DNA of 64,000 nt, from NCBI GenBank assembly GCA_973895155.1, contig OZ316893.1, positions 15,716,645 to 15,780,644 on the forward strand, written 5' to 3'. Each line of letters begins with the position of its first letter. Positions within the stretch are counted from its first letter, which is position 1. This document shows, piece by piece, positions 1 to 64,000 of this stretch. The notes below the pieces were generated by a model. The model had not been told where the DNA came from and did no database searches. It saw nothing but the letters and a program-made list of their open reading frames with translations. The stretch comes from Marsupella aquatica (lineage: Eukaryota > Plantae > Marchantiophyta). Position numbers and translations under genes: made by a program.

Positions 1-716
1 TCATACCAAACAAAAGCAATAATTCTTATTATGGCACTTAGGTGTGGGTCTTCCATATGTCTCTCCGCTCCTGCAGGTTGATATATCTTAAGGCTCAATC
101 AAAATCAAAACCTATAATAAAAGGTTGCCCATTTTTATAGAGGGGTTGTCATTCAAATTTACAGGGCCCCAAAAACGAGAACATGAAAGGACCTAACCAA
201 AGAGAAGGAATAAAACAAAAAGTACAATTAATATAGTGTGAATGAAATGGAACGCACTATTTCCAGCAAAAAGGAATCTAATAGTACAAAGGAAATGGGG
301 AGTGCCTCTAGCAATGCACGAGGATCGAGGACACCTCCCTTTACCATGTACCACTATAATCAGTATCCCGTCCATTTACAAACAAAAAAAAAGTGAGAAT
401 CAATCTTGACCCTTCATCAAAACATTAATTTTTCCATACAGTCAAATCTATCCATACACCCCTTCTAAAATAAGTTCATGCCCAAAATGCCAGGAGCCTT
501 CCCATACCTGCCACGGTGAAATACTCAATTGAAAATTTATTCATATGTAAATAATTCCAAAAATTGGAAAATTTTGAAACAATTTTGAATATAAAAAATA
601 TATATAAAATATTCTTTCTCTAAAAATTGAAAAGGAACAAAATAACACATGTTTTCCTGTCACTCAATTATGCTTGGACTTATGATGTGGTGGCCGTTAT
701 CTCGCATCTCCAATTT

Positions 717-1548
717 CTACATGCAACGCACGGGTTAAATAACATGATCACAACTATTGTATGGTCGGGATCACACGTAACATGCCTCAACAACTACATC
801 AAAAAGTTTATTATGTTTTGCCTCACCTTGACATTTTTTCTCATTTTGTCATCTTTCCCACGTTGACATCTTTACTTCACCATGACAATTTTTCTCACTT
901 TAAGATCTTTTTCTCATCTTGACATTTTTTCCTCACCTTAAGAACTTTTTCTCATCTTGATAGATTTCCCTCATCTTGAATGAGATCTTTTCTCATCTCA
1001 ACATTTATCTTATCTTTTTCTCAATTTGCCATCTTTTCCCACCTTGCCATCATTTTCTCACCATGACATCTTTCCCTCACCCTTGACATCTCGCTTGACA
1101 TATTTTCTCTCCTCAACATCTTTGATTTCTCACCTCAACATCTTTTGCACAACGAGCATGTATCATGCAGGCCCAAGATGTGCCTGACAACATCTTTCAA
1201 TTGACTAACAACATACTTTACTTATTGACCATTTTTACTTAATAACATCTTTATACTTAACGATATCTATTTACTTGACGACATCTTGGGCGACACGACA
1301 AAATGGCTCCCTTATTCTTAGCGACATTTCATTACTTCAAGACATCTTTCAAATGAAAAAATCTTGGGAAACTCAACATCTTTTTCTCTTAACAACATCT
1401 TGGGCGCCATGACACTTTTTTCTTAGCGACATCCTCGGCAACACAACTTCTTGGGCGCCATGACATCTCTTTTCTTAACAATATCTTGGGCAACACCAAA
1501 TATTTTTCTTCTTGACATCTTGTGTGCAACGCACAGGTATTGAGCTAG
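717..1548 (+). mobile_element. Probable non-autonomous Helitron, 3' portion (5' boundary uncertain)
   Basis: Hairpin TGTGTGCAACGCACA (1521-1535) is followed about 10 nt later by CTAG|T (1545-1549), the canonical Helitron 3' end. A second copy of the hairpin core, TGCAACGCACGGG, lies near 722. Confidence 0.45.
860..1520 (+). repeat. Pyrimidine-rich degenerate array of a (T)GACATCTT-like motif
   Basis: Many imperfect gacatctt/aacatctt/gacatttt units separated by T/C-rich spacers. Confidence 0.6.
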
Positions 1549-3210
1549 TATCCCATAATGGAGCAGAAAGAGACAGTCTTATAACCAGTTTGGCGTACAG
1601 TCCGTGTAACCATAAAGCAAACTTACTTACAAAATTGAGTGATTTGGAAAGAATCAAAATCCCTGGAAATAAGGCCATGCATTATTGTGTAAAGAAATTT
1701 TATATTAAAGTTGTGTTTACAGGGCCTTGTGTGCCATAATGTCATGGTAACACTTCAAGTCTAAGATATTTCTACTTTCACTGATTTTAGTGACAACAAA
1801 GGAGAGCTTTTTTATGAGCTGATCCAAATCTTGTGCATCCTTCTCCAAAATTGCCCTGAAAACTGCAAAGAGAAAAACACAAAGGGCATTCAGACCAAGA
1901 AATCAGAATGGATAGGCCAATTTTTTGGTCTAATATACTAATTGTTTTTGTTTTGAGCTACACAGGTTTCTATTGATGGGGCATTGTATAGTTCCCTCCT
2001 CAAATCAATTCTTGCATTGTAGAAAGTAAGTGCCCTACAAATATTTAAAGCAAAAATTTAGAAAGTCTCCATGTTTGACACTATTTGTGCACTGTCCTAT
2101 TTAATTACAGAGATTTACCCGCACTTCTATGCACAGAGGCTTTAGGGCGGTGACTCCTCAAGAAATTCTCATTGACATGACTCCAAATGTTGCAATTTTA
2201 ATTGCACCAAGACCATCCAATTTCACACTAAGAGTCAGAGTGATCCTATCTTTGCACTTTCCTCACACCAGTATTTTCCTGTGATGTTTGACCACCTTCT
2301 CCTTAGAAAGAGTTTGGAGTCAGGTAAATCTTTTTCTGAACTCCATTTCTCTAATTTGGTTTGTACAGTCACTCAGCACATAGCTATGGGGCTCAGATAA
2401 CTACCAGTTACAAGATAGCTTGTCAGTATGGAAAGGAGATGCACCAAGACTCATTATTGGAACCTGCTCGTAGAGTTTCAGGCCCAGGAGGAAAAGGTCA
2501 AACGTTCATGTGTGTCTTGATTGGTTACAACGAACAGTTCTCAGTTTAAAATAGGTCAGGCTGTAGCAGAACGAAACGGACGTAGCTAGACCTTATAATA
2601 AGGAGCTCCTGAGAGTACCCAATTCAGGACGCATCAGTATGGCTGGTTACCGTATAAATATACGCTTTTCTGACAAGTGCGGTGGCAACATATTTCTGAA
2701 CCGTATGTAATTTTAGTGACTAGTAATTTTAGTGTAGTGAGTCACAGAGCAAGTATTACCGTGCAAGTTAGTGTTGTTCATCTGTATGATCATTTATTAC
2801 AACCCCTTCTGGGTATTGTTTTTGTTTGGAAATAATTAATAATTAATCATTTATAAATTTATAGTTTACCATCTATTTATAGTCTCATAATTAGCTTGGA
2901 TGTCTATGGACTGTGACAGGAAACAGACCATTTTACATCTAATTATGACACCACCCAACTATAAATGGATGGTAAACATTTTTGTCCCTCTAAGAACATT
3001 ATATGCATCATCTCAAAGTCAATTTGAGAATGTCAATGAAATGGAATGAAAATACACATTTCAAATCTTCTGCATCTTCGTTGCGGCAAAGTCAACCAAT
3101 TTGGAAGAAGAAACAAGGAGCCTAATCTGCACCTAAAAGATTCCTCCACCTGATTGAAGCTCAATGCCACTCTTTCACCTAGTTTATCTCTTCCTACTCA
3201 TTTGATCACC

Positions 3211-4011
3211 ATGGCCCGGAACAACATCCGATATGATAAATTTATGGGTACATCTAAAGAAGATGCAGAGTTATATTTAAAAGAATTTGAAGCATCTGCA
3301 GCTTCAAATGGACAGAATGCTGATGCAGAGAAGGCCTTAATTTTTGGAGGATTATTGAAGAGGAATGCCCAAAAATGGTATGACCGGTTTGCTAATAAGA
3401 ATGATTGGGATCAAGTTAAAAAAGCATTTTTGGAGAAATATAAGGAGGATGGTGCTTCTGCTCGGGCCTTCACTAGAATTTCTAGACTCAGAATGAAGAA
3501 ACATGGTTCGTTGCGAAAGTATGCTGATAAGTTATTAGATCTTGTGGATCAGTATAATCCAACAACTTCCAAGTCAACGGTGAAAGATTGGTATATCAAT
3601 GGGCTGCCCAAGAATCTTGGAATGTATGTTAGACGAGAAGGTGGCACTACCTTAGAAGAAGCTCAAGAGGCTGCACAGAAATATGTGGATGCAGAGGTTG
3701 CTCAGAGGAAAGGAAAAAGTTATAAGAAGACTAAAAACAAAAAGAAGAAGACAAAGAAACCAGAGTCCACTTCAACTTCACATGATGAGAATAGTAGCAC
3801 CACTAATTCTGAGGAAGAATCATCAACATCTAACACCAATTCTGACACCAATTCAAGTGAAGCCAGCTCTAGTTCTGAATCTGAAAAAGCAAAAACCAAG
3901 AAAAAGAAGCACACTGTACCAGATATTTCCACAATTTCACCAAAAGTTAAGCAAGTATACAAGTTGATTAACAAATTATCTAGTCAAGTGTCCAACTTAA
4001 TACACACTTGA
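3211..4011 (+). CDS. gag: Ty3/gypsy-type Gag (capsid domain with Lys/Ser-rich tail), no pol downstream
   Basis: KFMG..ED...YLKEFE, AQKWY, W..VKKAFLEKY, WYINGLP retrotransposon gag motifs. Homologous to the gag at 54010. ORF track 3154..4011; first ATG at 3211. Confidence 0.8.
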   Translation: MARNNIRYDKFMGTSKEDAELYLKEFEASAASNGQNADAEKALIFGGLLKRNAQKWYDRFANKNDWDQVKKAFLEKYKEDGASARAFTRISRLRMKKHGSLRKYADKLLDLVDQYNPTTSKSTVKDWYINGLPKNLGMYVRREGGTTLEEAQEAAQKYVDAEVAQRKGKSYKKTKNKKKKTKKPESTSTSHDENSSTTNSEEESSTSNTNSDTNSSEASSSSESEKAKTKKKKHTVPDISTISPKVKQVYKLINKLSSQVSNLIHT

Positions 4012-4100
4012 AACCAATGTGCATTTCAAAGGCGATTTAGTTTTGGTGGAAGACTTCAGAAAGGCTTGTGAGGGCACGGCGCAGTTTGAGGGGGGAGTTA

Positions 4101-6106
4101 TGTAATGTTGTACATTAGTTAGAAATGATGGAAATTTTATAAATTTTAAACTTTTTCTAACTCAAGGTACAATCTAGTTACCTTTTATAGCAATTTAGAT
4201 CAACTGAACACTTAACCTAATGTTATGCTTCATCGGAGGCTATTGTATTGGACAAGGATCGCGAATATAAATCCTTGCTCTTTACATGCTACCAAGAAAG
4301 AAGACTGGACATCATTGGAGAAGCAATGCAGACTAGAAGATTCAAGAACCGGCTTCCAAAACACTTTTTCAACAAGAATGAGCTTTGTATACAATTATCA
4401 CAATCAGCCGATCTCTGCTATTTTAGTTAAATAGCTAAAGTGGTCAAAAAAGTCTCATACTTTTTCAGGAGGTAGTAGTTGCGTAGTAGAATCATCCCTG
4501 CAAGTTTCATCTCAAACCGACATGTGTTTTGAAAGTTAGAATTAATTTAGTTTTACTGTTTTTTGCATAGCCGCGACTTCGCCGACGCTTTGTGAAGCGT
4601 CCCTTGTATTTGTGGACGCTTCAGAAAGCGTCCACCCAAAGACCACGACGCTTTCTGAAGCGTCCACCACCCAACCAGTTGTACTCCGATGCTCTGCAAT
4701 CCACATGAGGAGCGACGCCCACAGAAACGTCTGCTACCCCGAAGGTGACCTCGACACTGTGACGCCCACTGAAGCGTCCCGCCCGGAGCCCAGAAGACGG
4801 ACGCTGCAACCAAGCCTCAAAATTCAGCCGACGCTTTCTGAAGCGTCCATAAAAGTCCTTTGTAGTTTTGGACGCTTTCTGAAACGTCCACTATGCTCCC
4901 GACACTTAGAAACATTTTCAGTTTTCGCACTTTTATAACACCGCGCCACTTTTACCGATTTATTTGAGGCACTTAGAAGTCTCAAAAAAGTCTGAAACTT
5001 TTCCAGCATATAGACTATATGTAGTAGAGTACCCTAGAAAAGTTTCAACTCATTCCGACTCTTAGTTTAGAAGTCAAAATTAGATTAAAATCACTGTTTA
5101 TTAGTTTTACCGCAAACACCGACGCTTTGCAAAGCGTCCGCTCAAACCTCGACGCTTTCTGAAGCGTCCCCTGCATTTTTGACACTTTCAGCAGTGTCCA
5201 TTCACTTTTCAAGGATGACCGTCATTAAGTTTATTCAAGACCCTTTAGATATGAAAGGGCATGTCCTTTCAGTATCTCAATCTCCTTGGGTTCCTGCTAG
5301 CCTATATGAAGTAGAATTTGTGTCATTTTCAAGTGTGAAGAAATAAAGTAGTGCCTGTGGCATGTGCTGCAGACTGGAATCACCTTTGCTTGCAAATACA
5401 AAGGAATTCTTCTCCCTTCCTTGGTCTGAATGATTGAGAGTTTAGATCATTGAAGTAAAATTACTTGTATGAAGTTGAATCTCAGAAGTATGAGGGAATA
5501 GATTCCTTAAGTGGTGACAACCCATCTTCTTGAGTTCTTGATGCATAGTTTTTGGCATGACATTGCTTGTGCACGGATGCAAAGATTGTTACTCACCAAT
5601 TACCTGTGACTTCAATTTGATCATGATGGTGTTTATTATTCGTGACTCAGAGTACCGACTGGATATCGAAGTGATTGATTACTAGTTTCTTCTGAGTACC
5701 TTTGGAAGGAAAAGTTGAGACGTGTTGACGGCATTTTAGTAATCATCCTAGTACAGTAATCCATTCCAAAAATGTTCTTACGGATATACCACCCAAATCA
5801 CATCAAATGAAGTATTGATGAGAAGTTACCTTGGTGTTTTCCAGACTCCCTCATCATACCTCAAGATTTCATTGTGTTTTATTATTTGTTTCCATTTTAT
5901 TAATTGCATTTACAATGTTAAGCAAACATTCAAATCTATGCCTTGCTGAGCAATCATAGTAAAAGGCTCAAACCTGTGTTTTTTGTGACCTTAGTCATTC
6001 ATAAGTGTTAAACGATAGAAAATCATTCCTTTCTTGTTCTTCCATGGGATCGAATACCGAGTTTTGGACATTAAATGTTGATTTATGTCCTTAGTACAAT
6101 ACTACA
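4101..6106 (+). mobile_element. Putative 3' LTR (~2 kb) of the gag-only element
   Basis: Polypurine tract GAGGGGGGAG (4088-4097) precedes TGTAATGTTG at 4101. The end CAATACTACA (6097-6106) is an 8/10 inverted match. No matching 5' LTR is seen in the window. Confidence 0.6.
4584..5199. repeat. Cluster of about 8 palindromes GACGCTT-N4-AAGCGTC inside the LTR
   Basis: Copies near 4584, 4615, 4648, 4830, 4870, 5122, 5151 and a degenerate one near 5182. Confidence 0.75.
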
Positions 6107-8582
6107 GCTTTTGCAAGATTTCAATCGAAGGCCCCAGAGGCACTCATTGCGAGCATGATGCTTTATAGAATGGACTTTATAGTGAATTCTATCATTTTGA
6201 GGTGTTAATGACCAATGCTACATTGCAATGTAATGCCCACAAGTCCTCGTTGAGAGCTGCCATTTGGGATGCCACGAGAAATTTAGGGGTATTTACAAAC
6301 GACAGGAACCAGGAAACAGTAATAGCAAACAGTTACTGTTACCAGGAGAAATGGAAAAAAGAACATGGGATTGAGCTCCATTATTTGGTCAAGAAGTTAA
6401 AAAAACACCATCAATAAACCCCATTTTCAGTCGTTTTCAATACCACCATTCAATTGTCAAGGAAAGTAGGGGCCATTAGAATAAAGGTGTTGCTGAAAAC
6501 CGGTGATGGCCATCGCATAACGATAGTATGCCGGCAGGGAAGGGCAAAAATTTAGGTATTCATAAAATAACGACTAAGATGGAGATTCTACGCAACGTCA
6601 ATCGAGAAGAGAACAGTAAACTTAACGACCATTAGAAAAAGGCGTTGCCAAAACATGCGGATATTAGCAGCGCCCAGCGCTAGTATGCTGGAAGAGATTG
6701 TCCGTCACATCAATCGAGAAGTGAACACAGGAAACTCAATTTGAAGCATTTCCAACAAAGAGAGGCAATGGCAGACGTTGAATATTTTCAGCGATGGGCG
6801 CTACATTAAATGTTGGACCTCAAGAAATCAACGTCTAAACACGGAACACAATGACCATAGGCAGCGCTCGGCGCTAGCTCAAATCTAGGAATCAATGAAT
6901 GACCATGAAAGAACAAGAGAGCCGATCCAAAAGTGCATTCCTTAATTCCAAAATTGGTCAAAACATATAACCGGTATTACACCATCCGCAGATCATCTTC
7001 AAATCAACCCACGCCATAACATGAACATAAGCAGCGCTCGGCGCTAGCTAAAATCTAGCTATCTTAAATGTAGCCCGCCCTGGCCCGTATGTGCTTTATC
7101 TCGACCTGAGCCGCACATAACAGGGCCGCTGATCCAAAATGGGCCAAAGATGGAGCCGGAAATACATGAACTTAGAATCACCCATAGAAGAAATCCCACG
7201 GTCCAAGACGAACAAAAGCAGCGCTCGGCGCTAGCTTAAATGGAAAGCCTATGGCCACTGAAGCTTGTGTCATTGAAACCATCTCCGTCGTGATTAGCTT
7301 TAGCTCTGCGATTGGCAGTCGTCGTCGATGCCCACCCTAGCACGTCTGTGGTTTTGCTTGAAACCTAGACCCCTGAGATGCACATAAGAAGACGAGGGGC
7401 GCCGAAACTCCGAACTCTGATTCCCGGGGTCTGGAACATTTGTATCTAGGAAGTCAACACGTCCCAGTCGCTCTTGTACTCGTAGCTCAATAGGCTGAAT
7501 ACCATCAGCAGCAACGAGAGAATGAAACAAAAAACGATCAACCACTGCGAGCGGAGTGTCCCGGTTGTTAATCCAAGGTAAGTTCCTCTCCCCAGGACTA
7601 ATTGCCTCATCATAAGGAAGAGAAAAACGATTCCGGAAGGTTGAGGTCTCGCTGGATGTGTCACCATGAATGGACTCGAAGGAGCTAAAGTGACTCTCGT
7701 CCGGTCAAACTCTGGAAGGAGCAAAGAAGGCAAGCATCTCCTCCAAAGACATGATCTCCTTCTTCTCCATCTGGTGGGCACTGATAAATGCAATCGAGGG
7801 TAATGACAAGACCAGTGGTGTTGAAATGACTCGACTTCGAGAGAGGTTGTGTTTGAAATAACTTGCAAGAGTGACCCAATGGAGAGTTTAGGTTCGGAGA
7901 TCAGAAAAAACGTATCATAGAAAGGTTCAACGCAAAAAGGACCGTTGAGAAAGAGACGACTGTTCCGGTAGCGACAAATATGCGGGGCCAAGGAACGGAC
8001 GGAGGATTCAAAATTTTCAAGTAGAAAAATAGACGTTTGGGGAGCGCCCGGTGCTAGTAAGGGAAATGAGGAATTTAATCCATTTTATTATCAATGTAAT
8101 GTAAACAAATCATATCTAATATGATAAATAAATGGATTAAGATAACAGCGCCCGGCGCTCGTAAAATGTAAGCCGAAAAAACTCTTTAAGAATCGGACGA
8201 TTCCGATTCGGAGCTCTATGACCTCTCGGTAGAGACCGCCTCGTCATCTACATACTTGCTCCTACAAACGTCATCTACATAAGGATTTCGGACAAATTTT
8301 CTATCAACTCCTCTTCGTAGCCGGAGACCTTTGTTTTCCCAACAAAGAGTCCTTTGATTGTCTTCCATTCTTGCAGCATTCTCAGCGTAAGAGGGTAACA
8401 CAAATGGTTTCTCCGGAGTGACCATTTCAAAACGAGCTACCTTTCTTCTGAGTTTGAAGCGTCTTCTCGTATTCCATTCGGACCTGGGTGAGAACAGAAG
8501 TTCGTCAACCGATTGTATGAATGGATATCACAAAGGCATGAAGGAACTGGAAAGGAGAAAGAAGCTTACGAGTTTCAGAACA

Positions 8583-9941
8583 TTACTCGGAAGAGTCATC
8601 GCTGTCACTCTGGCCAGCGGATTGTTCCTGACCCTTCCCCTCAGGTGTGCCATCCTCATCTTCGTCTGCTGTACCACCACTTGACTCATCGTCAGAGTCA
8701 AAATTGAGTACAGAACGGAGCTTGTCCCTCTTTTTCTTTTCGGGTGGCTGAATTGGGGGTGGCAAAGTTTTGACTTCCTTTGGAGAAAGTAGATCTAAGA
8801 ACACCTTGGAACCAGTCTCAACGAAATCTTTCCTATTCTCCACTCCAATTACAAACCTCCCAGAATAGTCTCCAGCTACAAAAGAGCTTCCCGACCCCAC
8901 TATCCAATCCATGAAAATATCCCTAGGATGAGTGATGAGCTCAATCACAGATTGCATGAATCCAACAGACAATCGGGCGTTTCCAGCAAATTCCATCTCA
9001 GGTGTTGGATCGACTTTGAGAGAGGGAAGTCCAATTAAATTTGTTATTGAGGGATCTTCGGTGGCAGACAGAGGTCTAAACCTTGAGTCTTTTGGCACCT
9101 TCCTTTTTCAGACACTCGAGAGAAGACATCCAGCCTCAGCGTGAAGATCTGTAATATAACCCAAGCAAGGTATGTCAATGGATGCATTTGTAGACAATTT
9201 TTTAACGGCAAACCAGATGTCACGATGAGAAATTTACCTGTCGATCAGTCTTCGGCGCGTACATTGGAACTGACATGACAACATTGTGTGACGAGATGCA
9301 ATGAAACTTCTTTGAATCTTGACAAGCCGATATAACCTGAGACATCGGATCGTATTCCCCGTTATGTAAAATGGCCAGCATTCCGTCATTAGATAAAAAT
9401 GGGTCCATTCCACGAAAGAAAGATGTGGACAAAGTGTGGTCAGGGACATTCCATTTAGGAACTTTTCTGTCTAGCAGAGATGGTTTAAGTCCTGTTGGAA
9501 GGTAGATGAAACCCGCGTGGACCCCAAACGATCTCTCCTTTCCACCATGCACAATGCCCTTCTCTCGAAAGCCAGACTTCATGAGATCCTTTCCCCACTT
9601 CTCTACACCATTCACCCAGTCAGGCTTCTCCCCTTTGTTAAACGTTGAGTCGTAGAATTCTGAGATGCTAGATTCAACAAGGCAATGCCTTGAAAGAGTA
9701 CTCTTGAAGTCCCCGACTTCGCGTTGAAGACCTACAGCAGCAGCACTTTCTCGAGAAGAAGATCCACCTTCAATGGTCCTTTTTCTCTTCTTCCTTGTAC
9801 TGGTAGCATCCACCGGCACGATCGCCTTCCCTTTGTCGGTGGGAGTAATTGGATCGGATGGTGCTCCGGTATTGGCTTCTGAAGCCTCTGGGGTGGCATC
9901 TATCTTTGTATCTCCGCTCACCACGGCGTCCGACTTTCTTC
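8583..9941 (-). pseudogene. Beta-class amino (N4C/N6A) DNA methyltransferase-like domain, 2 exons, frameshifted, catalytic motif degenerate
   Basis: Motifs X-I-II in RLSVGFMQSVIELITHPRDIFMDWIVGSGSSFVAGDYSGRFVIGVE (cf. KP..L...I...T.PGD.VLDPF.GSGTT..AA...GR..IG.E). Upstream exon has FLSNDGMLAILH (motif VI-like) and AGFIYLPTG at the DPPY position. GT-AG intron 9237-9149; frameshift near 9100. Confidence 0.7.
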
Positions 9942-10180
9942 CTATTCAAATGGATGTCGACGTGATATCCGTCAATAAAGAGACAACGACAATGCTAACG
10001 CCCAGCGCTGGCCAAACTATCATAAGACTTGGCCTTAAATATACATCTTTCAGAGTAATAAATACCAATTCAGTTTCTAAAACGTTGACTCTCATAACAG
10101 CGCCTGGCACTAACAATGTGACAGATATTGACTGCCATAGCAGCGCCGGGCGCTAACCAAAGGAAACAAATTATACTTAC

Positions 10181-12385
10181 GTTTTTTCCCAGATCTTGTT
10201 GATTCACTTGGGGCCGTAGTATCTGCTTTTGCTTTGGCGCGAGGCTTCCTGCTTCAGTCAACATGAACAATTGTTGTCTCGCATATTGTTTGCAATTATG
10301 TTGTGGATTTGATCCACATCATCCGGAAGCCCCTGCTTCATGTCAGAAACAATGTTGACTTGGATCTGGGACTTAGACAGCTTATGGAAAGCATCCTTTT
10401 CTCTGTGATCAAAGGGCGAGTCCCATCTATCTGTATCCAGGTACCATGGGCAATGGGTTCTCTCCCATTCACTCAAAGGTCTTGCTGGGAAAATTCCCTC
10501 AGTAGGATACATAGAATACAATTCAACTAAAGAATTACTCTCCAATAAGACAGTCCACTTGAGGAAGGCAGCAGGATACGCCCAGAAGTAATCAGGATTG
10601 GTAGCCTCCATGTGGATGTAAAAATGGTAGAGATACCGTTTTGCTCGCTTCTGGTTCTTCAAAGAGTAATCCTCTTTGTCAGGATACTTCGAGGGCCACA
10701 TTGTATTAAAAAACTTACCCTTGACAGAGTCACCATATTTCCTAAAATCATTCGTAACTATTTCAATGAGAGATTCGAATGATTCACATGCCCAATCTTG
10801 TAAGCAATTCACGGGAATGGTTTGTTGGACCTCTCGTAGAGCACATTGCAACATCCCCACCGCAATCCCTTCTACATTATTCCATGTAATCCAAGTGTGA
10901 CACCACTGTTTGACTGGATCATCATTGACGCTATTCGGATGGAAGAATTGTCTCCGGAGCTCCGGATTGCAATGTGCTACAAGCAAAGTACTTCGTAGCT
11001 TGGCGTCAAGAGCCGAAACAGCTGTAAAAAGCCTGGGCCGGTCCATGGTACACGACACGGTATCTGGCTTCTTCTCTCGCTTATTCCTCTCCGTGACAGC
11101 ATACATCTCTGTGCACGTAGATAGAAAGTCCTCAAACTCTGGACTCAACAAAGGAGTGATTTTCGAGGTCTTAACTGCCCATTCCTTGGTTGCTTCCTTC
11201 ATCATAACGGCATGCCTTCTGGAAACCTCCTCGACCGACCAAGGGGTACCGAGGGCCGCAGCGGACTCCATGTCAATCTTGAACTGGTTCGAATACGACT
11301 TAATCTTATCCTGACATAGAATGTACAAAAGAGCCTCCTGAGGCATCTTCTTTGTGTACCAAGATCCTTTTCGCGTCTTCACCCTGATCTGCTCAAACTT
11401 CTTGTAATTTGCAGGGTCGATGAGCTTACTATAGTACTCCAGGTCGTGCATCAAGATCCGCTTAATTCGATCGGCATCTAGGATCCAGGAGGGTTCCACA
11501 ACTGCTTGTCCTAGCCTGAAATAAAAGAACGAAATGAGAACATATAAGCAGCGCCGGGCGCTCGCAAAACATGGCCTCGGAAAGTTATGCTAGAAAGAAT
11601 GAACAATTCATAATGACTCACGAAGTTCTGCACAAAAGGGTATCTTACTGGTTAACGGTGTGCATAGCCGCTTCGATTTCTATCAGCGAACCCTTGTCGC
11701 CATTGAAAACAGTACAAAGCACACGCGGGTGGTACTTTGGGTTTTCGGGACTCTCTTGAGTGACAAGAGTCCACGAGTAAAGCCTATGGTTCCTGTCAAA
11801 AACTGAGAACATTCTGTCCTTCAAAACTAGAAAATCTGGGTCGGCAACACATTCTTCCTCGAATTTCTCGTTCTCAGATGTCCATATTGGATCCCAACTC
11901 TCACGAATTTCTTGAGTACAGGTGAGAAGCGCTCCCTCAGCATCGGTAGGCTGAACGTAAAACCTCATTCCAATCGAAGAATTGTATCCCATGCTACGGA
12001 AAGAATCTTTTAGCTTGTCGATGGAAGAACTGTCTTTTTGTAGAGTTCGGACAACCTCCATATGCACCAATCAACATAGTGGAATTCGTGGAGGCTCTTT
12101 GTCAAACCCTCTGAAATCCTTCCCAAACAACATGACATGTTTCGAAATAAGATCCATCTCGGAAAATGAAACATCTTGAATCGCAAATGTGTCAAGATTC
12201 TCCATCTTCTTTCTCGCTGGTTTGGCAAACGAAATACTTGAGATTGGAACAAGCGATGCGGTGGACCTCGTTACTCGACGCGTATACACTGAACCAGAGA
12301 ATGAAGACTCAGAAGACTCGCAGTACCCACGATCCTGATCCCCAACCACACTATACCCCCTCGACGAGGAGGGGATTGCATCCAT
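10181..12385 (-). pseudogene. ParB/Srx-like N-terminal domain protein (probably the 5' part of the same gene as the MTase-like exons)
   Basis: IDKLKDSFRSMGY...FYVQP...FSVFDRNHRLYSW matches ParB boxes (L..SI...G...P; DG.HR). An in-frame TGA at 12071-12073 joins two ORFs. GT-AG intron 11648-11516 keeps the frame (VNQ|LGQAVVEPSW). A further intron 10180-9942 leads to the MTase exons; the frame is disrupted near 10260. Confidence 0.62.
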
Positions 12386-13311
12386 CGTCTTTACGATGAA
12401 AGGTGTACGAACGGAATCCTCACGACTAATTACCAGTTCTCTGTACCATATTAATAGTTGCGTCCGTATTATATCCAATCAATGAGTGCTATTCCCCTCT
12501 TTGTAATCGGTTGGAGAGACGTTACTCATTGCAAACGACAAGATTCAATTTAATTTATCAGTGACGGAAAGCGACAACTTAGAAATTGTGATAAGTATTA
12601 ATGTGAACTACGCTAAAATATTTGCGTGATAATCACGCTGAACATTAGTTACCGTTAAAAGTTACCGTTGTCTCAGCACCTTGCAGACAAACATGCAATG
12701 CCAGCGCCGGGCGCTAACGAATAAGAGACTACCAAATTGAAGAACTTATTGGTGAACAAATGCTAGCGCCCGGCGCTAGCCATTTGAATAATTTGATTAA
12801 TGTTCTTTTTAAGAAACAGATATTGTCAACAAACTCCAAAATGTACCTGTTTCACCTGTAGTAACCAAACTTTACTTAATATTATGAGATTAAGTTTATT
12901 GTATCAATACTAGCGCCTGGCGCTAGTAAAAATTTACTGTATTTGCATCAATATTTCGTATGTAATTATGCTAGCGCCAGGTGCTAGTCAGAATACTTTT
13001 CAAATTATGTCATTGTTATTCCAATGGCTTTTAGGTAGCGCCCGGTGCTAATGAAATGGAAGCACTTGTATAGACTACTATCTAGTCGTATTCATGTAAT
13101 AAATATTCCTGACACCCGCACTTGACGGGCAAAAATGACAAATGTATCATTTATGATTTCAACGGACGCAAAGTTGTGCGTGTTCTATGTCGTATTGAAA
13201 CATCTCTTTCAACGGCCGGTGGTCCTTGAAGGGTTGTTATAAGCACAAGAAATACGGTTGGGATTGGGCTATTGCATGAATTACTTCTGGCCTAAACTTC
13301 TTTCGTCTACA

Positions 13312-16300
13312 ATGTCGCGCTCAATTGTTATTACACGTGCTTGTACCCGGGAAGTCATCAAAGTTCCCGTGCAGGTTTCTGATACTTACAGGCAAGTAAG
13401 TGAGAACTATCTGTGCGGGAGATTTGATTTGAGAATCAATGACATTCTGTCGATTGTTCCTGAGGAGTCATCGAGTGGAGGACATGAACCAGCTGCGGCA
13501 TTTGATGTGGATGATGGAATACGTTTCTGGCACATGAATGTAGGACTTTGTTACACGCTTCATGTCAGACCTACTCCTCTTCAATCGGTTGTTCAGGACA
13601 TTCCGCCCCAGGTTGTTGAAATATTTGAGAGTGAAGATGAGGAAGTTGCGCCCAATCCTCCTGAGAAGCACAAAGCTCCAAGCTCTAGTTGCCTTAAGAG
13701 TGAACCGGTGGCCACTTCCGGAGATGTCCAGAAGGTTTACCGGCGGAGTGCAATGGACGCCTTACTCAAGGCCACAGGCCATAGTGAATTGTCAAGATTT
13801 ATCTCGGCAGGGGACTTTCGACACGATCAAGTTCCTTGTTTGCCAAACAAGTACAACGGAAATATTGTATTTGAATTGCCTCCCATTGTGGGAATGCAGT
13901 CCAAAGGATCTAGACTTCGTGACATGGACCGTGCCAAAGATTGTTACATTTGGACCAGGATTTTTCCGATGACCGCAAACGTGCAACCAAAAAAACACTG
14001 GGAGTTTGGTAAAGTCAGTTGTACTGGGTTCGTCGAGTGCAGGAACAAGTCCTGTGAATATTTTTAGCGAAAGAAGAGATGCAATTCTAAAGCGTGGGCT
14101 GGTACCCCTAAGCTTAGTGGTGGGTTCGCTCATTCAAGAGGGTGGTATAGTATGTCACTATTGTGAAAAGATTCCTTTTTGTGTGGACTCTTGCCCTGCT
14201 CGCTTGTTCTATATGTATCCACAGGTCCTACTTGATACAGAAACCTGTAGTCACATGTCTCGGCTCGCGGTACATATAGGTGAACATAATCATCCGAGTA
14301 TAAAAGTTTTCTCCAGGAGTGCTGAAAAGATGGCCGAGGACTTAATAAAAAGAAATCACAAAGCCAATCCTCTTGCGAAACCGGCTGGGATTTTGAATTT
14401 GGCGACTGGTTCGCTTGTGAAAGCTCTTTGCGAGAACGTTGATGACATCGTAGATATTGAAGAAACCGAAATTTGGAAGTCTCTCATGGTTCTATCTACT
14501 CCTCAGAAATTTGCGTCCCTTTGTCGCAGCGTTCGAATGGACCAGGCTGGTCGTGGTGAGTTAGATTTCCTAGCTCGAATGCAAAGGTCAAATAATATTT
14601 CTTTTCTCCAAAGGTATCTTCTTCCGGGTCAGGGTTGTTTAGCAGATCATCCCCACATATTCAAAATGTCAGTCAAGGGTCATGGATCTGGTGTAGATCT
14701 TTTACGTCAGATGCAACCTGGCGGAAGACTGGAAGGGGCTTGGGTGAGTTTTGATGTCATGAAGCGAGTGACAACCGACTGGTTTACTTCTAGCGCACAT
14801 GTTTACGATCACAACTTTCGAGCTCTTTGTACAATATTCACATGCGAACTAAAAGCTGAAGACACAGAGTCCTTTGAGAAGGCATGGAGAATTATGATAG
14901 AGGTTTGTAAGGAAAATGGGTTACATGAGGTTACCATTCAAGGTTTTATGGCCGACAATGCTCAGGCTGGATGGATTGCCATTCGCAATGTCTTTTTTGG
15001 GGGTCACCCAGACCCTGAACGTGAACGTTCTGATGCATTCCACTTTTACCAGTATTTCCATCGACATTCCACAGAGGGAGTACTCGAGGGTAGGCAACCT
15101 GAACATCTAAGACTGTGGGAGAAATTGTGAAATGCTCCATCATTCGTTGCTGCATACCGAGTTTCTAGGGAGATTGTGTTATGGTGGCAAGCAGGCAACT
15201 GTGTTCCAGGAAAATTGATGATGTTGCAGAGTTGGATATCATGGTGGGTCGTTCGATGGCGTCAGTGGGGGAATTTCATTCGCGTGGTAAGTTTTATCAA
15301 TGCTTACAATAGTCACTTCGCCATGTTTTTTACTAGTGCCTGGCGCTGCTTTAAACTGTACAGAGAACTTTTCCACATTCATGACTTATGAACACTTGAT
15401 AATACCAACATTACATTAATGTATATTATATACATTGCTAGCGCCTGGCGCTGCTTAAACAAATTGACTAAAGTTGGTCTGGATCCACTTCATTGCAGAG
15501 CAAAAGCGCAGAAGAAGGTGCCCTCATTCCAAACTGTACAGGTTCTGAGTCAAGGCACGCTTCAATGAAAGCATGGGCAACCAAAAAAATGGTGGGCCTC
15601 TTCGAAGCATGCGAAGTTGATCAAAATCGGGCTATATCTCAAGTTGCAGGTTACAGTGCATATCGGAAAGGACTCAATAGAGGGAAGGGGCCAACTATCT
15701 GGGAATTGGCATTCCGTTCGGCAGACCAAGCAGGTTCATCCAAGTTATTCGAAGAAGCCACTAACATGATTCTTTCCAACTCTGCCGATTTTGATCTGGG
15801 TAGGAATTCTCCTCTGAATGGAGATATTGTCACCAAATCGGTTAAGAGGAAGGGACTTGCAACTGGGATTGTCTCGCCACAAGACTCCCATCGGCATGAC
15901 ACCATTCTCATCACTACCCCAAATACTCGAGGATTCAAACGGAAGAATCTCAACAAGAATGAGTTCACTTCCATTCCCGCCAATGTAGTAGATCCTGTAG
16001 TAGACCTCTACGGGAGTGACACTTCAACAAGTGAAAGCAATTCCCTTGCAAACACCCCTAAAGCCACGAGGGAAACAACATCATCTCAACAACCACGCAG
16101 TGCCCCCGCTGTGGTTCAACGTTTGCCGACAGAATCAGTTCCATTGGAAATGGACGTTCCAAGCGGAAGCTGGCATTTGAGACGGACGGCCAAATATGGG
16201 GCAGGGCCACAGTGTAATGGGACCTTGCATGGAAATTCTGACAGAGATGAGTGTCAAAATTGTGTCAAGAAAATAGGGTTCCATTCTGCTGCTGGTGTTG

Positions 16301-17029
16301 TCGGCATTGTTGTCAGCGGACATCGCATTTTCAGAGGAACTCCCATTGCCGAAATGATATGGTTCTGCCCAAACAGCACATGCTACAAGAGCCGCCCGCG
16401 TCGTGGTGTTGAACGCCTTCCTCCTGTGCCGGACATTCTGCCAATTGTGAAAGGAACAAACCTCTCGCCTGGCGAGATAGAGTACCTTCAAGCGCAGGGA
16501 GTCTCTATGGTCCAAACAGCTGCGCCCTCGATCTCGAACTCGAACTGCACCATTTGCATTCGACTTGAGAATCAATGTTAACACATTTCCAGAGAAAATC
16601 AATTTTGCGGAGCCCAACGTGCGCCTTCGTAGCAGGAATGGGAGGAACTCTAGACCTCGCTCTAATCTAATTGTGGCTCATAGTAAACGAATGGAGTCGG
16701 CTCGAAAAGAAGCTAGGACTCTGGATGGAGAGTGGGATGTGATTAGTGGAATTGCTTATGGGAAACAATTCAGAATACGGACTCACGAGAACCTTCGATC
16801 GCCAAACACTTACTTTGTCCAAATGTGCATCTTCCCTACTTGTTCCTGTGAGGATTTCTTCCGTCGTCATTCCCGCGGCAAGCCGTATATGCCCTGTAAA
16901 CATTTGTACTGGGTGTTCATAAATGTCTTCAAGTTTCATGTAGAGGAGTCTACCCTGTGTAGCCAACCGATTTTGACAGTTGGAGAAGTCAGACTTGTGT
17001 TGGAGAGGCACAACGCAAATGGTTTATAG
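13312..17029 (+). pseudogene. MULE-type DDE transposase with N-terminal Cys-rich region and C-terminal SWIM zinc finger (disrupted)
   Basis: SFDVMKR, FMADNAQA..AIRNVF, DAFHF (CxxH position), then TCSCEDF...PCKHLYWV (SWIM). In-frame GT-AG intron 15287-15498. Frameshifts near 14060 and 16570; stop at 15128. Confidence 0.8.
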
Positions 17030-18867
17030 AGGGACTCGATTTATCCTTAATTGTCGTATTCCATAACGGATACTATGTTGTTTTGTCTTTAGTCAACGGA
17101 TATTACTTTAGTTTTTTATGTGGTTTTGGTTAGCGTCGGGCGCTGGTCAATAACTTATTTATAAAATTTTGTTTTTTGTGGTTAGTGCCATTGGATGGTT
17201 CCATAAGCTTTTATTATCGTCCCATTATTCTGCGTACTTAATCCTTTGTTAGCGCCTGGCGCTAGTTTCACACTCTGCCTGACAGACCCCTATGTTTCCG
17301 ATAACATAATTCAGTCTACAACTGGATTTGTGGTGGGTCCCGCCTGAGCTTACTCCATTCCTCCATGGGTTAGCCTTTTTTTAACCACACTAATGAAGTA
17401 TATGAACTAAATGAAGCATTTAAAAGTGGACTGTTTAGAAATGTTGTTATATATAAACAGTGGTGAATTGAATGACAACCCTTTTTTATCTATAATCTGA
17501 GCAAGTGACAATGGATTGGAACCTCTCCGAGCAACTGTGAGCACACTTTTCCCTTATATCTGACGTCGTGTCTTATGCCAGTAGGAATATTTTTAGCTTA
17601 AGTATGTGGTTGTTCCTTACGTGAATTTTTGAAAAACTTTGCCAAATAGTACACCTTTACAATAACAATTTCCTGTTACCAGGAGAAATTACCTGGTAAC
17701 AGGAAAACTGTTTCCTGTTTCCTGTCTCCACTGCTATACCCAGAAATTTAGTAGGAATCTCTGCGAGTGCATTAGCTTGTATGGAGGCAGTCGATCAGTT
17801 CCAAGTCATACATGATTGTCTGAAGCATGCGCCACTTTGCAATGTGACATTCCGGATTAATCGCGGGATTTTGTCTGTTCACTAGTTGGAGGTTATTTCA
17901 GCAAACACTCAATTACCGCAGTCACGTCTATGGACATAGATGCAAACTCCGCGGCAACAAGGATCTCATCGTCCTGAGCAGTCGCCACGGCTAGGCGCTT
18001 CCAGTGAGGGAGGCACCCCATATATTTCAGCCCAGTCGACTATCATTCCAGCCCCGTCTACTTTTGGTACAATCATCCCCCGCCCCTATGTGCAATACAC
18101 CATCCTCGAATCCAGCCCAGCCACCAATAACTCTATCTCAGGGCTCTTGCATAACAGGTACATCAAGTGGAGTGCCAATATCGGGCGTGCTCTAGGGTGA
18201 AGAACATGTCCATGCCGACAAAGAAATCCAGGAGGGCACTTCCATGTCTTCCATTGTTTGACGTCTAGCAGAAGCTTTTAGTGCCTCATTGGATGTGTAC
18301 TCTGGACGTAACAGATAGACAGTGTAGAATCCGCCTTAGCCAAATTTAGCTTTTGCAAGTATTATGTGTTATCACTCTGTGTTGCACCTTGTTGCAATAT
18401 AGGAAAATGCTGGATTGACTATGACTATATGATGAAATATGGGAAGTTTTTGTATTCAAAGTCTTGTTCTGTGCTTACTCTAGATTCGTACTATGCCGTG
18501 TTTACTCTACATTGTTACTCACCAACATCATTTTACTGAAATATCTAATGAAGTACAATGTCAATAATGCTGACTACACTTGTCATGCATTCATTATTCC
18601 TTAAATTTGAAGTCCCAATGATTGGCATTGTCGATCCTCGTGGTGTCGTTGATTCAGGCACCATGTGTAATTTGTATTGCAATGATTGTTTCAATGAATG
18701 GATATGAAATGATGTTGTTACGTATGCTACGAGTGAATTCAGTAACGGAATGAATGATTCCTCCTTTGTGATTAGTAATTGATTAGTGAGTATTAAATTA
18801 TTCACATGTGATTCCCCTGTTCATTGATGGTCAGTATGCATATATATATTGCAGGTGTGAAGACAAT

Positions 18868-21566
18868 ATGGCGCGAACCAAGAGCCAGGATCTTACGAAT
18901 CACCGAAACCTGATTTGGTTTACTTAATCTGCCTTCCAGCTGATTAATGTAATTTAGTTTAGTTTGACATGTACATCATGTCACTCACTCATTGGGTTTT
19001 CAGGCCGCTAACAAGAGACTCGCTCTGTGGGACAATGCCCATCGTCCGCCCACTGCAGTAGACATGGAACCAAGTGTGCGTGGTGGTCCTATGTTGGAGG
19101 CAGACGTGCCAGTGTTTCCCGCACTGCTCACAGCAGCATCTGCACCGAATGGTGGCGTCACTGAGTTGCCCTCTGTTCACTTGCAAGGGCGTCCTTCCCT
19201 CACTCCGGTGCTAGCTCTACTGGCACCATATTGCCCGTTGCCGCCTCCCTCATTGGCACCTGCCCGCAACAAGGTCACCGCAGTCACAGTAAATGCCCCA
19301 TCCAAACCAATACCAAGTAGAAGTGGGAAGAAAAGGAAATTGCTGAACCCTATTCCATCTAGCAGGTTCACTCCACGACAAGCTAAGGTTGGGGTTCAGT
19401 ATAATGAACAGCCCCGATTTACCAAACAAAAAGCTCGAACAAAAGGCAAGGCAGAAGTCAAATATGTAGACACAGATGCATCCAACAGTGATGCAAAGGA
19501 GTCTGATCCAGCCCCCAAGACAGGGGCTCGCACTGGCTGCCGCGATCTCCAGACCTACTGTCTCCAGGGGGACTTTGGACCAGAAGCCTTCACATGTGTG
19601 TCGATGTGCAGCATTGCCCGAACCATGTGCCAACTGCAAATTTGTAAGAAGGGATCCACACTTCATGTTTGTACGTGAATTATGAGTTATTTACGTGAGT
19701 TATCTACAATTGCAACTGTGTAGTGGTATTGACCATTGCTTTCTTACACTTGTGAACAGGAATGAGCAGTCACATGCAAGGCTAAAGAGGGAGTTCATTT
19801 CTCTCGATACTTTAATGGCGTTGTGTGCAAGATGTTGCCTTGTAAGAATGTGCCTTTCAAAAACCTTCGCACATACGGTTGCCATGTTTTCAAGAAGCAT
19901 GGTCTGATTAGTGAAGGGACCCCTCGGTCACTGTATACTAAAGACGTTGTTGCTGTGAGGCAAGGAATTTTGCACGACGGAAGCAGCTAGGGGCTGAATG
20001 CTTGCCCAATTACTACAACGTGAGAGGGACATTGAGACAATGTTGGAGCATGGCCAAAAGAGGGGTGAAGTATGTGCCTTTCTACGTTGAACGCTTCACT
20101 CACCACAGTCACTGTGTTTTTCAAAAGCAATTGATCTGTCCCATCCAACATCTGACCATGCACGGTGGCTTACTGTATGTCTGTGTTGGAGGGCAACGAC
20201 TCAGAGCAAGTTTGTCACCCGGTTTGAACAAAACCATTTACAGAACCCCTCACCAACAGTTCCATCTCAAAACATGTTCTTAATTTTCTTTCAATTTATA
20301 ATGCCCAAACTTGACTTCCACGTGTGGGATAGTCTGACCAATGATCGTGACTGGGCTCGCTTGCAGGCCTTGGTTTTGCAATGCCCAAATTCACCATATG
20401 TATTGTCGTGGACCAGCAGAGCCTTGTCTGATATTAAAGGTAGTGCATTTGCAGAATTAGATGAGTTTCAAAGTGGAAGACTCATCCAAAGTGCTACAGT
20501 AGTGAGGAATTTCTTTGAACCAGTTGATGCATCAATTGATTCTGTTGAAATCCATGATGCCATGGCACTGCAACGGGCAGACCTGTGTAATGATGCTCTG
20601 AACTGGATGCGTACCAAGCGCGACAGTCTACTATGGGAAGAGGAGCATGGCTGGCCACGATTTCAGACTTAGGGCAAGAAGGAGTATGCAATTTGAAAGG
20701 CAGATCGTAAGCCCAAGGCGGTTCAGCCTTACATACCCAACATCGTGGCCATGTATAAGAAGTTGAACTCCTATAGTGATGATGTTGCAATGAAGAAGGT
20801 AATTTGATGAACAACCACTACTAAAATGAGTTGGTCATGCATTACCGCGATGTTCATTGTACTGTAATGTGTTGAAACACAAACCTGTTCAATTTCAATT
20901 AATCAAACCTTAATGTGTGAAATTGGCCATTACCGTGCAGGTTCAAGCGAAGGCAGAGTGGACTAACACCTCAGATGAGGAGCCCATTGAAGAGTCCGAT
21001 GCTGAACGGAAGGATGAAGAACGTTGTCTAGATGAAGATGCCGCTGAATTGTTCCCAGATTTGGCATGCCAGATGCTTGCCAACGAGCCTCAAATAAATT
21101 TTAGGTGGGTCACCAATGACGACCTTCCATCACATGGTGCAATCCCGGACGCCCCTCCAGTAAAAATTATTGCGGATCCATTGCTACAGGCCTCCACATC
21201 TAATGTTGGAAGTCCGTCACGCCATGCCAGTGTACATGTTCTACCTACCGTGGTGGAACCCAAAGCAAATACAACACCTCTGTTATATTTCCGACCAAAA
21301 ACAATGGACTCATTGCAGATGTTGTGGAAGATGACGATGTTCCAAGCCGAGGTGCTTTCTCCCCCAACCAAACGGAAGCAATCCTTGCATCCCAAGAATT
21401 CTCACAAGCGTACAAGAGGTTCACACCATTGACGGACATAATGGAATGAATTACTTTCTTGTCTTCTCAAACCGTAGAGCTGCAGAAAGTTGTTGCTCGA
21501 TTGAATAGCCCAACCGCGTCTGTCAATGATGCTCCATTTGGTTCGGATGACGATGATCTAGTGTAG
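18868..21566 (+). pseudogene. Degenerate multi-exon gene of unknown function, probably an accessory gene of the adjacent MULE
   Basis: Fragmented ORFs 18992-19678, 20274-20672, 20917-21432 with splice-acceptor-like sites. Pro/Lys-rich region and a C2H2-like segment CKMLPC...F...H.FKKH near 19820-19900. Convergent with the transposase. Confidence 0.35.
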
Positions 21567-24500
21567 GCTGTTAGAATATGAACAGTGAGTACACAACTTT
21601 ACAAGAGACATGAAAGACCGTGTGACTTTAGGGACCAAATTTTCTTTCGGGTTGAGCCTGTTTTGATTAGTTTGTAAAGGACTACATATATGTGGTCCTT
21701 TATGTTGTTTAGGGCCTGCCATTTTGAAGTCAACCATTTGTAGTTTGGAAGGCCAATTTGTGAAGCAACCTCGGATAAATAAATGAACGTTTTTTGTTCA
21801 GCGCTCTCTGAATTTTTCTAGCGGTTCTATGCACATGGAAGGCCGTTCGGGGAATGTGTAGTATGATACATTCACCTTTTCAGGGGAATGTATGTTCTAT
21901 ACCTCTGTTTATATTGTCATCTGAGTACAAGAACTAGTGGACACTCTATTCATGATTCGTTCCAACCTCTTTAACATTCTTAAAGTACTAGCATGCGTGT
22001 CTTTGTTGTGTCTTTGCCATTCATTCATTACACCTTGTGGACATAAACAATATAAGAAGCACCATGTTGTCCATGTTTTCCATTGAAGTCCAAATATTGG
22101 CATGATAGTACTGGGGCAAACATTTGGACCACATTGTTAATATATTCAATGTACTACAAATGTTTGGAATAATGTTTCAATATAGGACCCGATCCTAAAC
22201 CCCCTTCCCACCCTGGCAAACTCAGACATGTGAACTATGAACATTGAACTATGAACTATTCATCCACAATGGAGACTATATTCTCTTCTATAGTTGTCGT
22301 TGCATTGGAGTCACTTGCGCATCCTGTGGAGAAGGCACGTAAAATGTCTGGAAAGTTGGGCGACATAGCCCAAGTTTGGCTTGAGCCAATTTGGATATTT
22401 CCAATGACATCCATGCTGGCCTGGCTCGGAGGCAATTTCAGTACGCCGGATTTGGATGCCTGGTTAATTACGTTGGTAAGTGAAAACTATGGGGCTGCTC
22501 AATTTTTTGTCCTCCGCATTGCCTTTGACGCCAAGGGCTTCATACATTCTCCCTTTGCCCTAGTACCAGCCTGGTCTGTGATGGCAAGGCACATGTCGGC
22601 AAGGGCGTCTACAAATTCCTTGTCGAATTTGGCTTGGAATGATAATGCCTTTTCCTTTTTTTTAATGCGCAGCTTCTCAGGTGCGTTTGGCCCGCTCACC
22701 AAATTCCGTGGGTCACCCGGAGGATACGGATTGACATTTTCTTTGTTGGACCCTACCGGAACTTTCCCCCTTGCGGTTGCATTTGCCTTTCGCACCCATC
22801 AATTTATCTACCCAGCCGCGTCTGGCAACAGTCGTCCTGTCACTCCCTTCAGCAGGAGTGATTGGTTCATGTGCTGACTGTACCTCCAGCCTTGCAACAT
22901 TTTGTTGTGCCTCTCTGGTGAAGAGAGACTCCATCCAATGCTTGAGCTCAATCAGACCTTGTTTGGCAAGAGTCAGGTGATATGCAATTTGATTGTAACA
23001 TGTGGTAACAATGGCTTGAAATTCCTCCATGGGTGCAGTTCTAAGGCCGCGTAACCTGGCTTGCGTCATCTGTTGGTTGTTCCCACCTATCCTCATCCTC
23101 ATCCGGATATGTGATATTGATATTCCCAACCTCACAAGCCAACTTTGGGCATTCCCCATGCATCCGTTTGAAATGGTGGTCGAGGCCACCCAAAAATGAT
23201 CCCATCTTTGTTTTGTGTTGATGCAGGACCTCCAACTCCGTCATCTTCTTTGTAACCAGCAGAACTTTTATCTACATGTCAATCGTACGGAAACTTAAGG
23301 TTAAGCTAGAGGCGTCAAAAATTTGTAGGAGCAAGTCCTTCAGGATCAATTATATATAAAGCAGTTTGGAAGAAGCAGAAACTGAATGGAATTACCTGAT
23401 GTTTGCATGCATTCCCTTGAAGTGATTACCCACATGTGCATTCACAACTGTCTTTGTCCCAGTCGATGACAAGATGTTCCTTGGTGCTGGGATTGTTTGA
23501 GGAAGTGCTTCTAACACATGCACACTTGGCCAGCCCACACTGAAATGTTTGCACATAATCATCTGGGATTGTCTTGGCTCTACTGAGGGACTTATGCACA
23601 AGGCCTTCTATCGTTCTGTTTCTGATTTGCCCCTGGAATTTGTCAACAGCAATACACCAATAGTGATTCTTGATAACTCTCAAGTGACCAAGTAGCCAAG
23701 GAAGCGACCATCCCGTAATGTTGTACCTACCCGCCTTCAACTCCATCTTGAGGGTGTGGTGCCAGCGTTTGATGCCCCCATTTGTAATCTGGTTTGCATG
23801 ATTGTACCCTCTGAACTGTACTGCCCAATTGGCAACCTTGTTATGCCACTCCTGTTTGTAATATGCAACAAATACCGGTTGCCTTGGGTAAGTTGCCATC
23901 GATCTATAAAAGCTTGGGACTCTTCAGTCATGTTTGCCAAGTAATGTACACGATATTAGCATTTGGAATTCCAAATAAATCCACATTGCCAAACTACTGT
24001 TGTACAACCAACACATTACAAGCACAGGTCCAACATAATACAAGCAGACAACCAATAGATTAGAAGCAATGATAGAGTTCTCACCACTTCCATCTGGGCT
24101 TGCATGACAATACATGAGAGCGCCCAGATCTGCATTGATCTGGGCTTTGGCAAAGGGGTAGAAAACCTTTGAGATTATGTTTTTGGTCCAGGCTCTTTGA
24201 ACGTGCCAAGTGCAAAATGTTATAGGAACTTTGGGGAAAACCTGTCTGTATAGATAACACATTTGCATGAGAATAAATTTGATGGCATGCATTTCATATG
24301 AAAGACTGCAGCGGTGACAAAAAATGATATGATATACAGTATACCTGATTGCTGCTTGTTCCTCGTCCGCTACATCAATAATCCAACAGGTAGGTGTCCA
24401 CGAAACTTGCAAATTCAATTTTGTCCTCTTGGCATTCACGCAGTCTTTCACAACTGGGAGGACTTGGCTAGCTTGTAGGGCTTTGTACATTTGCAGAAGA

Positions 24501-24790
24501 GCAAATGCTACGGGAATGGCATTTTGAAATTTGTCATACACAACAACTGTGTAGAAAGGGAACTGCCAATGGAAAACAAAACAAAACTTAAAAGTGTCAT
24601 GGTATATACAGTACATTTGAAGCAAGTACAAAATTGTCTGCAACAATGACCAAAACTTCTAAATGGCAATACAAGGAATTGCAAATAAGGTACAGTAAAT
24701 GCATAGCTTACTCCAAAGTGGTTGGTACCAAAAGTTGCATCAAATGCTACGGGTCCATCATGACCAAGAAGCGATAGCTTCTTTTGCTGC

Positions 24791-26283
24791 AATGGTGGAC
24801 CTAGCCACCCAACGCCCTCACCAATCCCAGCACTTGCGCCTAAGTGCCCTTGGTGCCCGAACGCCTCCACAGAATACCTCGAGCAAGCATCCAAGTGCCC
24901 CTAGCACCACCAGCGGCCACTCCCATACGAAGCCGCACTTGCTCACCTACACGACCGCTACTCAACGGTCCTCACTGTCTGCACAAACAACCAAGCACCT
25001 CGGTAAGTAACCCCTCCGGATCTAGAACTCGCCAAGTCTAGCATCCTAACTCAAGCTCAACAGACGTTGGTAAATAGGTCAGCGATAGGTCCTCCCGATG
25101 CCATAAACCGGAACCAGAACCCACGCCCACTGTCCGTCCAGGATAGCTCCTTCCTTGGGCGCGGCCCGAGTTCCCCCTCGTACCTATCCATCACCAACTA
25201 ACTGCCCTGACCTCAGGACATGCTCATGGCCCAATTAGCGTAGCTTGTCCTAAAGCTTGTCCCGAGCTTGTCTCAACACGCCGGGACCAGAATGGCCCCG
25301 ACTCTAACAACCGCTCCCGGTTCGCCCCACTGATGGTCTAGGGACCGAGCGCCCTTGGGACTCAGCCTCCATTCCTACTTGGCCTTGCCTCCCCAACGCA
25401 AGCTCCCTTGGGAGGCTGAACGCGGCTTGGCTGCTGTTCGGCAGGATTTGGCAAGCGGGCGAGCTAACACCCGCAAACCATGAGCACCCATGGCACCCCG
25501 GACCCATCTGAGCTCGAGAGGGCGTAGCCCTCTTCAAGAGCTTTCCAACAAACCCAAGAAGTCCTCCAACAGACTTCCCGTTGGAAAGATATCGCCATTT
25601 CCGTTTGACGGTTTCCCTTAGTGTCGCGACCGCCGCGGCTCACGACTTCGGCTCGCCCTTAGCCCCCAGGGTGACACCACTCCCCTCATATATGCTTCTG
25701 GGGACCTGCCACCCCCGGACCAGCTTTGGTCCCTAAACATTTGGCCCCCAACCCGGATCCCATCGCGCATAATGGGCGCGCCACCAACTGGCAACGCCCA
25801 TAACTTTCTTGATAGGCATCCGCAAGCGGAGTGACTTAGCCCGTTGTGACCGGGCTGACCCAGTGCTCATGCCTAGGCCCTCAGGTCTGATCGCCGCTCG
25901 GGGCCCCCAACCGGCCCAACCCGGATCGGGCCACAACTCGCGCCCCAAGCGTCCGTTGCCAATGGCATCAACTCCATTGGCCTTGGGCCCAAGAGGAGCT
26001 CACTCACAAGCCCTCAGAACTCAAAGCCCATCCGATGGTCCGTACGGCCACCCTTGAGCCCGGCCCATTTCCCCTTGACCCAACCAGCCATAGGCTAGTC
26101 CAAGTCCTTAGTGTGTGTCCCTAGCTTGGCCCCTTGCCTCGCTAGTGTCACGTCTCATTGCCCAAAAGTCTCCCCATGCTAAGTCCTCCCCGGATGGCCT
26201 ATCCGGGCCTGGACCATAAGGGAGCTCGGCGTTGGAGTCAGCGACGCCGGAGCTAAGTGTTAAGGTAGTCGAGTTCCGCGACT
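24791..26283 (-). repeat. 3' LTR of the chromovirus
   Basis: Direct repeat of 32006-33493. Preceded on the minus strand by PPT AAGGGGGGG (26296-26288) plus TGCA. Confidence 0.93.
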
Positions 26284-26721
26284 TGCACCCCCCCTTAAAA
26301 ATGGTCACGTCCGCGTGACCTAAGTAGTGTTCCAACACGCCTAGACCACTTTGGGCCTTAAATTTTTTTTTATGAGGTAACAAATGGTTTGCCCATAAGG
26401 CTGATGCAAACCATTGGTATGCGCATTCCAAACTTAGGAAATTCCAATCTATCCCACTTATCCAAGTAGGATGGCAGTCCAAACGGGTAAGCTAACTCCA
26501 AACTCGTCGGACCCATTGTCCTCCCCTTGGGGTGCTCCCCTTTGGTTTGAACTAGCCCGCCCACAGATGTAGGGCGGGCACCATCAACTTCCACTTGCAA
26601 AAAGCAAATTGGCCGCCCAACAACCTCTAGCACCAACGCAATCCGACTTTATCCTTAAGAGGCCGAGAGGAGTGAAACTAGGATACAACTCACAAAGGTA
26701 GCTACAGCTGCCTGTACCAGT

Positions 26722-29700
26722 TCACAACGGCGGTAGGCTGCTTTGCTTACGATAGCTTCCAAGGATCTCTGAGGCATTACCCAAATTTTCCTCCGGTTCC
26801 CAAGTACTCTCGGCCTGATCATAGCCAGCCCACTTCACCAAATACTCTAAGATTTTCCTTCCCAACTTGCGTTTGTAATGGTGGTCCAGAATTAATTGCC
26901 TCCACCTCAAACTCCTCAGCGTCCTCCACCAACATGGCGTCCGGACGCAAGACCTGATCCCGGTTGGGATCATCGTCTTTGACAAACTTCTTGAGCCGGC
27001 TAACATGGTAGCTTTTGCCCACACCCATTTCCTTGGGTGTCTCCAACACCATTGAAACCGGATTATCCTTGTGGGCCCATCGTATAATGCGATAGGGCCT
27101 CGCATATCTGGGAGCCAACTTCCTACTTATGTTCCCGTGGTATTGCTCAGGTCTCAACTGCAACCAGACGCTCTCCCCAATTTCAAAGCTTACTTGGTGT
27201 CAATGTTTATCCCCTTGTTCCTTGTACCGACTTTGGGCAAGGGTCATACCCTTGGTAGCCGCTTCCACAACTAGGCGTTGCTCTCGAATAAAATTGTCCG
27301 CAGAAGGAACCTTGCTTTCCTTCCGCCAAGCTTCCGGATTTATAAACCAGGAGGGCGCCCTTCGCCCTTGGCGTCCTCCCTGTGGCCACCACAAACGGCG
27401 CAAACCCCTTCGCCGAATGCTTGGTCGAGTTATACCTAAACTCGGCCATTGTTAAATGCTTTGCCCAATCTTTCTGATTGGCTGTCACAAAGTGACGCAA
27501 GTAGTCCTCCACGATACCATTAACCCGTTCAGTTTGGCCATCTGTTTCGTGATGATACGCTGATCCCCTAGTCAGGTCTGTTCCGGATAACCGGAACAAC
27601 GCCTTCTAGAAATGGCCCGTGAACTTGGTATCGTGATCGGACAGGATATGCAACGGCAATCCCCATTGTCGGAAGACATTGTCAAATACTAGACCGACAA
27701 CCTCTCGGGCCGAAACCATCTTCGTAGTAGGCAAGAAATACGCCATCTTCAAAAAACGATCCACGATTGTTAAGATGGAGTTACTGCCGTGGGACTCAGG
27801 TAATCCAACAATGAAGTCCATGGAGATAGACTCCCATGGAGCCGCAGCTACTGGTAAGGGTTGTAGTAGTCCTCCTTTTGCTCTATAGACCGTTCGGTTC
27901 TTTTGGCACGAGTAACAACTTTGCACGTGTTGCAGGACCGATTGCTTCATGTCCGGCCAATACACATCTCGCGACATGCTGCGATATGTAGCGGCTTGTC
28001 CTCCGTGCCCTCCCCAGGGCGAGTCGTGGTACTTTTGCAGAACCTCTAACCTTAGAGACTCTGGTATGTACACACGCCTCTGCTTGTATCGCCATAACTA
28101 GACATTATGCGTCGTATCCAACCCCAACGATACGTGCCTTACCTTGCCCCGGCTACCCCCATTGCTTTGCCAATCCTTAGCTAACCTGTCACCCCCATAC
28201 GCCGCGGCCAGAACCTTTGGCCACTCGGATTCAAGCATCGTGATCCCATTGACACGATGTTGGTCCTTACGCGATAACACGTCCGCTGCCGTATTTGTCT
28301 TCCCTGGAACGTGGCGGACTTTGAAATCAAAATCCACCAAGAACATCTGCCAGCGCATTTCCTTGGGGTTCAGCCTTGGCTTAGAACTGAAGTACCCGGC
28401 CGACGAGCTATCTGTGTGGATTACCACTTTGGGACCGTTCTTAAGGTAAATCTCCCACTTCTTCAACGCATAGATCACACCATACATTTCCCTTTCTGGC
28501 GTGATCCAATGATTTTCCAACTTACATGACTCGAAGGCCACAGGACGCCCATCTTGGTGAAGACAGGCATCGATGGCATAATCACTTGCGTCTGTCCAAA
28601 TCTCGAACGGCTTCCCCATCTCAGGTAACTTTAGAACCGGTGGCGTTATCATTAACCGCTTAAGTTCTAGGAATGCTAACTCGCAATCCTGTGTCCACAC
28701 AAACACTTTGTTTTTCAACGTTAGCGCATTTAGGGGCCTCGCAATCCTTGCATAGTCTTTCATGTATCTTTGATAGAACCCCGTAAATCCTAAGAAGGCT
28801 CTAACTTGCCTTACATTGGATGGGCGCTCCCATTCTTTGATCTCCTTAAGCTTGTCCTGACTAGGCGTAATCCCATCCGGGGTAAAAGTATGGTCGAGGA
28901 ACTGAATCTCGTTCATCGCAAACTCGCACTTGCTAGTTTTAGCAAACAGATGAGCCTTACGAAGGCGAGAGAACACTTCTCTGAGCAACTGCTCATGCTC
29001 CTCCAATGTTTTTGAGTAGATTAGGATGTCGTCAATAAAGACGACCACTCCTTGGTCCAAAAAGTCATGAAAGATGGTATTCATCATCTTCATGAACATT
29101 GCGGTTGCATTACACAACCCGAGCGACATAACCAAAAACTCATACCTGGATCCAAACCTTGTGCGCATCGCGGTCTTATACTCGTCTCCCTTAGCCATGC
29201 GGATCTGGTAATACCCAGACCGCAAGTCCACCTTTGAAAACTTCTTAGCCCCGGAGAGGCAATCAAAGAGGTCATCCATATGAGGTAACGGGTACTTGTT
29301 CTTTACCGTCTGCTTATTGAGGGCCCGGTAATCTGCGCACAATCTCAAAGTACCATCCTTTTTGGACACAAACAGTGCGGGCGCCCCATAAGGACTTTTA
29401 CTAGGGCGAATGAACCCTTGGTCGATCAACTCTTCCAAGGCGTTCTTCAACATCATTTGCTCATTCAGGTTCAGACGATAAGGAGCTTTAGCCTGAGGAG
29501 CCAAACCTGGCTCCAACTCAACTTGGTGATCCACTTCTCTCCGCGGGGGTAAACCTTTAGGTAGCTTCTGCGAGAGCACATCATTGAATTCCTCTAAAAT
29601 TTCAGGAATTCGACCGTAGTCAGGCCCGACCTTAGCTGACTTGACCTTTGGTTGCGACGCAGCCTCCTTAGTTGGGTGGAGAAGAAAGAAGAAACAATCA

Positions 29701-30794
29701 TGTCCACCCTTGAAGTCTTTCCACCATTGCTTCGCCGATACGCACGGAGACATCCACGACACTTTACTTACTTTAAGAAATCTTTCTTTATTTTCGGGAA
29801 TTTTGTGTACAACGATGGGCTCACCGCCCTTATTGGGAAAATGGAGCACCTCACCCCCTGGTTTCAAGGTAACATTGTGCTTTTTGAGATAACCTACCGA
29901 CAAAATGAAGTCTACGGCTAGACCATCTAGAACGTAGAACATTTCCTCACTAACAAAATTTTGTTGTTCGCCTATGACCTCTACCCAAAGTCTACGCACT
30001 ACTCTTGACACTATCACCTTCGTGTCGTTGGCGAACTTGCACACTAACGGTTGTAACATCTCTTGCACGTCCACCCCAAGACGAGCTGCCGCCTGCCCAC
30101 TTATGAAGCAGGCGGTCGCGCCTGTATCCACCAAGGCAACACCCAAATTACCGTTAGAAGTGACATTCACAAAAATCAGTTTTTCAGGATCCATTGTCTT
30201 AATTGTAGGTATCTTCTCTCGCAACAACACCCTCTCTCCGTCAGGGACATCCCCTACAAGGACCTTGTTAGCTACTAAGGGTTCGGTTAGAGCGATACTT
30301 ACCTTAATGCTCTTCTGCCCTCCACCATCTCCGTTTGGCTTGCCACCTTTCGTGGAACAATCCTTACTTTGATGGCCCATGGCGCCACATGTGAAGCACG
30401 AACCTTCAGCCCGCCTCTGCTCCATGGTCGCCTGCTTCTTTGCTTTCTGTGCCGATGAGGCTCCTTTCTTAAAGTTGTTGGCCTTCCGGTTTTGCTTAGC
30501 TTTTCCATTCTGGGGCTGGGGATACGAACCACCAGCCCCCGCCCCCTCAGGTTGCTTCCGCTTATTCCCGGGACCTTTTTCTTTCCCAGCTTCCCCCTCG
30601 GATCCCTTGCCACCCACCTTCGCCAAGTCCGGTCGGTTATTCACCAACGTAGTGGCCTTGTTGAAGGCGTCAGAAAGCGTTTTGAACTCATGACGCTTTT
30701 CCTGCAACTTTTCCCTGAGCAACGGCGGGAGCTTCACGATAAAGTTGTGAAGCTGTGTATGTAGGGTCTCTTGTCCCGCCGGGATACACGCCAA
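26722..30794 (-). pseudogene. pol: Chromovirus gag C-terminus/pol: zinc knuckle, protease, RT, RNase H, integrase, chromodomain (stops and frameshifts in the integrase)
   Basis: CFTCGAMGHQSKDC, LVDTGAT, FIDDILIYS, WTDAS, HDSPWGGH...CYSCQ, SMDFI, ILSDHD, DGQTER, EYLVKWAGYDQAESTWEPEENL. Confidence 0.95.
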
Positions 30795-31860
30795 CTGATT
30801 CTAGTAATAAGTGATGAACTTTTGGATATCACCCCTGAAACTCATCTCCGTTACACATTTCTGAGCGTGCCGCTCCGGGTACTTAGTGGTGACATGAGCA
30901 TGGAGACCCTCAACCAGGTTTTCCCAAGTTAACGGCAAGGAGGAGTCCTCTCACGACTTCTTCCATGACTTGTACCAAGTCAAGGCATAGTCCTTCAGGT
31001 TAGGAGTGGCTGCGGTAGCCCAAGTGGAACGCTCAACACACGCTTGGAGATGAATCTCCATCGTGGAGAGCCAACTTAGGAACTTTTGTCCACTTTGCTC
31101 GTAGGCCCCGTCGTAAGTTGGAGGAGTCAGTAGCTGGTTCACTTGGAACATACTCCGTCCAACTACCATTCCCCCCTCGGGACGCGATGCACTCTGACTA
31201 CCCAGACTAAGTAAGTACTTAATCTGGGCCCCCTTGTTGTGTTCCAACTGCTCATAGATGAGTCGTTGGTCTTGAGTCAACGGACCCAGACCGTCGTCAG
31301 CGGCTGGGCCCTTGCGGGTTTTATGAGGACGGTCCTCCAACCGTCTTTCCTTTGCGGGCCGCCTGTCCTTAGGTTCTCTTGTGGATTTTGGTGACACCCC
31401 CTGTGTCTTGCGAGCACCATGACCTCCCGGGACTGAGGTATCACCCGCGTCATCCTGGTTCTGCTTGGTCAAATTATCCACGATGATGTCTGGCTTGGCA
31501 TCATCCTCTGGTACCGCGTTCAACCCTCTCAAGGTTGGGATCAGTTCCTTTTCCGGGTCCTAACCCTCTTCCTTTGTCTCAGCTTTGACAGTGTTGTCGT
31601 TGTGTGGTTGCGTCGGAGTTGTCGTCATCCGACCCATCCTCTGAAGGATCAGCCGCCTCCTTCCCTTTAAGTTGACGGTGCTCTGCACTTGACTTGTTTG
31701 CCGCAGCGGTTGACGGTTTGGCCGTTGCGTCTTCTTTGTCTTGCTTATAACGTTCGTCGAGGGAAGTTGACCCATCCTCCTTCTGTTCATCGTGAACTTG
31801 GGCTCTCCCCTTGGTGGGGGGAGCTTGCTTGCCACTCTTTGCACGAGTGTTTCTTGCCAT
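30795..31860 (-). pseudogene. gag: Chromovirus gag N-terminal/capsid region (broken)
   Basis: MARNTRAKS... start at 31860; PPTYDG...FLSWL..ME...LKDYALTWY capsid motif; in-frame stops and frameshift. Confidence 0.8.
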
Positions 31861-31991
31861 GTCCCCAGCGACCGAATCTACTCGCAGTCAACCCGCCGGG
31901 CACGTTGAAGCACTAAGTCCCCGCAAAAATCTGTTAAGATTTTTGGATTCCGACTTAGCACAACCCCGGCCCGCTGTCTATGCCAACAATC

Positions 31992-32000
31992 GCTCTGATA
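31992..32000 (-). promoter_or_regulatory. Partial tRNA-iMet primer binding site TATCAGAGC
   Basis: Minus strand reads LTR end ...CCACCACT|TGTCA TATCAGAGC; the canonical plant PBS is TGGTATCAGAGC. Confidence 0.6.
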
Positions 32001-32005
32001 TGACA

Positions 32006-33493
32006 AGTGGTGGACCTAGCCACCCAGCGCCCTCACCAATCCCAGCACTTGCGCCTAAGTGCCCTTGGTGCCCAAATGCCTCCACGGAATATCTCGAGCA
32101 AGCATCCAAGTGCCCCTAGCACCACCAGCGGCCACTCCCATATGAAACCGCACTTGCTTACCTACACGACCACTACTCAACGGTCCTGATTGTCTGCACA
32201 AACAACCAAGCACCTCGGTAAGTAACCCCTCTGGATCTAGAACTTGCCAAGTCTAGCATCCTAACTCAAGCTCAACAGACGTTGGTAAATAGGTCAGCGA
32301 TAGGTCCTCCCGATGCCATAAGCCGGAACCAGAACCCACGCCCACTATCCGTCCAGGACAGCTCCTTCCTTGGGCGCGGCCCGGGTTCCCCCTTGTACCT
32401 ATCCATCACCAACTGACCGCCCTGACCTCAGGACATGCTCATGGCCCAATTAGCGTAGCTTGTCCTAAAGCTTGTCCCGAGCTTGTCTCAACACGCCGGG
32501 ACCAGAATGGCCCCGACTCTAACAACCGCTCCCGGTTTGCCCCACTGATGGTCTAGGACCGAGCGCCCTTGAGACTCAGCCTCCATACCTACTTGGCCTT
32601 GCCTCCCTAACGCAAGCTCCCTTGGGAGGCTGAACACGGCTTGGCTGCTGTTCGGCAGGATTTGGCAAGCGGGCGAGCTAACACCCGCAAACCATGAGCA
32701 CCCATGGCACCCCCAGACCCATCTGAGCTCGAGAGGGCATAGTCCTCTTCAAGATTTTTCCAACGAACCCAAGAAGTCCTCCAACGGACTTCCCGTTGGG
32801 AAGATATCGCCATTTCCGTTTGGCGGTTTCCCTTAGTGTCGCGACCACCGCGGCTCACGACTTTGGCCCGCCCTTAGCCCCCAGGGAGACACCACTCCCC
32901 TCATATATGCTTCTGGGGACCTGCCACCCCCGGACCAGCTTTGGTCCCTAAACATTTGGCCCCCAACCCGGATCCCATCGCGCATAATGGCCACCAACTG
33001 GCAACGCCCATAACTTTCTTGATAGGCATCCGCAAGCGGAGTGCCTTAGCCCGTTGTGACCGGGCTGACCCAATGCTCATGCCTAGGCCCTCAGGTCTGA
33101 TCGCCGCTCGGGACCCCCAACCGGCCCAACCCGGATCGGGCCACAACTCGCGCCCCAAGCGTCCATTGCCAATGACATCAACTCCATTGGCCTTGGGCCC
33201 AAGAGGAGCTCACTCACAAGCCCTCAGAACTCAAAGCCCATCCGATGGTCCGTACGGCCACCCTTGAGCCCGGCCCATTTCCCCTTGACCCAACCAGCCA
33301 TAGGCTAGTCCAAGTCCTTAGTGTGTGTCCCTAGCTTGGCCCCTTGCCTCGCTAGTGTCACGTCTCATTGCCCACAAGTCTCCCCATGCTAAGTCCTCCC
33401 CGGATGGCCTATCCGGGCCTGGACCATAAGGGAGCTCGGCGTTGGAGTCAGCGACGTCGGAGCTAAGTGTTAAGGTAGTCGAGTTCCGCGACT
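32006..33493 (-). repeat. 5' LTR of the chromovirus
   Basis: Direct repeat of 24791-26283 with scattered substitutions and small indels; termini AGT...ACT. Confidence 0.93.
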
Positions 33494-35422
33494 GCTGCCA
33501 AGGAGATGACCAACATAGAATGAAAGGCTGATTTTTACATGTTATTTGATATAAGAGGACTTGGTCTGCATTTTCAAGCACCCACAATTTGGTACCTTGT
33601 GCTTCATCACAACAATAGTCCGGTTGTCGCCTTCGCATTGAATCCCTCACAGTCTGCACATCTGGGGGAGTAAGCTGCATGTCCCTAGACATGATCACAT
33701 TGGCATCCTCATATGGGTGGTCTTTACGCCATCTTGTCAAAATCTCTTCAAGTGGGCATCAACAATCGTTCAAGCTGTCAACCCTGCCCTTAGATATCGT
33801 TCAATTTTGGTGCGTAGCTTCAGGGAAATCCTGGGGGCAATGTGTGCATTAGCTTCAAAGGCACTCGAATCGTGGAGGCCGTGACAAAGTTGATTCTGCC
33901 TGTCCAAATGATCGTTGCAGATCCATTTTATGAGTACAGCCCCTAGCCGGTCCTCATATTTTGTGGAAGTAAATGAACATCTGCAACCGCAACGTACAGA
34001 CATTTCTACAGGGAAAGCATGGTGGTGCACACACAAAATTCAGATTGGAGAACATGCTAAAGAAGCCAAGCATGAACCGAGGCATTGAACTACAAAAATT
34101 CACTCAAAAGAGGTACAGTGAAATGCAAAACTGACTGTCACCTGTTATGGTTTTTCTCTTCAAAAAGATACCTACATCTTTAGATTTCAGATTCTCAGGC
34201 ACTCTGTTGGATTTCCACCCTTTGTAATCTTTTGGGCCGAAGCAACTACAGTATAAGGTTGTGGTCTTTACCAGCGGACCAGTCTTGTGGATTCGATTTT
34301 GTACTATGTGTCGAGTGGTGAACTCAATATGGAAATTCTCGCGCATATTCTTTCCCATATGAAATCCTGTAGCCTACCCTCTGGAATCCAAGCATAATCC
34401 TTTTTTGATCCAAACCACTCCAAAGCCGTGTATTCAAATTCTCCAGGAGGAGGTATCTGAACTTTGTTGCATCTAGAATAGTCACTATGGCTTCTACGTA
34501 TCGATGTAGTTTGCAGTGGCCTGTCCTCATTCTCAAGCACTCGATCATCATCAAAGAGTCAGGTCAAGCACATGGCGCTGAATGCCATCCAATGCATGTG
34601 CTCCATCCTCTGTCGCTGGAGTCGCCAACAATTCACGTGGTTCAGTTATTGCTTCATCCAGAGCGTCCACTCGCGGAAATATTGATCCATCCTTGAATGT
34701 GGGAAAGGTCTGTTGCAAAAAAGCGTTGGACATGGGCACAGGCCGAGTGTGGGGAGAATTCGCAGCATTGCAGGCGGATTCCAAGTGTGCAAGTTCAGAC
34801 ACACATTTCGTAGACATGACACCAAGATTACACCAAAGATTAGGACTGCCTTACAGCACGCGAATTGTGGCACACATGAATGACGAACTCCTAAATGACA
34901 ACATTCCATTCCATTCGTCATTCACACAGTGTGCCAGGGAATGGAATGAACAGGACTAACATTCCCTTAATGGAATTTCTGCAGAACTCACGCGTTTATC
35001 TGTGCCAATTCCATCCTGCTCAAAAAGGTATTTACATTTGAATCCGTATATACACAGCAATGTCATGTCTCCATAAGTAAAGTAGCATTGTATTTGTATA
35101 CAAACTCACCGGGGGACGGGGTCCAAGGTAGCGGCCCGACAATGGCCGGCTCGGCGGCTTGGCCGGTGAGGCAATAGTGGGCCCGGGTCCGGTGGCAGGG
35201 AAATAGAATAGGGGCAGCCCGGTGGTGCCAAACGGGACTCCCTCCCCAAACCCACGCAGCACAAAGGTCACGCTGCCCAAATCCCTTGGCAGACGGTCAC
35301 CGATGACTGCGATCCTGTAAACGTGCTGCCTTACTGTAAGCCCTCCAGATCGATGCATTAATAACATATGCCATGAATAACATACAGGAGACTGGTCTTC
35401 CCTCCTCTCGGTCAGCCCAAGT

Positions 35423-35572
35423 TTAGAGGAATGATATTGAATAAATATGTGACAAGCGCACTAACTCTCAACTTAGAGGAATGATATTGAATAAATATGT
35501 GACAAGCGCACTAACTCTCAACTTAGAGGAATGATATTGAATAAATATGTGACAAGCGCACTAACTGTCAAC
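35423..35572. repeat. Tandem repeat, 3 x 50 bp
   Basis: TTAGAGGAATGATATTGAATAAATATGTGACAAGCGCACTAACTCTCAAC at 35423, 35473 and 35523 (one substitution in the third). Confidence 0.95.
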
Positions 35573-36290
35573 AGAGTAACGACCTCAGAAAGACAGTTAC
35601 GGAACCACAAATTAGGCCGACAGCCCGCTAAGAGAGAGGTACTTTACTACTTTGCTGTTAGGCCTGAGGAGTACTCCACTATCCCCAGATTATTAGAGTC
35701 CTATTCCTCCCAATACTTTTGTTTGTTTGTTAGATATAAACTGAATTATGTTATCCGCAAGCTTGTATTAGTTTTGCCCAAGCCACCAAAGGCTTTCTCA
35801 CTCGAACCTTAAAATTGTAACCCAAAAGAAATTTGCTTTTTCACTTCAAATAAAGAAATCATCGAGCTCAAGATATCAAGATATGTGAAGGTGAATAATT
35901 GCACGGAAGTGGATGTCAATAGTTGTGTTATGATTACCTAGGCGAGCACGGTCCTGCAGCAGACCACGTGCAACAGCTGTGCTGATTGGGCCAGAGTTTC
36001 ATTAAAGCACAATGATGAGGATGGGAATCATGTGACATTTCTGTACTTTGCCTGAACATTGGTGAGCGAGTAGAACGAACGGATGAACATCATTCTGTGA
36101 TGCGATGAGAATAGAAAAGTTGGGAATGCGATGAGGTGCGATACCGTAAACCTTTACGAGAACATGCATAGAGCATTGCACGGAGGCAATTTCTCCAGTA
36201 TCGACTGCAAGAGTAGCTGTGTCAGGCCCACACGGCCCACTTGCCTTTTCTAGCCATGCATGCATGCAGTCTAATAAGACTACGTTTACG

Positions 36291-36393
36291 GTTTCAATCT
36301 AGATAGCTTTATTGTCCAACTACAAACCACCGGGACTCCAACAAATGAGTGTCTTGGTTTGTGTTTTGACAATAAAGCTATCTAGATTGAAAC
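36291..36393. repeat. 103-bp foldback with a 26-bp perfect stem (MITE-like)
   Basis: GTTTCAATCTAGATAGCTTTATTGTC (36291-36316) pairs with GACAATAAAGCTATCTAGATTGAAAC (36368-36393). A degenerate related arm lies near 36572. Confidence 0.8.
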
Positions 36394-38395
36394 ATCATAT
36401 CTTCCACTGTAAACAATCACTAGCAATATAAAATGGGGAAATGTTCAAGATTTTTCCTTTTTTCCCTTTCTTTTTATTTTTCTCTTCTCCCTTTCCATAT
36501 TGCTTCACAAATTCAGGAAAAGATATTATTTATGGTGTAACCAGGTTCTTGTCATTGCTACTGGTGATTTAAATCTAGTTAGCTTTATTCTCAAAACACA
36601 AAACAAATACACTCGTATGTTAGCGCCCCATAATTAGAAATCAAAATGTGACAATATATAGGATTTACAATAATAACCATTCAGCTATTTCAATATAGTA
36701 ATAGTTAACTTATCATGGTATGTAATGACATGTATACAATATAGTGTTACATGTTGATGTGCAATTATAGGGAGGCCATTTGTTGGTGTGGGTTTGTGTA
36801 CCAAAATACCCTGTCTTAGAAGTTTTGCAAGAATGAGCAAACGGGCAATAGTACTTTTCCCATACCCAATCCAGTATATCACTTTCAACCTAAAATGGGC
36901 TTCCAGGCCTATTAATTGGTGAAATAATGCAATCAATGCATTCCAAGAGATCATGGGGACATAAGGTTATACCACCTCTGGAATTGCCACCTGCATTAAA
37001 TATATCCCAACTTAATGCCCTCCACCATTTCAGGCACAATTTCAGGCTAAATAGAAACCAAATACCATAATCGAAAGGGATGACAGCAGTCCCAGCCCGT
37101 GTGCTGCCTGATTGACTTTGGTTTGTGTTCTGGCTCCTTCACTTTTTGTCTGCCTCTTTCACTTTTTGTCGCTCCCATTTTCACCCCCAAGTTAGGTAGG
37201 TCAATTAGTCAGTAGACCCCTTGATGATCCAAGGAATGGGTGTCTGATCAAGAACAAAGAACAAAGAACTTCTTGATCTAAAATTACTCTAGGAATTAAA
37301 TGATCTAAGCAACATTCTCTACCACGGAAATATGCTTATGTTAGTCCAAGGTCTAGGTCAATGTCTTGGGTTTGCCACCAGGATCATGATTTGGATGGCT
37401 TATTGGAATCAACACTTCAGCAGGTGTAGAGGTAGTCTGATTTGTTATTGTCGACGTTGGAATGGTTCCTTGTGAAGCTCTATAACCATTTCATTACTTT
37501 AATTGAAAGTTTCAAGGGAACGACATGTGCACTTTTTACCCGGTTCAATTTGCAAAACACGACCAAATCTATCCTGGGCTCAGAGGTTGGGTATTGAATG
37601 CCATGTCCTGAGGTGTGTCCACAACCTTCATGTCCACCCCTTGGTTACACAAATTCAACGATTGCCCATGACCAGAGGACACAGAACCACAGATTTCAAA
37701 GAAGCTTTATAATACTCTGGGGGATTGAATTACCAAAACAAGAACTGTCAACAAGGCTACTTGTTTGCGACCAGCCTGCCATTTTGCTCCCTCAATGTGA
37801 TCATCCGCTATCATACTGTCCGTTTGTGTGATAAACACTGAATTGATCTCGAGGAAGGCTGTTTGTCACAATTCCAGCATTAATTCATCAAATCAGCCTT
37901 TGATTACTGCCACTTCTGTTATTGCTGCCAGACTAGCCATAGATCGAGAAAAGCTGGAGAGACATACCAGTTCATTCAATCATCTTCAAAATTGAAAACA
38001 CCACCACCTGCAAGGGCCCTTCCCCTCTCCACGGTTGACAGTGTGCTTCTCTGGCTAAACCCCTATCTCAGCAATACCCTCCACATTTACTGCTCCACAG
38101 CCTCTGCATTTCAGGAGTCTCAAAAGAGTTTCCCTGACAATTAAGAACACAATGCCGCAATGCTCTCCCTCTCTTCAGCTCCTTCTCTCTGAAAATACGA
38201 CCACTCCGCAACCTCCCTTCCTTCCGTTCACAAAGATCGAGCAATAGATAACTCAAAATGACAATGTAGCTGACGTCGTCCGTTAGTTTTGTCTCTCTTC
38301 TCACCCGGGAGGAAATGCCGGCCATACTGCAATACCACGTCCCGGCCTGAGAAAGCTTCTTGGACGATTGAATCACATGTTAAAATCGTGATGTT

Positions 38396-38599
38396 CACCC
38401 CCTGGGCCCTCAGTCTTAACTAATACGTGGAGGACGTGCGAATGAAGGGTAGTTTTTATTCATTTTGAACTAATAATAATAATTATTATTGCTAATAAGG
38501 GAACTTTTAATGGTAAAATGGAAATAACAAGGGGTAAACACAAAAATGGCCCGATCGTAGGGGGTCCACTTCTTTTACATGGAGTGAGGGCCCAGGGTG
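38396..38599. mobile_element. ~200-bp MITE-like element
   Basis: Inverted ends CCCTGGGCCCTCA / TGAGGGCCCAGGG with an AT-rich interior. A related inverted partial copy lies at ~60640-60736. No clear TSD. Confidence 0.5.
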
Positions 38600-41500
38600 C
38601 TCACCGTCAGAGAACTGAACTGCCTCTATACGGTTAGAAGATTAACCGTTCAGAATAGACATTTGCAGTAGGGTGTCGGAGAATTGGGAGAGGAGGTGGA
38701 AGTGGTCATGAACTCAATAAAATCATTCAAGCGCAAGCAATGTAGTCACTCAAGTGAGTTTATTACAAAAATTTATTCTCCAACAACAAGTCGAAGGACA
38801 CGCCTATCAATGTTGGTGAGAATATACACCGGACGAACACATGCGCTGTCTGAAAGAATCAAAGCAGGGGAAGGAATAAAATTCAACCTTAATTAAGAAC
38901 ATCAAAATTCCGAGTTGGTTACTATTTTGGCAACCGTTTTATTTTATTTTTTGTTTCAGCAACAGGTCCAAAAATAATATCCTTCAGCATGTACCTAAGA
39001 TCTTCCACCACTGAATTGAATGTTAGGTAGTTACTTAACTTCCCTTTCTCAAACACTGATATATCCATTTAGTAAAATTCAAGAAAAAATGAAAACACAA
39101 TTTATAAATGATTACTTTTAATATGACAAAAATGCAAATGTTAAAAGAACGGTCATGTTTAAGAGAAGATCCATCTCATCCTTTGTATTTTTGTTATTTT
39201 TATTATTGCTTTTACTCTTAGTTTTGACAGCATGACGCACTAAATGTTACGGCAAAACCAACCCAAACACGACTGGGGGCGGTTAATTTTCTCACAAACA
39301 TGCCTAGTCCTGTTTGTCTACATCTGCGCTGATGTGGCATGCTCCTGTGCCAGAGAATTTGCAAGAGACCCCTCATTGGGGTTCGTAAATATCATTTAGT
39401 ACAAAATGAGGTCTACAAGATAATCCATAAGCTTAGTTTTTCTGGGTGTTGAGCTCCTTGGGCGCTACCCTTAGTTGTGCAGAAATGCCTTCACTTTAAA
39501 AACGTTATTCCTTTCCTTGAGGAGACAGGTTAGGGCATACACTTTCTAGGAGATTGTTAGTTTTGATATCCACAAGGTCAACTTTTGTCAAGATCAGATC
39601 TTTGATCCCTTGAGGGATGGGAGATACATTTCATTGGCCTAGTCCTACACAACATACATTTTTAGCTAGTTCATTTTGGAGAAAAGTTTTGGAAGGGGTT
39701 CACAAGAACACCATGTACCCCAGAAGTTTTCAAAAATGGTAAATGTGCATCTAAGAAGTTAAGGACCTTGGGTACGCTTAGCAATATGAATTAACAAAGG
39801 CTACCCCAAAAAATTGTTTTTGAGAAGAATTCAGTATAGACGTTGTAGTGCTCCCTAAACTATCGTTCACCCTGCAAGCATCTTGGATTCATCTCTTAGC
39901 AGTCGCGTGGGGGGATTTACCAACAGGCCAAGATACGTTAATTAATCAAACCTCGCTAAGTGAAATTGCCTGGTTCACCCAATTGCACTAGTTGAGTATT
40001 GCTCATGATCAATTAGTGCAGTGATCAGTCAAAATTGCACGACTTGAGACATAAACTTAGTCCCGACAAGGCCAGGTGAAACAGGGGCCAATCTTGTGAG
40101 AGTCCACCATAGCCAATCTAGAACTTCTCGAAGCAACAGAGAAAATCAAGATCAGTGGTTCGTGATTGGAAGTAGAGATGCGTTTGATACCTGATTGCTT
40201 CAGCAGACAGTTTCGTGCAAAAATAGAGGCAGACTTTCGTACACAGTTTATGCCCGAAACGTACGTGGCTGGTGCAAACGAACTCCCAACAATTTATCCA
40301 AGTTGAAGTGCTGACTCGCACGAGGATATTTGCATGTGGCTTTGCAGACTTATCACTAGATTGACATCTAGTGCTCGCTATTGACTTGCCTAGTGCATGC
40401 CAGCCTTACATCTCATGCAAAATTGTTATCTCGGTCTAGTGGGACGTAACCCGGTTTCGTTCACCATTGTTGTAGACATATGAACTACAGCCTTGAAGGC
40501 TCGCAGAGTAAAATAGGTTTCACTGTCGTAAGTTTGCAACCATTCACGACACAGAATGATTAGAAGAAGCTGGTGCCAGTTGTAGGGATGCCAAAGGATG
40601 GGGTGATTGGGGTCAGTAACTTTACTACCGCCGTAAGCTCCAGAAGTGGGCCATGGCCGGCAATCCAGTGGCAAACGCAAATAAATGACTGTAGCTGCAA
40701 GGTGCCAGTGCCGCTCGAAACTCGAAAGACTGGAAAAGCGGTCTGCTGCAGCTGCCTGTAGTAAAAAGAGAAATTATGACATGGACGGAGATCTAAAACG
40801 ACACAGTCACACAGTAGGCACACCTCGCCGCTGCTACCTATTTCGTGGGTTGGTAAGCGAAGCACACGTGCAGACTCTGCGACCATACGACAGTAGTGGT
40901 CATTATTTTAATTTTTGTAAGGCCGGCAATATCAAGCACTTGGCATGCTGGGCGCCTGGGCCGGCCATCGGCTCTTCTCCTTCTGCAGACAAAACAAAAC
41001 CAGAAATTTTTTAAGTTTGGAACGACGCACCAAAACAGATTTTCCTGGAGCAAACACTAATAAATGAAAAAGCAAAAGGAGGGATTGCCGGATTGTTGAA
41101 ATGTTAGAAGAACATGTGACAGCAGTAATCACGTTATTAAGATAATGTCGCAAGGAGTAGACGAAACTGAACGCTAGACATAGGTAACATGGCGGGGACT
41201 GAATCTCAACACTGGATATTGTAATCGAGACCGATTTCGGTTCCCAAAAGAGGGAATGGAAAAATGGAGAAATCGTGTCGGGCGGACCTACACTATGACC
41301 TTCAGTATGGGCAGCTTGGATCGTACTTTAATGCCGGGTTGTGAATCTCGGAAATCCTACAATCTGGCTCTGATTCGTCATATTGGGGCTCTCAGCAGCA
41401 AGCGGGTCTGAGACAATGGTGACACTGCATTTGGATGATTTTGGACGAAGGTTCATCATGAATGACTCATTCTTGTTACCATAGAACAAATAAATTTGGT

Positions 41501-42125
41501 AAAATAACTTTCCCAAGTAAACTCCCAAATGAGTTCTCAAAAGGCAAGTGACAGAAACCTATATTTCCCTAAAAGAACTAAACCCCCGTCTCTTAACCAA
41601 ACCTAAGACAAATCAATCTGGCCATAGTCTAACCACATTAAAACCAGGACACACCCCGGCCATGATTGCCATGGTTAAGGTAGCTGCAGCAGTTCACCAC
41701 TGGTTGTCCTTCTTTTTTGAAGACATCCAGTGACATGTCTTCATTCAAATTTTGTTGAATACATGCAGCACCATGTCTTTGTTCAAAAAATAGAAAATGA
41801 TATAGCAAACACAGTTTTGGGCGCATCATTTCTCAATTCCGCAATATTTTGATCCGTTAGCCGCATCACCTCTTGGTTTCTGAATGGCAGTTGTTCACGA
41901 GGTTGCTCATAGGAGATAGTGGAGCTTGAGTAAGCTTCTTTGAATGACTTTGTGATGCCTTTGATTGGAACTGATTGTTAGCCCAGAGATGCAGCTGACA
42001 ATTGTTATGCAGCTAACAATTGTGAGGCCAATCATGTCGTCTGCCCTTACGCCATGGTCGGGCATTCTCTTACCTTTGTACGCAATACAATGATCGTAAA
42101 TTATCAGGTTCAAACTGTACCTTGC

Positions 42126-42560
42126 AGTTGCAGAACTCGACTACCCTAACACTTAGCTCTAGCCTCGCTGACTCCGATGCCAAGCTCCTCTATCGTCCAC
42201 GCCTCCAGATCAGCCATCCGGTGGGGACTAAGTATGGGGAGACTAGTGGGCAACGAGGCATTGTACTAGCAAGAGCAAGACGCTAAGCTGGTGACGCACC
42301 TAAGGATTTAGACTAGCATGGAGCTGGTTGGGTCATGGGAAGGGCCAGGCTTATGGTGGACTATCCGGACCCCCAAATGGACTTTGAGTTCTGAAGGCTT
42401 GAGTGAGAGCTCCTCTTGGGCAGCACGGCCCAGGTGTGGCCATCCATGACCCCAGAGTGACGACGGGTGTTGAGGGCCTAGGCATGAGCATTGGGTTGAC
42501 CCATTCACAATGGGCTAAGGCACTCCACTTACAGGTCTCTAGCTAGAAAGTTATGGGCAT
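42126..42560 (+). repeat. Diverged LTR fragment related to the chromovirus LTR; target of the DNMT element (continues at 59128-59149)
   Basis: AGTTGCAGAACTCGACTACCCTAACACTTAGC matches the chromovirus LTR start AGTCGCGGAACTCGACTACCTTAACACTTAGC. The joined flanks match the uninterrupted copy at ~59625-59657. Confidence 0.8.
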
Positions 42561-43149
42561 TGTCGTGCAAATCCACATCGTCATACAACATACATCGTTG
42601 GTCATGCCATACTCACATACATGCATAACATGGACAAGAGCATACACAAATACAAGACAGTGTACCGTAACTGAAATCCGTGAAAGACATACTGTCATAA
42701 AACACGTAAGAACACACACAGTCAAGCCAAATCCACTCTGCAATGGAGAATCTAGGTTGAAGCTAACGGGACACCATAGCCAAGGAGCTCCACTCACTAC
42801 CAAGGCTCTCCCAATGCCAAAGGCTCAGCTCAAAGAACTAACCGTCCTTTGAGCCTCTCCACACTATACCCTCCAACCCTAAGGGTGGGTCCTACTAGAG
42901 GAGTCACCCTCAACAGGGCACCCCCTCTAAACCTCTACCATGGAACCAGACTCCTAACTAGGCACTACGGCCCATCTAAGGTATGGACTTTGCTAGCACA
43001 CTACATAGTCTAGCACGCTACGTATGGTCATGACAACTGTCGTGCGAATCCACATCGTCATACAACATACATTGCTGGTTATGCCATACTCATATACATG
43101 CATAACATGGACAAGAGCATACACAAATACAAGACAATGTACCGTAACT
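42561..43149 (-). repeat. 3' terminal repeat block: A (42561-42672), B (42672-43035), 2-nt spacer, A' (43038-43149)
   Basis: A and A' are 112-bp direct repeats. B is a 364-bp direct repeat of 58764-59127. PPT AGGGGGGCG (43158-43150) abuts A' on the minus strand. Confidence 0.92.
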
Positions 43150-43319
43150 CGCCCCCCTAACTGGCGGTTAGGTCCCTCTAACTCCCAGGTAGCGCTATCC
43201 ATCTACTACATGCTATACACCTTCGTGGGTGCACGGATCAGAAGGTCGGGTGCTATGTTGCCCCATCGTTAATTGCCCATCTGCAATCCATACCATGTGA
43301 AGATCAAGTCATCCACCTC

Positions 43320-43470
43320 CTAAGTACACTGAGGACAAACCCACTGTCTGTCCAATAGGCACAACATCAATAGGTGGAGTTAAGCATGACATATGCCAAC
43401 CCCTAGAACACCTATCACAAACCAACATACGGGCTGCTTCACCAGCAGACCCACACAACATGCACCTCAA
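43320..43470 (-). pseudogene. PHD finger at the C-terminus of the integrase
   Basis: CMLCGSAGEAARMLVCDRCSRGWHMSCLTPPIDVVPIGQ..VCPQC (C4HC3; last Cys pair after a frameshift). Confidence 0.85.
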
Positions 43471-43502
43471 GCTAGCACGTATCACTGCCAAGCTGGGGTC
43501 CA

Positions 43503-46458
43503 CTATATACCATTCACATTTGGGAGGTGACATGGCACACAATTACGCACATGGTACTTCCAAACAACACCATCACAACCCTCCAACATGAGAACTCCAT
43601 AAGCTAACACCTCTCTCACACGTAAGATAGTGCGTCCTACCGTCACATCCAACGTTGTCGGTGCAGTCTGCTGCAAATAGACATAGTCCCCCACATGGAA
43701 CCTACAAATGGATGGTCGATAACCTCCACCCCGGATGGTTGCATACCGCAACGTATCTCTATGTTGAGCAATGGCAAGGTTCTCAAAGGCTGTTGGCATA
43801 ACTCTTTGAAAGAGCTGTGCCCTTTGAGAACACACCCTCATCCACACCTCCGGGTCATCAAGGTTCACCACCTCACTAGAATCTTGACGAATTGTTGTGG
43901 GTAAGTCTGGGTCTCGGCCGTACAACAGAAAATAAGGTGAGAAGGAAGCCAAGGATGCTTGACGACTGAACCTATACCCCATGGCTAACCATGGCAACTG
44001 AATGTCCCAATCTCCAAGATGCCCCTTCTGTAGACCATACTTGCACAATCCCCTCTTCACCGTCTGAACAACACGCTCTGCCAAACTATCCGCCTCTGGA
44101 TGATCTTGAGATGTGGTCCGGTGATCAATCAACGCCTTGTCACACAAGACCTGAAACTCACCCTGAACTCTGTACCCTGGTCGATCAACACCTCCGCTGG
44201 TGCACCAAATGACTAAGCACTCTATCAAGAAATGCATATGCCGTTCCCTCACTTGCCTTGTCAGGCAATGCCACCAACTCAATCCACTTAGAAATTAAAG
44301 TGCTCCACCATTAGCAACACATACCGATGATGTACGTCGTCCAGTTAACGGTAATGGTCCTACAAAGTCCAAACTCCAACGGTAACCCAACCCCATAATA
44401 GGTAAGGGGTGTAACTGTGGTGTAGGGGCATTGAACGATGCCCTCACGTGATCGCAAACCATACAATGTGACACCAACTGTTGCACCTGAGTGTGCATGC
44501 CACGCCACCAATACTGACCAAGAAGTAAGCTATACATACGCTTTACTCCAAAATGTCCCAACTCCTCATGAGCATGTCGCACAATGCGCTCTCTCTGAGC
44601 TATATGGGGTACCACTCGTACTCTACCATCCTCCCACACACGGAGAACATGCGTTCCCTCCAATCGATACCTCCTAGCATGTTGGAGAACACGGTCTCGC
44701 TCCTTGGCACTCACTATGCCTGGCACCCTACTGGTCCGTAGGAACTCTAACACCAATGCATCACCATGAATATCACGCTGATCTGTAGCACCATCTCCAA
44801 CCTTTGGATATGCCGGATGGCCATCTACCCTCTGACTAGAGGAAGGTGTAAGGTGATCCTCCATACTAGAGTTCACACCCAACAAACACAAAAAGGCAGA
44901 TGCATGCCATCCTGGCACCATCTCCTCATCAACCTCTCCATGCCATCTAGACGGGCATCTAGATCCAGTATCATCCTCCTGACTAGGACATGGGTTCCTA
45001 CTCAACCCATCAGCATCAAGGTTGGTAACTCCAGGTCTATGTACCACTTGAAAGTCATACTCCTGTAAGATAAGAGCCCACCGTGCAAGCTTTCCTGTAA
45101 GCTTATCAGACTCCATCAACCACTTGAGTGGTTGGTGATCAGTAACAAGGGTAAACTTTGTGCCAAACAAGTAACACCTGAAGTGTGCCACAGCCCACAC
45201 TGCTGCCAAGCACTCTCCCTCGTACAAACCATAGCTTGATTTTGCTACATTGTTTGAACGACTTGCATAGGCCATCACAAACTCCTTGTTCTCATCATCA
45301 TGTTGTGTCAACACCACTCCAATCCCCAACATAATCAGTGTGCAGTTGAAATGGGCGACCCCTGATAGGTCTCCTCAAGATAGGCACAGACACCAACTTG
45401 GCCTTGAGCTCCATAAAAGCTCTCTCCTGGTCATCTCCCCACTGCCACTCCTGATCAGACTTCAACAACTTGTTCAAAGGCTTTGCCGTAGCACTAAATC
45501 CCTTCACATATCACCGATAGTAGTTTGCCAATCCCATGAATGCCCGAACTCTACTCACATCTGTCGGCCAAGGGATACGTGCAATAGCCTCAACCTTTGC
45601 CTGTTGGACCCCTAAACCACTTGGGTAGATCACATGACCCAAGTACTCAACATCCTCATGGAAGAACCTACACTTTCCTGGATGTAAACGTAGACCATGA
45701 GCCTTCAATCGCTCAAACACAATCTGCAAATGTTTTTGGTGCTCCTCCAGAATATCACTGAACACCAAGATATCATCAATGTAACACCAAACAAAATCCA
45801 ATCCTGCTAGGATCCTGTCCATCACTCTCTGAAACACGGCAGGTGCATTCTTCAACCCAAAGGGTAAGAATCGCCATTGATACAAACAATCCTTGCCATA
45901 TGAGTTGACTCCCCAAAATGCTGTTTTGGCCTTGTCACTCACTTGAATAGGCAACTGATGGTATCCTACCCGAAAATCCAAAGTACTGAAAATCCTTGCA
46001 TGTCCCACCACATCAAAGATCTCCTCAAGTGTGGGCATGGCATACCTATCGGCCTTTGTCTGTCTGATAGGACGGTAATCTCCACACATCCGGCTCTCTG
46101 TGTAGTTGCCATGCACATCCTTTTTGACAGGCATGACAGTGGTTGACGCATACTCCCCATGCGACAACTCCACTAATCCAGCCTCCAAAAGGTCCAACGT
46201 CTTACTCCGAATCAAGTCCCTCTCCATATCACTATATCTATAGGGACAACAAAAGATTGGCGTATCACTAGCCAAATCAATCTGTATACCAGGTCCAACC
46301 AAAGCACCCAACTCCTTCATGCTAAAGGCAAAACAACTCCTATAAGCACGACGTAGGAATTGTGTCAACTGTTGTCTTTCACCTCCTGTCAGCTTGGGTC
46401 CAAGTGATGGCTCCCAAGTCTCCTCTACCGGTACACTAGAGGAAGAGGATGACGCCAT
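43503..46458 (-). pseudogene. pol: RT, RNase H and integrase of the DNMT element (broken)
   Basis: RMCGDYR, LPFGLKNAPA.FQR, YIDDILVFS, LHTD, YASR, E.LA.VWAV.HFR, TDHQPL, HEELGHFG...C..C, WSLDF, LAERVVQTVKR. Confidence 0.93.
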
Positions 46459-46737
46459 TGGTTGCTATGCCACCTCCTTAGACAATGGCACATGCTCCTT
46501 TACACCATCATTTGAGCAAGCAACTCCTCCACCAGGGGCCACCAACTCTACATGCCCATCCATCACATCCCATGTACTCCAAGGATGCAAACTACTACTC
46601 TCCTCGCCCCCAGCCGATGCCTCTACCATCCTGGAAGGCAACGAGCTCATCACCAGGGGTGAAGTAACCACAGACATGGTCCTAAGTCTCCGCTGCTCGG
46701 CCATTGCAAGGCTCACAATCCACATCAAACAGTTCAG

Positions 46738-47670
46738 GTCCATAGCCTGACCCAACACCTGGCAACGTGATGCCTCTGAAACTGAAGAGACTAATGTCAC
46801 ACCGGTAAGAAACCCCATAGCACGCTCTCTCTCATCAGCGTTGGGCTCCACCAACTGGCACACATGAGAATCCCATACAAGCCTAGGACCACCATCCCTA
46901 TAGGCATGTGACAAGGGAAAACTCACAAATGTAGGCAAGCCATTCTAGGCTGCCCCACAAGGTTCACTATTGCCATGGGTGACCTATCCACCGCTCTCAC
47001 CACCTGAGAACGTTGTCCACCATCCAAAATACTATCCACGGTGAGAGATAGAGGCTGCTGGACTGCATCATAGGTGCGCCTCAAAACTCCCTGGGTAACA
47101 AGTTTGTCCACCACAACCGTGGACGATGTGCACGCGATCCCACCCTTGCTGCATCCAACAAAACAGCTGGCCCAATCCATGACCGTACCTCATGTGCAGC
47201 CGTGATCACATGAGATCTAGTATCACCCAACAAAGGGACGTTCTCCAGAATGTAAGCTGGAGCACGTGCCTGATGCACCTGAAGATGATGCAACACCTGC
47301 AACATCTCCCAAACATATGAGAACGAGGGTCACGTAACCCTCCACCATGACCAGCCCGAGTATGTCCCTGACATGGCCATCTAGCAATCACCAAATCAAT
47401 AGGGCCAACCCTCTCAAGGTCTTGCATCCCCAACAATGAAATGTCTGATGGAAAACTCCGCTGATACCCCTGAATAGCGGACCGTGACAACAACTCAGGG
47501 TATCTCTGCATCAACAATATATGCAAGATGTCATGATGAAACCCTCCTCACGGTCTCATCTCTCTCCACATACAAATACCTCCTCACAAGTATCCCGGCC
47601 TGCAACACTGCAGCCAAACCAGTGCTAATCCCACCAAATTAAGAGGTCCAACACACAAATACCCTCTGGT
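46738..47670 (-). pseudogene. C5-cytosine DNA methyltransferase domain, DNMT3-like, inside pol between PR and RT (frameshifted)
   Basis: Motif I VLDL-FGGISTG (4-nt insertion near 47640), II YLYVERD, IV IDLVIARWPCQGHTRAG, VI YILENV, VIII AHRPRLWWTNL, IX ERERAMGFLTGVT, X RCQVLGQAMD, in canonical order. Confidence 0.9.
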
Positions 47671-47678
47671 GGATACCC

Positions 47679-48416
47679 TCAAACAATGGGTGTTGTATCC
47701 AAAGGAGACAACCCCACTAAACCACCAGTAGGAGCACGTCTTGGAGCCTCCTCTACCTCCATAGGTACAAAGGGTGTGCTCCAAGCCTGTGATATCAAAT
47801 GATCAGCCTTCTGCCTCAACACTCCACCTGAACTCCAAAGTGGAACATCCAACAAGGAGGGTACCACTGCCGCCAAACTAAAGACCTCCTCTACCTCCTC
47901 ATAGACTGGAGAATCCAATGCTGAAAGTTTACCCTCCAACAAATCCCCTGGCCAAGTGACCGCTCCACTAAAACTAGCAACTGATGCCAATACCTCTGGG
48001 GAAGTCCCTCTTGGTCTAACCCCAGAAATAAATCTCACAGGCACCTGGCTCAAACGTCCATCACCAGACTGCCAACCAGGTCTAAAGGCTGTTGTCTCAG
48101 TCCAATAGTCCATCTGAAAACCCATTGGGTACAACACTGCACCTCCAACTAGTACATCATACGACTTTGCTGATGTCACCACAGCAGTCACTCCTAATGT
48201 AGAGCTATCAGTCGCATGATCTGGCCTCATCTGCACTGACACCCTCTCCCGTGTCATGAAGTGAGACCTATCACTGGCTCCTCCAAGTGATGTCTGAATC
48301 TGGAATGGGCATGGCTCCAACTCTGACCTCTGAATACCCAAACCAATACAAGTTGCCTTCCCCAACATCAAGGGTTGGGCACCAGAGTCCAACAACACCC
48401 TCTCTGGTCTATACAC
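47679..48416 (-). pseudogene. Aspartic protease region of the DNMT element
   Basis: VLLDSGAQ...YDVLVG retropepsin motifs. Confidence 0.8.
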
Positions 48417-50357
48417 CTGTCCTTAAGGACTCACCAATTGAAAGACACCACTCCTCTTGTCCAACATACATACTCCAGGTGTAAGCCTCTCACGATCAAT
48501 GGCTGGTCGGGCTGGTAATGCATCCATCCTCGCCACTGCCGCTTGCCAAGTAGCATCGGTACTTAATGCAACATTTGACACTAAGGGTTGCTCAAAAACA
48601 ACACCCTCACACACCTCAGCACTCGTAGCAGCAACACTCCCACGTTCACACAACGTGCCTGCTAGCTGAAATACACGAGTCATGTCAACTCTTGAGGCCA
48701 TCAACTCAGTTGCTGAAAACAATGAGGATCCTAATACTGAGGTTGCCATCCGCAACACTGCACTAGATGCTACATCTGTGTCTACTACACGTGATGTATA
48801 TGCCCTTGTATCCACTATCGGCTCAACAGATCTCATAAGAACCATGGATGGAGTCCTAAGCACCTTTGACAACAAGAATGACTGGGGAAGCCTAGCCTGC
48901 CTCCCAGCCTCACCCCTTTGTGGGTCCAACTCCACAGTGGCACCACGTGGCTCTGAAGCTCTACCTGCACATCTCATCAATGCAATTGATGCCTCAACTT
49001 GTGCCGCACTTGCTATATAAGAGAGATCACCCCCCCCATAAGACGTGGAAGCCCCTGCTCCCAAACCCGCTCGAGGTTGAATACCAGCCATAGTAGCAAG
49101 TCTTTGCTCCAACTGCTCAATCCTAGCCGCCATAGCAACCTCTGTCGTAGGGGTAGGGGCAGCCACTATAGGGGCTCCAACTGCTGGTGGACCTCTACCA
49201 CCCCTACCACCTCTACCAGCTCCACCACCTCGGCCTCTCTGAGGTGCTCCACCACAACCTCTACCACCCATCCTCAACTCTGGGTATAGGTCAAAACAAC
49301 GGTCTTGAGGATGACCTGCTCGACCACAATGATCACACTGCACCTGGGCCGACTGAGATCCATCCTCTAAACTCCGTCCTCCACTCTCTTGGGGACAAAC
49401 CCTCTGGACATGATCACCTCCTGTGACGCCGCCGGTACGGTGGGTAATGAGTGATTCGGCCTAAGCACACTTAGCATGTGCATTAGGGGTATCTTAGGCC
49501 ATAATTATTAGCGTAACGATAGTATTTAGGTAGCCATTATGAGTAGGAAATCATTATTCAATAAGGGGCATTCGTGTTTGGGCTGGCGGCGGGTCGCCAT
49601 TTGTACGCCTGGTTGTGAGCGTGTAATGGGCCCCCCTCCCTCGGGTCTGTATAACAAACTCCGGGAGACGGCCACTGACATGTGCTGACCCGGACTGGCG
49701 GACTGGCCGGTACACTGCAAGCGTGAAAGGCTTGGCCTATAAGCAACGAGGAGGCATCGGGCGACCAACGAGCTCTCAGGGTATAAAAAGGGGGCCGATC
49801 CTTTGCAGTGCACCAGTTCTTCAGTCCACGCGCCAGCTTCGACCCCAGTTCTCTTGCCCATCCTTAGTCGCCTTCTATCTCCTCTGAATGTCGCACACGA
49901 TCCTTTCCAGTTCGGCCATACACTTCTGGACGCAGTTCCTGTCTATTGGGCGGGCACTTGGCCGACTCATTAAAACACGCCAACCCGTGCCCATACGAAA
50001 TTGAACGCGAGTACGAGAGAGCCATCCGCCTAGCAGGCCACCACCACTATCTCCTTAACTTTGATTACCCGTCCCAGAGCGAGCTTTACCGACCCAAAGA
50101 AATATCAGGGTACTTCTTTGACAGGGGCAAATACATTGGCTTCTGGGAGGCATTGCTTCGGCTTTCGGACGCGGTCTTCACTATCCCGGGCATGATCAAC
50201 TTACAGCGGCACCACTTCGACCACATCCCCACTCGGGTCCAGGCCATCATCAACAGCGAGTTCAACACTACCCGATCGACAAGGCCGTCTACACTTGCTT
50301 CGGAAAACCTCTACCGGCACCTGCAAAACTTCATGGCAACCATACCATCAACCACCG

Positions 50358-50644
50358 CTCGGGGGGTTGACTATCAAAAATCTTAGGAACCACGTGCGAT
50401 CCAAAATAGGTATTTTTCATCGAAATTAGCTAAATTTTTAAAAAGCGTAGGAAGCAAAAGAAGGTATTATAGACCAATATTTATAGAATATTCTCTAATA
50501 TATATCATTTATAAAGTAAAATAGGTCATTAATATTGAAAATAGAGAATTTTTTTGGAATATTCCCATTATAAAATAGGTGTGTTTATATTAGGCTAGGA
50601 TCGCACGTGGTACCCCAAAATATACACTAAGTTAACCCCCCGAG
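50358..50644. mobile_element. 287-bp MITE, 8-bp TSD AACCACCG
   Basis: TIR CTCGGGGGGTT(G/A)AC; subterminal inverted CCACGTGCGATCC; TSD at 50350-50357 and 50645-50652. Confidence 0.92.
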
Positions 50645-50950
50645 AACCACCGGTGCCGGCCCAGCCGAGCCCGTGCCCGTACCCGCACCAATACCGGCTC
50701 AGGCTCCGCCTCAGGCTCCGCCTCAGCCTAGCCGAGCCCCACCGCCGGTCGCCCCGCCCATACAGGTGCGATCTATCGTCAACGTTGTGGACCTCAGCAA
50801 CGACAACGAGGCCCGGCCCCAATACTAATGGCGGTGGCACTACCCATACCCGATCGGGAGGATGGGGAGATGTCACCCTCTCCGAGCCATCACGGGAGCC
50901 AATCTCGGGGAAAGAAGAGGAAGGAACCCGCAGCTGTATCCGGGTTAACC

Positions 50951-53019
50951 ATGGCCACGGTAGCCGCTCGGGGGGTTGACTATCAAAAATCTTAGGAACC
51001 ACGTGCGATCCAAAATAGGTATTTTTGACAGATTTTAACTAAATTTTTAAAAAGCGTAGGAGGTAAAAGAAGGTATTATAAACTTGTGTTTATAGAATAT
51101 TCTTTAATATATACCCTTTATAAAGTAAAATAGGTTATTAATATTGAAAATAGAGAATATTCTTGGAATACTTTCTTTATAAAATAGGTCTATTTATATT
51201 AGGCTAGGATTGCACGTGGTACCCCAAAATATACACTTAGTTAACCCCCCAAGGGTAGCCGCGGCCAAGGTGACAATGCACCACATGGGGGAGAACGTGC
51301 ATAAGAACATTCTCCACCCCAAACATGCGATGTACTTGAAGACTCAGGGGTTCGAGCACCTCGCCTCTCTTCCCTGGAACACCTGCAGGTACTACAGGGA
51401 CGACATGAAGGAGTTCGTCAAGAATTATGATGACGTCCGTTAGGATACTCGGCCACGGGGGAGGAATATGTCCCTCATAGAGGAGCGGCTCAGGATGATC
51501 TTTGGGCTACCCAAGGGAGATCAACGAGTCAAATCAAGGGCTCATGGGGGCAAAGGAGCCAAGTACCAATCCTTGAGTTTCCCCTCCGAGGGGTCAGTGG
51601 ACAACGGGTTTGTGATGAGGACCTGCCTCATCCCCGAGATAGCCGAGCGGCTGGAGTTCCAGAGGTACGCCCTCCATATGATGGAACCCCGAGGCAAGAT
51701 CTCTGCTGCCCAGGTTATCCAGGTCAAGAACTATTGGCCTAGGAAGTGGGCGTCGTACTCTGCTATGAAGTTCCATGAAGAGATGGAACGGCAAAGGAAG
51801 GCGCTATACATCGGCAAGAAGGCATATTTTGCGAGCCACATCAAGATCATTCTCGAGTGGTACGCCCGGTTTGATCAACGAACCCTTCCCTAGGCCAACG
51901 TAACTAAGTTGGTCCCAACTAGGTGGGTCTTCCCGGCCTTGGAGAGACGGCCTCAACTCGAGGCCCAAAGTCTAGCGGCCACGTAGGCCTCACCCACCCC
52001 ACCTCCATGAGTAGCCATAATCGTGGCCGAAGAGGTACCGGACAAGGCACGGATCGCAACCTTAGACGCGATCAACCAGGCCGAGCGCAGAAGTCGGGGC
52101 GGTGGAGGCCTTGCCCAAGCCCGAGGGTCCAAAAGACCCACCGGTGGCTATTCTAGATGATAGCACAATGATGGAGGAGGACACCCCAGCCCCTTCCAAC
52201 ACTACATCCCTAGGGCTGGATGTCACTACCCTGGCTCCCACGCGAGTTGACGTCTACCCGTGCCCAACTCCGGACGGGCACAACCTGGACCACCTGGAAC
52301 TCTTCGTACCGAGTACATTTTTGAATGGGCTGTTGGGAGATTTCTCCCAATAGATTGCCCGAGATACCGGGGAGTTCATGGCCCGGAAGGTAGCCTACTT
52401 CTTCAACCAGGAGTTGGTTACCGCAGTAAAGGCAGGTCGGGCCCAGTCGGAGGCCCTTCAGAGGATAGAGCGGTACCGGGTTGAGTCTGTGTACCTAAAG
52501 GGAAAAATTGAGACTCAAGAGGCTGAGCTTCTGCAACTACGACCCAAGGTTGCAACCGCCGATGAGTTGTTAGCAAATGCGCATGCCCTTACCGCCTTAG
52601 CCGAACAGGCCAAAGCCAGGAAGGAGGCCAAGAATGCACGGCTCCGGACCCAGATTGACAGTTTGAAGAATCAAACTGTCATCTGGCAGAAAGACCTGGA
52701 GGAGGCCGACGAGCGGGACCAGCGTGACATTGTGGAGATTGCCGCCCTAAAGGCCAAAGTAGGATGGCTTCAAACCAAAGCCGAGAAGCAGAACCAGATG
52801 GTGGACAAGCTGACGAGCGACGCCCAACAACTGGAAGAGGCATGCCAGGAGGCAGCTGAGGAGACGAACGCGGCAAAGCGAGAGAACGAATCTCTGCTAG
52901 ACCAAGTCCAGCTCCTCAAGATGGACAACGATAGACTCCTAGGCAGCAGGATGGCCGCTCCCACTCAAACGGCTCTGGCAAGCACACCAGGCATTAGCGG
53001 AAGGTTAGGCTTAGAATAG
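50951..53019 (+). pseudogene. Accessory ORF of the nested element: plant-transposon-protein-like domain with coiled-coil tail (MITE-interrupted, stops)
   Basis: Removing the second MITE gives MATVA|AAKVTMHH...GFEHLASLPW...EFVKNY...IFGLPKG...NGF..TC..P.I.E. Heptad-rich tail 52378-53019. Homologous to the ORF at 62869. Confidence 0.65.
50967..51253. mobile_element. 287-bp MITE (second copy), 8-bp TSD GGTAGCCG
   Basis: Same family and orientation as 50358-50644; TSD at 50959-50966 and 51254-51261. Confidence 0.92.
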
Positions 53020-54009
53020 AACTAGGAGTAGCCAAAACAGGCTGTTAGGACAAGTGCCGGCCAGAAGATAGCGGCGCTAACACATTAGCCAGCCTGTGTA
53101 GAATAGGTTAGACTAATAGGACAAGCCGTAACCAGCTTAGCGAGGATATATTAAGTTAGCGTAGATTCGGGCACGAGGCCAGACTGGTCCTCAGCCCTTA
53201 GTATTTAGTAGCCCCCCGGTAGAGGCACGGGGGGGGATTTTAGACTCAAAAGTTGGCCATTCGCGATACGCACGGGGAGTCCCAAACTCGGTGAATTGCC
53301 GGAGTGCCAAGGGGAGGGTATACGACTAAGCTTGTCGGGCAAGTGCGGAGCCGGGCTCCGTTGTAGTGTATACTCCTCGGCCTTGGGCCCGTTCATTCAC
53401 GAGGTGTCGGGTCACCCAATCGTAAGTGTATAATCATATATGAATGAAATCCTTTCCCCTCAATTCCTTCGTGTAAATCAAGATTTATGTTTATGTATGA
53501 ATGCATGTATGAGTCTCGTGTGCAAGTATCAATGTCGGGCCAAACACGTTATGCCAAGCGTTCACAGGGTGTAGGTTACATGTACGGGGTGGCGAGCCCG
53601 GGTTGAGCACTTGTACTAATGAATCCGGATCAAAGGCGGTAACATGAAGGCTTAGAAGTCCGTAAGCCGGGGTCAACCCCGTGTCGACTAAGGTACGTTC
53701 CGATGGCGGAACACAAAGCATACCTAAGCGTGCTTGTAAGTAAATGTATGCACACTTAGCGCTAGTTTGGGAGAATTATGTGCACTCTGCACGTCCCTCC
53801 CTGCCCGAACTCAAATATTAGCAAGGGAAGTGTCTATCTTAGACATAGATAGGCCTAAGGACTAGGCCGATGGTGTGACATAGTTTTTGTTTTTGGCGCT
53901 AGATGGAGGGGGCACTCTACGTGTAGTAGAGGGGAGACATGTGCGAGTGCACCAGGGCAAGGTACACCAGGCCCCAGTTCATTACTAACCCTCGCATTTA
54001 TACGAGTAG

Positions 54010-55990
54010 ATGCCCGTCACCCATTCTCAAGCTGCTTACTTGAGGAGATTGACCAGCAAACGAGAGAGTGCGACCACAACAAGCTCCGAATCCTCAGGCT
54101 CGGAGGATTTGCCATCGCCTCGACAAATGAACATACCACCGGGACCTTCGGGGTCCGGTCCATCCGGTCCTGTTCCGGTCTCTACTGCACCACCGCCAAC
54201 ACTACCACCGCCAGCACTACCGATGGCAGCAGCCCCACCGGCTATGCCCCGCGCTGCCCAAGCTCCCCTACAAATATCACAACGGTCACGGTTTCATTAT
54301 CGACCTTTCAAAGGGCGTCATGGGGACAATCTGGATGAATGGTTGGATGAATTCGAAGCCACTACTAAGGCCAACGGGGAAGATGCCATTAAGCTAACCG
54401 TCCTCCCCGTTGTGATGCGGGGAGAAGCTCGTCCATGGTACAACTCGCTGCCACCCGGAACTACATGGGCACAATTCCAATCTGCGTTGCTGCAAGAGTT
54501 TCGTGCCATTGGATCAGAGTAGCGCTCTTTATTAAAGATCGGCCAGCTTCGCATGGCAAAGAAGGAATCCTTGCGAAAGTTCATTCAGAAGTTTTAGAAA
54601 CTTGCCGCCAAGATCCGGCCCAGGCCAGGTGATGCGCTCCAGCTTACATGGTTCCTCCACGGTTTGCCCATGAATATGCAATTTTGGGTGCGCCAGAATA
54701 ACCCAATTTCAATGCAAGCAGCCATAGCGTGCGCCGAAACCTGCCGGGAGTCCACTTATAACTCTCGGCCAACGGGCACGCCACAAGAAGGGCAAATACG
54801 AGACCTTCAGTGACAGTGACTCCAAATTGGATGACGAGAAGAAGAAGAAATGCAAGAAGAAGAAGAAACATCGTTCGACCTCGTCCAGTTCGGAGACCGA
54901 ATCTAGTTTGGATTTGACTTCGACCAGCGGACCGTCCATTTCCAGCTCATGGGGAAGTGATTTGGAGAGCGAGAGCCGGAGCAAGAAGAAGAAGAGGCGG
55001 GTTAAGAAGGAGGGGAAAATCAAACCCCGTGTTCAAAGAACGATACCCGATCCGAAGGCCGCTGAAGCAGATAAGCTCAATGAAATTACGGATCGTCTCA
55101 AAGCACTACCAGTACACCTTGCGGACAAGCCCTTGGAGAAAAAGAAACCTTCCAAGACCCGAGCACACGCATGGTGCTCCAAGTGTTTCCAATCCGGACA
55201 CGTGGTGCAAGAATGCCCGCGATGGAAGAATAGGGTCCATCAGGTGGAATTGGAGGACGCTGACAGCCCGGGACCAGAATTGGAGTCCACCAAGTACTTC
55301 TTTGAAGACTCCAAGGATTCTGTATACCAGATTTTCACGATGGGTTTGCGCAACTTAGCTGGTAGGACGGCCTACCCTTACCCAAACAATGGCAGGAATG
55401 TCCAGGTTATCAGTAACCCGAGCATCCCTCCTAAACCCGGGATTTGGCGATCCCTAGTTTGTTACAACTGTGAGAAGCCGGGCCACTTTGCCAGGGAATG
55501 CACCAAGCCAAGACGGCAGGGAGAGGCCCACTCCACGGCCAATTGCCCCTTGGTGATCGCTGCCCGAGCCAGTGCAGCCAGGCCGGCCCTAGGAGGTCCT
55601 GCTGCTAGCGATGCTGTCATACAAATGATTGCTGTAGAATGGCAAGATGATACCATGGAATGGGTAAATCTGGTGGATGTGGTGGAACACCCGAATCCAT
55701 CGGACAAAGTCGAGTGCTACCATGTGTCGACTCGGGCCGAATGAAAGCAAGAGAAATAGGAAGAGAAGCGTCGGAAAAAGCAAGATACTACCCCGGTGCA
55801 GCCAGCAGTAGAAATTTCCCCAGAGGAGGATGACGATTACCGGCGAGACAACCCAAAGCTATTCTTCCCCCGCATTGAAGAATATGTTAAGAAGCAGATG
55901 GAGGCTTATGAAGCACGCAAATACCATAAAGCTATCGACAAGGACATCAAAGCAGCCGAAGCCGCCCAAAGACAAGAGCAGGAGAAGCAA
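54010..55990 (+). pseudogene. gag: Gag of the nested element with two CCHC knuckles (stops and frameshift)
   Basis: FKGRHGDNLDEWLDEFE, ARPWY, TWAQFQSALLQEF, CSKCFQSGHVVQEC, CYNCEKPGHFAREC. Confidence 0.85.
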
Positions 55991-58752
55991 CACATGTCCA
56001 ACACACTGGTCCTTGCTGCTGGGCAGCATATGAAGGCAACGGTCTCTGCACACCCGTCCCTCTAGAACCTGACTGAGGTCGTGCCAAACGCCTCCACGAC
56101 TCCCACTACTACCACCACCACCACTACTACGAGACTATAAAGTGGCTGGCTGAACACAAGAAGTAGTGGCGGTATCCCTACTAAATGCAGATGTCACTAC
56201 CCTCTCCTCCACCATGTTAAGCTCAATCTTCTCAGCCAAAGCAAACACATGGGACAACGTGGGTGGATCATCACTCATCAGAGTAGCATCACGTACCGTC
56301 CTCCGCAACTCTCTGTCCAAAATCCCATACCAGAACTGGATAGCCTGCACCTCAGTCACACCCTGGGTAACTGAAATCAAACGCCGCATACGAGTGTATG
56401 CCTCACGAAGACTCTCACCAGTCTTTCTCTCAAACTCCTGAAGACTCCTCAACTTCTCTGTCTTCACCCCCTGGTAGTTCTTCTTCAACCTCTTGAAGAA
56501 CTCCGTAACTGGGCTGAACGAAGGTGGAACGCTAGTGCCTCCACTAGTGCCTCCACTAGCACCTCCACTAGTGCCTCCACTAGTGCCTCCACTGGTACCT
56601 CCACTAGTACCAACACCACCCTGAGTGATAGACACATAGGCTGGAGCCCAATGTTGTCTCCATGCCTCAATCTCAACAGCATGGTCCTTCCGGAACTCAT
56701 GATAATCATCCATGGGAGGCCCCTCCAAGTGCTGAAACAACCCCTTCAAGAAAGGTGTAAACAACATGGCGTTACGCAACATCTGCATATCACACCATGT
56801 ATCAAACTCTTGGATGAAGTCCTCCAACTCAATGGTGCTCACTACCCCTGAGTAATGTTGTGGGCCCTTCATGGCCCCGTACATCCCGTCCATATCCCAA
56901 ATCAATGGGGCTGCTACACTGGACAATACAACTGAAAACTTGATGCTTGGAACACCCTCGTCCTCCTTCTCATCAACTAACAATAGTGGGAAAGGTAGCC
57001 AATACCTCAATCCACTCCGTGTAAAACCACCAGTGTCTGCACCAAGGTCCCCAACAGGACCACCAAACTGCTCCGTGATGACAAGCTGCAACAGCACCAC
57101 CACCAAATCACCACCACTAAGTAACCAAGTAATGTCGATGTCACCGTATTACTCTAGCCCTAATAGCTACATGGGTGTGGGCAACCTAACCTGTCACCAC
57201 AAGCAGCCTCCCATGGTCTACTGGTCATTACTCCAGTCTCACCGTGAGAGAAACATAGGTAGTCTGACTGGTCATCACTCCAGCCTCACTACCGGCAACA
57301 CACTAGAGTAAAACTACTCCGGAAATCAGCGTTAGCCCTAACAATGGGCGCGCAAGCAAGAAGCAGCAATGGAGGGGATCCAAACACAGGAAGTACAACG
57401 ACAACCCTAGCCTCCAATCGCAAATGAAATACAAAACAGAAATCAAGGTAACACAATCCACCAACCGTGGTGCCCCTTGAATCCACAAAACAAACCACAC
57501 AATCCTAACGCAATGTAGCTACTCCGCTAGTAGTCTATGACGTGCATGCTCCTCGCACTCCCAGCATTTGATAATGTCACTTGCATGGAAACGCTATCCA
57601 CCACCATCCGCTAGGAATCCCAAAACGGGTCCTAACGCGACCTAAAACGATGCATATATGGGGGAAAATGTCCAAATAATACACCAATTCCTCTAAGGCA
57701 GTCTATACACTAGCAGAATTCAGAACCTGCCAGTTAAGCGTCTTGCAGGCACAATAGTGCAAACATGGGTGACCAGTTATGCAACACAATACTCACAAAA
57801 ACTACTCACAAATTTGCAAAACTGTCTCACGCCCAAGCAAGCTTGCTTGCTTGCTCCCTTGCTCCTTTCTCCGCCTCTCACGCCCACTCGCCCCGAGCTA
57901 CCACGAGTTGCCTCAAAGCCTCAAAACGCCGAGACATGCCCCTTTTGCCTCGACTCGCTCCGCTACGCTACGAGCAAAGCGCCCCCAACATGCAAGTTTG
58001 CTATCCACCATAGCCAGGCCTTGAGCTAGTCTGCCAAATTTTGATCTCTGATTACTCCGTGAATCCTTGACGAAAAATGAATCTGTCTGGACCAGAATTC
58101 AATTGGCCACCATAGCTATCTCTCTACAAGAAATCAACTACAACTGAGGTCTGTACTTTGAGCTAAAAATCGGACAACATTTTGGCCTATACATTTCTGA
58201 AGTTGCACAACGCTTTTGCTCACGATCTATGAGCCACAAGTAGGACAGCGCTTCCGCGCCACTGATCACACAACACAAATCTGCAACTCTGTCATCCAGA
58301 TCTACTACCAACGCACTGAAATCCGGCAGCGCTTTTGCATAGATTCATCAATACAAAAATCTGCAACGGTTCCTCTCTGAAACAACAATTCGCTCCACAC
58401 ACCAGAGCTAAATAGTTCTGCACGATTGAATCGATGTTGCAAATCAGACAAGGATCAACATCAAAAACCTCTCACCCGATCTAGATGACTTCCAACAGAG
58501 CTTCCGCGCACTCAAGCTTTCCAAATCTGAAAAACCGTAGAACACGAACCAAATTCTTCATTCTTTGATTACTTCCAACTTGCTTGACCAAACCAGGCGA
58601 TCTTTAGTGCGTTGGAAAGCTCTCAGCAACACGCTTCTTCCGCACCCATACACGCACCAAATCCACAAACCACAATGTATCCACGGCTGATGCTATCAAA
58701 CAGCCCACCAGATCCTATTGATCTCCGATCGAAGTTACAATCGATCACTACG

Positions 58753-58763
58753 AGTTCTTTGAG
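58753..58763 (-). promoter_or_regulatory. Self-complementary primer binding site CTCAAAGAACT
   Basis: Directly abuts the 5' repeat B' on the minus strand and is the exact complement of AGTTCTTTGAG inside B' (58931-58921). No TGG tRNA-type PBS is present. Confidence 0.7.
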
Positions 58764-59127
58764 TGAAATCCGTGAAAGACATACTATCATAAAACACGTA
58801 AGAACACACACAGTCAAGCCAAACCCACTCCGCAATGGAGAATCTAGGCCGAAGCTAACGGGACACCATAGCCAAGGAGCTCCACTCACTACCAAGGCTC
58901 TCCCAATGCCAAAGGCTCAACTCAAAGAACTAACCGTCCTTTGAGCCTCTCCACACTATACCCTCCAACCCTAAGGGCGGATCCTACTAGAGGAGTCACC
59001 CTCAACAGGGCACCCCCTCTAACCCTCTACCATGGAACCAGACTCCTAACTAGGCACTACAACCCATCTAAGGTATGGACTCTACTAGTACACTACATAG
59101 TCTAGCACGCTACGTATGGTCATGACA
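58764..59127 (-). repeat. 5' terminal repeat B' of the DNMT element
   Basis: 364-bp direct repeat of 42672-43035; about 14 substitutions by eye, nearly all transitions. Confidence 0.93.
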
Positions 59128-59149
59128 GCATAGCAAGTTAGTTGCGTGT

Positions 59150-60549
59150 AGTTGCGGAACTTGACTACCTTAACACTTAGCTTCGACGTTGTTGACTCCA
59201 AGACAAAATCCTTTTTGGTCCAAGCCTCCGGAACGGCCATCCGGTAGGGACTAAGTATATATGGGGAGACTAGTGGGAAATGAGGCATTTTACTAGTAAG
59301 GGTAAGGCGCTAAGCTGGTGACACACACTAAGGACTTAGACTAGCTTGGAGTTGGTCGGGTCATGGGAAGGGCCGAACTCAAGGTGGACCATCCAGACGC
59401 CTGGACAAAATTTAATTTTTGAGGGTGGGAGCTCATCCTAGGCCCAAGGCTAATGAAGTCTACTTCATGCGTAATTGACAATTTGCACATGAGATACGAC
59501 GCGGCCCCGATGCAACCGTCCAAGATCCCCAATTGATGATGGGTTCTGAGGGCCTAAGCATGAGCATTGGGTTGGCCCAATCACAATGGGCTAAGGCACT
59601 CCACTTACGAACATCAAGCTAGTCAGAAAGTTACTAACATAGCAAGTTACTTGCGTGCCCATGCGTGCAGGTTGGAGTCCAGGTTGAGGGCCAAATATAG
59701 GATACCAAAGTCGGCCCAGGGGTGATAGGTCTCCAAAAGCATATGTGAGGGAAGTGGTGTCTCCTTGGGGCCAAGGGCAAGCCCAAGTCGTGAACCGTGG
59801 CAGTCAAGCTAGACACCAAGAGAAAATGCCAAACAAAATTGATGATAACTTCTCAACGAGAAGTCCGTTGGAGGACTTCTTGGATGAGTTTGGAAAGCTC
59901 TTAAGAAAGGATATATTCTCCAAAGCTCAACTAGGTCTGGGAGTGCCATGGATTCTCATGGTTTGCGGGCTATCTCGCTCACTTGCCAAATCCTACCGAA
60001 ACACTAGCCAAGCCCCAACAAGCTGCATTCAGATTCCCACGCAAGCTTGCGTTGGGGAGGCAAAGCAACGTAGGCATGGGGGATGAGTTCCAAGTGCACT
60101 TGACCCCTAGACTATTTGTTTAGTGAGAATCTTGGAGTTGGTTGCCAAAATCGAGGCCAATTTGGTCCCAACATTTTGGACAAGCTAGCTAATTGGGCCA
60201 TGAACATGTTCTCAGGGCAGGGCGGCCAACCAGTGACGGATAGAAAGTGGGGAAGCACGGGCGGCACGCAAAGAGGGGTTGTTCAGGGCACAATTCAAGA
60301 CAAGTAGTGAGCTGGTGTCGGCTCTAGCTTTGGTTTATGGCAAGGCCATGCAGGCCCGAGAGGTTCTATTTGCTGACCTACTTACCAATGTCTGTTGAGC
60401 TTGAGTTGGGATACTAGTCTTGGAGTTCATAGATCCTATGCGGTTACTTACCAAAGTATTTGGTTGTTTGTGCAGACAGTGAGGACCGTTGAGCGACGAT
60501 CATGTTAGGGAGCAAGTGTGGCTTTGTATGATTGGGAGTTGTTGCAATT
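59150..60549 (+). repeat. Diverged solo-LTR-like copy of the AGT-start chromovirus LTR family (right end approximate; further fragment ~60737-60960)
   Basis: Begins AGTTGCGGAACTTGACTACCTTAACACTTAGC and shows collinear similarity to the reverse complement of 24791-26283. Confidence 0.7.
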
Positions 60550-62495
60550 GACTCAACCTTTGAGTGACGGTCGTGTCCCTCAGTCCCTGTTGCTCTTACA
60601 CCTTGTTATTTCTGATTTTCTATAAAATTTGTCTTGTTCTCGGTAATATTAATAATTATTAGTTCAAAATGAATAAAAACCAACCATCAAGCATTTGCAC
60701 ATACTCTGCATATTATTTAAGACTTAGGGCCCAGGGCTTGGATGCGTTGGAAAGCTCTTGAGGAGGACTGCATTCTCTAGAGCTTAGCTAGTTTTGGGGT
60801 GCCTTTGGGTCTAGAGGTTTGCAAGGGCTATCTTGCCCATTTGCCAAATCTTGTCAAAATAGCAGCCAAGCTGCATTTAATTTCCAACGTAGCTTGCGTT
60901 GGGAAGACAATGCAGAGTAGCCACGGGTGTTCAGGTCCAATGGTATTTGGCTCCTAGACTCTTCTATTTAATTTACACTCTAAAAAAGTACAACAAAATT
61001 CTTCAACTACTGTAATATTTACCAAGGTAATATAAGAAACCCAATAAACTTTTCAACTTCTTTACCATTTACCAAGGTAACTTAATAAACGCTTTGGCTA
61101 CTATGGATAGAGGAGTAACAAGCAAACTCAAGGTAAGAAACACCATCACTACTATGGTAGGTAGAGGAGTACCCAGGGACTCTAAGACTTTTTGACTACT
61201 ATGGACAAATTAATGTTTTGCATAAACTATATATGGAATGGTACATGTATTGTAAAGACATAGAGGTAGTAAGGGAAATGTTTTGCATGGAGAATTACAC
61301 TTGGCATTACCATGAATGTACTCCTATTTGAAAATAATGAAATTGTCATAGTTAAATACCTTTAAAGTTCACTTCATTTAATCTTTGTATGCATCTATCT
61401 ATTCCACTGTGCAACTCTTCATGGATCCAAATAATTCAATAAAGCAAGCTTACATAACCAAGGGGTCCTTCAGTTGAATTAATTATTCATCTTACTTTCT
61501 AAGTAACTCATCCACTTAAAGACATATAAAATCAGTGAAAATTATGTTTGCTTGAGATCATATGGATTGGAGGTCTTTTATATTATTAATACGATGATTG
61601 TATATTATAAATTTTGAAGTTAGAATTTAGCCCTTTGCTGCTTCAAGTTTGTTACTAATATTATGCATGGTTGACGGCAGGCCAAGGACGTTAACCAATT
61701 TGGAATCATAAATTATTCAGTTTTACGTTCATGGTAAAGCCATCAATGAGAGATTGGAGGAATTGAATGTAAGTCTCTGGTGTCTTTTGCCCATGTTATG
61801 TTTGGTTCAGGTCAATCTGAGCAACTTCACAGATTTTTGGCACATTTATAGCTTGGGCCAGGATTGAACTACACCCAAGGTGTTATTTTTTTAATTTCTT
61901 TTCTTTCTAGAGGGAATTTTATGACAAGAAACATTGATTTGGTTGTTTTTAGCACTCGGGGGTTTCACTTCCACAAAAATGGCATATCACGTGCGACGAA
62001 GTATAGGGTCATTTTATTGGTTCAAAGGGAAGACTTAAGAATTTTTTGAGAAGAACAATAGGGTCTTTTAAATCCAATTTTGAGACTTATAAGAACATTA
62101 GGGTCCTTATAACCAAAATTCAGGAATATTCCAAGAATATTCCAACTTTATAGGGGTTGAAAAAATAAATTTTTTTCTTATATTTTAGGGGGTCCAAGGC
62201 CTAAAAACGTCGCAAGTGATGGGGAGGCATCCGTATAGTGAGACCCCCGAGTTTTAGCAGAAATGGTGCAATTCCGTAGGTGGTGTTAGGGTGGGTTCCC
62301 ATCAAAAGTCATCTTTTAAACTAATCTTGTTAAATAGAAAGAATCCAGACGCAGGGTTCCCGCTGACTCAAGTGGCAGTCATATTTAAATGTGATAGTTA
62401 AAATCACTAATGATCACTTGTTAGTGCCTGTCATTGTGTGAGTACTGAACTAAAAAGTTGAGTGCCAAAAATCTTGGAACTTGACTTTTTATAAC

Positions 62496-64000
62496 TGTGA
62501 TGCCTAGACAGGAATCACTCGGCCGGTTAAGTGGGTAAAGCAGGAAGGCACCCTAGGAACACCTTAGTATAGGGACAAAATAAGGAAAATATAAACAATT
62601 AGGGGCAACCATGGAACCCGGGCAGAGGCCGGAGGTAAGGCTGAGGGTGAAAACCCGATTAGGGTTAGGGCGCGTTAAGCGTCGGCGGCTAGGAAGGATC
62701 AACGGGAAGAAGGACCGGCAGAGGAGAGGGGTAAGGAGCGCTTGCAGGAGATGGTGGCTCATTTGCGAGCACGAACTAGGCAGACGACTACGGGAGGCCA
62801 ACTACTGTCAGCTGCTTAGGCAAGCACTCGGGGAGAGAGTAGATACCGACGATCGACCTAAGGAGGGTATGAGCAACGTCAATCAAGCGGCACATTTCTG
62901 GGGATGCCTGTTCGAACGGGCAACTGAGTACATCAAGACTTACGAGGACGAGGAGTCAGAAAGGGCAGCTCGAGAACGGCAGGAGCTCGCTCGATTGTGG
63001 GAGCTGCAGAAGACGGCTTTCTTAGGAGGCGAACTCATCAAGGACGAGTTCCTATGGACGCCTACTTCCAATCAACTCGACGATCTTCTGTTTTGCAAAG
63101 ACAGCGTCGTCGGCATCCGAGAGGCCATCAAGAACTGCAATGACATACACTGGGAATTAAAGGGTAGCACGGAAAGGTGGACCCAGGCAACGGTGCTAGG
63201 AGAAACCTCCACGGCAGCAGAGATGAAGAGGAAGGGGGCCGTCAACGATGAAGCCACCCCGGCAAAAAGAACGAGGTCGGCGGCACCAAAGAGGCCAGCC
63301 GAGCAGCAGAGCAGGAGGCAGGGAGAAGCCGAAGAGGAGGAGGTCGATCCCATCAAGGCCATTCCAACCAGGGATGACACCTGGAAGGGCTGGGCGGCAA
63401 CCCTACCGGTGGAGGTGCAACTACATTTTGCACGGGAGGAGGATGCATGCTTTACGGCCATGCAGACCAAGAAGTACCAAGGCTTCATGGCCGGATCCGG
63501 CTTAGAGGCCTTTGTAAGATTACCATGGCTGAAGCCGGAGGTACCGGAGTCAGACCTATTAGAATTCGTGGGGTCATGGGAACCCGAGACCAATTGCACG
63601 AGGATATATGGGAAGGATTTCTATCTTACTCCCAAGGTAATTGCCGAAGTGTTTGGCTTGCCGATAGGCAATAAGACCAAAGTTGATACCAGGAAGACCC
63701 TGCCTGACAAGGAGTTCCGGTCGTTCCCCGGGCCATCAACGAAGAATGGCTTCTTCCGAAACACCTGCACCAACCCGCACATAGGAGAGATGATCGACTT
63801 CTTGCGGGTGACCATGCATTGTAACTTGCCGAGGGCAGAGATCGGCAAGGCACAGGTCTATCTGGCAGAAAGGCCAGACCCAAGCCGGGACTACAACGGG
63901 TACCTCCTCAACCAATTGAAGAAGATCTTAAAGGAGGAGCAGCAGGTAATCGGCATGGGGAGCGTGTCGCGGCTTGGCTATCACATGCCGCTGTTGTGCC
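62496..64000 (+). mobile_element. 5' end of another element related to 49422-55990
   Basis: Abrupt AT-to-GC shift at TGTGATGCC (cf. TGTGACGCC at 49422), followed by a homologous ORF. Confidence 0.6.
62869..64000 (+). CDS. Open ORF (at least 377 codons, runs off the window), homolog of the accessory ORF at 50951
   Basis: Manual translation has no stop: MSNVNQAAHFW...SGLEAFVRLPW...LLEFVGSWE...VIAEVFGLPIG...KNGFFRNTCTNPHIGEMIDFLR. Absent from the ORF track because it has no stop in the window. Confidence 0.75.
   Translation, partial: MSNVNQAAHFWGCLFERATEYIKTYEDEESERAARERQELARLWELQKTAFLGGELIKDEFLWTPTSNQLDDLLFCKDSVVGIREAIKNCNDIHWELKGSTERWTQATVLGETSTAAEMKRKGAVNDEATPAKRTRSAAPKRPAEQQSRRQGEAEEEEVDPIKAIPTRDDTWKGWAATLPVEVQLHFAREEDACFTAMQTKKYQGFMAGSGLEAFVRLPWLKPEVPESDLLEFVGSWEPETNCTRIYGKDFYLTPKVIAEVFGLPIGNKTKVDTRKTLPDKEFRSFPGPSTKNGFFRNTCTNPHIGEMIDFLRVTMHCNLPRAEIGKAQVYLAERPDPSRDYNGYLLNQLKKILKEEQQVIGMGSVSRLGYHMPLLC

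Follow-up and report, generated by a model that had tools for sequence, protein, structure and literature searches.

The 64,000-nucleotide window of Marsupella aquatica contig OZ316893.1 analysed here contains a Mutator-like transposon that is no longer functional: both of its genes, a transposase gene and a divergent accessory gene, are broken. The accessory protein is predicted to combine a ParB/Srx-like domain with a methyltransferase-like domain that has lost its catalytic motif, and the non-coding DNA of the element carries an array of the palindrome AGCGCCNGGCGCT. The best reading of these features is that the protein would be a VANC-like sequence-specific accessory factor made of prokaryote-type parts, binding DNA rather than methylating it. 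More specifically, and with chances that we put a little short of even, it may bind the non-coding palindromes of its own element and counter silencing as VANC does.

The element and its transposase

The features of the element outside the accessory gene are as follows.

6277..6286, left target-site duplication AGAAATTTAG, identical to the right one
6287..17741, Mutator-like element (11,455 bp), a non-functional member of a high-copy family
6287..6345, + strand, left terminal inverted repeat (TIR), short and degenerate
7300..8000, - strand, GC-richer stretch without palindromes, with broken frames, a possible third ORF
13312..17029, + strand, probable Mutator-type DDE transposase with a C-terminal SWIM, one intron and four lesions
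17685..17741, - strand, right TIR, short and degenerate
17742..17751, right target-site duplication AGAAATTTAG, identical to the left one

The boundaries proposed in the initial annotation, 6287 and 17741, are borne out by a perfect 10-bp target-site duplication, AGAAATTTAG, and by inverted ends. The duplication is inside the range of 8-11 bp given for MULEs (PMC6446971), and the same source describes MULE groups with short TIRs or non-TIR ends. The termini read GGGTAT../..ATACCC, their imperfect inverted similarity spans about 55-60 bp, and the TIRs have sub-repeats of their own, CCTGTT/ACCAGG. Four runs aligned 1129, 1797, 1177 and 63 contigs to 4.1 kb, and the family consists of many divergent subfamilies. 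The observed/expected CpG ratio is 0.77-0.81 in the element and 0.53 in the flanks; one LTR region is likewise high (0.76). The stretch at 7300..8000 has no homolog in the 80 metagenome loci described below and no Pfam match above cut-off.

The transposase has a GT-AG intron at 15287-15498, candidate catalytic D/D/E residues at 14753/14954/15547 and DAFH at 15032; these we assigned by eye, taking D, D, (C/D)xxH, E to be the MULE signature. A SWIM-type CxC..CxH lies at 16841-16906 (Pfam SWIM E 0.036, below cut-off), and the Pfam MULE domain has no match in the protein. The candidate residues and the zinc finger agree with the MULE-SWIM transposase previously placed on this strand. C-terminal SWIM domains are common in MULEs, not universal. 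The four lesions are a TAG at 14065, a frameshift near 14100-14140, a TGA at 15128 and a frameshift near 16500-16580.

The accessory gene and its relatives

The divergent accessory gene has five exons (12385-8216, - strand), four introns and a product of about 1,200 aa.

11649..12385, - strand, exon 1, low-complexity N-terminus and ParB/Srx-like domain, with an in-frame TGA at 12071-12073
11783..11797, - strand, ParB-box-like motif DRNHR (DGNHR in relatives)
10181..11515, - strand, exon 2, helical middle domain of about 350-400 aa
9238..9941, - strand, exon 3, disordered linker and N-half of the beta-class methyltransferase-like domain
9493..9504, - strand, motif IV position, YLPT in place of (D/N/S)PP(Y/F/W), family-wide
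8587..9148, - strand, exon 4, C-half of the methyltransferase-like domain and acidic tail
8216..8483, - strand, exon 5, conserved acidic tail LPxY..[FY][IV]DDE

A divergent spliced gene had been proposed from the sequence, and its DRNHR, YLPT and motif I (DWIVGSGS, 8909-8886) are all located. Its end had been set at 8583; the TAA there sits just inside intron 4, whose donor is at 8586, and exon 5 follows. Further lesions are a frameshift near 10260-10310 and a TGA at 10254-10256 in exon 2, and a frameshift near 9101-9108 in exon 4. The disruption first described is real, affects the transposase as well and does not extend to YLPT, which comparison of copies indicates is the family state, held under mostly synonymous change, not the decay of one copy. 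Among variants around motif IV, 16 of 22 are synonymous against 29% expected, and none falls at the Y or the first-two P positions.

Relatives of the accessory protein number 195 representatives at E<=1e-3. Thirty of these were looked up: 13 are from Riccia sorocarpa, 6 from Adiantum, and 11 are without an organism entry. Riccia sorocarpa has a full-length homolog; its proteins are collinear with exons 1-4, and exon 5 is also matched. The gene recurs in 48 non-redundant metagenome loci (of 80), and a methyltransferase-like region lies downstream in 19 of the 23 that extend at least 3.5 kb. A transposase piece is present upstream on the opposite strand in 9 of the 48, as the core in 8 and as an N-terminal piece in L029; the core is found in just 6 of 23 loci having at least 3 kb upstream. 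No convincing TIR or target-site duplication was found in those loci, and most metagenome copies are decayed. The architecture is the same across liverwort, fern and metagenome families and the divergent layout is constant. Judged from these alignments, the accessory gene is a feature of the family, and the one-off Pack-MULE capture that the initial annotation had held against its own proposal does not describe it, as the relatives share the gene. The transposon lineage likely belongs to seed-free plants. Pack-MULE was rejected as a class for the element, since a full transposase gene is present and a complete accessory gene is conserved across families.

The N-terminal and middle domains

Residues 155-1173 of Riccia P0154, an intact relative of the gene in the window, were modelled with AF2; the pLDDT of the N-domain is mostly 85-98. 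In a VIA search with the whole model, five of the top 50 rows cover model residues 1-237, with moderate Z scores of at most 8.0: KorB-CTP (Z 8.0, rmsd 4.2, 121 aligned), PadC (7.3), Pnob8 ParB-N (6.4), sulfiredoxin (6.2, 89/89 aligned) and SerK (5.6). Atlas gives ParB_N 0.92 for this domain, and its nearest look-alikes there are eukaryotic, including DUF3723 (score 0.96, 186 shared features). The DGNHR box is near-invariant at about 30% identity (G 62, N 66, H 64 and R 60 of 67 aligned; R36 in 62 of 66) and far better kept than the methyltransferase motifs. We take R36 and DGNHR to correspond to ParB boxes I and II. PF02195 has no match in the 67 members and the sequence searches gave no ParB match; DUF1015 and DndB match weakly, in 4 members each. 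These comparisons suggest that the N-domain has a ParB/Srx-like fold, as was first proposed from its motifs. Of the further proposal of a bacterial-derived module, the predicted ParB/Srx-like and beta-class folds are supported; a ready-made prokaryotic ParB-methyltransferase origin is not, the sequence searches having yielded no N-domain relative from prokaryotes or phages. The middle domain has no fold match in the structure comparison.

The methyltransferase-like domain

Alignment by hhalign with nine phage or plasmid beta-class enzymes gives a probability of 97.8 and places DPPY on YLPT. VIA matches residues 741-1014 to MboIIA (Z 11.8, rmsd 4.2, 210 aligned), PvuII (11.1) and N4CMT (10.0), and Foldseek finds CcrM (E 1e-6). 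N6_N4_Mtase is the sole Pfam match of the full-length homolog; the gene in the window matches it at E 7e-5, below the curated cut-off, and Riccia P0157 passes the PF01555 cut-off. The amino-methyltransferase fold that had been proposed is thereby predicted to be of the beta class, with a permuted Rossmann fold in which motif IV precedes motif I. The want of any profile or structure match to ParB or amino-methyltransferases, which the initial annotation would have taken as its refutation, is thus not what the comparisons show. Motif I (DWIVGSG, DFAGGWG, DVMAGCG, and DLFASIG-like in metagenome loci) lies in a low-confidence part of the model, where residues 939-1006 have pLDDT <50.

Motif IV reads YLPT in the window and D[LM]P[ST] in Riccia; metagenome loci have DIPE/DVPR/NVPG, and one fern protein has DVPF. 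All 9 of the 9 prokaryotic rows carry the aromatic residue of this motif, which 36 of 39 aligned plant-type rows lack; two of the three plant-type rows with an aromatic are decayed, poorly aligned copies. Loss of the catalytic motif is lineage-wide and not confined to the copy in the window, which favours the "catalytically dead binder" raised as one option in the initial annotation. Its other suggestion, that the protein marks its own element, is weakened because of the missing aromatic.

An active enzyme with a non-canonical motif IV that marks the element by depositing 4mC or 6mA on the palindrome or close to it is quite improbable. The whole beta-class fold and motif order are kept, the motif-I glycine loop remains in window, Riccia and fern rows, position 1 of motif IV is D in 25 of 39 rows, and the fern DVPF is near the DIPY..P-W or DLPY of the closest phage enzymes seen (L001, L009, L010). 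Bacterial-type 4mC writers are described as co-opted in rotifers and Marchantia, and the closest homologs reported for rotifer N4CMT include CCSGG enzymes. Against this stand the loss of the aromatic in plant-type rows, the Tyr that replaces Asp in the family of the window, and the reported loss of N4CMT activity on changing SPPY to APPA.

The palindrome array

The initial annotation did not remark on the AGCGCCNGGCGCT array. The palindrome, which includes CCNGG and GCGC, occurs 20 times in the element, where chance would give a mean of 0.94, and once in the remaining 52.5 kb.

6669..7232, 5 palindromes, left subterminal region
8043..8159, 2 palindromes, downstream of exon 5
9997..10154, 3 palindromes, accessory-gene intron 2
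11550..11562, 1 palindrome, accessory-gene intron 1
12703..13049, 5 palindromes, between the two divergent starts
15335..15452, 2 palindromes, transposase intron
17132..17263, 2 palindromes, right subterminal region

None of the 20 is in coding DNA, though this makes up 68% of the element; six are intronic, and none is inside a TIR (the nearest are at 6669 and 17263). They are kept amid otherwise unrelated flanks. Departures from the palindrome in the window's copy are C>T/G>A in 13 of 14 cases, and the sites therefore look formerly methylated.

Other families have other palindromes: GAGGTGCC-N6-GGCACCTC x17 in L018, TTCGGCGCCGAA x6-7 in L026, and AACTTT-N8-AAAGTT x9-13 in L023, L037 and L050. 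In these families the arrays are concentrated on the upstream side of the accessory gene, in a stretch of about 2.5 kb. Enriched palindromes are present in 21 of 39 core regions and absent from the other 18; among controls the count is 5 of 33 (Fisher P 0.001, which is optimistic because the loci are related to one another). Some palindrome-positive loci are intronic tandem satellites (L021, L030, L035, L088).

These family-specific arrays lend circumstantial support to self-protection of the element. In the preferred reading, the protein would act as a dimer on the palindromes; the beta-class enzymes tested so far are described as multimers, usually homodimers (PMC10406627). The methyltransferase domain, presumably inactive yet retained, may make contacts to DNA, to SAM or between the subunits of the dimer, and the ParB-like site may bind or hydrolyse nucleotide, perhaps permitting loading at the palindrome and spreading. 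The outcome would be cognate copies that have less 5mC or are transcribed more, with the accessory protein, not the transposase, as the probable reader.

Because the two genes of the element are inherited together, the correlation of motif with family cannot tell which protein binds. The palindromes could instead be transposase sites for synapsis or self-activation, with the ParB-pseudomethyltransferase a separate NTPase or nicking helper like MURB, which we consider unlikely. The AtMu1c transposase is reported to bind motifs and hypomethylate its family without accessory proteins, yet its peaks are at TIRs (bioRxiv 10.64898/2026.08.24.746577), which here contain no palindromes and have their own sub-repeats, and the layout, partly intronic, resembles that of VANC sites. 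A helper role would fit the better conservation of the DGNHR box and the ParB/Srx domains elsewhere that are nucleases or NTPases, one ParB-methylase being described as nicking (PMC5512222).

A self-repressor or copy-number controller, binding the palindromes in introns and between the divergent promoters and limiting transposase expression or recruiting silencing, is improbable. It would account for the five palindromes between the divergent starts, the arrays on the start side of the accessory gene in other families, the mostly C>T/G>A departures, and the top N-domain match, KorB, a ParB-family repressor. The high copy number and many divergent subfamilies speak against it, as does the fast turnover of motifs between families, which fits the escape from host control argued for VANC (PMC5735166); both points are compatible with repression too.

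That the gene is a captured, Pack-MULE-like passenger without element function, and the palindromes by-products of local duplication, is very improbable and largely refuted. The broken genes, the decay of most metagenome copies and the three left-subterminal palindromes that fall within longer direct repeats are weighed against synonymous-biased variation, the near-invariant DGNHR, an architecture shared by liverwort, fern and metagenome families, the constant divergent layout, and palindromes that persist in otherwise unrelated flanks and avoid coding DNA.

The element's palindromes recall parS and KorB operators, which are palindromic cis-sites. A eukaryotic ParB/parS-like transposon system, in which a nucleotide-gated dimer loads at the palindromes and spreads and the element escapes 5mC silencing, is decidedly unlikely. 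The dead methyltransferase domain would then engage or shield cytosines, protein and palindrome would co-diversify between seed-free-plant Mutator families, and the fern branch with DxPF might still write an amino-methyl mark.

Significance and known systems

The field has yet to explain how VANC and similar binders of short motifs free an entire transposon of several kilobases from methylation. With recognisable domains in the accessory protein, predicted as a ParB/Srx nucleotide site and a methyltransferase fold, and with a candidate site, the mechanism becomes testable, and the Riccia copies together with liverwort genetics provide ready experimental access. If true, the preferred reading would mean that sequence-specific control encoded by a transposon arose a second time, independently. 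Plants would have recruited a prokaryote-type amino-methyltransferase once more, here apparently as a pseudoenzyme, and protein and palindrome would possibly be the first pair of ParB/parS type in a plant nucleus. Natural protein-palindrome pairs could become programmable epigenome tools. No prior description of a ParB-pseudomethylase transposon was found in the literature searched.

Arabidopsis VANDAL/VANC elements are also Mutator-type, with degenerate TIRs and an accessory ORF, and VANC21 binds a short, family-specific motif concentrated in intron, intergenic and terminal non-coding DNA (PMC5735166). Those motifs are asymmetric 8-9-mers in the same source, whereas the palindromes here are 12-20 bp, the lineage is in seed-free plants and the anti-silencing is putative. 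A VANC homolog was rejected on Pfam and fold, as Pfam gives just N6_N4_Mtase, with no match suggesting VANC, and the folds are ParB/Srx and beta-class methyltransferase.

Rotifer N4CMT, a structural match to the accessory methyltransferase domain, and Marchantia DN4MT1 share the prokaryote-type permuted beta-class fold in intron-containing eukaryotic genes; they are described as host genes with an intact SPPY that write 4mC (PMC8885841, PMC10406627, bioRxiv 10.1101/2021.02.12.428880). The accessory gene is transposon-borne, multi-copy and fused to a ParB-like domain, without SPPY/DPPY or a chromodomain. Prokaryotic ParB-methylase fusions likewise place ParB/Srx N-terminal to an amino-methyltransferase (PMC5512222, PMC4738411). 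The accessory protein differs from them in its eukaryote-specific helical insert of 350-400 aa, long linker, four introns and degenerate motif IV, and no ParA-like product was noticed among the ORFs.

DIRS1 elements also encode an amino-methyltransferase domain, which has been retained although it is considered inactive in every copy; it is PCIF1-derived (group 2) and part of a retroelement polyprotein (PMC4738411). The accessory domain is of the beta class, is fused to a ParB-like domain and sits on a DNA transposon. We know of no DUF3723 methyltransferase fusion. The DUF3723 of fungal Starships, the Atlas feature match of the N-domain, belongs to another element class and host, the likeness resting on features without alignment, and is also a conserved cargo of a eukaryotic mobile element (bioRxiv 10.1101/2021.12.13.472469).

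Structure of the element and its transposase

The accessory-gene system of this Mutator-like element and its lineage is real and appears to be undescribed. No description of a ParB plus amino-methyltransferase gene on a plant MULE was found in the literature searched; supplements, subscription journals and repeat databases could contain one. The features of the element are listed below, with the accessory exons taken from a three-frame reading.

6287-17741: Mutator-like element, flanked by a perfect 10-bp duplication at 6277-6286 and 17742-17751
13312-17029, plus strand: transposase gene with a single 212-bp GT-AG intron
12385-11649, minus strand: accessory exon 1
11515-10181, minus strand: accessory exon 2
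9941-9238, minus strand: accessory exon 3
9148-8587, minus strand: accessory exon 4
8483-8216, minus strand: accessory exon 5

The TSD/TIR boundaries proposed in the initial annotation hold: besides the duplication, the ends (GGGTAT/ATACCC) show imperfect inverted similarity over about 55-60 bp. The Mutator range described in PMC6446971 includes 8-11 bp TSDs and short or degenerate TIRs, and the TSD and TIRs of the element fit it. The MULE-SWIM transposase predicted on the plus strand is borne out in part: candidates for the D, D, DxxH and E residues can be placed, as can a SWIM pattern at the C-terminus, but a Pfam search left the MULE domain unmatched and gave a weak SWIM match. The gene has two stops and two frameshifts. 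The TIRs (6287-6345 and 17670-17741) contain small CCTGTT/ACCAGG sub-repeats that differ from the palindromes described below; these sub-repeats are candidate transposase sites.

Structure of the accessory gene

The accessory gene comprises about 1,200 codons in five exons with four GT-AG introns. Its splicing into a single transcript is predicted from the GT-AG sites, from reading frames that continue across the junctions and from annotated proteins collinear with it. The gene had been ended at 8583; the TAA there falls within intron 4, and a fifth exon lies further on. Exon 5 matches the tails of Riccia sorocarpa proteins (E 6e-6 to 0.02, small set searched) and is alignable with an LPxY..IDDE exon seen in 16 loci; a profile of that exon gave no match of its own in the window. 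It ends in an acidic motif, LPxY..[FY][IV]DDE, conserved in Riccia and 16 metagenome loci and possibly a short motif that contacts a chromatin protein; the LPxY..F[IV]DDE tail may resemble an Spt5-like histone-binding motif.

As had been noted, this copy is disrupted: it has two stops, two frameshifts and a G>R change in the ParB box. In the listed 40 of 820 contig-difference rows examined, from four runs, the stop at 10256 is missing from nearly all contig depth and an extra base at 9101 occurs in part of the contigs. The minus strand of 7300-8000, which is palindrome-free and GC-richer with broken frames of 60-212 codons, is possibly a third ORF; it has no homolog among 80 loci and no Pfam match above cut-off.

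ParB/Srx-like N-terminal domain

The accessory protein is ParB/Srx-like by predicted fold. An AF2 model of the Riccia homolog P0154 (residues 155-1173, 111 sequences) has a mean pLDDT of 63, mostly 85-98 in the N-domain and below 50 in part of the MTase; a single-sequence fold of exon 1 reached 32.6. Among the VIA matches listed, five cover the N-domain and every one has a ParB/Srx fold: KorB (Z 8.0, rmsd 4.2, 121 aligned), PadC (Z 7.3), Pnob8 (6.4), sulfiredoxin (6.2, 89/89 aligned) and SerK (5.6), scores that are moderate and come from searching the domain as part of the whole model. This agrees with the ParB-like N-terminus initially read from the sequence.

At each position of the DGNHR box, 60-66 of the 67 sequences agree. 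A profile of the 67 N-domains matched no ParB chain in the PDB, where the retrieved protein P0155 also had no sequence match. Pattern scans, which are insensitive, returned no relatives in phages (best E 2) or GTDB contigs, and two stretches but no loci in viral contigs. Atlas matches of the N-domain were eukaryotic hypothetical proteins and DUF3723 (0.96), and ParB_N (0.92). The likeness of P0154 residues 160-330 to DUF3723 and cnidarian hypothetical proteins in Atlas suggests that ParB-like domains are present on several eukaryotic mobile elements. DUF3723 is described as conserved Starship cargo (bioRxiv 10.1101/2021.12.13.472469); no paper naming both DUF3723 and ParB was found in the literature searched. 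The middle domain is helical in the AF2 model, with no Atlas match and, modelled within P0154 155-1173, no clear VIA row.

Methyltransferase-like domain

By predicted fold the accessory protein is a beta-class MTase, as first proposed for its C-terminus, but one with a degenerate catalytic motif. Exon 4 matches Pfam N6_N4_Mtase (E 7e-5), M1.HpyAVI (E 8e-5) and plasmid and phage DNA methylases; the Riccia homolog P0157 passes the curated Pfam cut-off for N6_N4_Mtase. A profile alignment with nine prokaryotic beta-MTases spans 213 columns with probability 97.8 and places DPPY opposite YLPT; since the nine were picked via C-terminal matches, only the N-half of this match is independent. With model residues 741-1014, Foldseek and VIA returned beta-class enzymes, including CcrM (Foldseek E 1e-6) and MboIIA (VIA Z 11.8, rmsd 4.2, 210 aligned).

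Motif IV has all four letters aligned in 39 plant-type rows, many of them Riccia paralogs; D is present in 25 of these and the second P in 29. The aromatic residue occurs in 3/39, two of the three decayed and poorly aligned, versus 9/9 prokaryotic rows. In contigs of the window family the Tyr codon and first two Pro bases of YLPT are unchanged, and the L>H and T>I/K variants seen in the motif are minor. At 9472-9530, 16 of 22 variants are synonymous (29% expected); across the listed 40 of 820 rows, the synonymous count is 19 of 33 coding rows (7 outside scored frames left out). Because motif IV is degenerate and variation is synonymous-biased, the domain looks conserved but non-catalytic, in line with the earlier suggestion of a catalytically dead protein. 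DIRS1 offers a precedent for an inactive yet retained transposon MTase (PMC4738411). That the protein is instead an active writer, an amino-methyltransferase of the kind its fold matches, is unlikely with such a motif IV.

The idea that motif IV had lost two residues was rejected: the contigs lack an indel there, and the retrieved protein P0171 (GVDAGFVYLPTG) can be aligned with Riccia (AADCLYLDLPTG) without gaps. The phage SMO_1P MTase (L001, 1943-2710) has DIPY then P-x-W, and two further phage MTases (L009, L010) have DLPY. The plant DxPx..VPxWN segment is closer to these DIPY/DLPY phage beta-MTases than to DPPY enzymes, which makes them a possible lead for the donor subfamily.

Distribution of the family

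In contigs from four runs the family is high-copy and diverse in two organisms and weak in a third (1129, 1797, 1177 and 63 contigs placed on 4.1 kb of the element). Searching exhaustively with exon 1 retrieved 195 representatives (E<=1e-3); among the 30 whose records were checked, Riccia sorocarpa accounts for 13 and Adiantum for 6. These named homologs point to a seed-free land plant as the host. Word-indexed protein searches with exons 2 and 3 gave no match. An MTase profile found 27 proteins (25 Riccia, 1 Adiantum, 1 further close relative). All domains are found in the single predicted protein P0154 (1,207 aa), which, like its paralogs, matches exons 1-4 in the same order.

A metagenome scan with P0154 gave no match; a later scan yielded 48 loci, collapsed from the best 80 of 199 stretches. 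Of the 23 loci that extend far enough downstream, 19 show an MTase-like region there. In 8/48 loci a related transposase core is encoded upstream, on the opposite strand (6/23 where at least 3 kb of upstream DNA is available); L029 has an N-terminal transposase piece in the same position. The core was found in no other arrangement among the 48 loci, and no other transposase type recurs upstream of loci without it. That the accessory gene is a passenger is very improbable. The copies are mostly decayed, and a TIR/TSD search in them returned only AT-rich, chance-like pairs. A quick tree, which bears no claim on donor or order, grouped the window sequence loosely with Riccia and further rows. An Rfam search gave no match.

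Palindrome arrays and possible function

The element holds 20 copies of the palindrome AGCGCCNGGCGCT, and the remaining 52.5 kb of the window a single one (chance mean 0.94). All 20 lie outside coding sequence, with 68% of the element scored coding.

Palindromes by region of the element
Left subterminal: 5
Behind exon 5: 2
Accessory-gene introns: 4
Between the divergent starts: 5
Transposase intron: 2
Right subterminal: 2

AGCGCCNGGCGCT is absent from the other 48 loci, which bear palindromes of their own, unlike it:

L018: GAGGTGCC-N6-GGCACCTC, 17 copies, in an intron and upstream
L026: TTCGGCGCCGAA
L039: ATATGC-N6-GCATAT, 9 copies
L023, L037, L050: AACTTT-N8-AAAGTT, 9-13 copies
L043, L051, L061, L081: CCAAGCT-NN-AGCTTGG, 4-5 copies

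In a blind test 21/39 gene-centred versus 5/33 control regions were positive (Fisher P 0.001; the loci are related); 9 loci were too short, 18 were negative and some positives were tandem satellites. In the quick tree, motifs tend to be common to close relatives. Short tandem satellites (AATRGCCATTA-like, ~25-bp period) in L030 (~5400-5950), L035, L088 and L021 (~12100-13050) come after the ParB-like exon, in the space separating the gene's conserved regions, and replace dispersed palindromes.

In VANDAL21 the sites bound by VANC21 are copies of a short motif that lies in introns and in intergenic and terminal non-coding DNA; VANC motifs diverge among families (PMC5735166). The element resembles VANDAL/VANC in its organisation, and its palindrome layout matches the VANDAL21 motif sites, although its accessory-gene system is not a member of VANDAL/VANC. 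The palindromes would imply a two-fold symmetric binder. ParB dimers bind palindromic parS. Beta-class MTases usually act as homodimers (PMC10406627). By analogy, given the VANDAL21-like layout, the implied symmetry and these dimeric proteins, we favour an element-specific binder of the palindromes that would counter silencing, at somewhat under an even chance. Against protection of the window copy, 13 of 14 departures from the palindrome are C>T/G>A; a higher CpG o/e in the element is inconclusive as a sign of protection. Less probable, with a basis in PMC5512222 and bioRxiv 10.64898/2026.08.24.746577, is that the palindromes are transposase sites and the accessory protein a separate NTPase or nuclease helper. 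It is unlikely, though slightly less so than an active writer, that the protein is a self-repressor.

Other features of the window

A second, unrelated pair of broken transposase-like frames (IPVAFALL, ITNGGIKRWHHTLK) on the minus strand at 23429-24658 is probably another MULE, and has none of the palindromes. Ty3/gypsy-like gag-pol remnants were recognised by eye:

27609-31559, minus strand: gag-pol remnant
43506-49460, minus strand: gag-pol remnant
3154-4008, plus strand: gag-pol remnant

Positions 3232-3678 match the gag part of the chimeric fern model P0148.

Follow-up and report, generated by a model that had tools for sequence, protein, structure and literature searches.

The window analyzed here, which is the whole stretch of 64,000 nucleotides from the liverwort Marsupella aquatica, contains an 11,455-bp Mutator-like DNA transposon with two divergent genes, one for a transposase and one for a cargo protein (Table 1). 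Its termini and target-site duplication (TSD) were read from the sequence. The element has a 10-bp TSD and short imperfect terminal inverted repeats (TIRs), as in Mutator/MULE elements, for which the TSD range is 8–11 bp (PMC6446971). A joint that skips 11,465 bases, the length of the element and one TSD, was present in runs X1, X2, and X6, and contigs of graded identity to the element numbered 2,954 in X1 and 3,545 in X2; contig differences from the window at the element refer to the best-supported 40 of about 2,800. The copy in the window is dead, with frameshifts and premature stops in both genes, and its palindromes could be read only in trans.

Table 1. Features of the transposon and their positions in the window
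Feature	Position	Strand	Basis or content
Left 10-bp TSD	6277..6286		Identical to 17742–17751
Mutator-like transposon	6287..17741		Decayed copy of a multi-copy family
Left imperfect TIR	6287..6350	+	TIR alignment; own short repeats, CAGGAA-type, GTTACCAGG
Five left-arm palindromes: 6669, 6790, 6863, 7033, 7220	6669..7232		Motif scan
Two palindromes: 8043, 8147	8043..8159		Just 3' of cargo tail ORF
Tail ORF	8219..8527	-	BLASTP to P0113: 18/55 identical, E 0.002, common RNP[YF]VDD
Cargo exon 4	8583..9148	-	SAM-binding (motif I) half of methyltransferase-like domain and acidic tail
Cargo intron 3, 89 nt, palindrome-free	9149..9237	-	Gene model and motif scan
Cargo exon 3	9238..9941	-	Linker and first half of methyltransferase-like domain, degenerate motif IV
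Cargo intron 2, palindromes 9997, 10099, 10142	9942..10180	-	Gene model and motif scan
Cargo exon 2	10181..11515	-	All-helical; putative ParB-type DNA-binding domain with large insertion
Cargo intron 1, one exact palindrome (11550)	11516..11648	-	Gene model and motif scan
Cargo exon 1, predicted ParB/Srx-fold domain	11649..12385	-	Fold taken from relative P0105
Divergent spacer, five palindromes: 12703, 12765, 12912, 12973, 13037	12386..13275		Motif scan
Transposase exon 1	13276..15286	+	Cys/His zinc region and DDE core (FDVM, ADNA, DxFH)
Transposase intron, palindromes 15335, 15440	15287..15498	+	Relatives' ORFs also read off here
Transposase exon 2	15499..17029	+	Candidate catalytic E (ESRH); C-terminal SWIM-like finger
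Two right-arm palindromes: 17132, 17251	17132..17263		Motif scan
Right imperfect TIR	17669..17741	-	Same short repeats as left TIR
Right 10-bp TSD	17742..17751		Identical to left copy

In MULEs the second Asp of the DDE transposase is followed by a [C/D]xxH motif. In the transposase of this element the first D, ADNA, and DxFH are kept in 8/8 aligned rows with the candidate E in exon 2, and the Cys/His zinc region is conserved in seven relatives. The frame is broken near 14065–14100 and stopped at 15128 in exon 1 and is broken near 16500–16580 in exon 2; the SWIM match (E 0.12) fell below the cut-off. No Pfam match to PF10551 (MULE) was obtained for the window transposase or its seven relatives. 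The top ESM Atlas clusters for the relative P0135 were MULE at 0.85–0.86, a lead only. The short repeats in the TIRs are unrelated to the palindrome and are likely candidates for the end sites of the transposase.

The named proteins in the cargo family are from liverworts. Exon 1 has a premature stop at codon 105 and is 35% identical to the ParB/Srx region of the relative P0103 (E 1e-25). A wide structure search with the AF2 model of another relative, P0105, gave ParB/Srx folds as its four best matches (KorB, Z 6.9, rmsd 2.8, 95 aligned; PadC, 6.4; ParB-N, 6.3; Srx, 5.5), and the top 11 matches of a second search were ParB/Noc/KorB at Z 6.3–8.2, where the N-terminal fold reached an rmsd of 2.5 over 96–99 residues. 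From this model of a relative we predict a ParB fold at the N-terminus of the cargo. There is weak support for a putative ParB-type DNA-binding domain in the helical region that follows: several whole chains of N-terminal and DNA-binding domains were colinear with P0105 residues 25–395 (rmsd 10–15 Å), and 111 of the 115 residues of the SopB DNA-binding domain aligned at a Z of 4.2, which is within noise. Exon 2 of the window copy (frameshift near 10308; 99 relatives; model pLDDT 94) gave generic helices as its sole structure matches and no ParB-type domain. Foldseek returned nothing at E ≤ 0.001 for P0105 or the exon-2 model, Pfam and NCBIfam profiles detected neither a ParB domain nor an HTH in the cargo, and in the sequence search of solved structures exon 1 had no match and profiles gave low-complexity or chance matches.

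The family has the GxxR phosphate box as a GNHR box, conserved across 30 aligned rows (G 29, N 30, H 26, R 28), and the window copy has R for G (DRNHR replaces the family DGNHR). The full G(E/A)RRxR is absent; the family reads GNHR[VL][IT] and is without the Glu and the last Arg of GERRxR. Among proteins with ParB folds the NTP bound varies and some bind no NTP at all (17 of 28 that were purified showed no binding), and sequence does not predict which nucleotide is used. As a side observation, one cargo relative fell close to clusters of fungal DUF3723 in the ESM Atlas (0.79–0.80), which is chance level and a lead only; a literature search returned no paper with both DUF3723 and ParB.

The C-terminal part of the cargo is predicted to fold like a beta-class methyltransferase. 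The P0105 model matched the beta-class enzymes MboIIa and M.BceJIV at a Z of about 4, and P0103 has DLPTG near 964 and DFAGGWG near 1131, which is the beta-class order of motif IV before motif I. Matches to PF01555 (E 5e-5 to 1e-5) were below the cut-off, as was that of exon 4 of the window (E 7e-5), which has a frameshift near 9101 and matches P0103 at E 2e-10. The motif (D/N/S)PP(Y/F/W) was found in 0/145 cargo-family proteins and D[LMI]P[TS][GH] in 19; the window copy reads YLPTG where relatives have D[LMI]P[TS]G. The Asp of motif IV is conserved in 19/22 rows and the Pro in 20/21. Judging from these alignments catalytic motif IV is lost family-wide, and methylation of CCNGG by the cargo is therefore not supported. 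The tail ORF resembles the C-terminus of Riccia cargo models and is probably an extra exon or a small gene. Together, the structure matches of P0105 and the homology of the window exons bear out the claim that the element encodes a ParB-fold and methyltransferase-like protein.

The element contains 20 copies of AGCGCCNGGCGCT, eight of them exact. Allowing one mismatch or fewer there are 18 sites in the window, every one within 6669–17263, compared with a mean of 0.02 and a maximum of 1 in 100 dinucleotide shuffles. With up to two mismatches there are 21 sites, one of which (34567) is outside the element. The palindrome is real but the conserved unit is wider than the 13 bp originally described, and reads RNY-AGCGCC-N-GGCGCT-RNY, with half-site agreement at position ±7 in 37/40 and at ±9 in 38/40. 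The copy at 12762–12780 is a perfect 19-bp palindrome, as had been noted. Any base is tolerated at the center (C9 G5 T5 A1), and the core therefore fits neither CCWGG nor CCSGG in particular.

Relative to homology-supported exons, 0/20 sites fall in 7,236 coding bases and 20/20 in 4,219 non-coding bases, in agreement with the restriction to non-coding DNA noted earlier. If sites are taken as independent and uniform this gives P = 2e-9, which overstates the evidence because some sites are tandem duplicates (6863, 7033, and 7220 sit in duplicated units of about 170–190 bp). The sites are divided among the left arm (7), the divergent spacer (5), cargo intron 2 (3), the transposase intron (2), the right arm (2), and cargo intron 1 (1), with none in cargo intron 3; the three introns and five spacer copies are those noted earlier. 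Both arms have sites as claimed for the subterminal regions, but these begin 382 bp in from the left terminus and end 478 bp short of the right one, clear of the TIRs. Over 1.5 kb separates 13/20 sites from both termini, and these lie within introns and spacers. The flanks of most sites are unrelated, only the motif of about 19 bp being common across six separate compartments. Of the motif CpGs 35/40 are intact, yet 13/14 departures are C>T/G>A. A splice-signal role was disfavored, as the distance from motif to splice site ranges from 26 to 200 nt and 14/20 sites lie outside identified introns; so was a role in RNA structure, as one of four folded intron pieces was notable (z –3.6), from pairing of two motif copies.

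Two other elements in the window provide comparisons. An LTR at about 4100–6105 has 10 GACGCT-N6-AGCGTC-like sites and no ParB cargo nearby, and a second Mutator-like element at about 19–24.7 kb is without a cargo homologue and without a palindrome array. We also found a related locus, L001, which is one of 155 candidate stretches in metagenome contigs; no related locus was found in viral contigs, searched with cargo or transposase, or in genome contigs. The L001 cargo is 44% identical to that of the window and has an intact DGNHR. In the same intron position, matching cargo intron 1, this locus has 12/12 of its AAGCC-N4-GGCTT sites (shuffle mean 0.11, maximum 2), and the window motif is absent from its 1.9-kb contig when one mismatch or fewer is allowed. 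That the two families have unlike palindromes in this intron fits the predicted co-variation of protein and motif, as far as two families can indicate. Insertion of unrelated DNA could also account for the L001 array, and transposases, too, differ between the families.

Since the intron at this position holds one palindrome in the window element and another in L001, the palindromes are likely to be landing sites that would let the protein of each family recognize and regulate its own copies. Binding of the palindrome by the cargo is a prediction that we consider fairly probable, and the symmetry of the motif suits a dimer. Within that prediction the largest share goes to anti-silencing without catalysis. 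Our preferred reading, which we put forward tentatively, is that the palindromes are operator-like candidate sites for the ParB-fold protein of the element, which would probably keep the chromatin of the element open and would not itself methylate DNA. A cargo dimer would recognize the palindrome of its family, with each subunit reading one half-site through a putative ParB-type helical domain that follows the N-terminal fold. A nucleotide at the GNHR box may then let the cargo clamp and slide from its sites in a KorB-like manner, and the pseudo-methyltransferase domain would be a scaffold or reader, not a writer. The outcome would be family-specific anti-silencing, the role that VANC has in VANDAL elements, filled here by a protein apparently unrelated to VANC. 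Co-evolution of protein and motif would give each family a palindrome of its own. The interpretation in the original prediction is partly supported.

We think it unlikely that the transposase, through its N-terminal Cys/His zinc domain, binds the palindromes for synapsis or self-activation while the cargo does something different. Mutator transposases are described as capable of DNA binding and of activating cognate copies, the seven relatives keep the zinc region, and the motif change in L001 could equally track the transposase; against this, the TIRs are palindrome-free and have their own repeats, most sites are far from the ends, AtMu1 transposase peaks were at TIRs, and the window's second Mutator-like element, which lacks a cargo, also lacks an array. 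It seems less likely again that the cargo binds the palindromes and represses as KorB does, autoregulation limiting divergent-promoter transcription and hence copy number. The wide search gave KorB as its best fold match, KorB silences from 13-bp odd-centered operators, TTTAGCGGCTAAA (PMC11790492), and the divergent promoter region is crowded with five sites. However, sites in introns and the 3' arms are better suited to chromatin effects across the whole element than to occlusion of promoters, the element showed no KorA-like partner, and likeness of fold does not give the direction of effect; the direction favored here, activation over repression, is borrowed by analogy from VANC.

Lower still we rank the idea that the palindromes have nothing to do with the proteins of the element and serve host transcription factors or chromatin, or arose neutrally by local duplication. 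The nearby LTR has an array and lacks a ParB cargo, some copies are tandem duplicates, and coding constraint alone would exclude motifs from exons. Set against these points are the shared motif in unrelated flanks, the mostly intact CpGs, the intron folding, which stood out only through the pairing of two copies, and the sequence change between related families, which is unexpected of a fixed host site. It is improbable that the cargo is an active N4C/N6A methyltransferase that marks the element as self on or near the motif: the motif order, the weak PF01555 matches, the beta-class matches, the conserved Asp and Pro, and the presence of 4mC writers in liverworts are outweighed by the degenerate motif IV (Marchantia DN4MT1 keeps TSPPY), by CCWGG and CCSGG sites of the element that lie mostly outside motifs or are split evenly (6/24 and 7/13 inside), and by the L001 palindrome without a fixed CCNGG core; the proposed link of an N4C methyltransferase to CCNGG is not supported.

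Self-binding has been proposed before for transposons of red and brown algae, namely Bostrychia PAG3 and Ectocarpus Sola1-1; our literature search found no published land-plant Mutator case. In Ectocarpus, Sola1-1_Ec32 encodes a ParB-like and N4C/N6A methyltransferase accessory protein proposed to bind and modify its own element (PMC12477816). Likened by description, it is also a ParB and amino-methyltransferase fusion of about 1,100–1,200 aa on the strand opposite the transposase; it differs in being from a brown alga and a Sola1 element, where ours is a land-plant-type Mutator with a degenerate motif IV, and the accessible description names no cis motif. The red-algal Plavaka PAG2/PAG3 systems combine a ParB-like accessory protein with inverted-repeat units under the same hypothesis and occur on Chondrus Mutator elements too (10.1101/2025.02.11.637652). 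By contrast with the cargo here, a ParB fused to a pseudo-methyltransferase, PAG3 carries a fused 2OG oxygenase, a gene of its own, with SET, encodes the methylase, and the repeats are tandem arrays beside PAG3, whereas our sites are dispersed in introns, spacer, and arms. The same report describes VANC as the one transposon accessory protein that binds and modifies its own element. Arabidopsis VANDAL elements are Mutator-like, with an accessory gene and a short motif in intronic, intergenic, and terminal non-coding DNA that differs between families (PMC5735166), and the window palindrome occupies positions like those of VANC motifs; in the two families compared here the non-coding motif likewise differs. 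VANC motifs are asymmetric 8–9-mers with binding and demethylation shown, whereas ours is a 13–19-bp palindrome known from sequence; no VANC Pfam family matched the cargo, whose parts are predicted to fold as ParB and methyltransferase. RK2 KorB/OB and ParB/parS resemble our case in the predicted ParB fold, a 13-bp odd-centered palindromic operator, and the proposed action at a distance (PMC11790492). Unlike these, the cargo has GNHR instead of G(E/A)RRxR, a large helical insertion, a methyltransferase-like C-terminus, a eukaryotic chromatin context, and no ParA partner, none being seen among 13 element ORFs scanned against protein families. Other cargo types are described in PMC12730594 and PMC4738411.

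For the algal ParB-methyltransferase cargo, binding to its own element is a proposal for which the accessible papers define no site, and this locus supplies a sharp candidate. If the preferred reading is true, a ParB-type DNA reader would be working in a eukaryotic nucleus and could yield sequence-specific anti-silencing tools. A broader version is doubtful, in which land-plant Mutator elements use a nucleotide-gated ParB clamp of bacterial type that loads at family-specific intron palindromes, slides along the entire element, and strips or blocks host silencing, a load-and-spread system in eukaryotes with a co-evolving protein–palindrome code recurring in plants, algae, and perhaps fungi. The window motif and the different motif of L001 make possible a swap experiment of cognate and non-cognate sites, and near-intact relatives of the cargo are annotated in Riccia.

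The palindromes of the element are a well-defined, genuine feature, as the original prediction had proposed. In a scan of the 64-kb window, AGCGCCNGGCGCT was found in 18 copies at ≤1 mismatch, 8 of them exact and all within 6669-17263, compared with a mean of 0.02 and a maximum of 1 in 100 shuffles. At ≤2 mismatches there were 21 sites in the window, 20 of them within this interval. A de novo scan also returned this sequence as the commonest perfect palindrome with six-base arms in the window. Including its flanks, the unit is RNY-AGCGCC-N-GGCGCT-RNY with any base at the centre. Departures from the motif are nearly all C>T or G>A (13 of 14), and 35 of its 40 CpGs are intact. All 20 sites lie in the 4,219 non-coding bases of the element and none in its 7,236 coding bases; three introns hold 6, the divergent spacer 5, the left arm 7, and the right arm 2, and the count of these 20 sites by compartment left one intron of the element without the motif. 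Some of the 20 are tandem duplicates. Contig joints that double back over motif-bearing segments give a weak hint that unit number may differ between element copies.

Among 155 candidate stretches, a 1.9-kb contig (L001) was the sole related locus found. It has an intron at the same position as in the cargo gene of the window, and an intact DGNHR. Its 818-bp intron contains 12 AAGCC-N4-GGCTT sites at ≤1 mismatch and its exons none, where shuffles gave a mean of 0.11 and a maximum of 2 and the best palindrome family in any of 40 shuffled introns had 3 copies. The motif of the window does not occur in this contig at ≤1 mismatch, and two sites match it at two mismatches. This single case fits the idea that protein and motif co-vary. 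The array in the contig is partly tandem and could be an insertion.

It is plausible, as first suggested, that the palindromes are self-recognition sites for the cargo protein. Our leading but tentative reading is that a dimer of the cargo would bind the palindromes of its own family and regulate the chromatin of that family, with the bound protein most likely countering silencing without catalysis; we infer every step beyond the fold predictions. A rather unlikely alternative is that the palindromes are sites for the transposase. They occur in both arms of the element, with the outermost sites 382 bp and 478 bp from its ends, and the short, imperfect TIRs carry their own CAGGAA-type repeats.

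An AlphaFold2 model of a cargo relative (P0105; mean pLDDT 74) had its best fold matches in the ParB/Srx fold, with KorB at Z 6.9, PadC at 6.4, ParB-N at 6.3, and sulfiredoxin at 5.5. In a second structure comparison ParB/Noc chains reached Z 8.2, and Foldseek ranked ParB and Noc at the top, but with an E of just 0.3. Whole ParB/Noc chains are colinear with model residues 25-395 and the SopB DNA-binding domain aligns at Z 4.2, which suggests a putative ParB-type DNA-binding domain in the cargo. A structure search with the model of the window's own exon 2 (pLDDT 94) gave no match to such a domain. The family has a near-invariant G-N-H-R; of GERRxR, the motif described in the KorB paper (PMC11790492), it has neither the Glu nor the final Arg. 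Nucleotide choice is not predictable according to a ParB-fold survey. With KorB among the fold matches and five sites in the divergent spacer, the cargo might repress itself in a KorB-like manner, which we consider unlikely; six further sites are intronic.

Controls within the window pull in opposite directions. The second Mutator-like element, which lacks cargo homology, has no palindrome array, whereas an apparent LTR does have one with no ParB gene nearby. Host or neutral motifs are a quite unlikely explanation of the palindromes.

The C-terminal domain of the cargo has the motif order of the beta class, with weak matches to PF01555. The proposed link between the CCNGG core and methylation was not upheld: catalytic (D/N/S)PP(Y/F/W) occurred in 0 of 145 fetched proteins, many of them fragments that fall short of the domain, and 19 had D[LMI]P[TS][GH]. 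Judged by its motifs, the methyltransferase-like domain is likely a pseudo-enzyme, and an active 4mC/6mA writer is improbable.

The system is a variant of a kind already proposed for algal transposons. The ParB-like PAG3 of Bostrychia adjoins tandem inverted repeats (bioRxiv 10.1101/2025.02.11.637652) and a 1,104-aa Ectocarpus protein with ParB and N4C/N6A methyltransferase domains lies opposite a transposase (PMC12477816). Self-binding is proposed for both, as in our reading; the Ectocarpus transposase is Sola1, whereas ours is Mutator-like. VANC (PMC5735166), the AtMu1 transposase, KorB, and Marchantia 4mC are further comparisons. A literature search of papers outside subscription turned up neither a case from land plants nor an experiment that tests the proposal.

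The cargo gene has four exons, and its parts each match the same 1,207-aa protein of Riccia sorocarpa. Cluster representatives include 99 relatives of exon 2; of 20 clusters looked up, every species-named one was from a liverwort, Riccia or Calypogeia, and 29 Riccia proteins were retrieved by another search. On these relatives, a bryophyte is the probable host. The nearest ESM Atlas clusters to one Riccia relative (P0031) are fungal DUF3723 at 0.79-0.80, a chance-level score.

Thousands of contigs with graded identity show that the element is a multi-copy family, although the run with the best match may be the source sample. Contigs from three runs bridge the element and leave out 11,465 bases, the length of the element and one copy of its duplication; the flank is itself repeated. 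On the plus strand of the element lies the gene of a DDE transposase, in which a Cys/His zinc region, a DxFH motif, and a SWIM-like finger can be recognised; a [C/D]xxH motif is part of the definition of Mutator/MULE transposases. Seven unnamed relatives are 37-56% identical. Pfam made no MULE call for this protein, and the ESM Atlas points toward MULE clusters (0.86). We file the element as Mutator-like on this lead and on its duplication length, compared with a MULE survey (PMC6446971). Both genes contain stops and frameshifts. The GC-richer stretch of the element, for which Pfam gave no match, is possibly a decayed further exon or a third gene.

Coordinates of features in the window
Feature	Position	Strand	Observation
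Tandem array	814-1520		Degenerate, ~19-bp units, pyrimidine-rich
gag-like ORF	~3210-4010		Precedes the LTR, with a purine tract
Apparent LTR	about 4100-6105		~2 kb, TG...CA ends
LTR palindromes	4584-5198		Ten, GACGCT-N6-AGCGTC-like
Element	6287-17741		GGGTAT starts both ends; 10-bp duplication flanks
GC-richer stretch	7245-8040		800 bp, without motif; still spanned by a diverged contig of sequencing run X6
Small conserved ORF	8219-8527	-	RNP[YF]VDD; Riccia models P0031 and P0113 (cargo relatives) also carry it at their C-terminus
Cargo gene		-	ParB-like and methyltransferase-like
Second Mutator-like element	~18900-24700	-	Decayed; MULE E 0.004, SWIM-like tail; unknown plus-strand ORFs
Nested LTR retrotransposons	~24800-33500 and ~42100-60900		LTR pairs 95-98% identical; gag/pol ORFs

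Follow-up and report, generated by a model that had tools for sequence, protein, structure and literature searches.

A split-repeat Ty3/gypsy lineage with a palindromic att site inside its LTR and a probable route of integration by internal cleavage

The accepted substrate of retroviral and LTR-element integrases is the end of a linear cDNA, and circle junctions count as a dead end or a back-up; the HIV-1 and foamy-virus enzymes cut palindromic 2-LTR junctions to yield CA-3' ends (PMC4372172). Among gypsy elements, the Fig. 4c legend for KnitGypsy-Dnmt3 of Klebsormidium nitens gives the repeats as in DIRS (de Mendoza et al. 2018, PMC5890265), an order written A-coding-B-A-B in the same paper. 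Troyka elements, named as a split-repeat group in a preliminary description of the present locus, have CG…CG ends, a 3-bp TSD, and paired LTRs and are confined to animals; the portion of that account examined mentions no split repeats (PMC12440569), and the attribution was dropped on these grounds. REXdb was built with LTR-FINDER, which requires a 5' and a 3' LTR (PMC6317226), so elements with split repeats could have gone unrecognized or been misinterpreted there. Tools that depend on two LTRs would give such elements wrong ends or take B+A for a solo LTR.

Repeats, target site, and coding region of the window element

The window (i.e., the whole 64,000-nucleotide stretch of Marsupella aquatica DNA that was analyzed) carries an element with the repeat order B–internal–A–2 nt–B–A in element orientation. 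Its repeats and ends are as follows (evidence in parentheses).

42557..42560, no strand: TSD GCAT, 3' side of the element (empty-site contigs in 3/4 runs)
42561..42672, minus: A2, terminal A copy, ending in CACGACA, the 3' att half-site (106/112 identical to A1)
42672..43035, minus: B2, internal B copy, with the remainder of U3, R, and U5 (350/364 identical to B1)
43029..43044, minus: internal att junction, CACGACA-GT-TGTCATG in element orientation (window sequence and junction survey of relatives)
43038..43149, minus: A1, first 112 bp 3' of the PPT, putative left cDNA end (repeat alignment and survey of relatives)
43150..43162, minus: PPT TAGGGGGGCG, adjoining A1 (window sequence)
58764..59127, minus: B1, 5' terminal repeat, opening with TGTCATG, the 5' att half-site, and containing promoter, R, and U5 (repeat alignment)
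59128..59131, no strand: TSD GCAT, 5' side of the element (window sequence)

Both alignments (A versus A' and B versus B') are gapless. On the plus strand, A opens with TGTCGTG at 42561, both B copies (B at 42672-43035 and B' at 58764-59127) finish in CATGACA, and the att spacer reads AC (43036-43037). Base 42672 is common to B2 and A2 at the B|A joint, which we infer to be an end-joined junction. There is a single full PPT-to-PBS unit (478 bp); the 5' end of the element is B alone, and the 3' end has an extra A. Contigs from three of four runs (n = 16, 15, and 31 per run) depart from the window at 42560 and continue into AGCAAGTT, the sequence found 3' of the right TSD, i.e., an empty target site. 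A second, paralogous empty site lies near 59620-59660, and contigs of other runs cross the att junction and the PPT|A junction. The split layout, TG…CA ends, and 4-bp TSD of the preliminary description were confirmed by the repeat alignment and the empty-site contigs; the size of the PPT-to-PBS unit and the position of att within it were likewise verified in the window.

The element is a decayed Ty3/gypsy element with the domain order gag-PR-DNMT-RT-RH-DDE integrase-PHD.

43348..43503, minus: PHD finger, frameshifted (tblastn with P0005, P0016, P0040, and P0044; PF00628 in the intact relative L147)
43503..44640, minus: integrase with HHCC zinc finger and D-D(34)-E core, with stops and frameshifts (Pfam Integrase_H2C2; translation; rve in relatives)
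44940..45374, minus: RNase H (Pfam RT_RNaseH, E 7e-30)
45511..46464, minus: reverse transcriptase (Pfam RVT_1, E 6e-31)
46465..46467, minus: in-frame TAG between DNMT and RT, context TAG CAA CCA, a possible readthrough site (retained in relatives)
46690..47656, minus: C5 cytosine methyltransferase with PCQ motif, broken (tblastn with DNMT-bearing relatives)
47679..49421, minus: protease and 3' portion of gag (sequence)
49422..55990, plus: unrelated LTR-type element, nested in gag and 3'-truncated (zinc knuckle, E 5e-10)
55991..57148, minus: 5' portion of gag (Retrotrans_gag, E 0.0014; P0057 aa 4-229)

The Integrase_H2C2 match, the catalytic core, and the rve domains of relatives agree with the DDE class originally assigned to the enzyme. 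The D(34)E spacing was found in 35 of the 35 proteins with a detectable motif (59 examined); it was dropped as a lineage marker because L129, L139, and L146, which lie outside the clade, share it. The methyltransferase profile PF00145 is weak in the window (E 0.0026) and stronger in L147 (E 7e-12). The window RT is 81% identical to one Calypogeia protein and 73-83% identical to Marchantia proteins, which makes the lineage approachable in bryophyte models. The nested element lies outside the integration mechanism of its host element.

Recurrence of the layout and its junctions in relatives

Relatives were surveyed in 80 metagenome loci, whose contigs are possibly chimeric. Forty-two of these loci matched no A or B reference; among them are short contigs, ordinary-LTR elements that are unrelated (L128, L136, L139, and L146), and lineage members with unresolved ends (e.g., L067, L074, L076, and L079). 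Duplicates (L077=L078, L086=L087, and L103=L105) were each entered once, and L107, whose A is disrupted by a further insertion, L113, which has only part of B, and L129, which holds an unrelated repeat, were kept out of the counts. The relatives fall into three families with 40-82% RT identity. Genome contigs gave 73 loci, of which L147 (62%) was the sole close one. None of 66 loci on viral contigs (28-39% RT identity) belonged to the lineage by identity; some served as outgroups. The element family looks abundant, its summed contig depth being very high in one run, depth not being equivalent to copy number.

Of the distinct 3' ends that could be classified (27, counting the window), 21 were A-spacer-B(-A), 6 stopped at A, and none belonged to a copy with two ordinary LTRs, an arrangement that the preliminary description would have read as the mark of a one-off rearrangement or assembly artefact. 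The same layout occurs in about 20 further insertions with different flanks, and a G-run adjoins A1 in 26 of the 27 loci listed. Of 11 copies with both ends, 8 had exact 4-mer TSDs, 2 had one mismatch, and 1 had two transitions. As judged from these sequences, the split layout is the rule of the lineage, and both it and the 4-bp TSD, first noted in a single copy, extend to relatives. The mirror layout (B-A-B-internal-A) was absent from all 21 of the 5' ends; copies with both ends numbered 11 for the observed layout versus 0 for the mirror (P about 0.0005). Three B-internal-A copies with a TSD were also found (L071, L098, and L108). For three 3' ends that stop at A (L087, L088, and L112), the 5' end is not visible, and these copies may be of the mirror type.

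The att spacer was 2 nt long in 20 of 21 junctions (GC, 6; GT, 6; AC, 4; AT, 2; TA, 1; AA, 1), the spectrum that C-to-T decay of an original GC, on one strand or the other, would produce. The least decayed relatives have GC, giving the palindrome CA-GC-TG.

The B|A joint, for which the preliminary description had raised the possibility of NHEJ-like indels, was exact in 10 of 19 copies, altered in 8, and ambiguous in 1. Relative to the indel background (31 in 5,129 aligned repeat columns), this is an excess (P 4e-6 to 6e-4). The repeats within copies are 4-17% diverged, and part of the changes is thus later decay. At the PBS, the identical B end was altered in 1 of 15 cases, and at the joint in 8 of 13 (Fisher P 0.004); these 8 of 13 are family-2 joints, every change being distinct. 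The L091 joint holds 135 nt from upstream of the PPT, plus the PPT itself, a capture that is, from its sequence, an end-joining footprint. In L097, one breakpoint of an inversion falls precisely at the joint, and in four family-1 copies the joint is identical. The A1 and A2 sets show no position-specific difference across 204 columns. By transversions, a copy's own A2 ranked in the top 3 for 9 of 11 copies; by total distance it was scarcely closer than other A2 sequences (0.124 versus 0.129). The joint is AT-rich, and slippage there is possible.

Priming and the proposed route of integration

Two features bear on the start of reverse transcription.

58753..58764, minus: PBS ACTCAAAGAACT, directly 3' of B1, not tRNA-like (12/12 complementary to 58920-58931)
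58920..58931, minus: predicted transcript 5' end and self-primer AGTTCTTTGAGT (29 nt past a TATA-like motif at 58956-58960)

No tRNA-type (TGG-type) PBS was present among 21 B1 ends, and tRNA priming was rejected on this basis. In 20 of 21 B1 copies, the self-primer matched at 10 to 12 of 12 positions; the shuffle P was no higher than 0.05 for 17 of the 21, and L147 showed 13/13 complementarity. The self-primer sequence varies between four families, and its distance from the TATA motif was 29-33 nt in 6 of 7 loci checked in addition to the window. Priming therefore looks Tf1-like, i.e., self-primed, in four families. A 6-nt match in L147 between the starts of the PBS and A was set aside because it is absent from other families.

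We consider it likely that this DNMT/PHD lineage integrates by cutting the palindrome within its LTR and not at its cDNA ends, a mechanism that we infer from genomic footprints. The transcript would begin in B1, about 30 nt past the TATA box, and its first ~12 nt would anneal to the PBS beyond B1, so that minus-strand synthesis is primed in the manner of Tf1. Under the usual LTR scheme of reverse transcription, this would give a linear cDNA of the form [A-gc-B]-internal-[A-gc-B]; it would span PPT to PBS, so neither of its ends would be att. The DDE integrase would then nick 3' of CA on both strands of CA-GC-TG, yielding two CA-3'OH ends with 2-nt 5' overhangs, like 3'-processed retroviral ends. 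The cut would fall at the left-LTR att, and insertion would be staggered by 4 bp; host end joining of the U5 end to the PPT end would produce B-internal-A-gc-B-A. Joining might occur before strand transfer, in a 2-LTR circle kept by the intasome, or after it; sequence cannot separate the two. The B-internal-A products could arise by annealing via A, from a 1-LTR circle, or by later A-by-A recombination. Since the mirror layout is absent, the cut must be biased to the left-LTR att. As a guess at the cause, the left att might become double-stranded at once after the second strand transfer, while the right att would stay single-stranded until the plus strand arrives. Alone among the products, the observed layout retains the 3' R and hence could be the only one able to replicate again.

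The same footprints bear on other accounts of the layout. An ordinary element with an LTR of B+A (475 bp, TG…CA), rearranged once or misassembled, gains some appeal from the resemblance of 42561-43035 to a normal LTR; it is refuted by the recurrence among different flanks, and the contigs crossing the att and PPT|A junctions and the adjacency of PPT and PBS to A and B instead of the ends of B+A also make it exceedingly improbable. The preliminary description proposed a 2-LTR circle. Its end-joining component is favored by the changes at the B|A joint; the part that did not stand is random cutting, because a free circle made by NHEJ has two identical att junctions and would give the mirror half the time, against none in 21. 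We regard such a free circle as improbable, even with the B-internal-A copies compatible with 1-LTR circles and with L147, which assembles as a circle with one att and no B|A joint (a weak hint).

A templated junction, as modeled for DIRS, PAT, and Ngaro, is unlikely, if somewhat less so. RNA would read through B2|A2 and template the joining of the cDNA ends, and B|A would be inherited before the integrase cuts att. Tyrosine-recombinase elements share the A-coding-B-A-B layout (PMC5890265, PMC7192593), the one-sided layout follows without an added assumption, and the exact joints and the joint common to four family-1 copies also fit. Against this, the conserved PBS after B1 and PPT before A1 point to ordinary LTR steps that leave A2 uncopied, family-2 joints differ individually, the L091 joint carries PPT-upstream sequence, and A1 and A2 lack fixed differences.

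It is fairly probable that, from green algae to mosses and liverworts, a whole Ty3/gypsy lineage moved att from the cDNA ends into a U3 palindrome, and that its normal route is a DDE double nick at one chosen att with host joining of the reverse-transcription ends. This would be a natural, obligatory form of circle-junction integration that arose independently of the tyrosine-recombinase elements, in a lineage that also primes itself and encodes its own DNA methyltransferase. With an internal att bounding every classifiable copy, the lineage would offer a natural system for internal junction cleavage by a DDE enzyme. If true, the model would account for a repeat layout reported in 2018 with no mechanism and would show split repeats of the DIRS kind to be possible with another recombinase. 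New here are the absence of the mirror layout, with which random cutting of 2-LTR circles does not fit; the fixed 2-nt spacer within the palindrome; apparent self-priming in four families; and the alteration of the B|A joint in 8 of 19 copies.

Comparison with known systems

The element has the gag-PR-RT-RH-IN order, the HHCC-fingered DDE integrase, and the TG…CA ends with a 4-6 bp TSD of Ty3/gypsy (Metaviridae) elements; it departs from them in a variant feature, the lack of a pair of complete direct LTRs bordered by PBS and PPT. An IQ-TREE split uniting the window, all split-repeat families, Closterium, and P0077 had an SH-aLRT of 100 (raw tree; 45 of 73 rows taken in), and FastTree support for this group was only 0.61. 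The lineage has representatives from liverwort, moss, Closterium, and Haematococcus. P0077, a K. nitens RT-RH-integrase-DNMT protein in the clade of the window, is, from its domains and species, probably a KnitGypsy-Dnmt3 copy.

IS3/IS30-type insertion sequences insert by means of a DDE enzyme that acts on their joined ends, with 2-3 bp between them; these are DNA transposons, whose transposase makes the junction without reverse transcription. The likeness to the window lineage is DDE insertion via a short-spacer junction. Tf1/Sushi and Tcn1 have ordinary LTRs. They are chromoviruses, whereas the window lineage carries PHD and DNMT domains; they are likewise self-priming LTR elements (PMC7175516, PMC6317226).

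HIV-1 and foamy virus share with the lineage a DDE integrase that cuts a palindromic CA…TG in duplex DNA to leave CA-3' ends (PMC4372172; PMC1905944, PMC1180852). There, such cutting serves as a back-up, at a joint produced by NHEJ (PMC4372172); here, the palindrome is encoded in U3 with a fixed 2-nt spacer, cleavage is apparently the normal route, and the end-joined site is separate from the palindrome. PAT/Ngaro elements resemble the window element in their split direct repeats (A1-coding-B1-A2-B2) and proposed circle junction (PMC7192593); the window element differs in its DDE integrase, TG…CA ends, 4-bp TSD, and PPT plus PBS. Its ORFs and those of intact L147 gave no Pfam match to a tyrosine recombinase, and relatives carry rve. 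Troyka is similar as an LTR retrotransposon with a DDE integrase and gypsy-like domain order (PMC12440569); identity with it was rejected from its description, the window element having TG…CA ends and a 4-bp TSD versus CG…CG and 3 bp. With KnitGypsy-Dnmt3 the window element shares a gypsy pol, a C5 DNMT within the polyprotein, and DIRS-like A-coding-B-A-B repeats; that account, in the text examined, is silent on termini, TSD, att junction, and priming mode and proposes no integration model (PMC5890265). KnitGypsy-Dnmt3, and not Troyka, is the true precedent of a split-repeat gypsy element; it was taken as an event in K. nitens (PMC5890265), and the lineage described here extends beyond that species.

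Window element and its neighbors

The split-repeat element (42561 to 59127, minus strand) is a broken Ty3/gypsy element, and all of the features in the preliminary description were present at the coordinates given there. In element orientation, the order is TSD (GCAT), B1 (364 bp), internal part, PPT, A1 (112 bp), GT, B2, A2, and TSD. The A1/A2 (106/112) and B1/B2 (350/364) identities are similar and gap-free; thus, both pairs are of about the same age. The empty site was present in contigs from three of four public runs, the PPT/A boundary was spanned by contigs in three public runs, and the att junction was spanned in the fourth. The element encodes gag (interrupted by a 6.6-kb truncated element), protease, C5 DNA methyltransferase (DNMT), an in-frame TAG, RT, RNase H, HHCC/DDE integrase, and a PHD finger. 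Other features in the window were as follows.

24791-33493, minus strand: second LTR element (1.49-kb LTRs, 96.5% alike)
49422-55990, plus strand: nested element, starting with TGTGACG and breaking off in gag
50355-50644 and 50964-51253: two 290-bp AT-rich copies (90% alike) inside the nested element
35423-35582: 50-bp tandem array
6767-7250: 54-bp four-copy repeat
3154-4011: Ty3 capsid ORF
23924-24658: weak MULE match

The second LTR element has AGT…ACT instead of TG…CA ends, a 5-bp TSD (GCTGC), and a Met-like variant PBS. The split-repeat element is embedded in a nest of LTR pieces (42123-42560 and 59128-60960; 70 to 84% like these LTRs), and another LTR of this type starts about 20 bp past its right TSD. 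The nested element has a TATA-like motif near 49780 and extra sense ORFs (51444-53019; coiled coil) ahead of gag; the host gag sequence is retained in full, and no TSD is left. The AT-rich copies are MITE-like, with inverted ends GGGGGGTT…AACCCCCC.

The closest named proteins were from Calypogeia (81%), Marchantia (73 to 83%), and Sphagnum (81% over 44% of the query), with more distant ones from Closterium, Haematococcus, and Klebsormidium. In an RT-RH-integrase tree of 45 of 73 rows, the window element, all split-repeat families, and a Klebsormidium nitens RT-RH-integrase-DNMT protein were split from ordinary-LTR elements with an SH-aLRT support of 100 (taken from the raw tree, rerooting having shifted the printed labels); FastTree support for this group was only 0.61.

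The in-frame stop between DNMT and RT (46465-46467, minus strand) is kept in relatives L067, L068, L070, L071, L072, L074, L076, L079, L083, and L147, and the aligned position in family 2 has no fixed stop. The following codons are mostly CAA plus two pyrimidines (window, TAG CAA CCA; intact L147, TAG CAA TCA). This context resembles the readthrough signal UAG-CAR-YYA, so gag-PR-DNMT may be produced in excess over RT-RH-IN. The intact member (L147:1-9285; 1,162 and 1,047 aa, with DNMT and PHD) came from a cyanobacterial MAG record, likely as eukaryotic contamination. It was assembled as a 9,158-bp circle with a single att and no B/A joint, which may stem from 1-LTR circles or from a collapsed assembly.

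Layout across relatives

RT alignment found 80 metagenome loci, 38 of which matched an A or B reference; three duplicate pairs were merged. Window included, 27 3' ends were classifiable: 21 were A-spacer-B(-A) and 6 ended at A. All 21 visible 5' ends started with B alone (TGTCA or TGTT), adjoining unique flank. Where both ends were visible, 11 loci were window type, 3 were B-internal-A, none had the mirror layout (B-A-B-internal-A), and 1 was undetermined. An exact 4-bp TSD (ATGC, ATAA, TTTG, CCTT, TTTA, AACC, TACA, or TTTT) flanked 8 of the 11 copies in which both termini are intact; two others had a one-base mismatch and one had two transitions. The layout and the 4-bp TSD are thus the rule among metagenome relatives, and none of the classified relatives had two ordinary LTRs, the arrangement expected had the window copy been a one-off rearrangement. 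Repeat sizes differed among three families (A, about 112, 97, and 175 bp; B, about 340, 283, and 315 bp), whose RT identities to the window were 76 to 82%, 49 to 59%, and about 40%.

In L094:13401-13560, which has an exact TSD, the first of a pair of CACGACA-like subrepeats marks the 3' end, which falls 15 bp short of A1. On one MAG contig, L211 and L212 are near-perfect 4,894-bp tandem retroelement copies with permuted RT/IN order.

Priming, cDNA ends, and joints

No tRNA-type PBS followed any B1 examined. B contains the reverse complement of the PBS, matching at 12/12 positions in the window, 13/13 in L147, and 10 to 12/12 in 20 of 21 copies. Shuffling gave P values no higher than 0.05 for 17 of these 21; in four copies, the best match lay elsewhere. 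Four families have four different PBS/primer sequence pairs, the putative primer lies about 29 to 33 nt downstream of a TATA motif, and the predicted 5' RNA forms the PBS/primer helix when folded. To judge from sequence, priming matches the Tf1 self-priming mechanism, as outlined in PMC7175516. With priming of this kind, the start of the transcript falls in B and the cDNA is bounded by PPT and PBS, which confirms the 478-bp PPT-to-PBS unit proposed earlier.

The att spacer was 2 nt in 20 of 21 junctions (GC, 6; GT, 6; AC, 4; AT, 2; TA, 1; AA, 1), the exception (L103) having a deletion adjoining att. This spectrum is as expected if CA-GC-TG has decayed by C-to-T change on one strand or the other, and intact L147 has GC. 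Nicks after CA on both strands of this palindrome would leave CA-3'OH ends and 5' overhangs of 2 nt, as in processed retroviral ends.

The B/A joint, queried earlier as either invariant or indel bearing, behaved differently from the att junction: 8 of 19 were altered (-1, -1, -2, -3, +1, +18, +135, and one inversion break), 10 were exact, and 1 was ambiguous. Against a background of 0.06 indels per 10 bp, the excess was significant (P = 4e-6; 6e-4 with a doubled rate). For family 2, this B end was changed at 8 of 13 joints but, where it meets the PBS, in only 1 of 15 cases (P = 0.004). The 135-nt insert (L091) consists of PPT-upstream sequence plus PPT, as would be expected had the left cDNA end been mis-primed and then joined to U5 at its exact end; in L097, the end of B is joined to inverted gag and the A start to the opposite side of this inversion break. 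Against end joining, about half of the joints are exact, and a copy's own A2 is barely closer than other copies' A2 by total distance. No position-specific differences between A1 and A2 were found. The sequences fit end joining before or after strand transfer.

Choice of att and comparison with known elements

Insertion from a 2-LTR circle cut at one internal att had been proposed. The footprints at the B/A joint agree with end joining; a free circle cut at either att does not fit. The two att junctions of such a circle are identical, and a cut at the second yields B-A-B-internal-A. The RT-anchored search, with 10-kb flanks wide enough to catch such copies, recovered none (11 to 0; P = 0.0005), and therefore the left-LTR att is the one chosen; three A-only 3' ends without a visible 5' end may be mirror-type copies. 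A plausible but speculative kinetic reason is that the left att would become duplex first after the second strand transfer; it is also nearer a DNA end, as A is the shorter of the two repeats in all families. This bias would be favored by selection, since only the window-type product retains a 3' R. Whereas the anatomy of split-repeat elements is directly observed, the integration mechanism inferred from it, a cut at the left-LTR att with end joining of the cDNA ends, is reasonably probable.

Titles and abstract openings on KnitGypsy, split repeats, and moss DNMT3 retrotransposons, outside subscription journals, Repbase Reports, and bioRxiv supplements, did not mention att, TSD, priming, or mechanism. 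Within this literature, there is apparently no published account of the internal palindromic att, the 4-bp TSD, the end-joining footprints, the self-priming, or the one-sided cut. Troyka, named earlier as a split-repeat gypsy group, does not fit the window element as far as PMC12440569 describes it. The family and a one-line remark on its repeats are already known: the Fig. 4c legend of De Mendoza et al. 2018 (PMC5890265) gives KnitGypsy-Dnmt3 DIRS-like repeats and Gypsy domains, and the split layout has therefore been seen once before.

Follow-up and report, generated by a model that had tools for sequence, protein, structure and literature searches.

A decayed Ty3/gypsy element of the liverwort Marsupella aquatica with a DNMT3-like methyltransferase domain, a PHD finger and split terminal repeats

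The window, the whole 64,000-nucleotide stretch of Marsupella aquatica DNA analysed here, contains a decayed 16.6-kb copy of a Ty3/gypsy element on the minus strand (42561-59127), bordered by a 4-bp target duplication and carrying a 6.6-kb nested insert. The first-pass annotation had confined the element to 43320..47670, a span that proved too short. Its features are the following:

42557..42560, unstranded: left target-site duplication GCAT; a homologous uninterrupted LTR stretch is present in the window
42561..42672, minus: repeat B2, putative U3-proximal part of the LTR, with the element end ...CGACA; 95% identical to B1
42672..43035, minus: repeat A2, putative rest of U3, R and U5, starting TGTCA; 96% identical to A1
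43030..43043, minus: B1/A2 junction CGACA-GT-TGTCA with a 2-bp spacer, putative internal integrase attachment site
43038..43149, minus: repeat B1
43150..43160, minus: polypurine-tract-like run AGGGGGGCG directly before B1, kept in related loci and in the intact relative L082
43312-43500, minus: PHD finger at the integrase C-terminus (PF00628, E=4.9e-9), frameshift near 43353; 25 of 82 loci reach it
43503..44610, minus: integrase (H2C2 zinc finger and core), frameshifted (PF17921, E=3e-15; rve found in the intact ORF2 of L082)
44990..45400, minus: RNase H (PF17917, E=7e-30)
45511..46464, minus: reverse transcriptase, start of ORF2 (PF00078, E=6e-31), YIDD at 45783
46459..46467, minus: in-frame stop TAG (46465-46467) followed by CAACCA, a CARYYA readthrough context
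46690..47670, minus: DNMT3-like C5 methyltransferase domain, end of ORF1, broken in this copy
48100..48422, minus: aspartic protease, LLDSGA at 48395 (PF13650 in relatives)
48423..49421, minus: 3' part of Gag with a Cys/His knuckle, aligned to Marchantia Mp_4g09160 from residue 306 on
49422..55991, plus: nested insertion in gag, a truncated, unrelated gag/zinc-knuckle element
55992..56893, minus: 5' part of Gag, 70% identical to residues 1-260 of Mp_4g09160 (PF03732 weak)
58753..58763, minus: primer-binding site CTCAAAGAACT, complementary to 58921-58931, putatively self-priming
58764..59127, minus: repeat A1 at the 5' end, starting TGTCA, with a TATA-like box at 58955-58960
58921-58931, minus: putative transcript start and self-primer, inside A1
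59128..59131, unstranded: right target-site duplication GCAT, pairing with the left copy

The domains are ordered Gag-PR-DNMT3-RT-RH-IN-PHD, as in related loci. The element has the PR-RT-RH-IN order and DDE integrase of Ty3/gypsy elements, TG...CA ends (TGTCA...CGACA) with a 4-bp duplication, within the 4-6 bp typical of the group, and a primer-binding site (PBS) after the 5' repeat and a polypurine tract (PPT) before the 3' repeat, the PBS being of the self-priming type. In place of two complete direct LTRs, one per end, it carries the split arrangement A...B-A-B. Pfam gave no match on the protease piece of the window, PF13650 being found on relatives, and a search for a target duplication around the nested insertion found none. 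The window RT is 81% identical to Marchantia and Sphagnum-type copies, and comparison with four Sphagnum-type loci gave dN/dS values of 0.15-0.18 for RT and 0.18-0.24 for the integrase. In L082, an ORF1 of at least 1162 aa and an ORF2 of 1047 aa are separated by a single TAG. Directly observed are the order of the domains and their motifs, the purifying selection, the stop, the arrangement of the repeats, the target duplication and the primer complementarity.

All the C5-methyltransferase motifs named by the first-pass annotation were found in order between the protease and RT: I (47632-47648), II (YVERDET, 47554-47572), IV (PCQ, 47367-47406), VI (YILENV, 47239-47254), VIII (AHRPRLWWTNL, 47101-47131), IX (ERERAMGF, 46812-46848) and X (LGQAMD, 46740-46755), all on the minus strand. 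The window copy of the domain is disrupted by five frame-breaking indels and at least one stop, and because of this damage the match of one piece to PF00145 (E=0.0026) falls under the gathering cut-off; the proposed search succeeded with intact relatives, six of six scoring above the cut-off (E 1e-7 to 6e-12). The resemblance to DNMT3 was borne out as well, since the best PDB sequence matches of these relatives were DNMT3A/B/C (E 7e-11), against only 1e-3 for the DRM-type entries 4onj/4onq. A low-confidence AlphaFold model (pLDDT 54) had DNMT3A as its top structure match (E 7e-13). The domain shares an unrearranged motif order and the fold with host DNMT3s (PpDNMT3b, human DNMT3A). It differs from human DNMT3A in being only about 20% identical, in lacking PWWP and ADD domains and in forming part of a polyprotein. 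PpDNMT3b carries out de novo CG and CHH methylation (PMC6453930). The catalytic Cys, ENV and the motif VIII arginines are retained across domains, and motif IV reads ECQ, not PCQ, in 76 of 179 motif matches. The two best-aligned window pieces are 78-82% identical to a Sphagnum protein. In the suggested selection test, dN/dS of the DNMT was 0.18-0.26 between families, and 0.20-0.26 for the window against four Sphagnum-type loci; between decayed copies inside the Sphagnum-type family it was 0.55-0.63. No separate target duplication flanks the domain, which in intact relatives is continuous with PR and which sister copies also contain. According to these results, the DNMT3-like domain is a genuine part of a gypsy element and is under selection.

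The methyltransferase had been described as embedded in pol. It is indeed in frame with pol, but it ends the Gag-PR ORF (ORF1), before a conserved stop that was found in 48 of the 49 loci spanning the DNMT-RT junction. The hexamer after the stop fits the CARYYA readthrough consensus (PMC5397192) exactly in the window, L027, L082 and L019, and reads CAACCC in the majority of Sphagnum-type loci. L027 and L082 have no ATG after the stop; in the window and the Sphagnum-type families an in-frame ATG lies two codons past it, so that reinitiation is possible there. In the relatives P0071, P0092 and P0266, DNMT and RT are fused with no stop. Its place as the last part of ORF1, ahead of a conserved readthrough-type stop, makes production of the domain at the Gag level likely. 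We consider it probable that an RNA starting about 30 nt past the TATA box in A1 would yield Gag-PR-DNMT, to which occasional readthrough of UAG-CARYYA would add RT-RH-IN-PHD.

The window copy is broken and bears a nested insertion elsewhere. Hence, one could argue that a host methyltransferase fragment was captured once, or inserted, in a single dead element, or that the assembly is chimeric. We regard this as highly improbable, and it is refuted by recurrence, selection and linkage: the fusion is shared by 80 metagenome loci and by named proteins, it is under purifying selection, and a contig from another organism spans DNMT and RT. The named homologues are proteins from Sphagnum, Marchantia, Calypogeia, Closterium and Klebsormidium, those of Marchantia and Calypogeia being copies known from proteins only. 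Nor is the element the isolated land-plant oddity that had been supposed, as it belongs to a clade with the K. nitens PR-DNMT protein. For the algal side of the phylogeny that had been called for, the DNMT grouped with the K. nitens GAQ93235.1 (99/97), in a tree built without a host DNMT3 outgroup. That protein ends 12 aa past the DNMT; other branches are fused to RT. In a sister group, in which Scenedesmus is named, the DNMT lies between RNase H and integrase. Deep nodes of the RT and IN FastTree trees were weakly supported. Searches of viral contigs returned one weak match in one case, 37 mostly short or partial matches in another and none in a third; for the chlorophyte-type elements they gave no DNA.

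Retrotransposon DNMT3s were previously described from dinoflagellates and Klebsormidium. As described, KnitGypsy-Dnmt3 of Klebsormidium nitens (PMC5890265) combines gypsy domains, an intronless DNMT3-like domain, purifying selection and DIRS-like A...B-A-B repeats. We found all of these in our element too, the repeats in the window and seven loci. Because the domain order recurs and the DNMT tree places ours with the K. nitens protein GAQ93235.1, which we infer to be a copy of the published element, we assign our element to the KnitGypsy-Dnmt3 type. In the same description (PMC5890265), the DNMT of KnitGypsy-Dnmt3 lies in the Pol ORF, and the element is presented as an acquisition of the K. 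nitens lineage. In contrast, our element has land-plant hosts, a DNMT that forms the last part of the Gag-PR ORF, ahead of a leaky stop, and thus is not in one ORF with RT and RNase H, and a PHD on the integrase; the portion of that description available to us mentions no PHD, self-priming, PPT or internal att site (PMC5890265). Split repeats had previously been noted only as DIRS-like. SymbioDIRS-Dnmt3 shares the DNMT3 domain, and it and other DIRS/PAT/Ngaro elements share the A-coding-B-A-B layout, but DIRS/PAT/Ngaro elements use a tyrosine recombinase, whereas ours has a DDE integrase, TG...CA ends and a 4-bp duplication. Pfam detected no tyrosine recombinase in the ORFs scanned (which did not include the L082 leader ORFs), and membership in that group was ruled out. 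Troyka was also rejected, having CG...CG ends, a 3-bp duplication and animal hosts only (PMC12440569), against TG...CA and 4 bp here.

Regarding the repeats, A1 and A2 differ at 14 positions in 364 nt, and the B-A-B arrangement was seen in seven loci besides the window. The 2-bp junction spacer is present in all eight metagenome loci with an undamaged junction and also in L082. Among ten scorable loci, the 4-bp target duplication was exact in eight and had one mismatch in two. The PBS is complementary to the putative RNA start at 11 of 11 positions in the window, at 9-11 of 11 at the corresponding site of 17 of 24 loci, and at 12 of 12 in L082, where its sequence differs from that of the window. 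We found no tRNA gene and no TGG-type PBS within the window, and folding of the window leader as a whole was only slightly better than that of shuffles (z -1.5). A PBS complementary to the RNA 5' end is also known from the Tf1/sushi group, Tcn1 and Tj1, and Tj1 has a stop before pol as well (PMC4600332, PMC6317226), although the stop of our element follows PR and DNMT. Unlike it, those elements have ordinary LTRs and mostly chromodomains; its RT is only 35% identical to that of the chromovirus in the window, and ORF2 of L082 gave no chromodomain match after the integrase, where the PHD lies.

With a PPT before B, a self-priming site after A and CA-NN-TG between B and A, the LTR can be read as B+A, and the integrated form would be a permuted 2-LTR circle. 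Annealed to the PBS, the first 11 nt of the RNA would serve as the primer for reverse transcription, as they do in Tf1, and the PPT before B would prime the plus strand; this would very probably give a linear [B A]-internal-[B A] molecule. Its ends would then be joined at an A/B junction, the integrase would cut CA-NN-TG between B and A, and insertion with a 4-bp duplication would yield A-internal-B-A-B, a course of events that we favour with some reserve. The A/B junction was precise in seven of nine independent copies; one of the others retained a PBS remnant and one an insertion, imprecision that is expected of end-joined circles. Foamy-virus integrase cleaves palindromic 2-LTR junctions (PMC1180852). 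The mirror product, A-B-A-internal-B, was absent from all 26 loci with a visible 5' end; a circle would hold two equal att sites, and the missing product counts against it. As regards the ends alone, we give less credence to a scheme with no covalent circle, in which the integrase would cut the internal site of the left LTR in linear cDNA and insert both halves, the host repairing the break by end joining (A-internal-B-A-B) or by B1/B2 annealing (A-internal-B). With its left site only about 112 bp from a DNA end, such a scheme would account for the one-sided result, and also for the common short A-internal-B copies with intact target duplications (five loci with both ends seen). However, insertion may be followed by a later shortening, and assembly can shorten copies too, as the short L020 and the long L048 share one flank; a break at each insertion would also be costly. 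On a more doubtful reading, in which such a circle is obligatory, the internal att site would free the element from the ragged ends of self-primed cDNA. The circles of IS3/IS30 offer an analogy, with their 2-bp spacer.

The PHD after the integrase, also noticed at first sight, turned out to be lineage-wide. PHD fingers that read H3K4me3 have an aromatic-cage Trp two residues before a His ligand; across the PHD sequences of the lineage this position is Gly (GW/GY/GF) in 169 of 186 cases, and the K4me3 cage is lacking. The nearest structures were PHF12, CHD4, KDM5A/B, UHRF1, ATXR5 and PHF21A. The ADD domain regulates the DNMT3 enzyme in cis. With the PHD on the integrase, in the other ORF and without the K4me3 cage, the analogy to ADD that had been drawn is weak. 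We predict, with moderate confidence, that the PHD would bind the unmodified H3 N-terminus and steer integration. The Chlamydomonas elements Gypsy-7a_cRei and REM1 likewise carry a PHD accessory domain thought to guide insertion (PMC9940879), but no DNMT is listed for Gypsy-7a_cRei.

That such an element methylates its own cDNA, as the first reading of the locus proposed, had already been put forward by de Mendoza et al. 2018 (PMC5890265). At synonymous sites, C precedes G in 16 of 292 cases in the window element, compared with 71 of 170 in a neighbouring chromovirus of similar age. This loss of CpG was strong in the window and L027 and only ordinary in L082 and L070 (odds ratios 0.49 and 0.47); no non-family pol ORFs that could serve as controls were found in the locus flanks. 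The CG-only signature expected from raw counts was discarded, as the synonymous-site test showed CWG loss as well (0.23 in the window copy), which points to host methylation too. In PMC5890265, dinoflagellate retro-DNMT3 domains methylate CG, while KnitGypsy-Dnmt3 produced no de novo methylation in yeast, a test its authors call inconclusive. The proposal thus draws support from the window and L027 and loses some to L082, L070 and the Klebsormidium domain that was negative in yeast, and we judge it evenly balanced that a co-packaged DNMT would methylate CG in the cDNA, so that a new copy would reach the genome with marks resembling those of host DNA.

Alternatively, the enzyme of the same element may act elsewhere, on host chromatin at the insertion site, in trans on other transposons or on defence genes, or to hold down copy number. 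From ORF1 the enzyme would be made in large excess over what a single cDNA requires, its abundant expression alongside Gag would give a nuclear pool, the intact L082 shows no extra CpG loss, and de Mendoza et al. raise options that benefit the host (PMC5890265); but in the window and L027 the loss of CpG is specific to the element, and the chlorophyte-type DNMT, inside Pol and adjoining the integrase, fits a particle role, and we find this reading unlikely. Slightly less likely still is a domain kept for binding or RNA methylation, the CpG loss coming from host silencing. The negative yeast test of the K. nitens domain, the ECQ variants and the depletion at CWG speak for it; the retained catalytic residues, the CG methylation by the dinoflagellate domains and the predicted DNMT3 fold speak against it.

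Taken as a whole, we lean slightly towards an old green-plant Ty3/gypsy lineage with a Gag-level DNMT that methylates its own cDNA, a PHD-tipped integrase and a 2-LTR circle opened inside one LTR. More tentatively, and rather doubtfully, these elements may form a gypsy clade of all green plants, from chlorophytes to mosses and liverworts, that goes back to a single capture of DNMT3 and in which a writer (DNMT) is coupled to a reader (PHD); its streptophyte branch would have placed the att site inside the LTR, with obligate copy-out, circle and paste-in, and its Gag-level DNMT would pre-methylate each copy. 2-LTR circles are usually regarded as a dead end; if the reading is true, the permuted LTR and its internal att site would belong to a DDE-integrase retroelement that normally uses one. 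This also implies that standard LTR finders would likely miss the family or misplace its bounds, and that some bryophyte genes annotated as 'DNA methyltransferase' are ORF1s of transposons. Marchantia being a genetic model for which methylation mutants exist, the presence of such DNMT3s there makes it possible to test what benefit a transposon draws from encoding one.

The DNMT element of the window, a decayed Ty3/gypsy copy, encodes Gag-PR-DNMT in ORF1 and, beyond a stop, RT-RH-IN-PHD in ORF2. In the minus-strand translation we found every C5-methyltransferase motif that the first-pass annotation had claimed (I, II, IV, VI, VIII, IX and X), in order and within the protease-to-RT interval, as well as the PHD finger it had placed downstream of the integrase. 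The PF00145 HMM search it had suggested matched the window piece with E=0.0026, and intact relatives with values from 1e-7 to 6e-12. When intact relatives were searched against the PDB, DNMT3A/B/C were the top matches, and a model (modest, pLDDT 54) of the DNMT of L082, an intact distant relative, superposed best on DNMT3A. The window copy is dead: its DNMT carries at least one stop and five indels that break the frame, and RT, RNase H, integrase and PHD are damaged as well. Related copies on contigs of three other organisms differ at several of these sites, so the breaks look copy-specific. The dN/dS ratios across copies, also suggested there, were 0.20-0.26 for the DNMT (window versus four loci of the Sphagnum-type, the main metagenome family), and 0.15-0.18 for RT (window versus three loci and a reference). 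Against the four Sphagnum-type loci, the window integrase gave 0.18-0.24 and its PHD, a short domain, 0.28-0.48. Between decayed copies of one family, the DNMT value was 0.55-0.63.

The element and its neighbors are as follows:
42561-59127, minus strand: whole DNMT element, starting TGTCA and ending CGACA
24793-33493, minus strand: chromovirus, the second gypsy element; chromodomain PF00385 at E=1e-13; LTRs of 1.49 kb that share 97% identity
49422-55991, plus strand: nested insert, 6.6 kb, unrelated, splitting gag of the DNMT element

GCAT flanks both ends of the DNMT element, which is inserted within an LTR of another family (42123-42560 plus 59128-60963), 70-80% related to the chromovirus. 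A further LTR of this chromovirus-related family (59147-60736) begins 19 bp past its 5' end, and LTR sequence around the element is thus repeatedly nested. Its terminal repeats A1 and A2 differ at 14/364 sites, similar to the chromovirus LTRs (45/1485). The nested insert begins with TG. Besides gag and a zinc knuckle it has an ORF for a coiled coil (52354-53019) and a 290-bp repeat whose copies lie 609 bp apart (50355, 50964); no TSD or second LTR was found for it. Elsewhere, 7300-24660 holds several long ORFs on both strands, probably decayed DNA transposons, where the only Pfam match is a weak MULE (23924-24658); SWIM-like Cys/His motifs were seen by eye at 16481-17029 and 23426-23923. A three-copy 50-bp tandem repeat and a four-copy 54-nt repeat family occupy 35423-35582 and 6767-7250.

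Searching with one DNMT piece returned 41 proteins, the named ones from Sphagnum troendelagicum, Calypogeia fissa and Marchantia polymorpha. A metagenome scan yielded 93 loci, of which the best 80 were retained; most of these belong to a single family with about 90% identity to a Sphagnum protein, and several represent one insertion that was assembled twice. L082 (DNMT identity 49%) is a complete eukaryote-type element (1-9285, 127-bp overlapping ends) on a contig binned as 'uncultured Synechococcales'; the contig is most likely eukaryotic despite this bin, and probably a collapsed or circular assembly. UniRef lists its RT under the cyanobacterium. Internally deleted copies excepted, the order Gag-PR-DNMT-RT-RH-IN-PHD is kept as far as contigs reach, which includes the PHD in 25/82 loci; since these loci were found via the DNMT, they cannot measure its loss. 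A profile search gave 393 clusters with E-values of 1e-30 or better, of which the best 150 were listed. Among 228 proteins collected, 49 had the PR-DNMT order (K. nitens GAQ93235.1 and Closterium being named members) and 35 a second, RT-RH-DNMT-IN-PHD (Scenedesmus sp.); a transcript from Coleochaete codes for a closely related RT-RH-IN-PHD. The two types separate with support 99/97 in a tree of 42 selected DNMT domains, built without host DNMT3. Some members of the second type may have lost the DNMT, as four RH-IN-PHD proteins lacking it group there. In one chlorophyte-type polyprotein (P0074), a Tudor-like domain (PF21743, 1191-1239) follows the PHD. Horizontal transfer among bryophytes is hinted at by the great similarity of moss-type and liverwort copies (P0013, P0024, L012, window 45511-47670): RT identity is 81%, branches are short, and dS for the window against the Sphagnum-type is about 0.65.

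At the DNMT-RT junction, 48 of 49 spanning loci have a stop at the same position (32 TAG, 16 TAA), and one reads GAG. Next comes the hexamer CAACCA in the window, L027 and L019, or CAATCA in L082; most Sphagnum-type loci have CAACCC. The plant readthrough consensus is stop-CARYYA (PMC5397192, accessible text). No ATG immediately follows the stop in L027 and L082, evidence against reinitiation as a general rule. Predicted PR-DNMT proteins mostly extend 55-181 aa past the DNMT domain (GAQ93235.1 only 12 aa). Judging by the conserved stop, its CARYYA context and these protein ends, the DNMT of the PR-DNMT branch is likely made with Gag, in excess over Pol; in other branches it is fused to RT.

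PHD-bearing gypsy elements are known from Chlamydomonas (PMC9940879, accessible text). Here, the PHD terminates 115/117 new integrase-region matches. Gly occupies the cage Trp position in 169/186, and the core is mostly (M/L)(L/I)LCD. The nearest solved structures were PHF12, CHD4, KDM5A/B, DPF2/3, UHRF1, ATXR5 and PHF21A, proteins that read the H3 N-terminus in its unmethylated state. K4 discrimination is uncertain, as the PHDs compared share no conserved acidic residue ahead of the first Cys.

Whether the element methylates its own DNA is evenly balanced. Synonymous C before G stood at 16/292 in the window copy versus 71/170 in the chromovirus at 24793-33493, our CpG control (p about 1e-21), and 53/120 in the nested insert (p about 1e-19). 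The window copy is also CWG-depleted (odds ratio 0.23). The corresponding CpG count in L027 was 9/322, with CWG little reduced, and CpG was ordinary in L082 and L070 (odds ratios 0.49 and 0.47). In a yeast test, as far as the accessible text of PMC5890265 goes, the K. nitens domain gave no DNA methylation but SymbioDIRS domains did; human DNMT3B likewise failed.

The terminal repeats are laid out A1...B1-A2-B2, like the A...B-A-B of the K. nitens element (PMC5890265, legend). Seven further loci share this layout, and five with both ends visible have A...B alone; L020 and L048 share one flank, so short forms can arise later. TSDs are 4 bp (eight exact and two with one mismatch among 10 scorable loci). 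A purine run directly precedes B1. The 11 nt past A1 complement a site inside A, about 30 nt below a TATA box; the match is complete (11/11) in the window, 9-11/11 in 17/24 loci and 12/12 with changed sequence in L082, a self-priming signature of Tf1 type (PMC4600332, PMC6317226, accessible text); a quick test found no exact match of this kind in the chromovirus. The element termini abut inside the LTR as CGACA-NN-TGTCA with a two-base spacer, in L082 too. Because of the purine run, the self-priming complement and the termini meeting inside it, we take B+A as the true LTR.

Standard reverse transcription would then yield [BA]-internal-[BA], and its 2-LTR circle, opened at the B|A site, would give the integrated form. 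Of nine independent copies, seven have a precise A|B joint, one keeps PBS sequence and one has a short insertion; foamy virus integrase offers a precedent for cleaving palindromic circle junctions (PMC1180852, accessible text). The mirror product was seen in 0/26 loci with a visible 5' end, an asymmetry that counts against a free circle and favours the rival model of integrase cutting the left LTR of linear cDNA.

The DNMT-bearing gypsy element is real and lineage-wide, and belongs to the known kind Gypsy-DNMT3, whose streptophyte members are mentioned in the accessible part of bioRxiv 10.64898/2026.05.21.726589 (related: PMC12344493, PMC12440569, 10.1101/2021.11.30.470311 and PMC6453930, likewise in part). 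The literature searched (few subscription papers, without Repbase or theses) held no description of bryophyte or chlorophyte copies, nor of the readthrough stop or internal att site for this clade. As far as searched, the land-plant and chlorophyte range is new, though the supplements of that preprint may list land-plant copies, as are a DNMT closing the Gag ORF before a putatively leaky stop, the PHD on the integrase and the predicted self-priming. Equally new within that search is the apparently permuted LTR, which points to an unusual integration route for the Gypsy-DNMT3 element.
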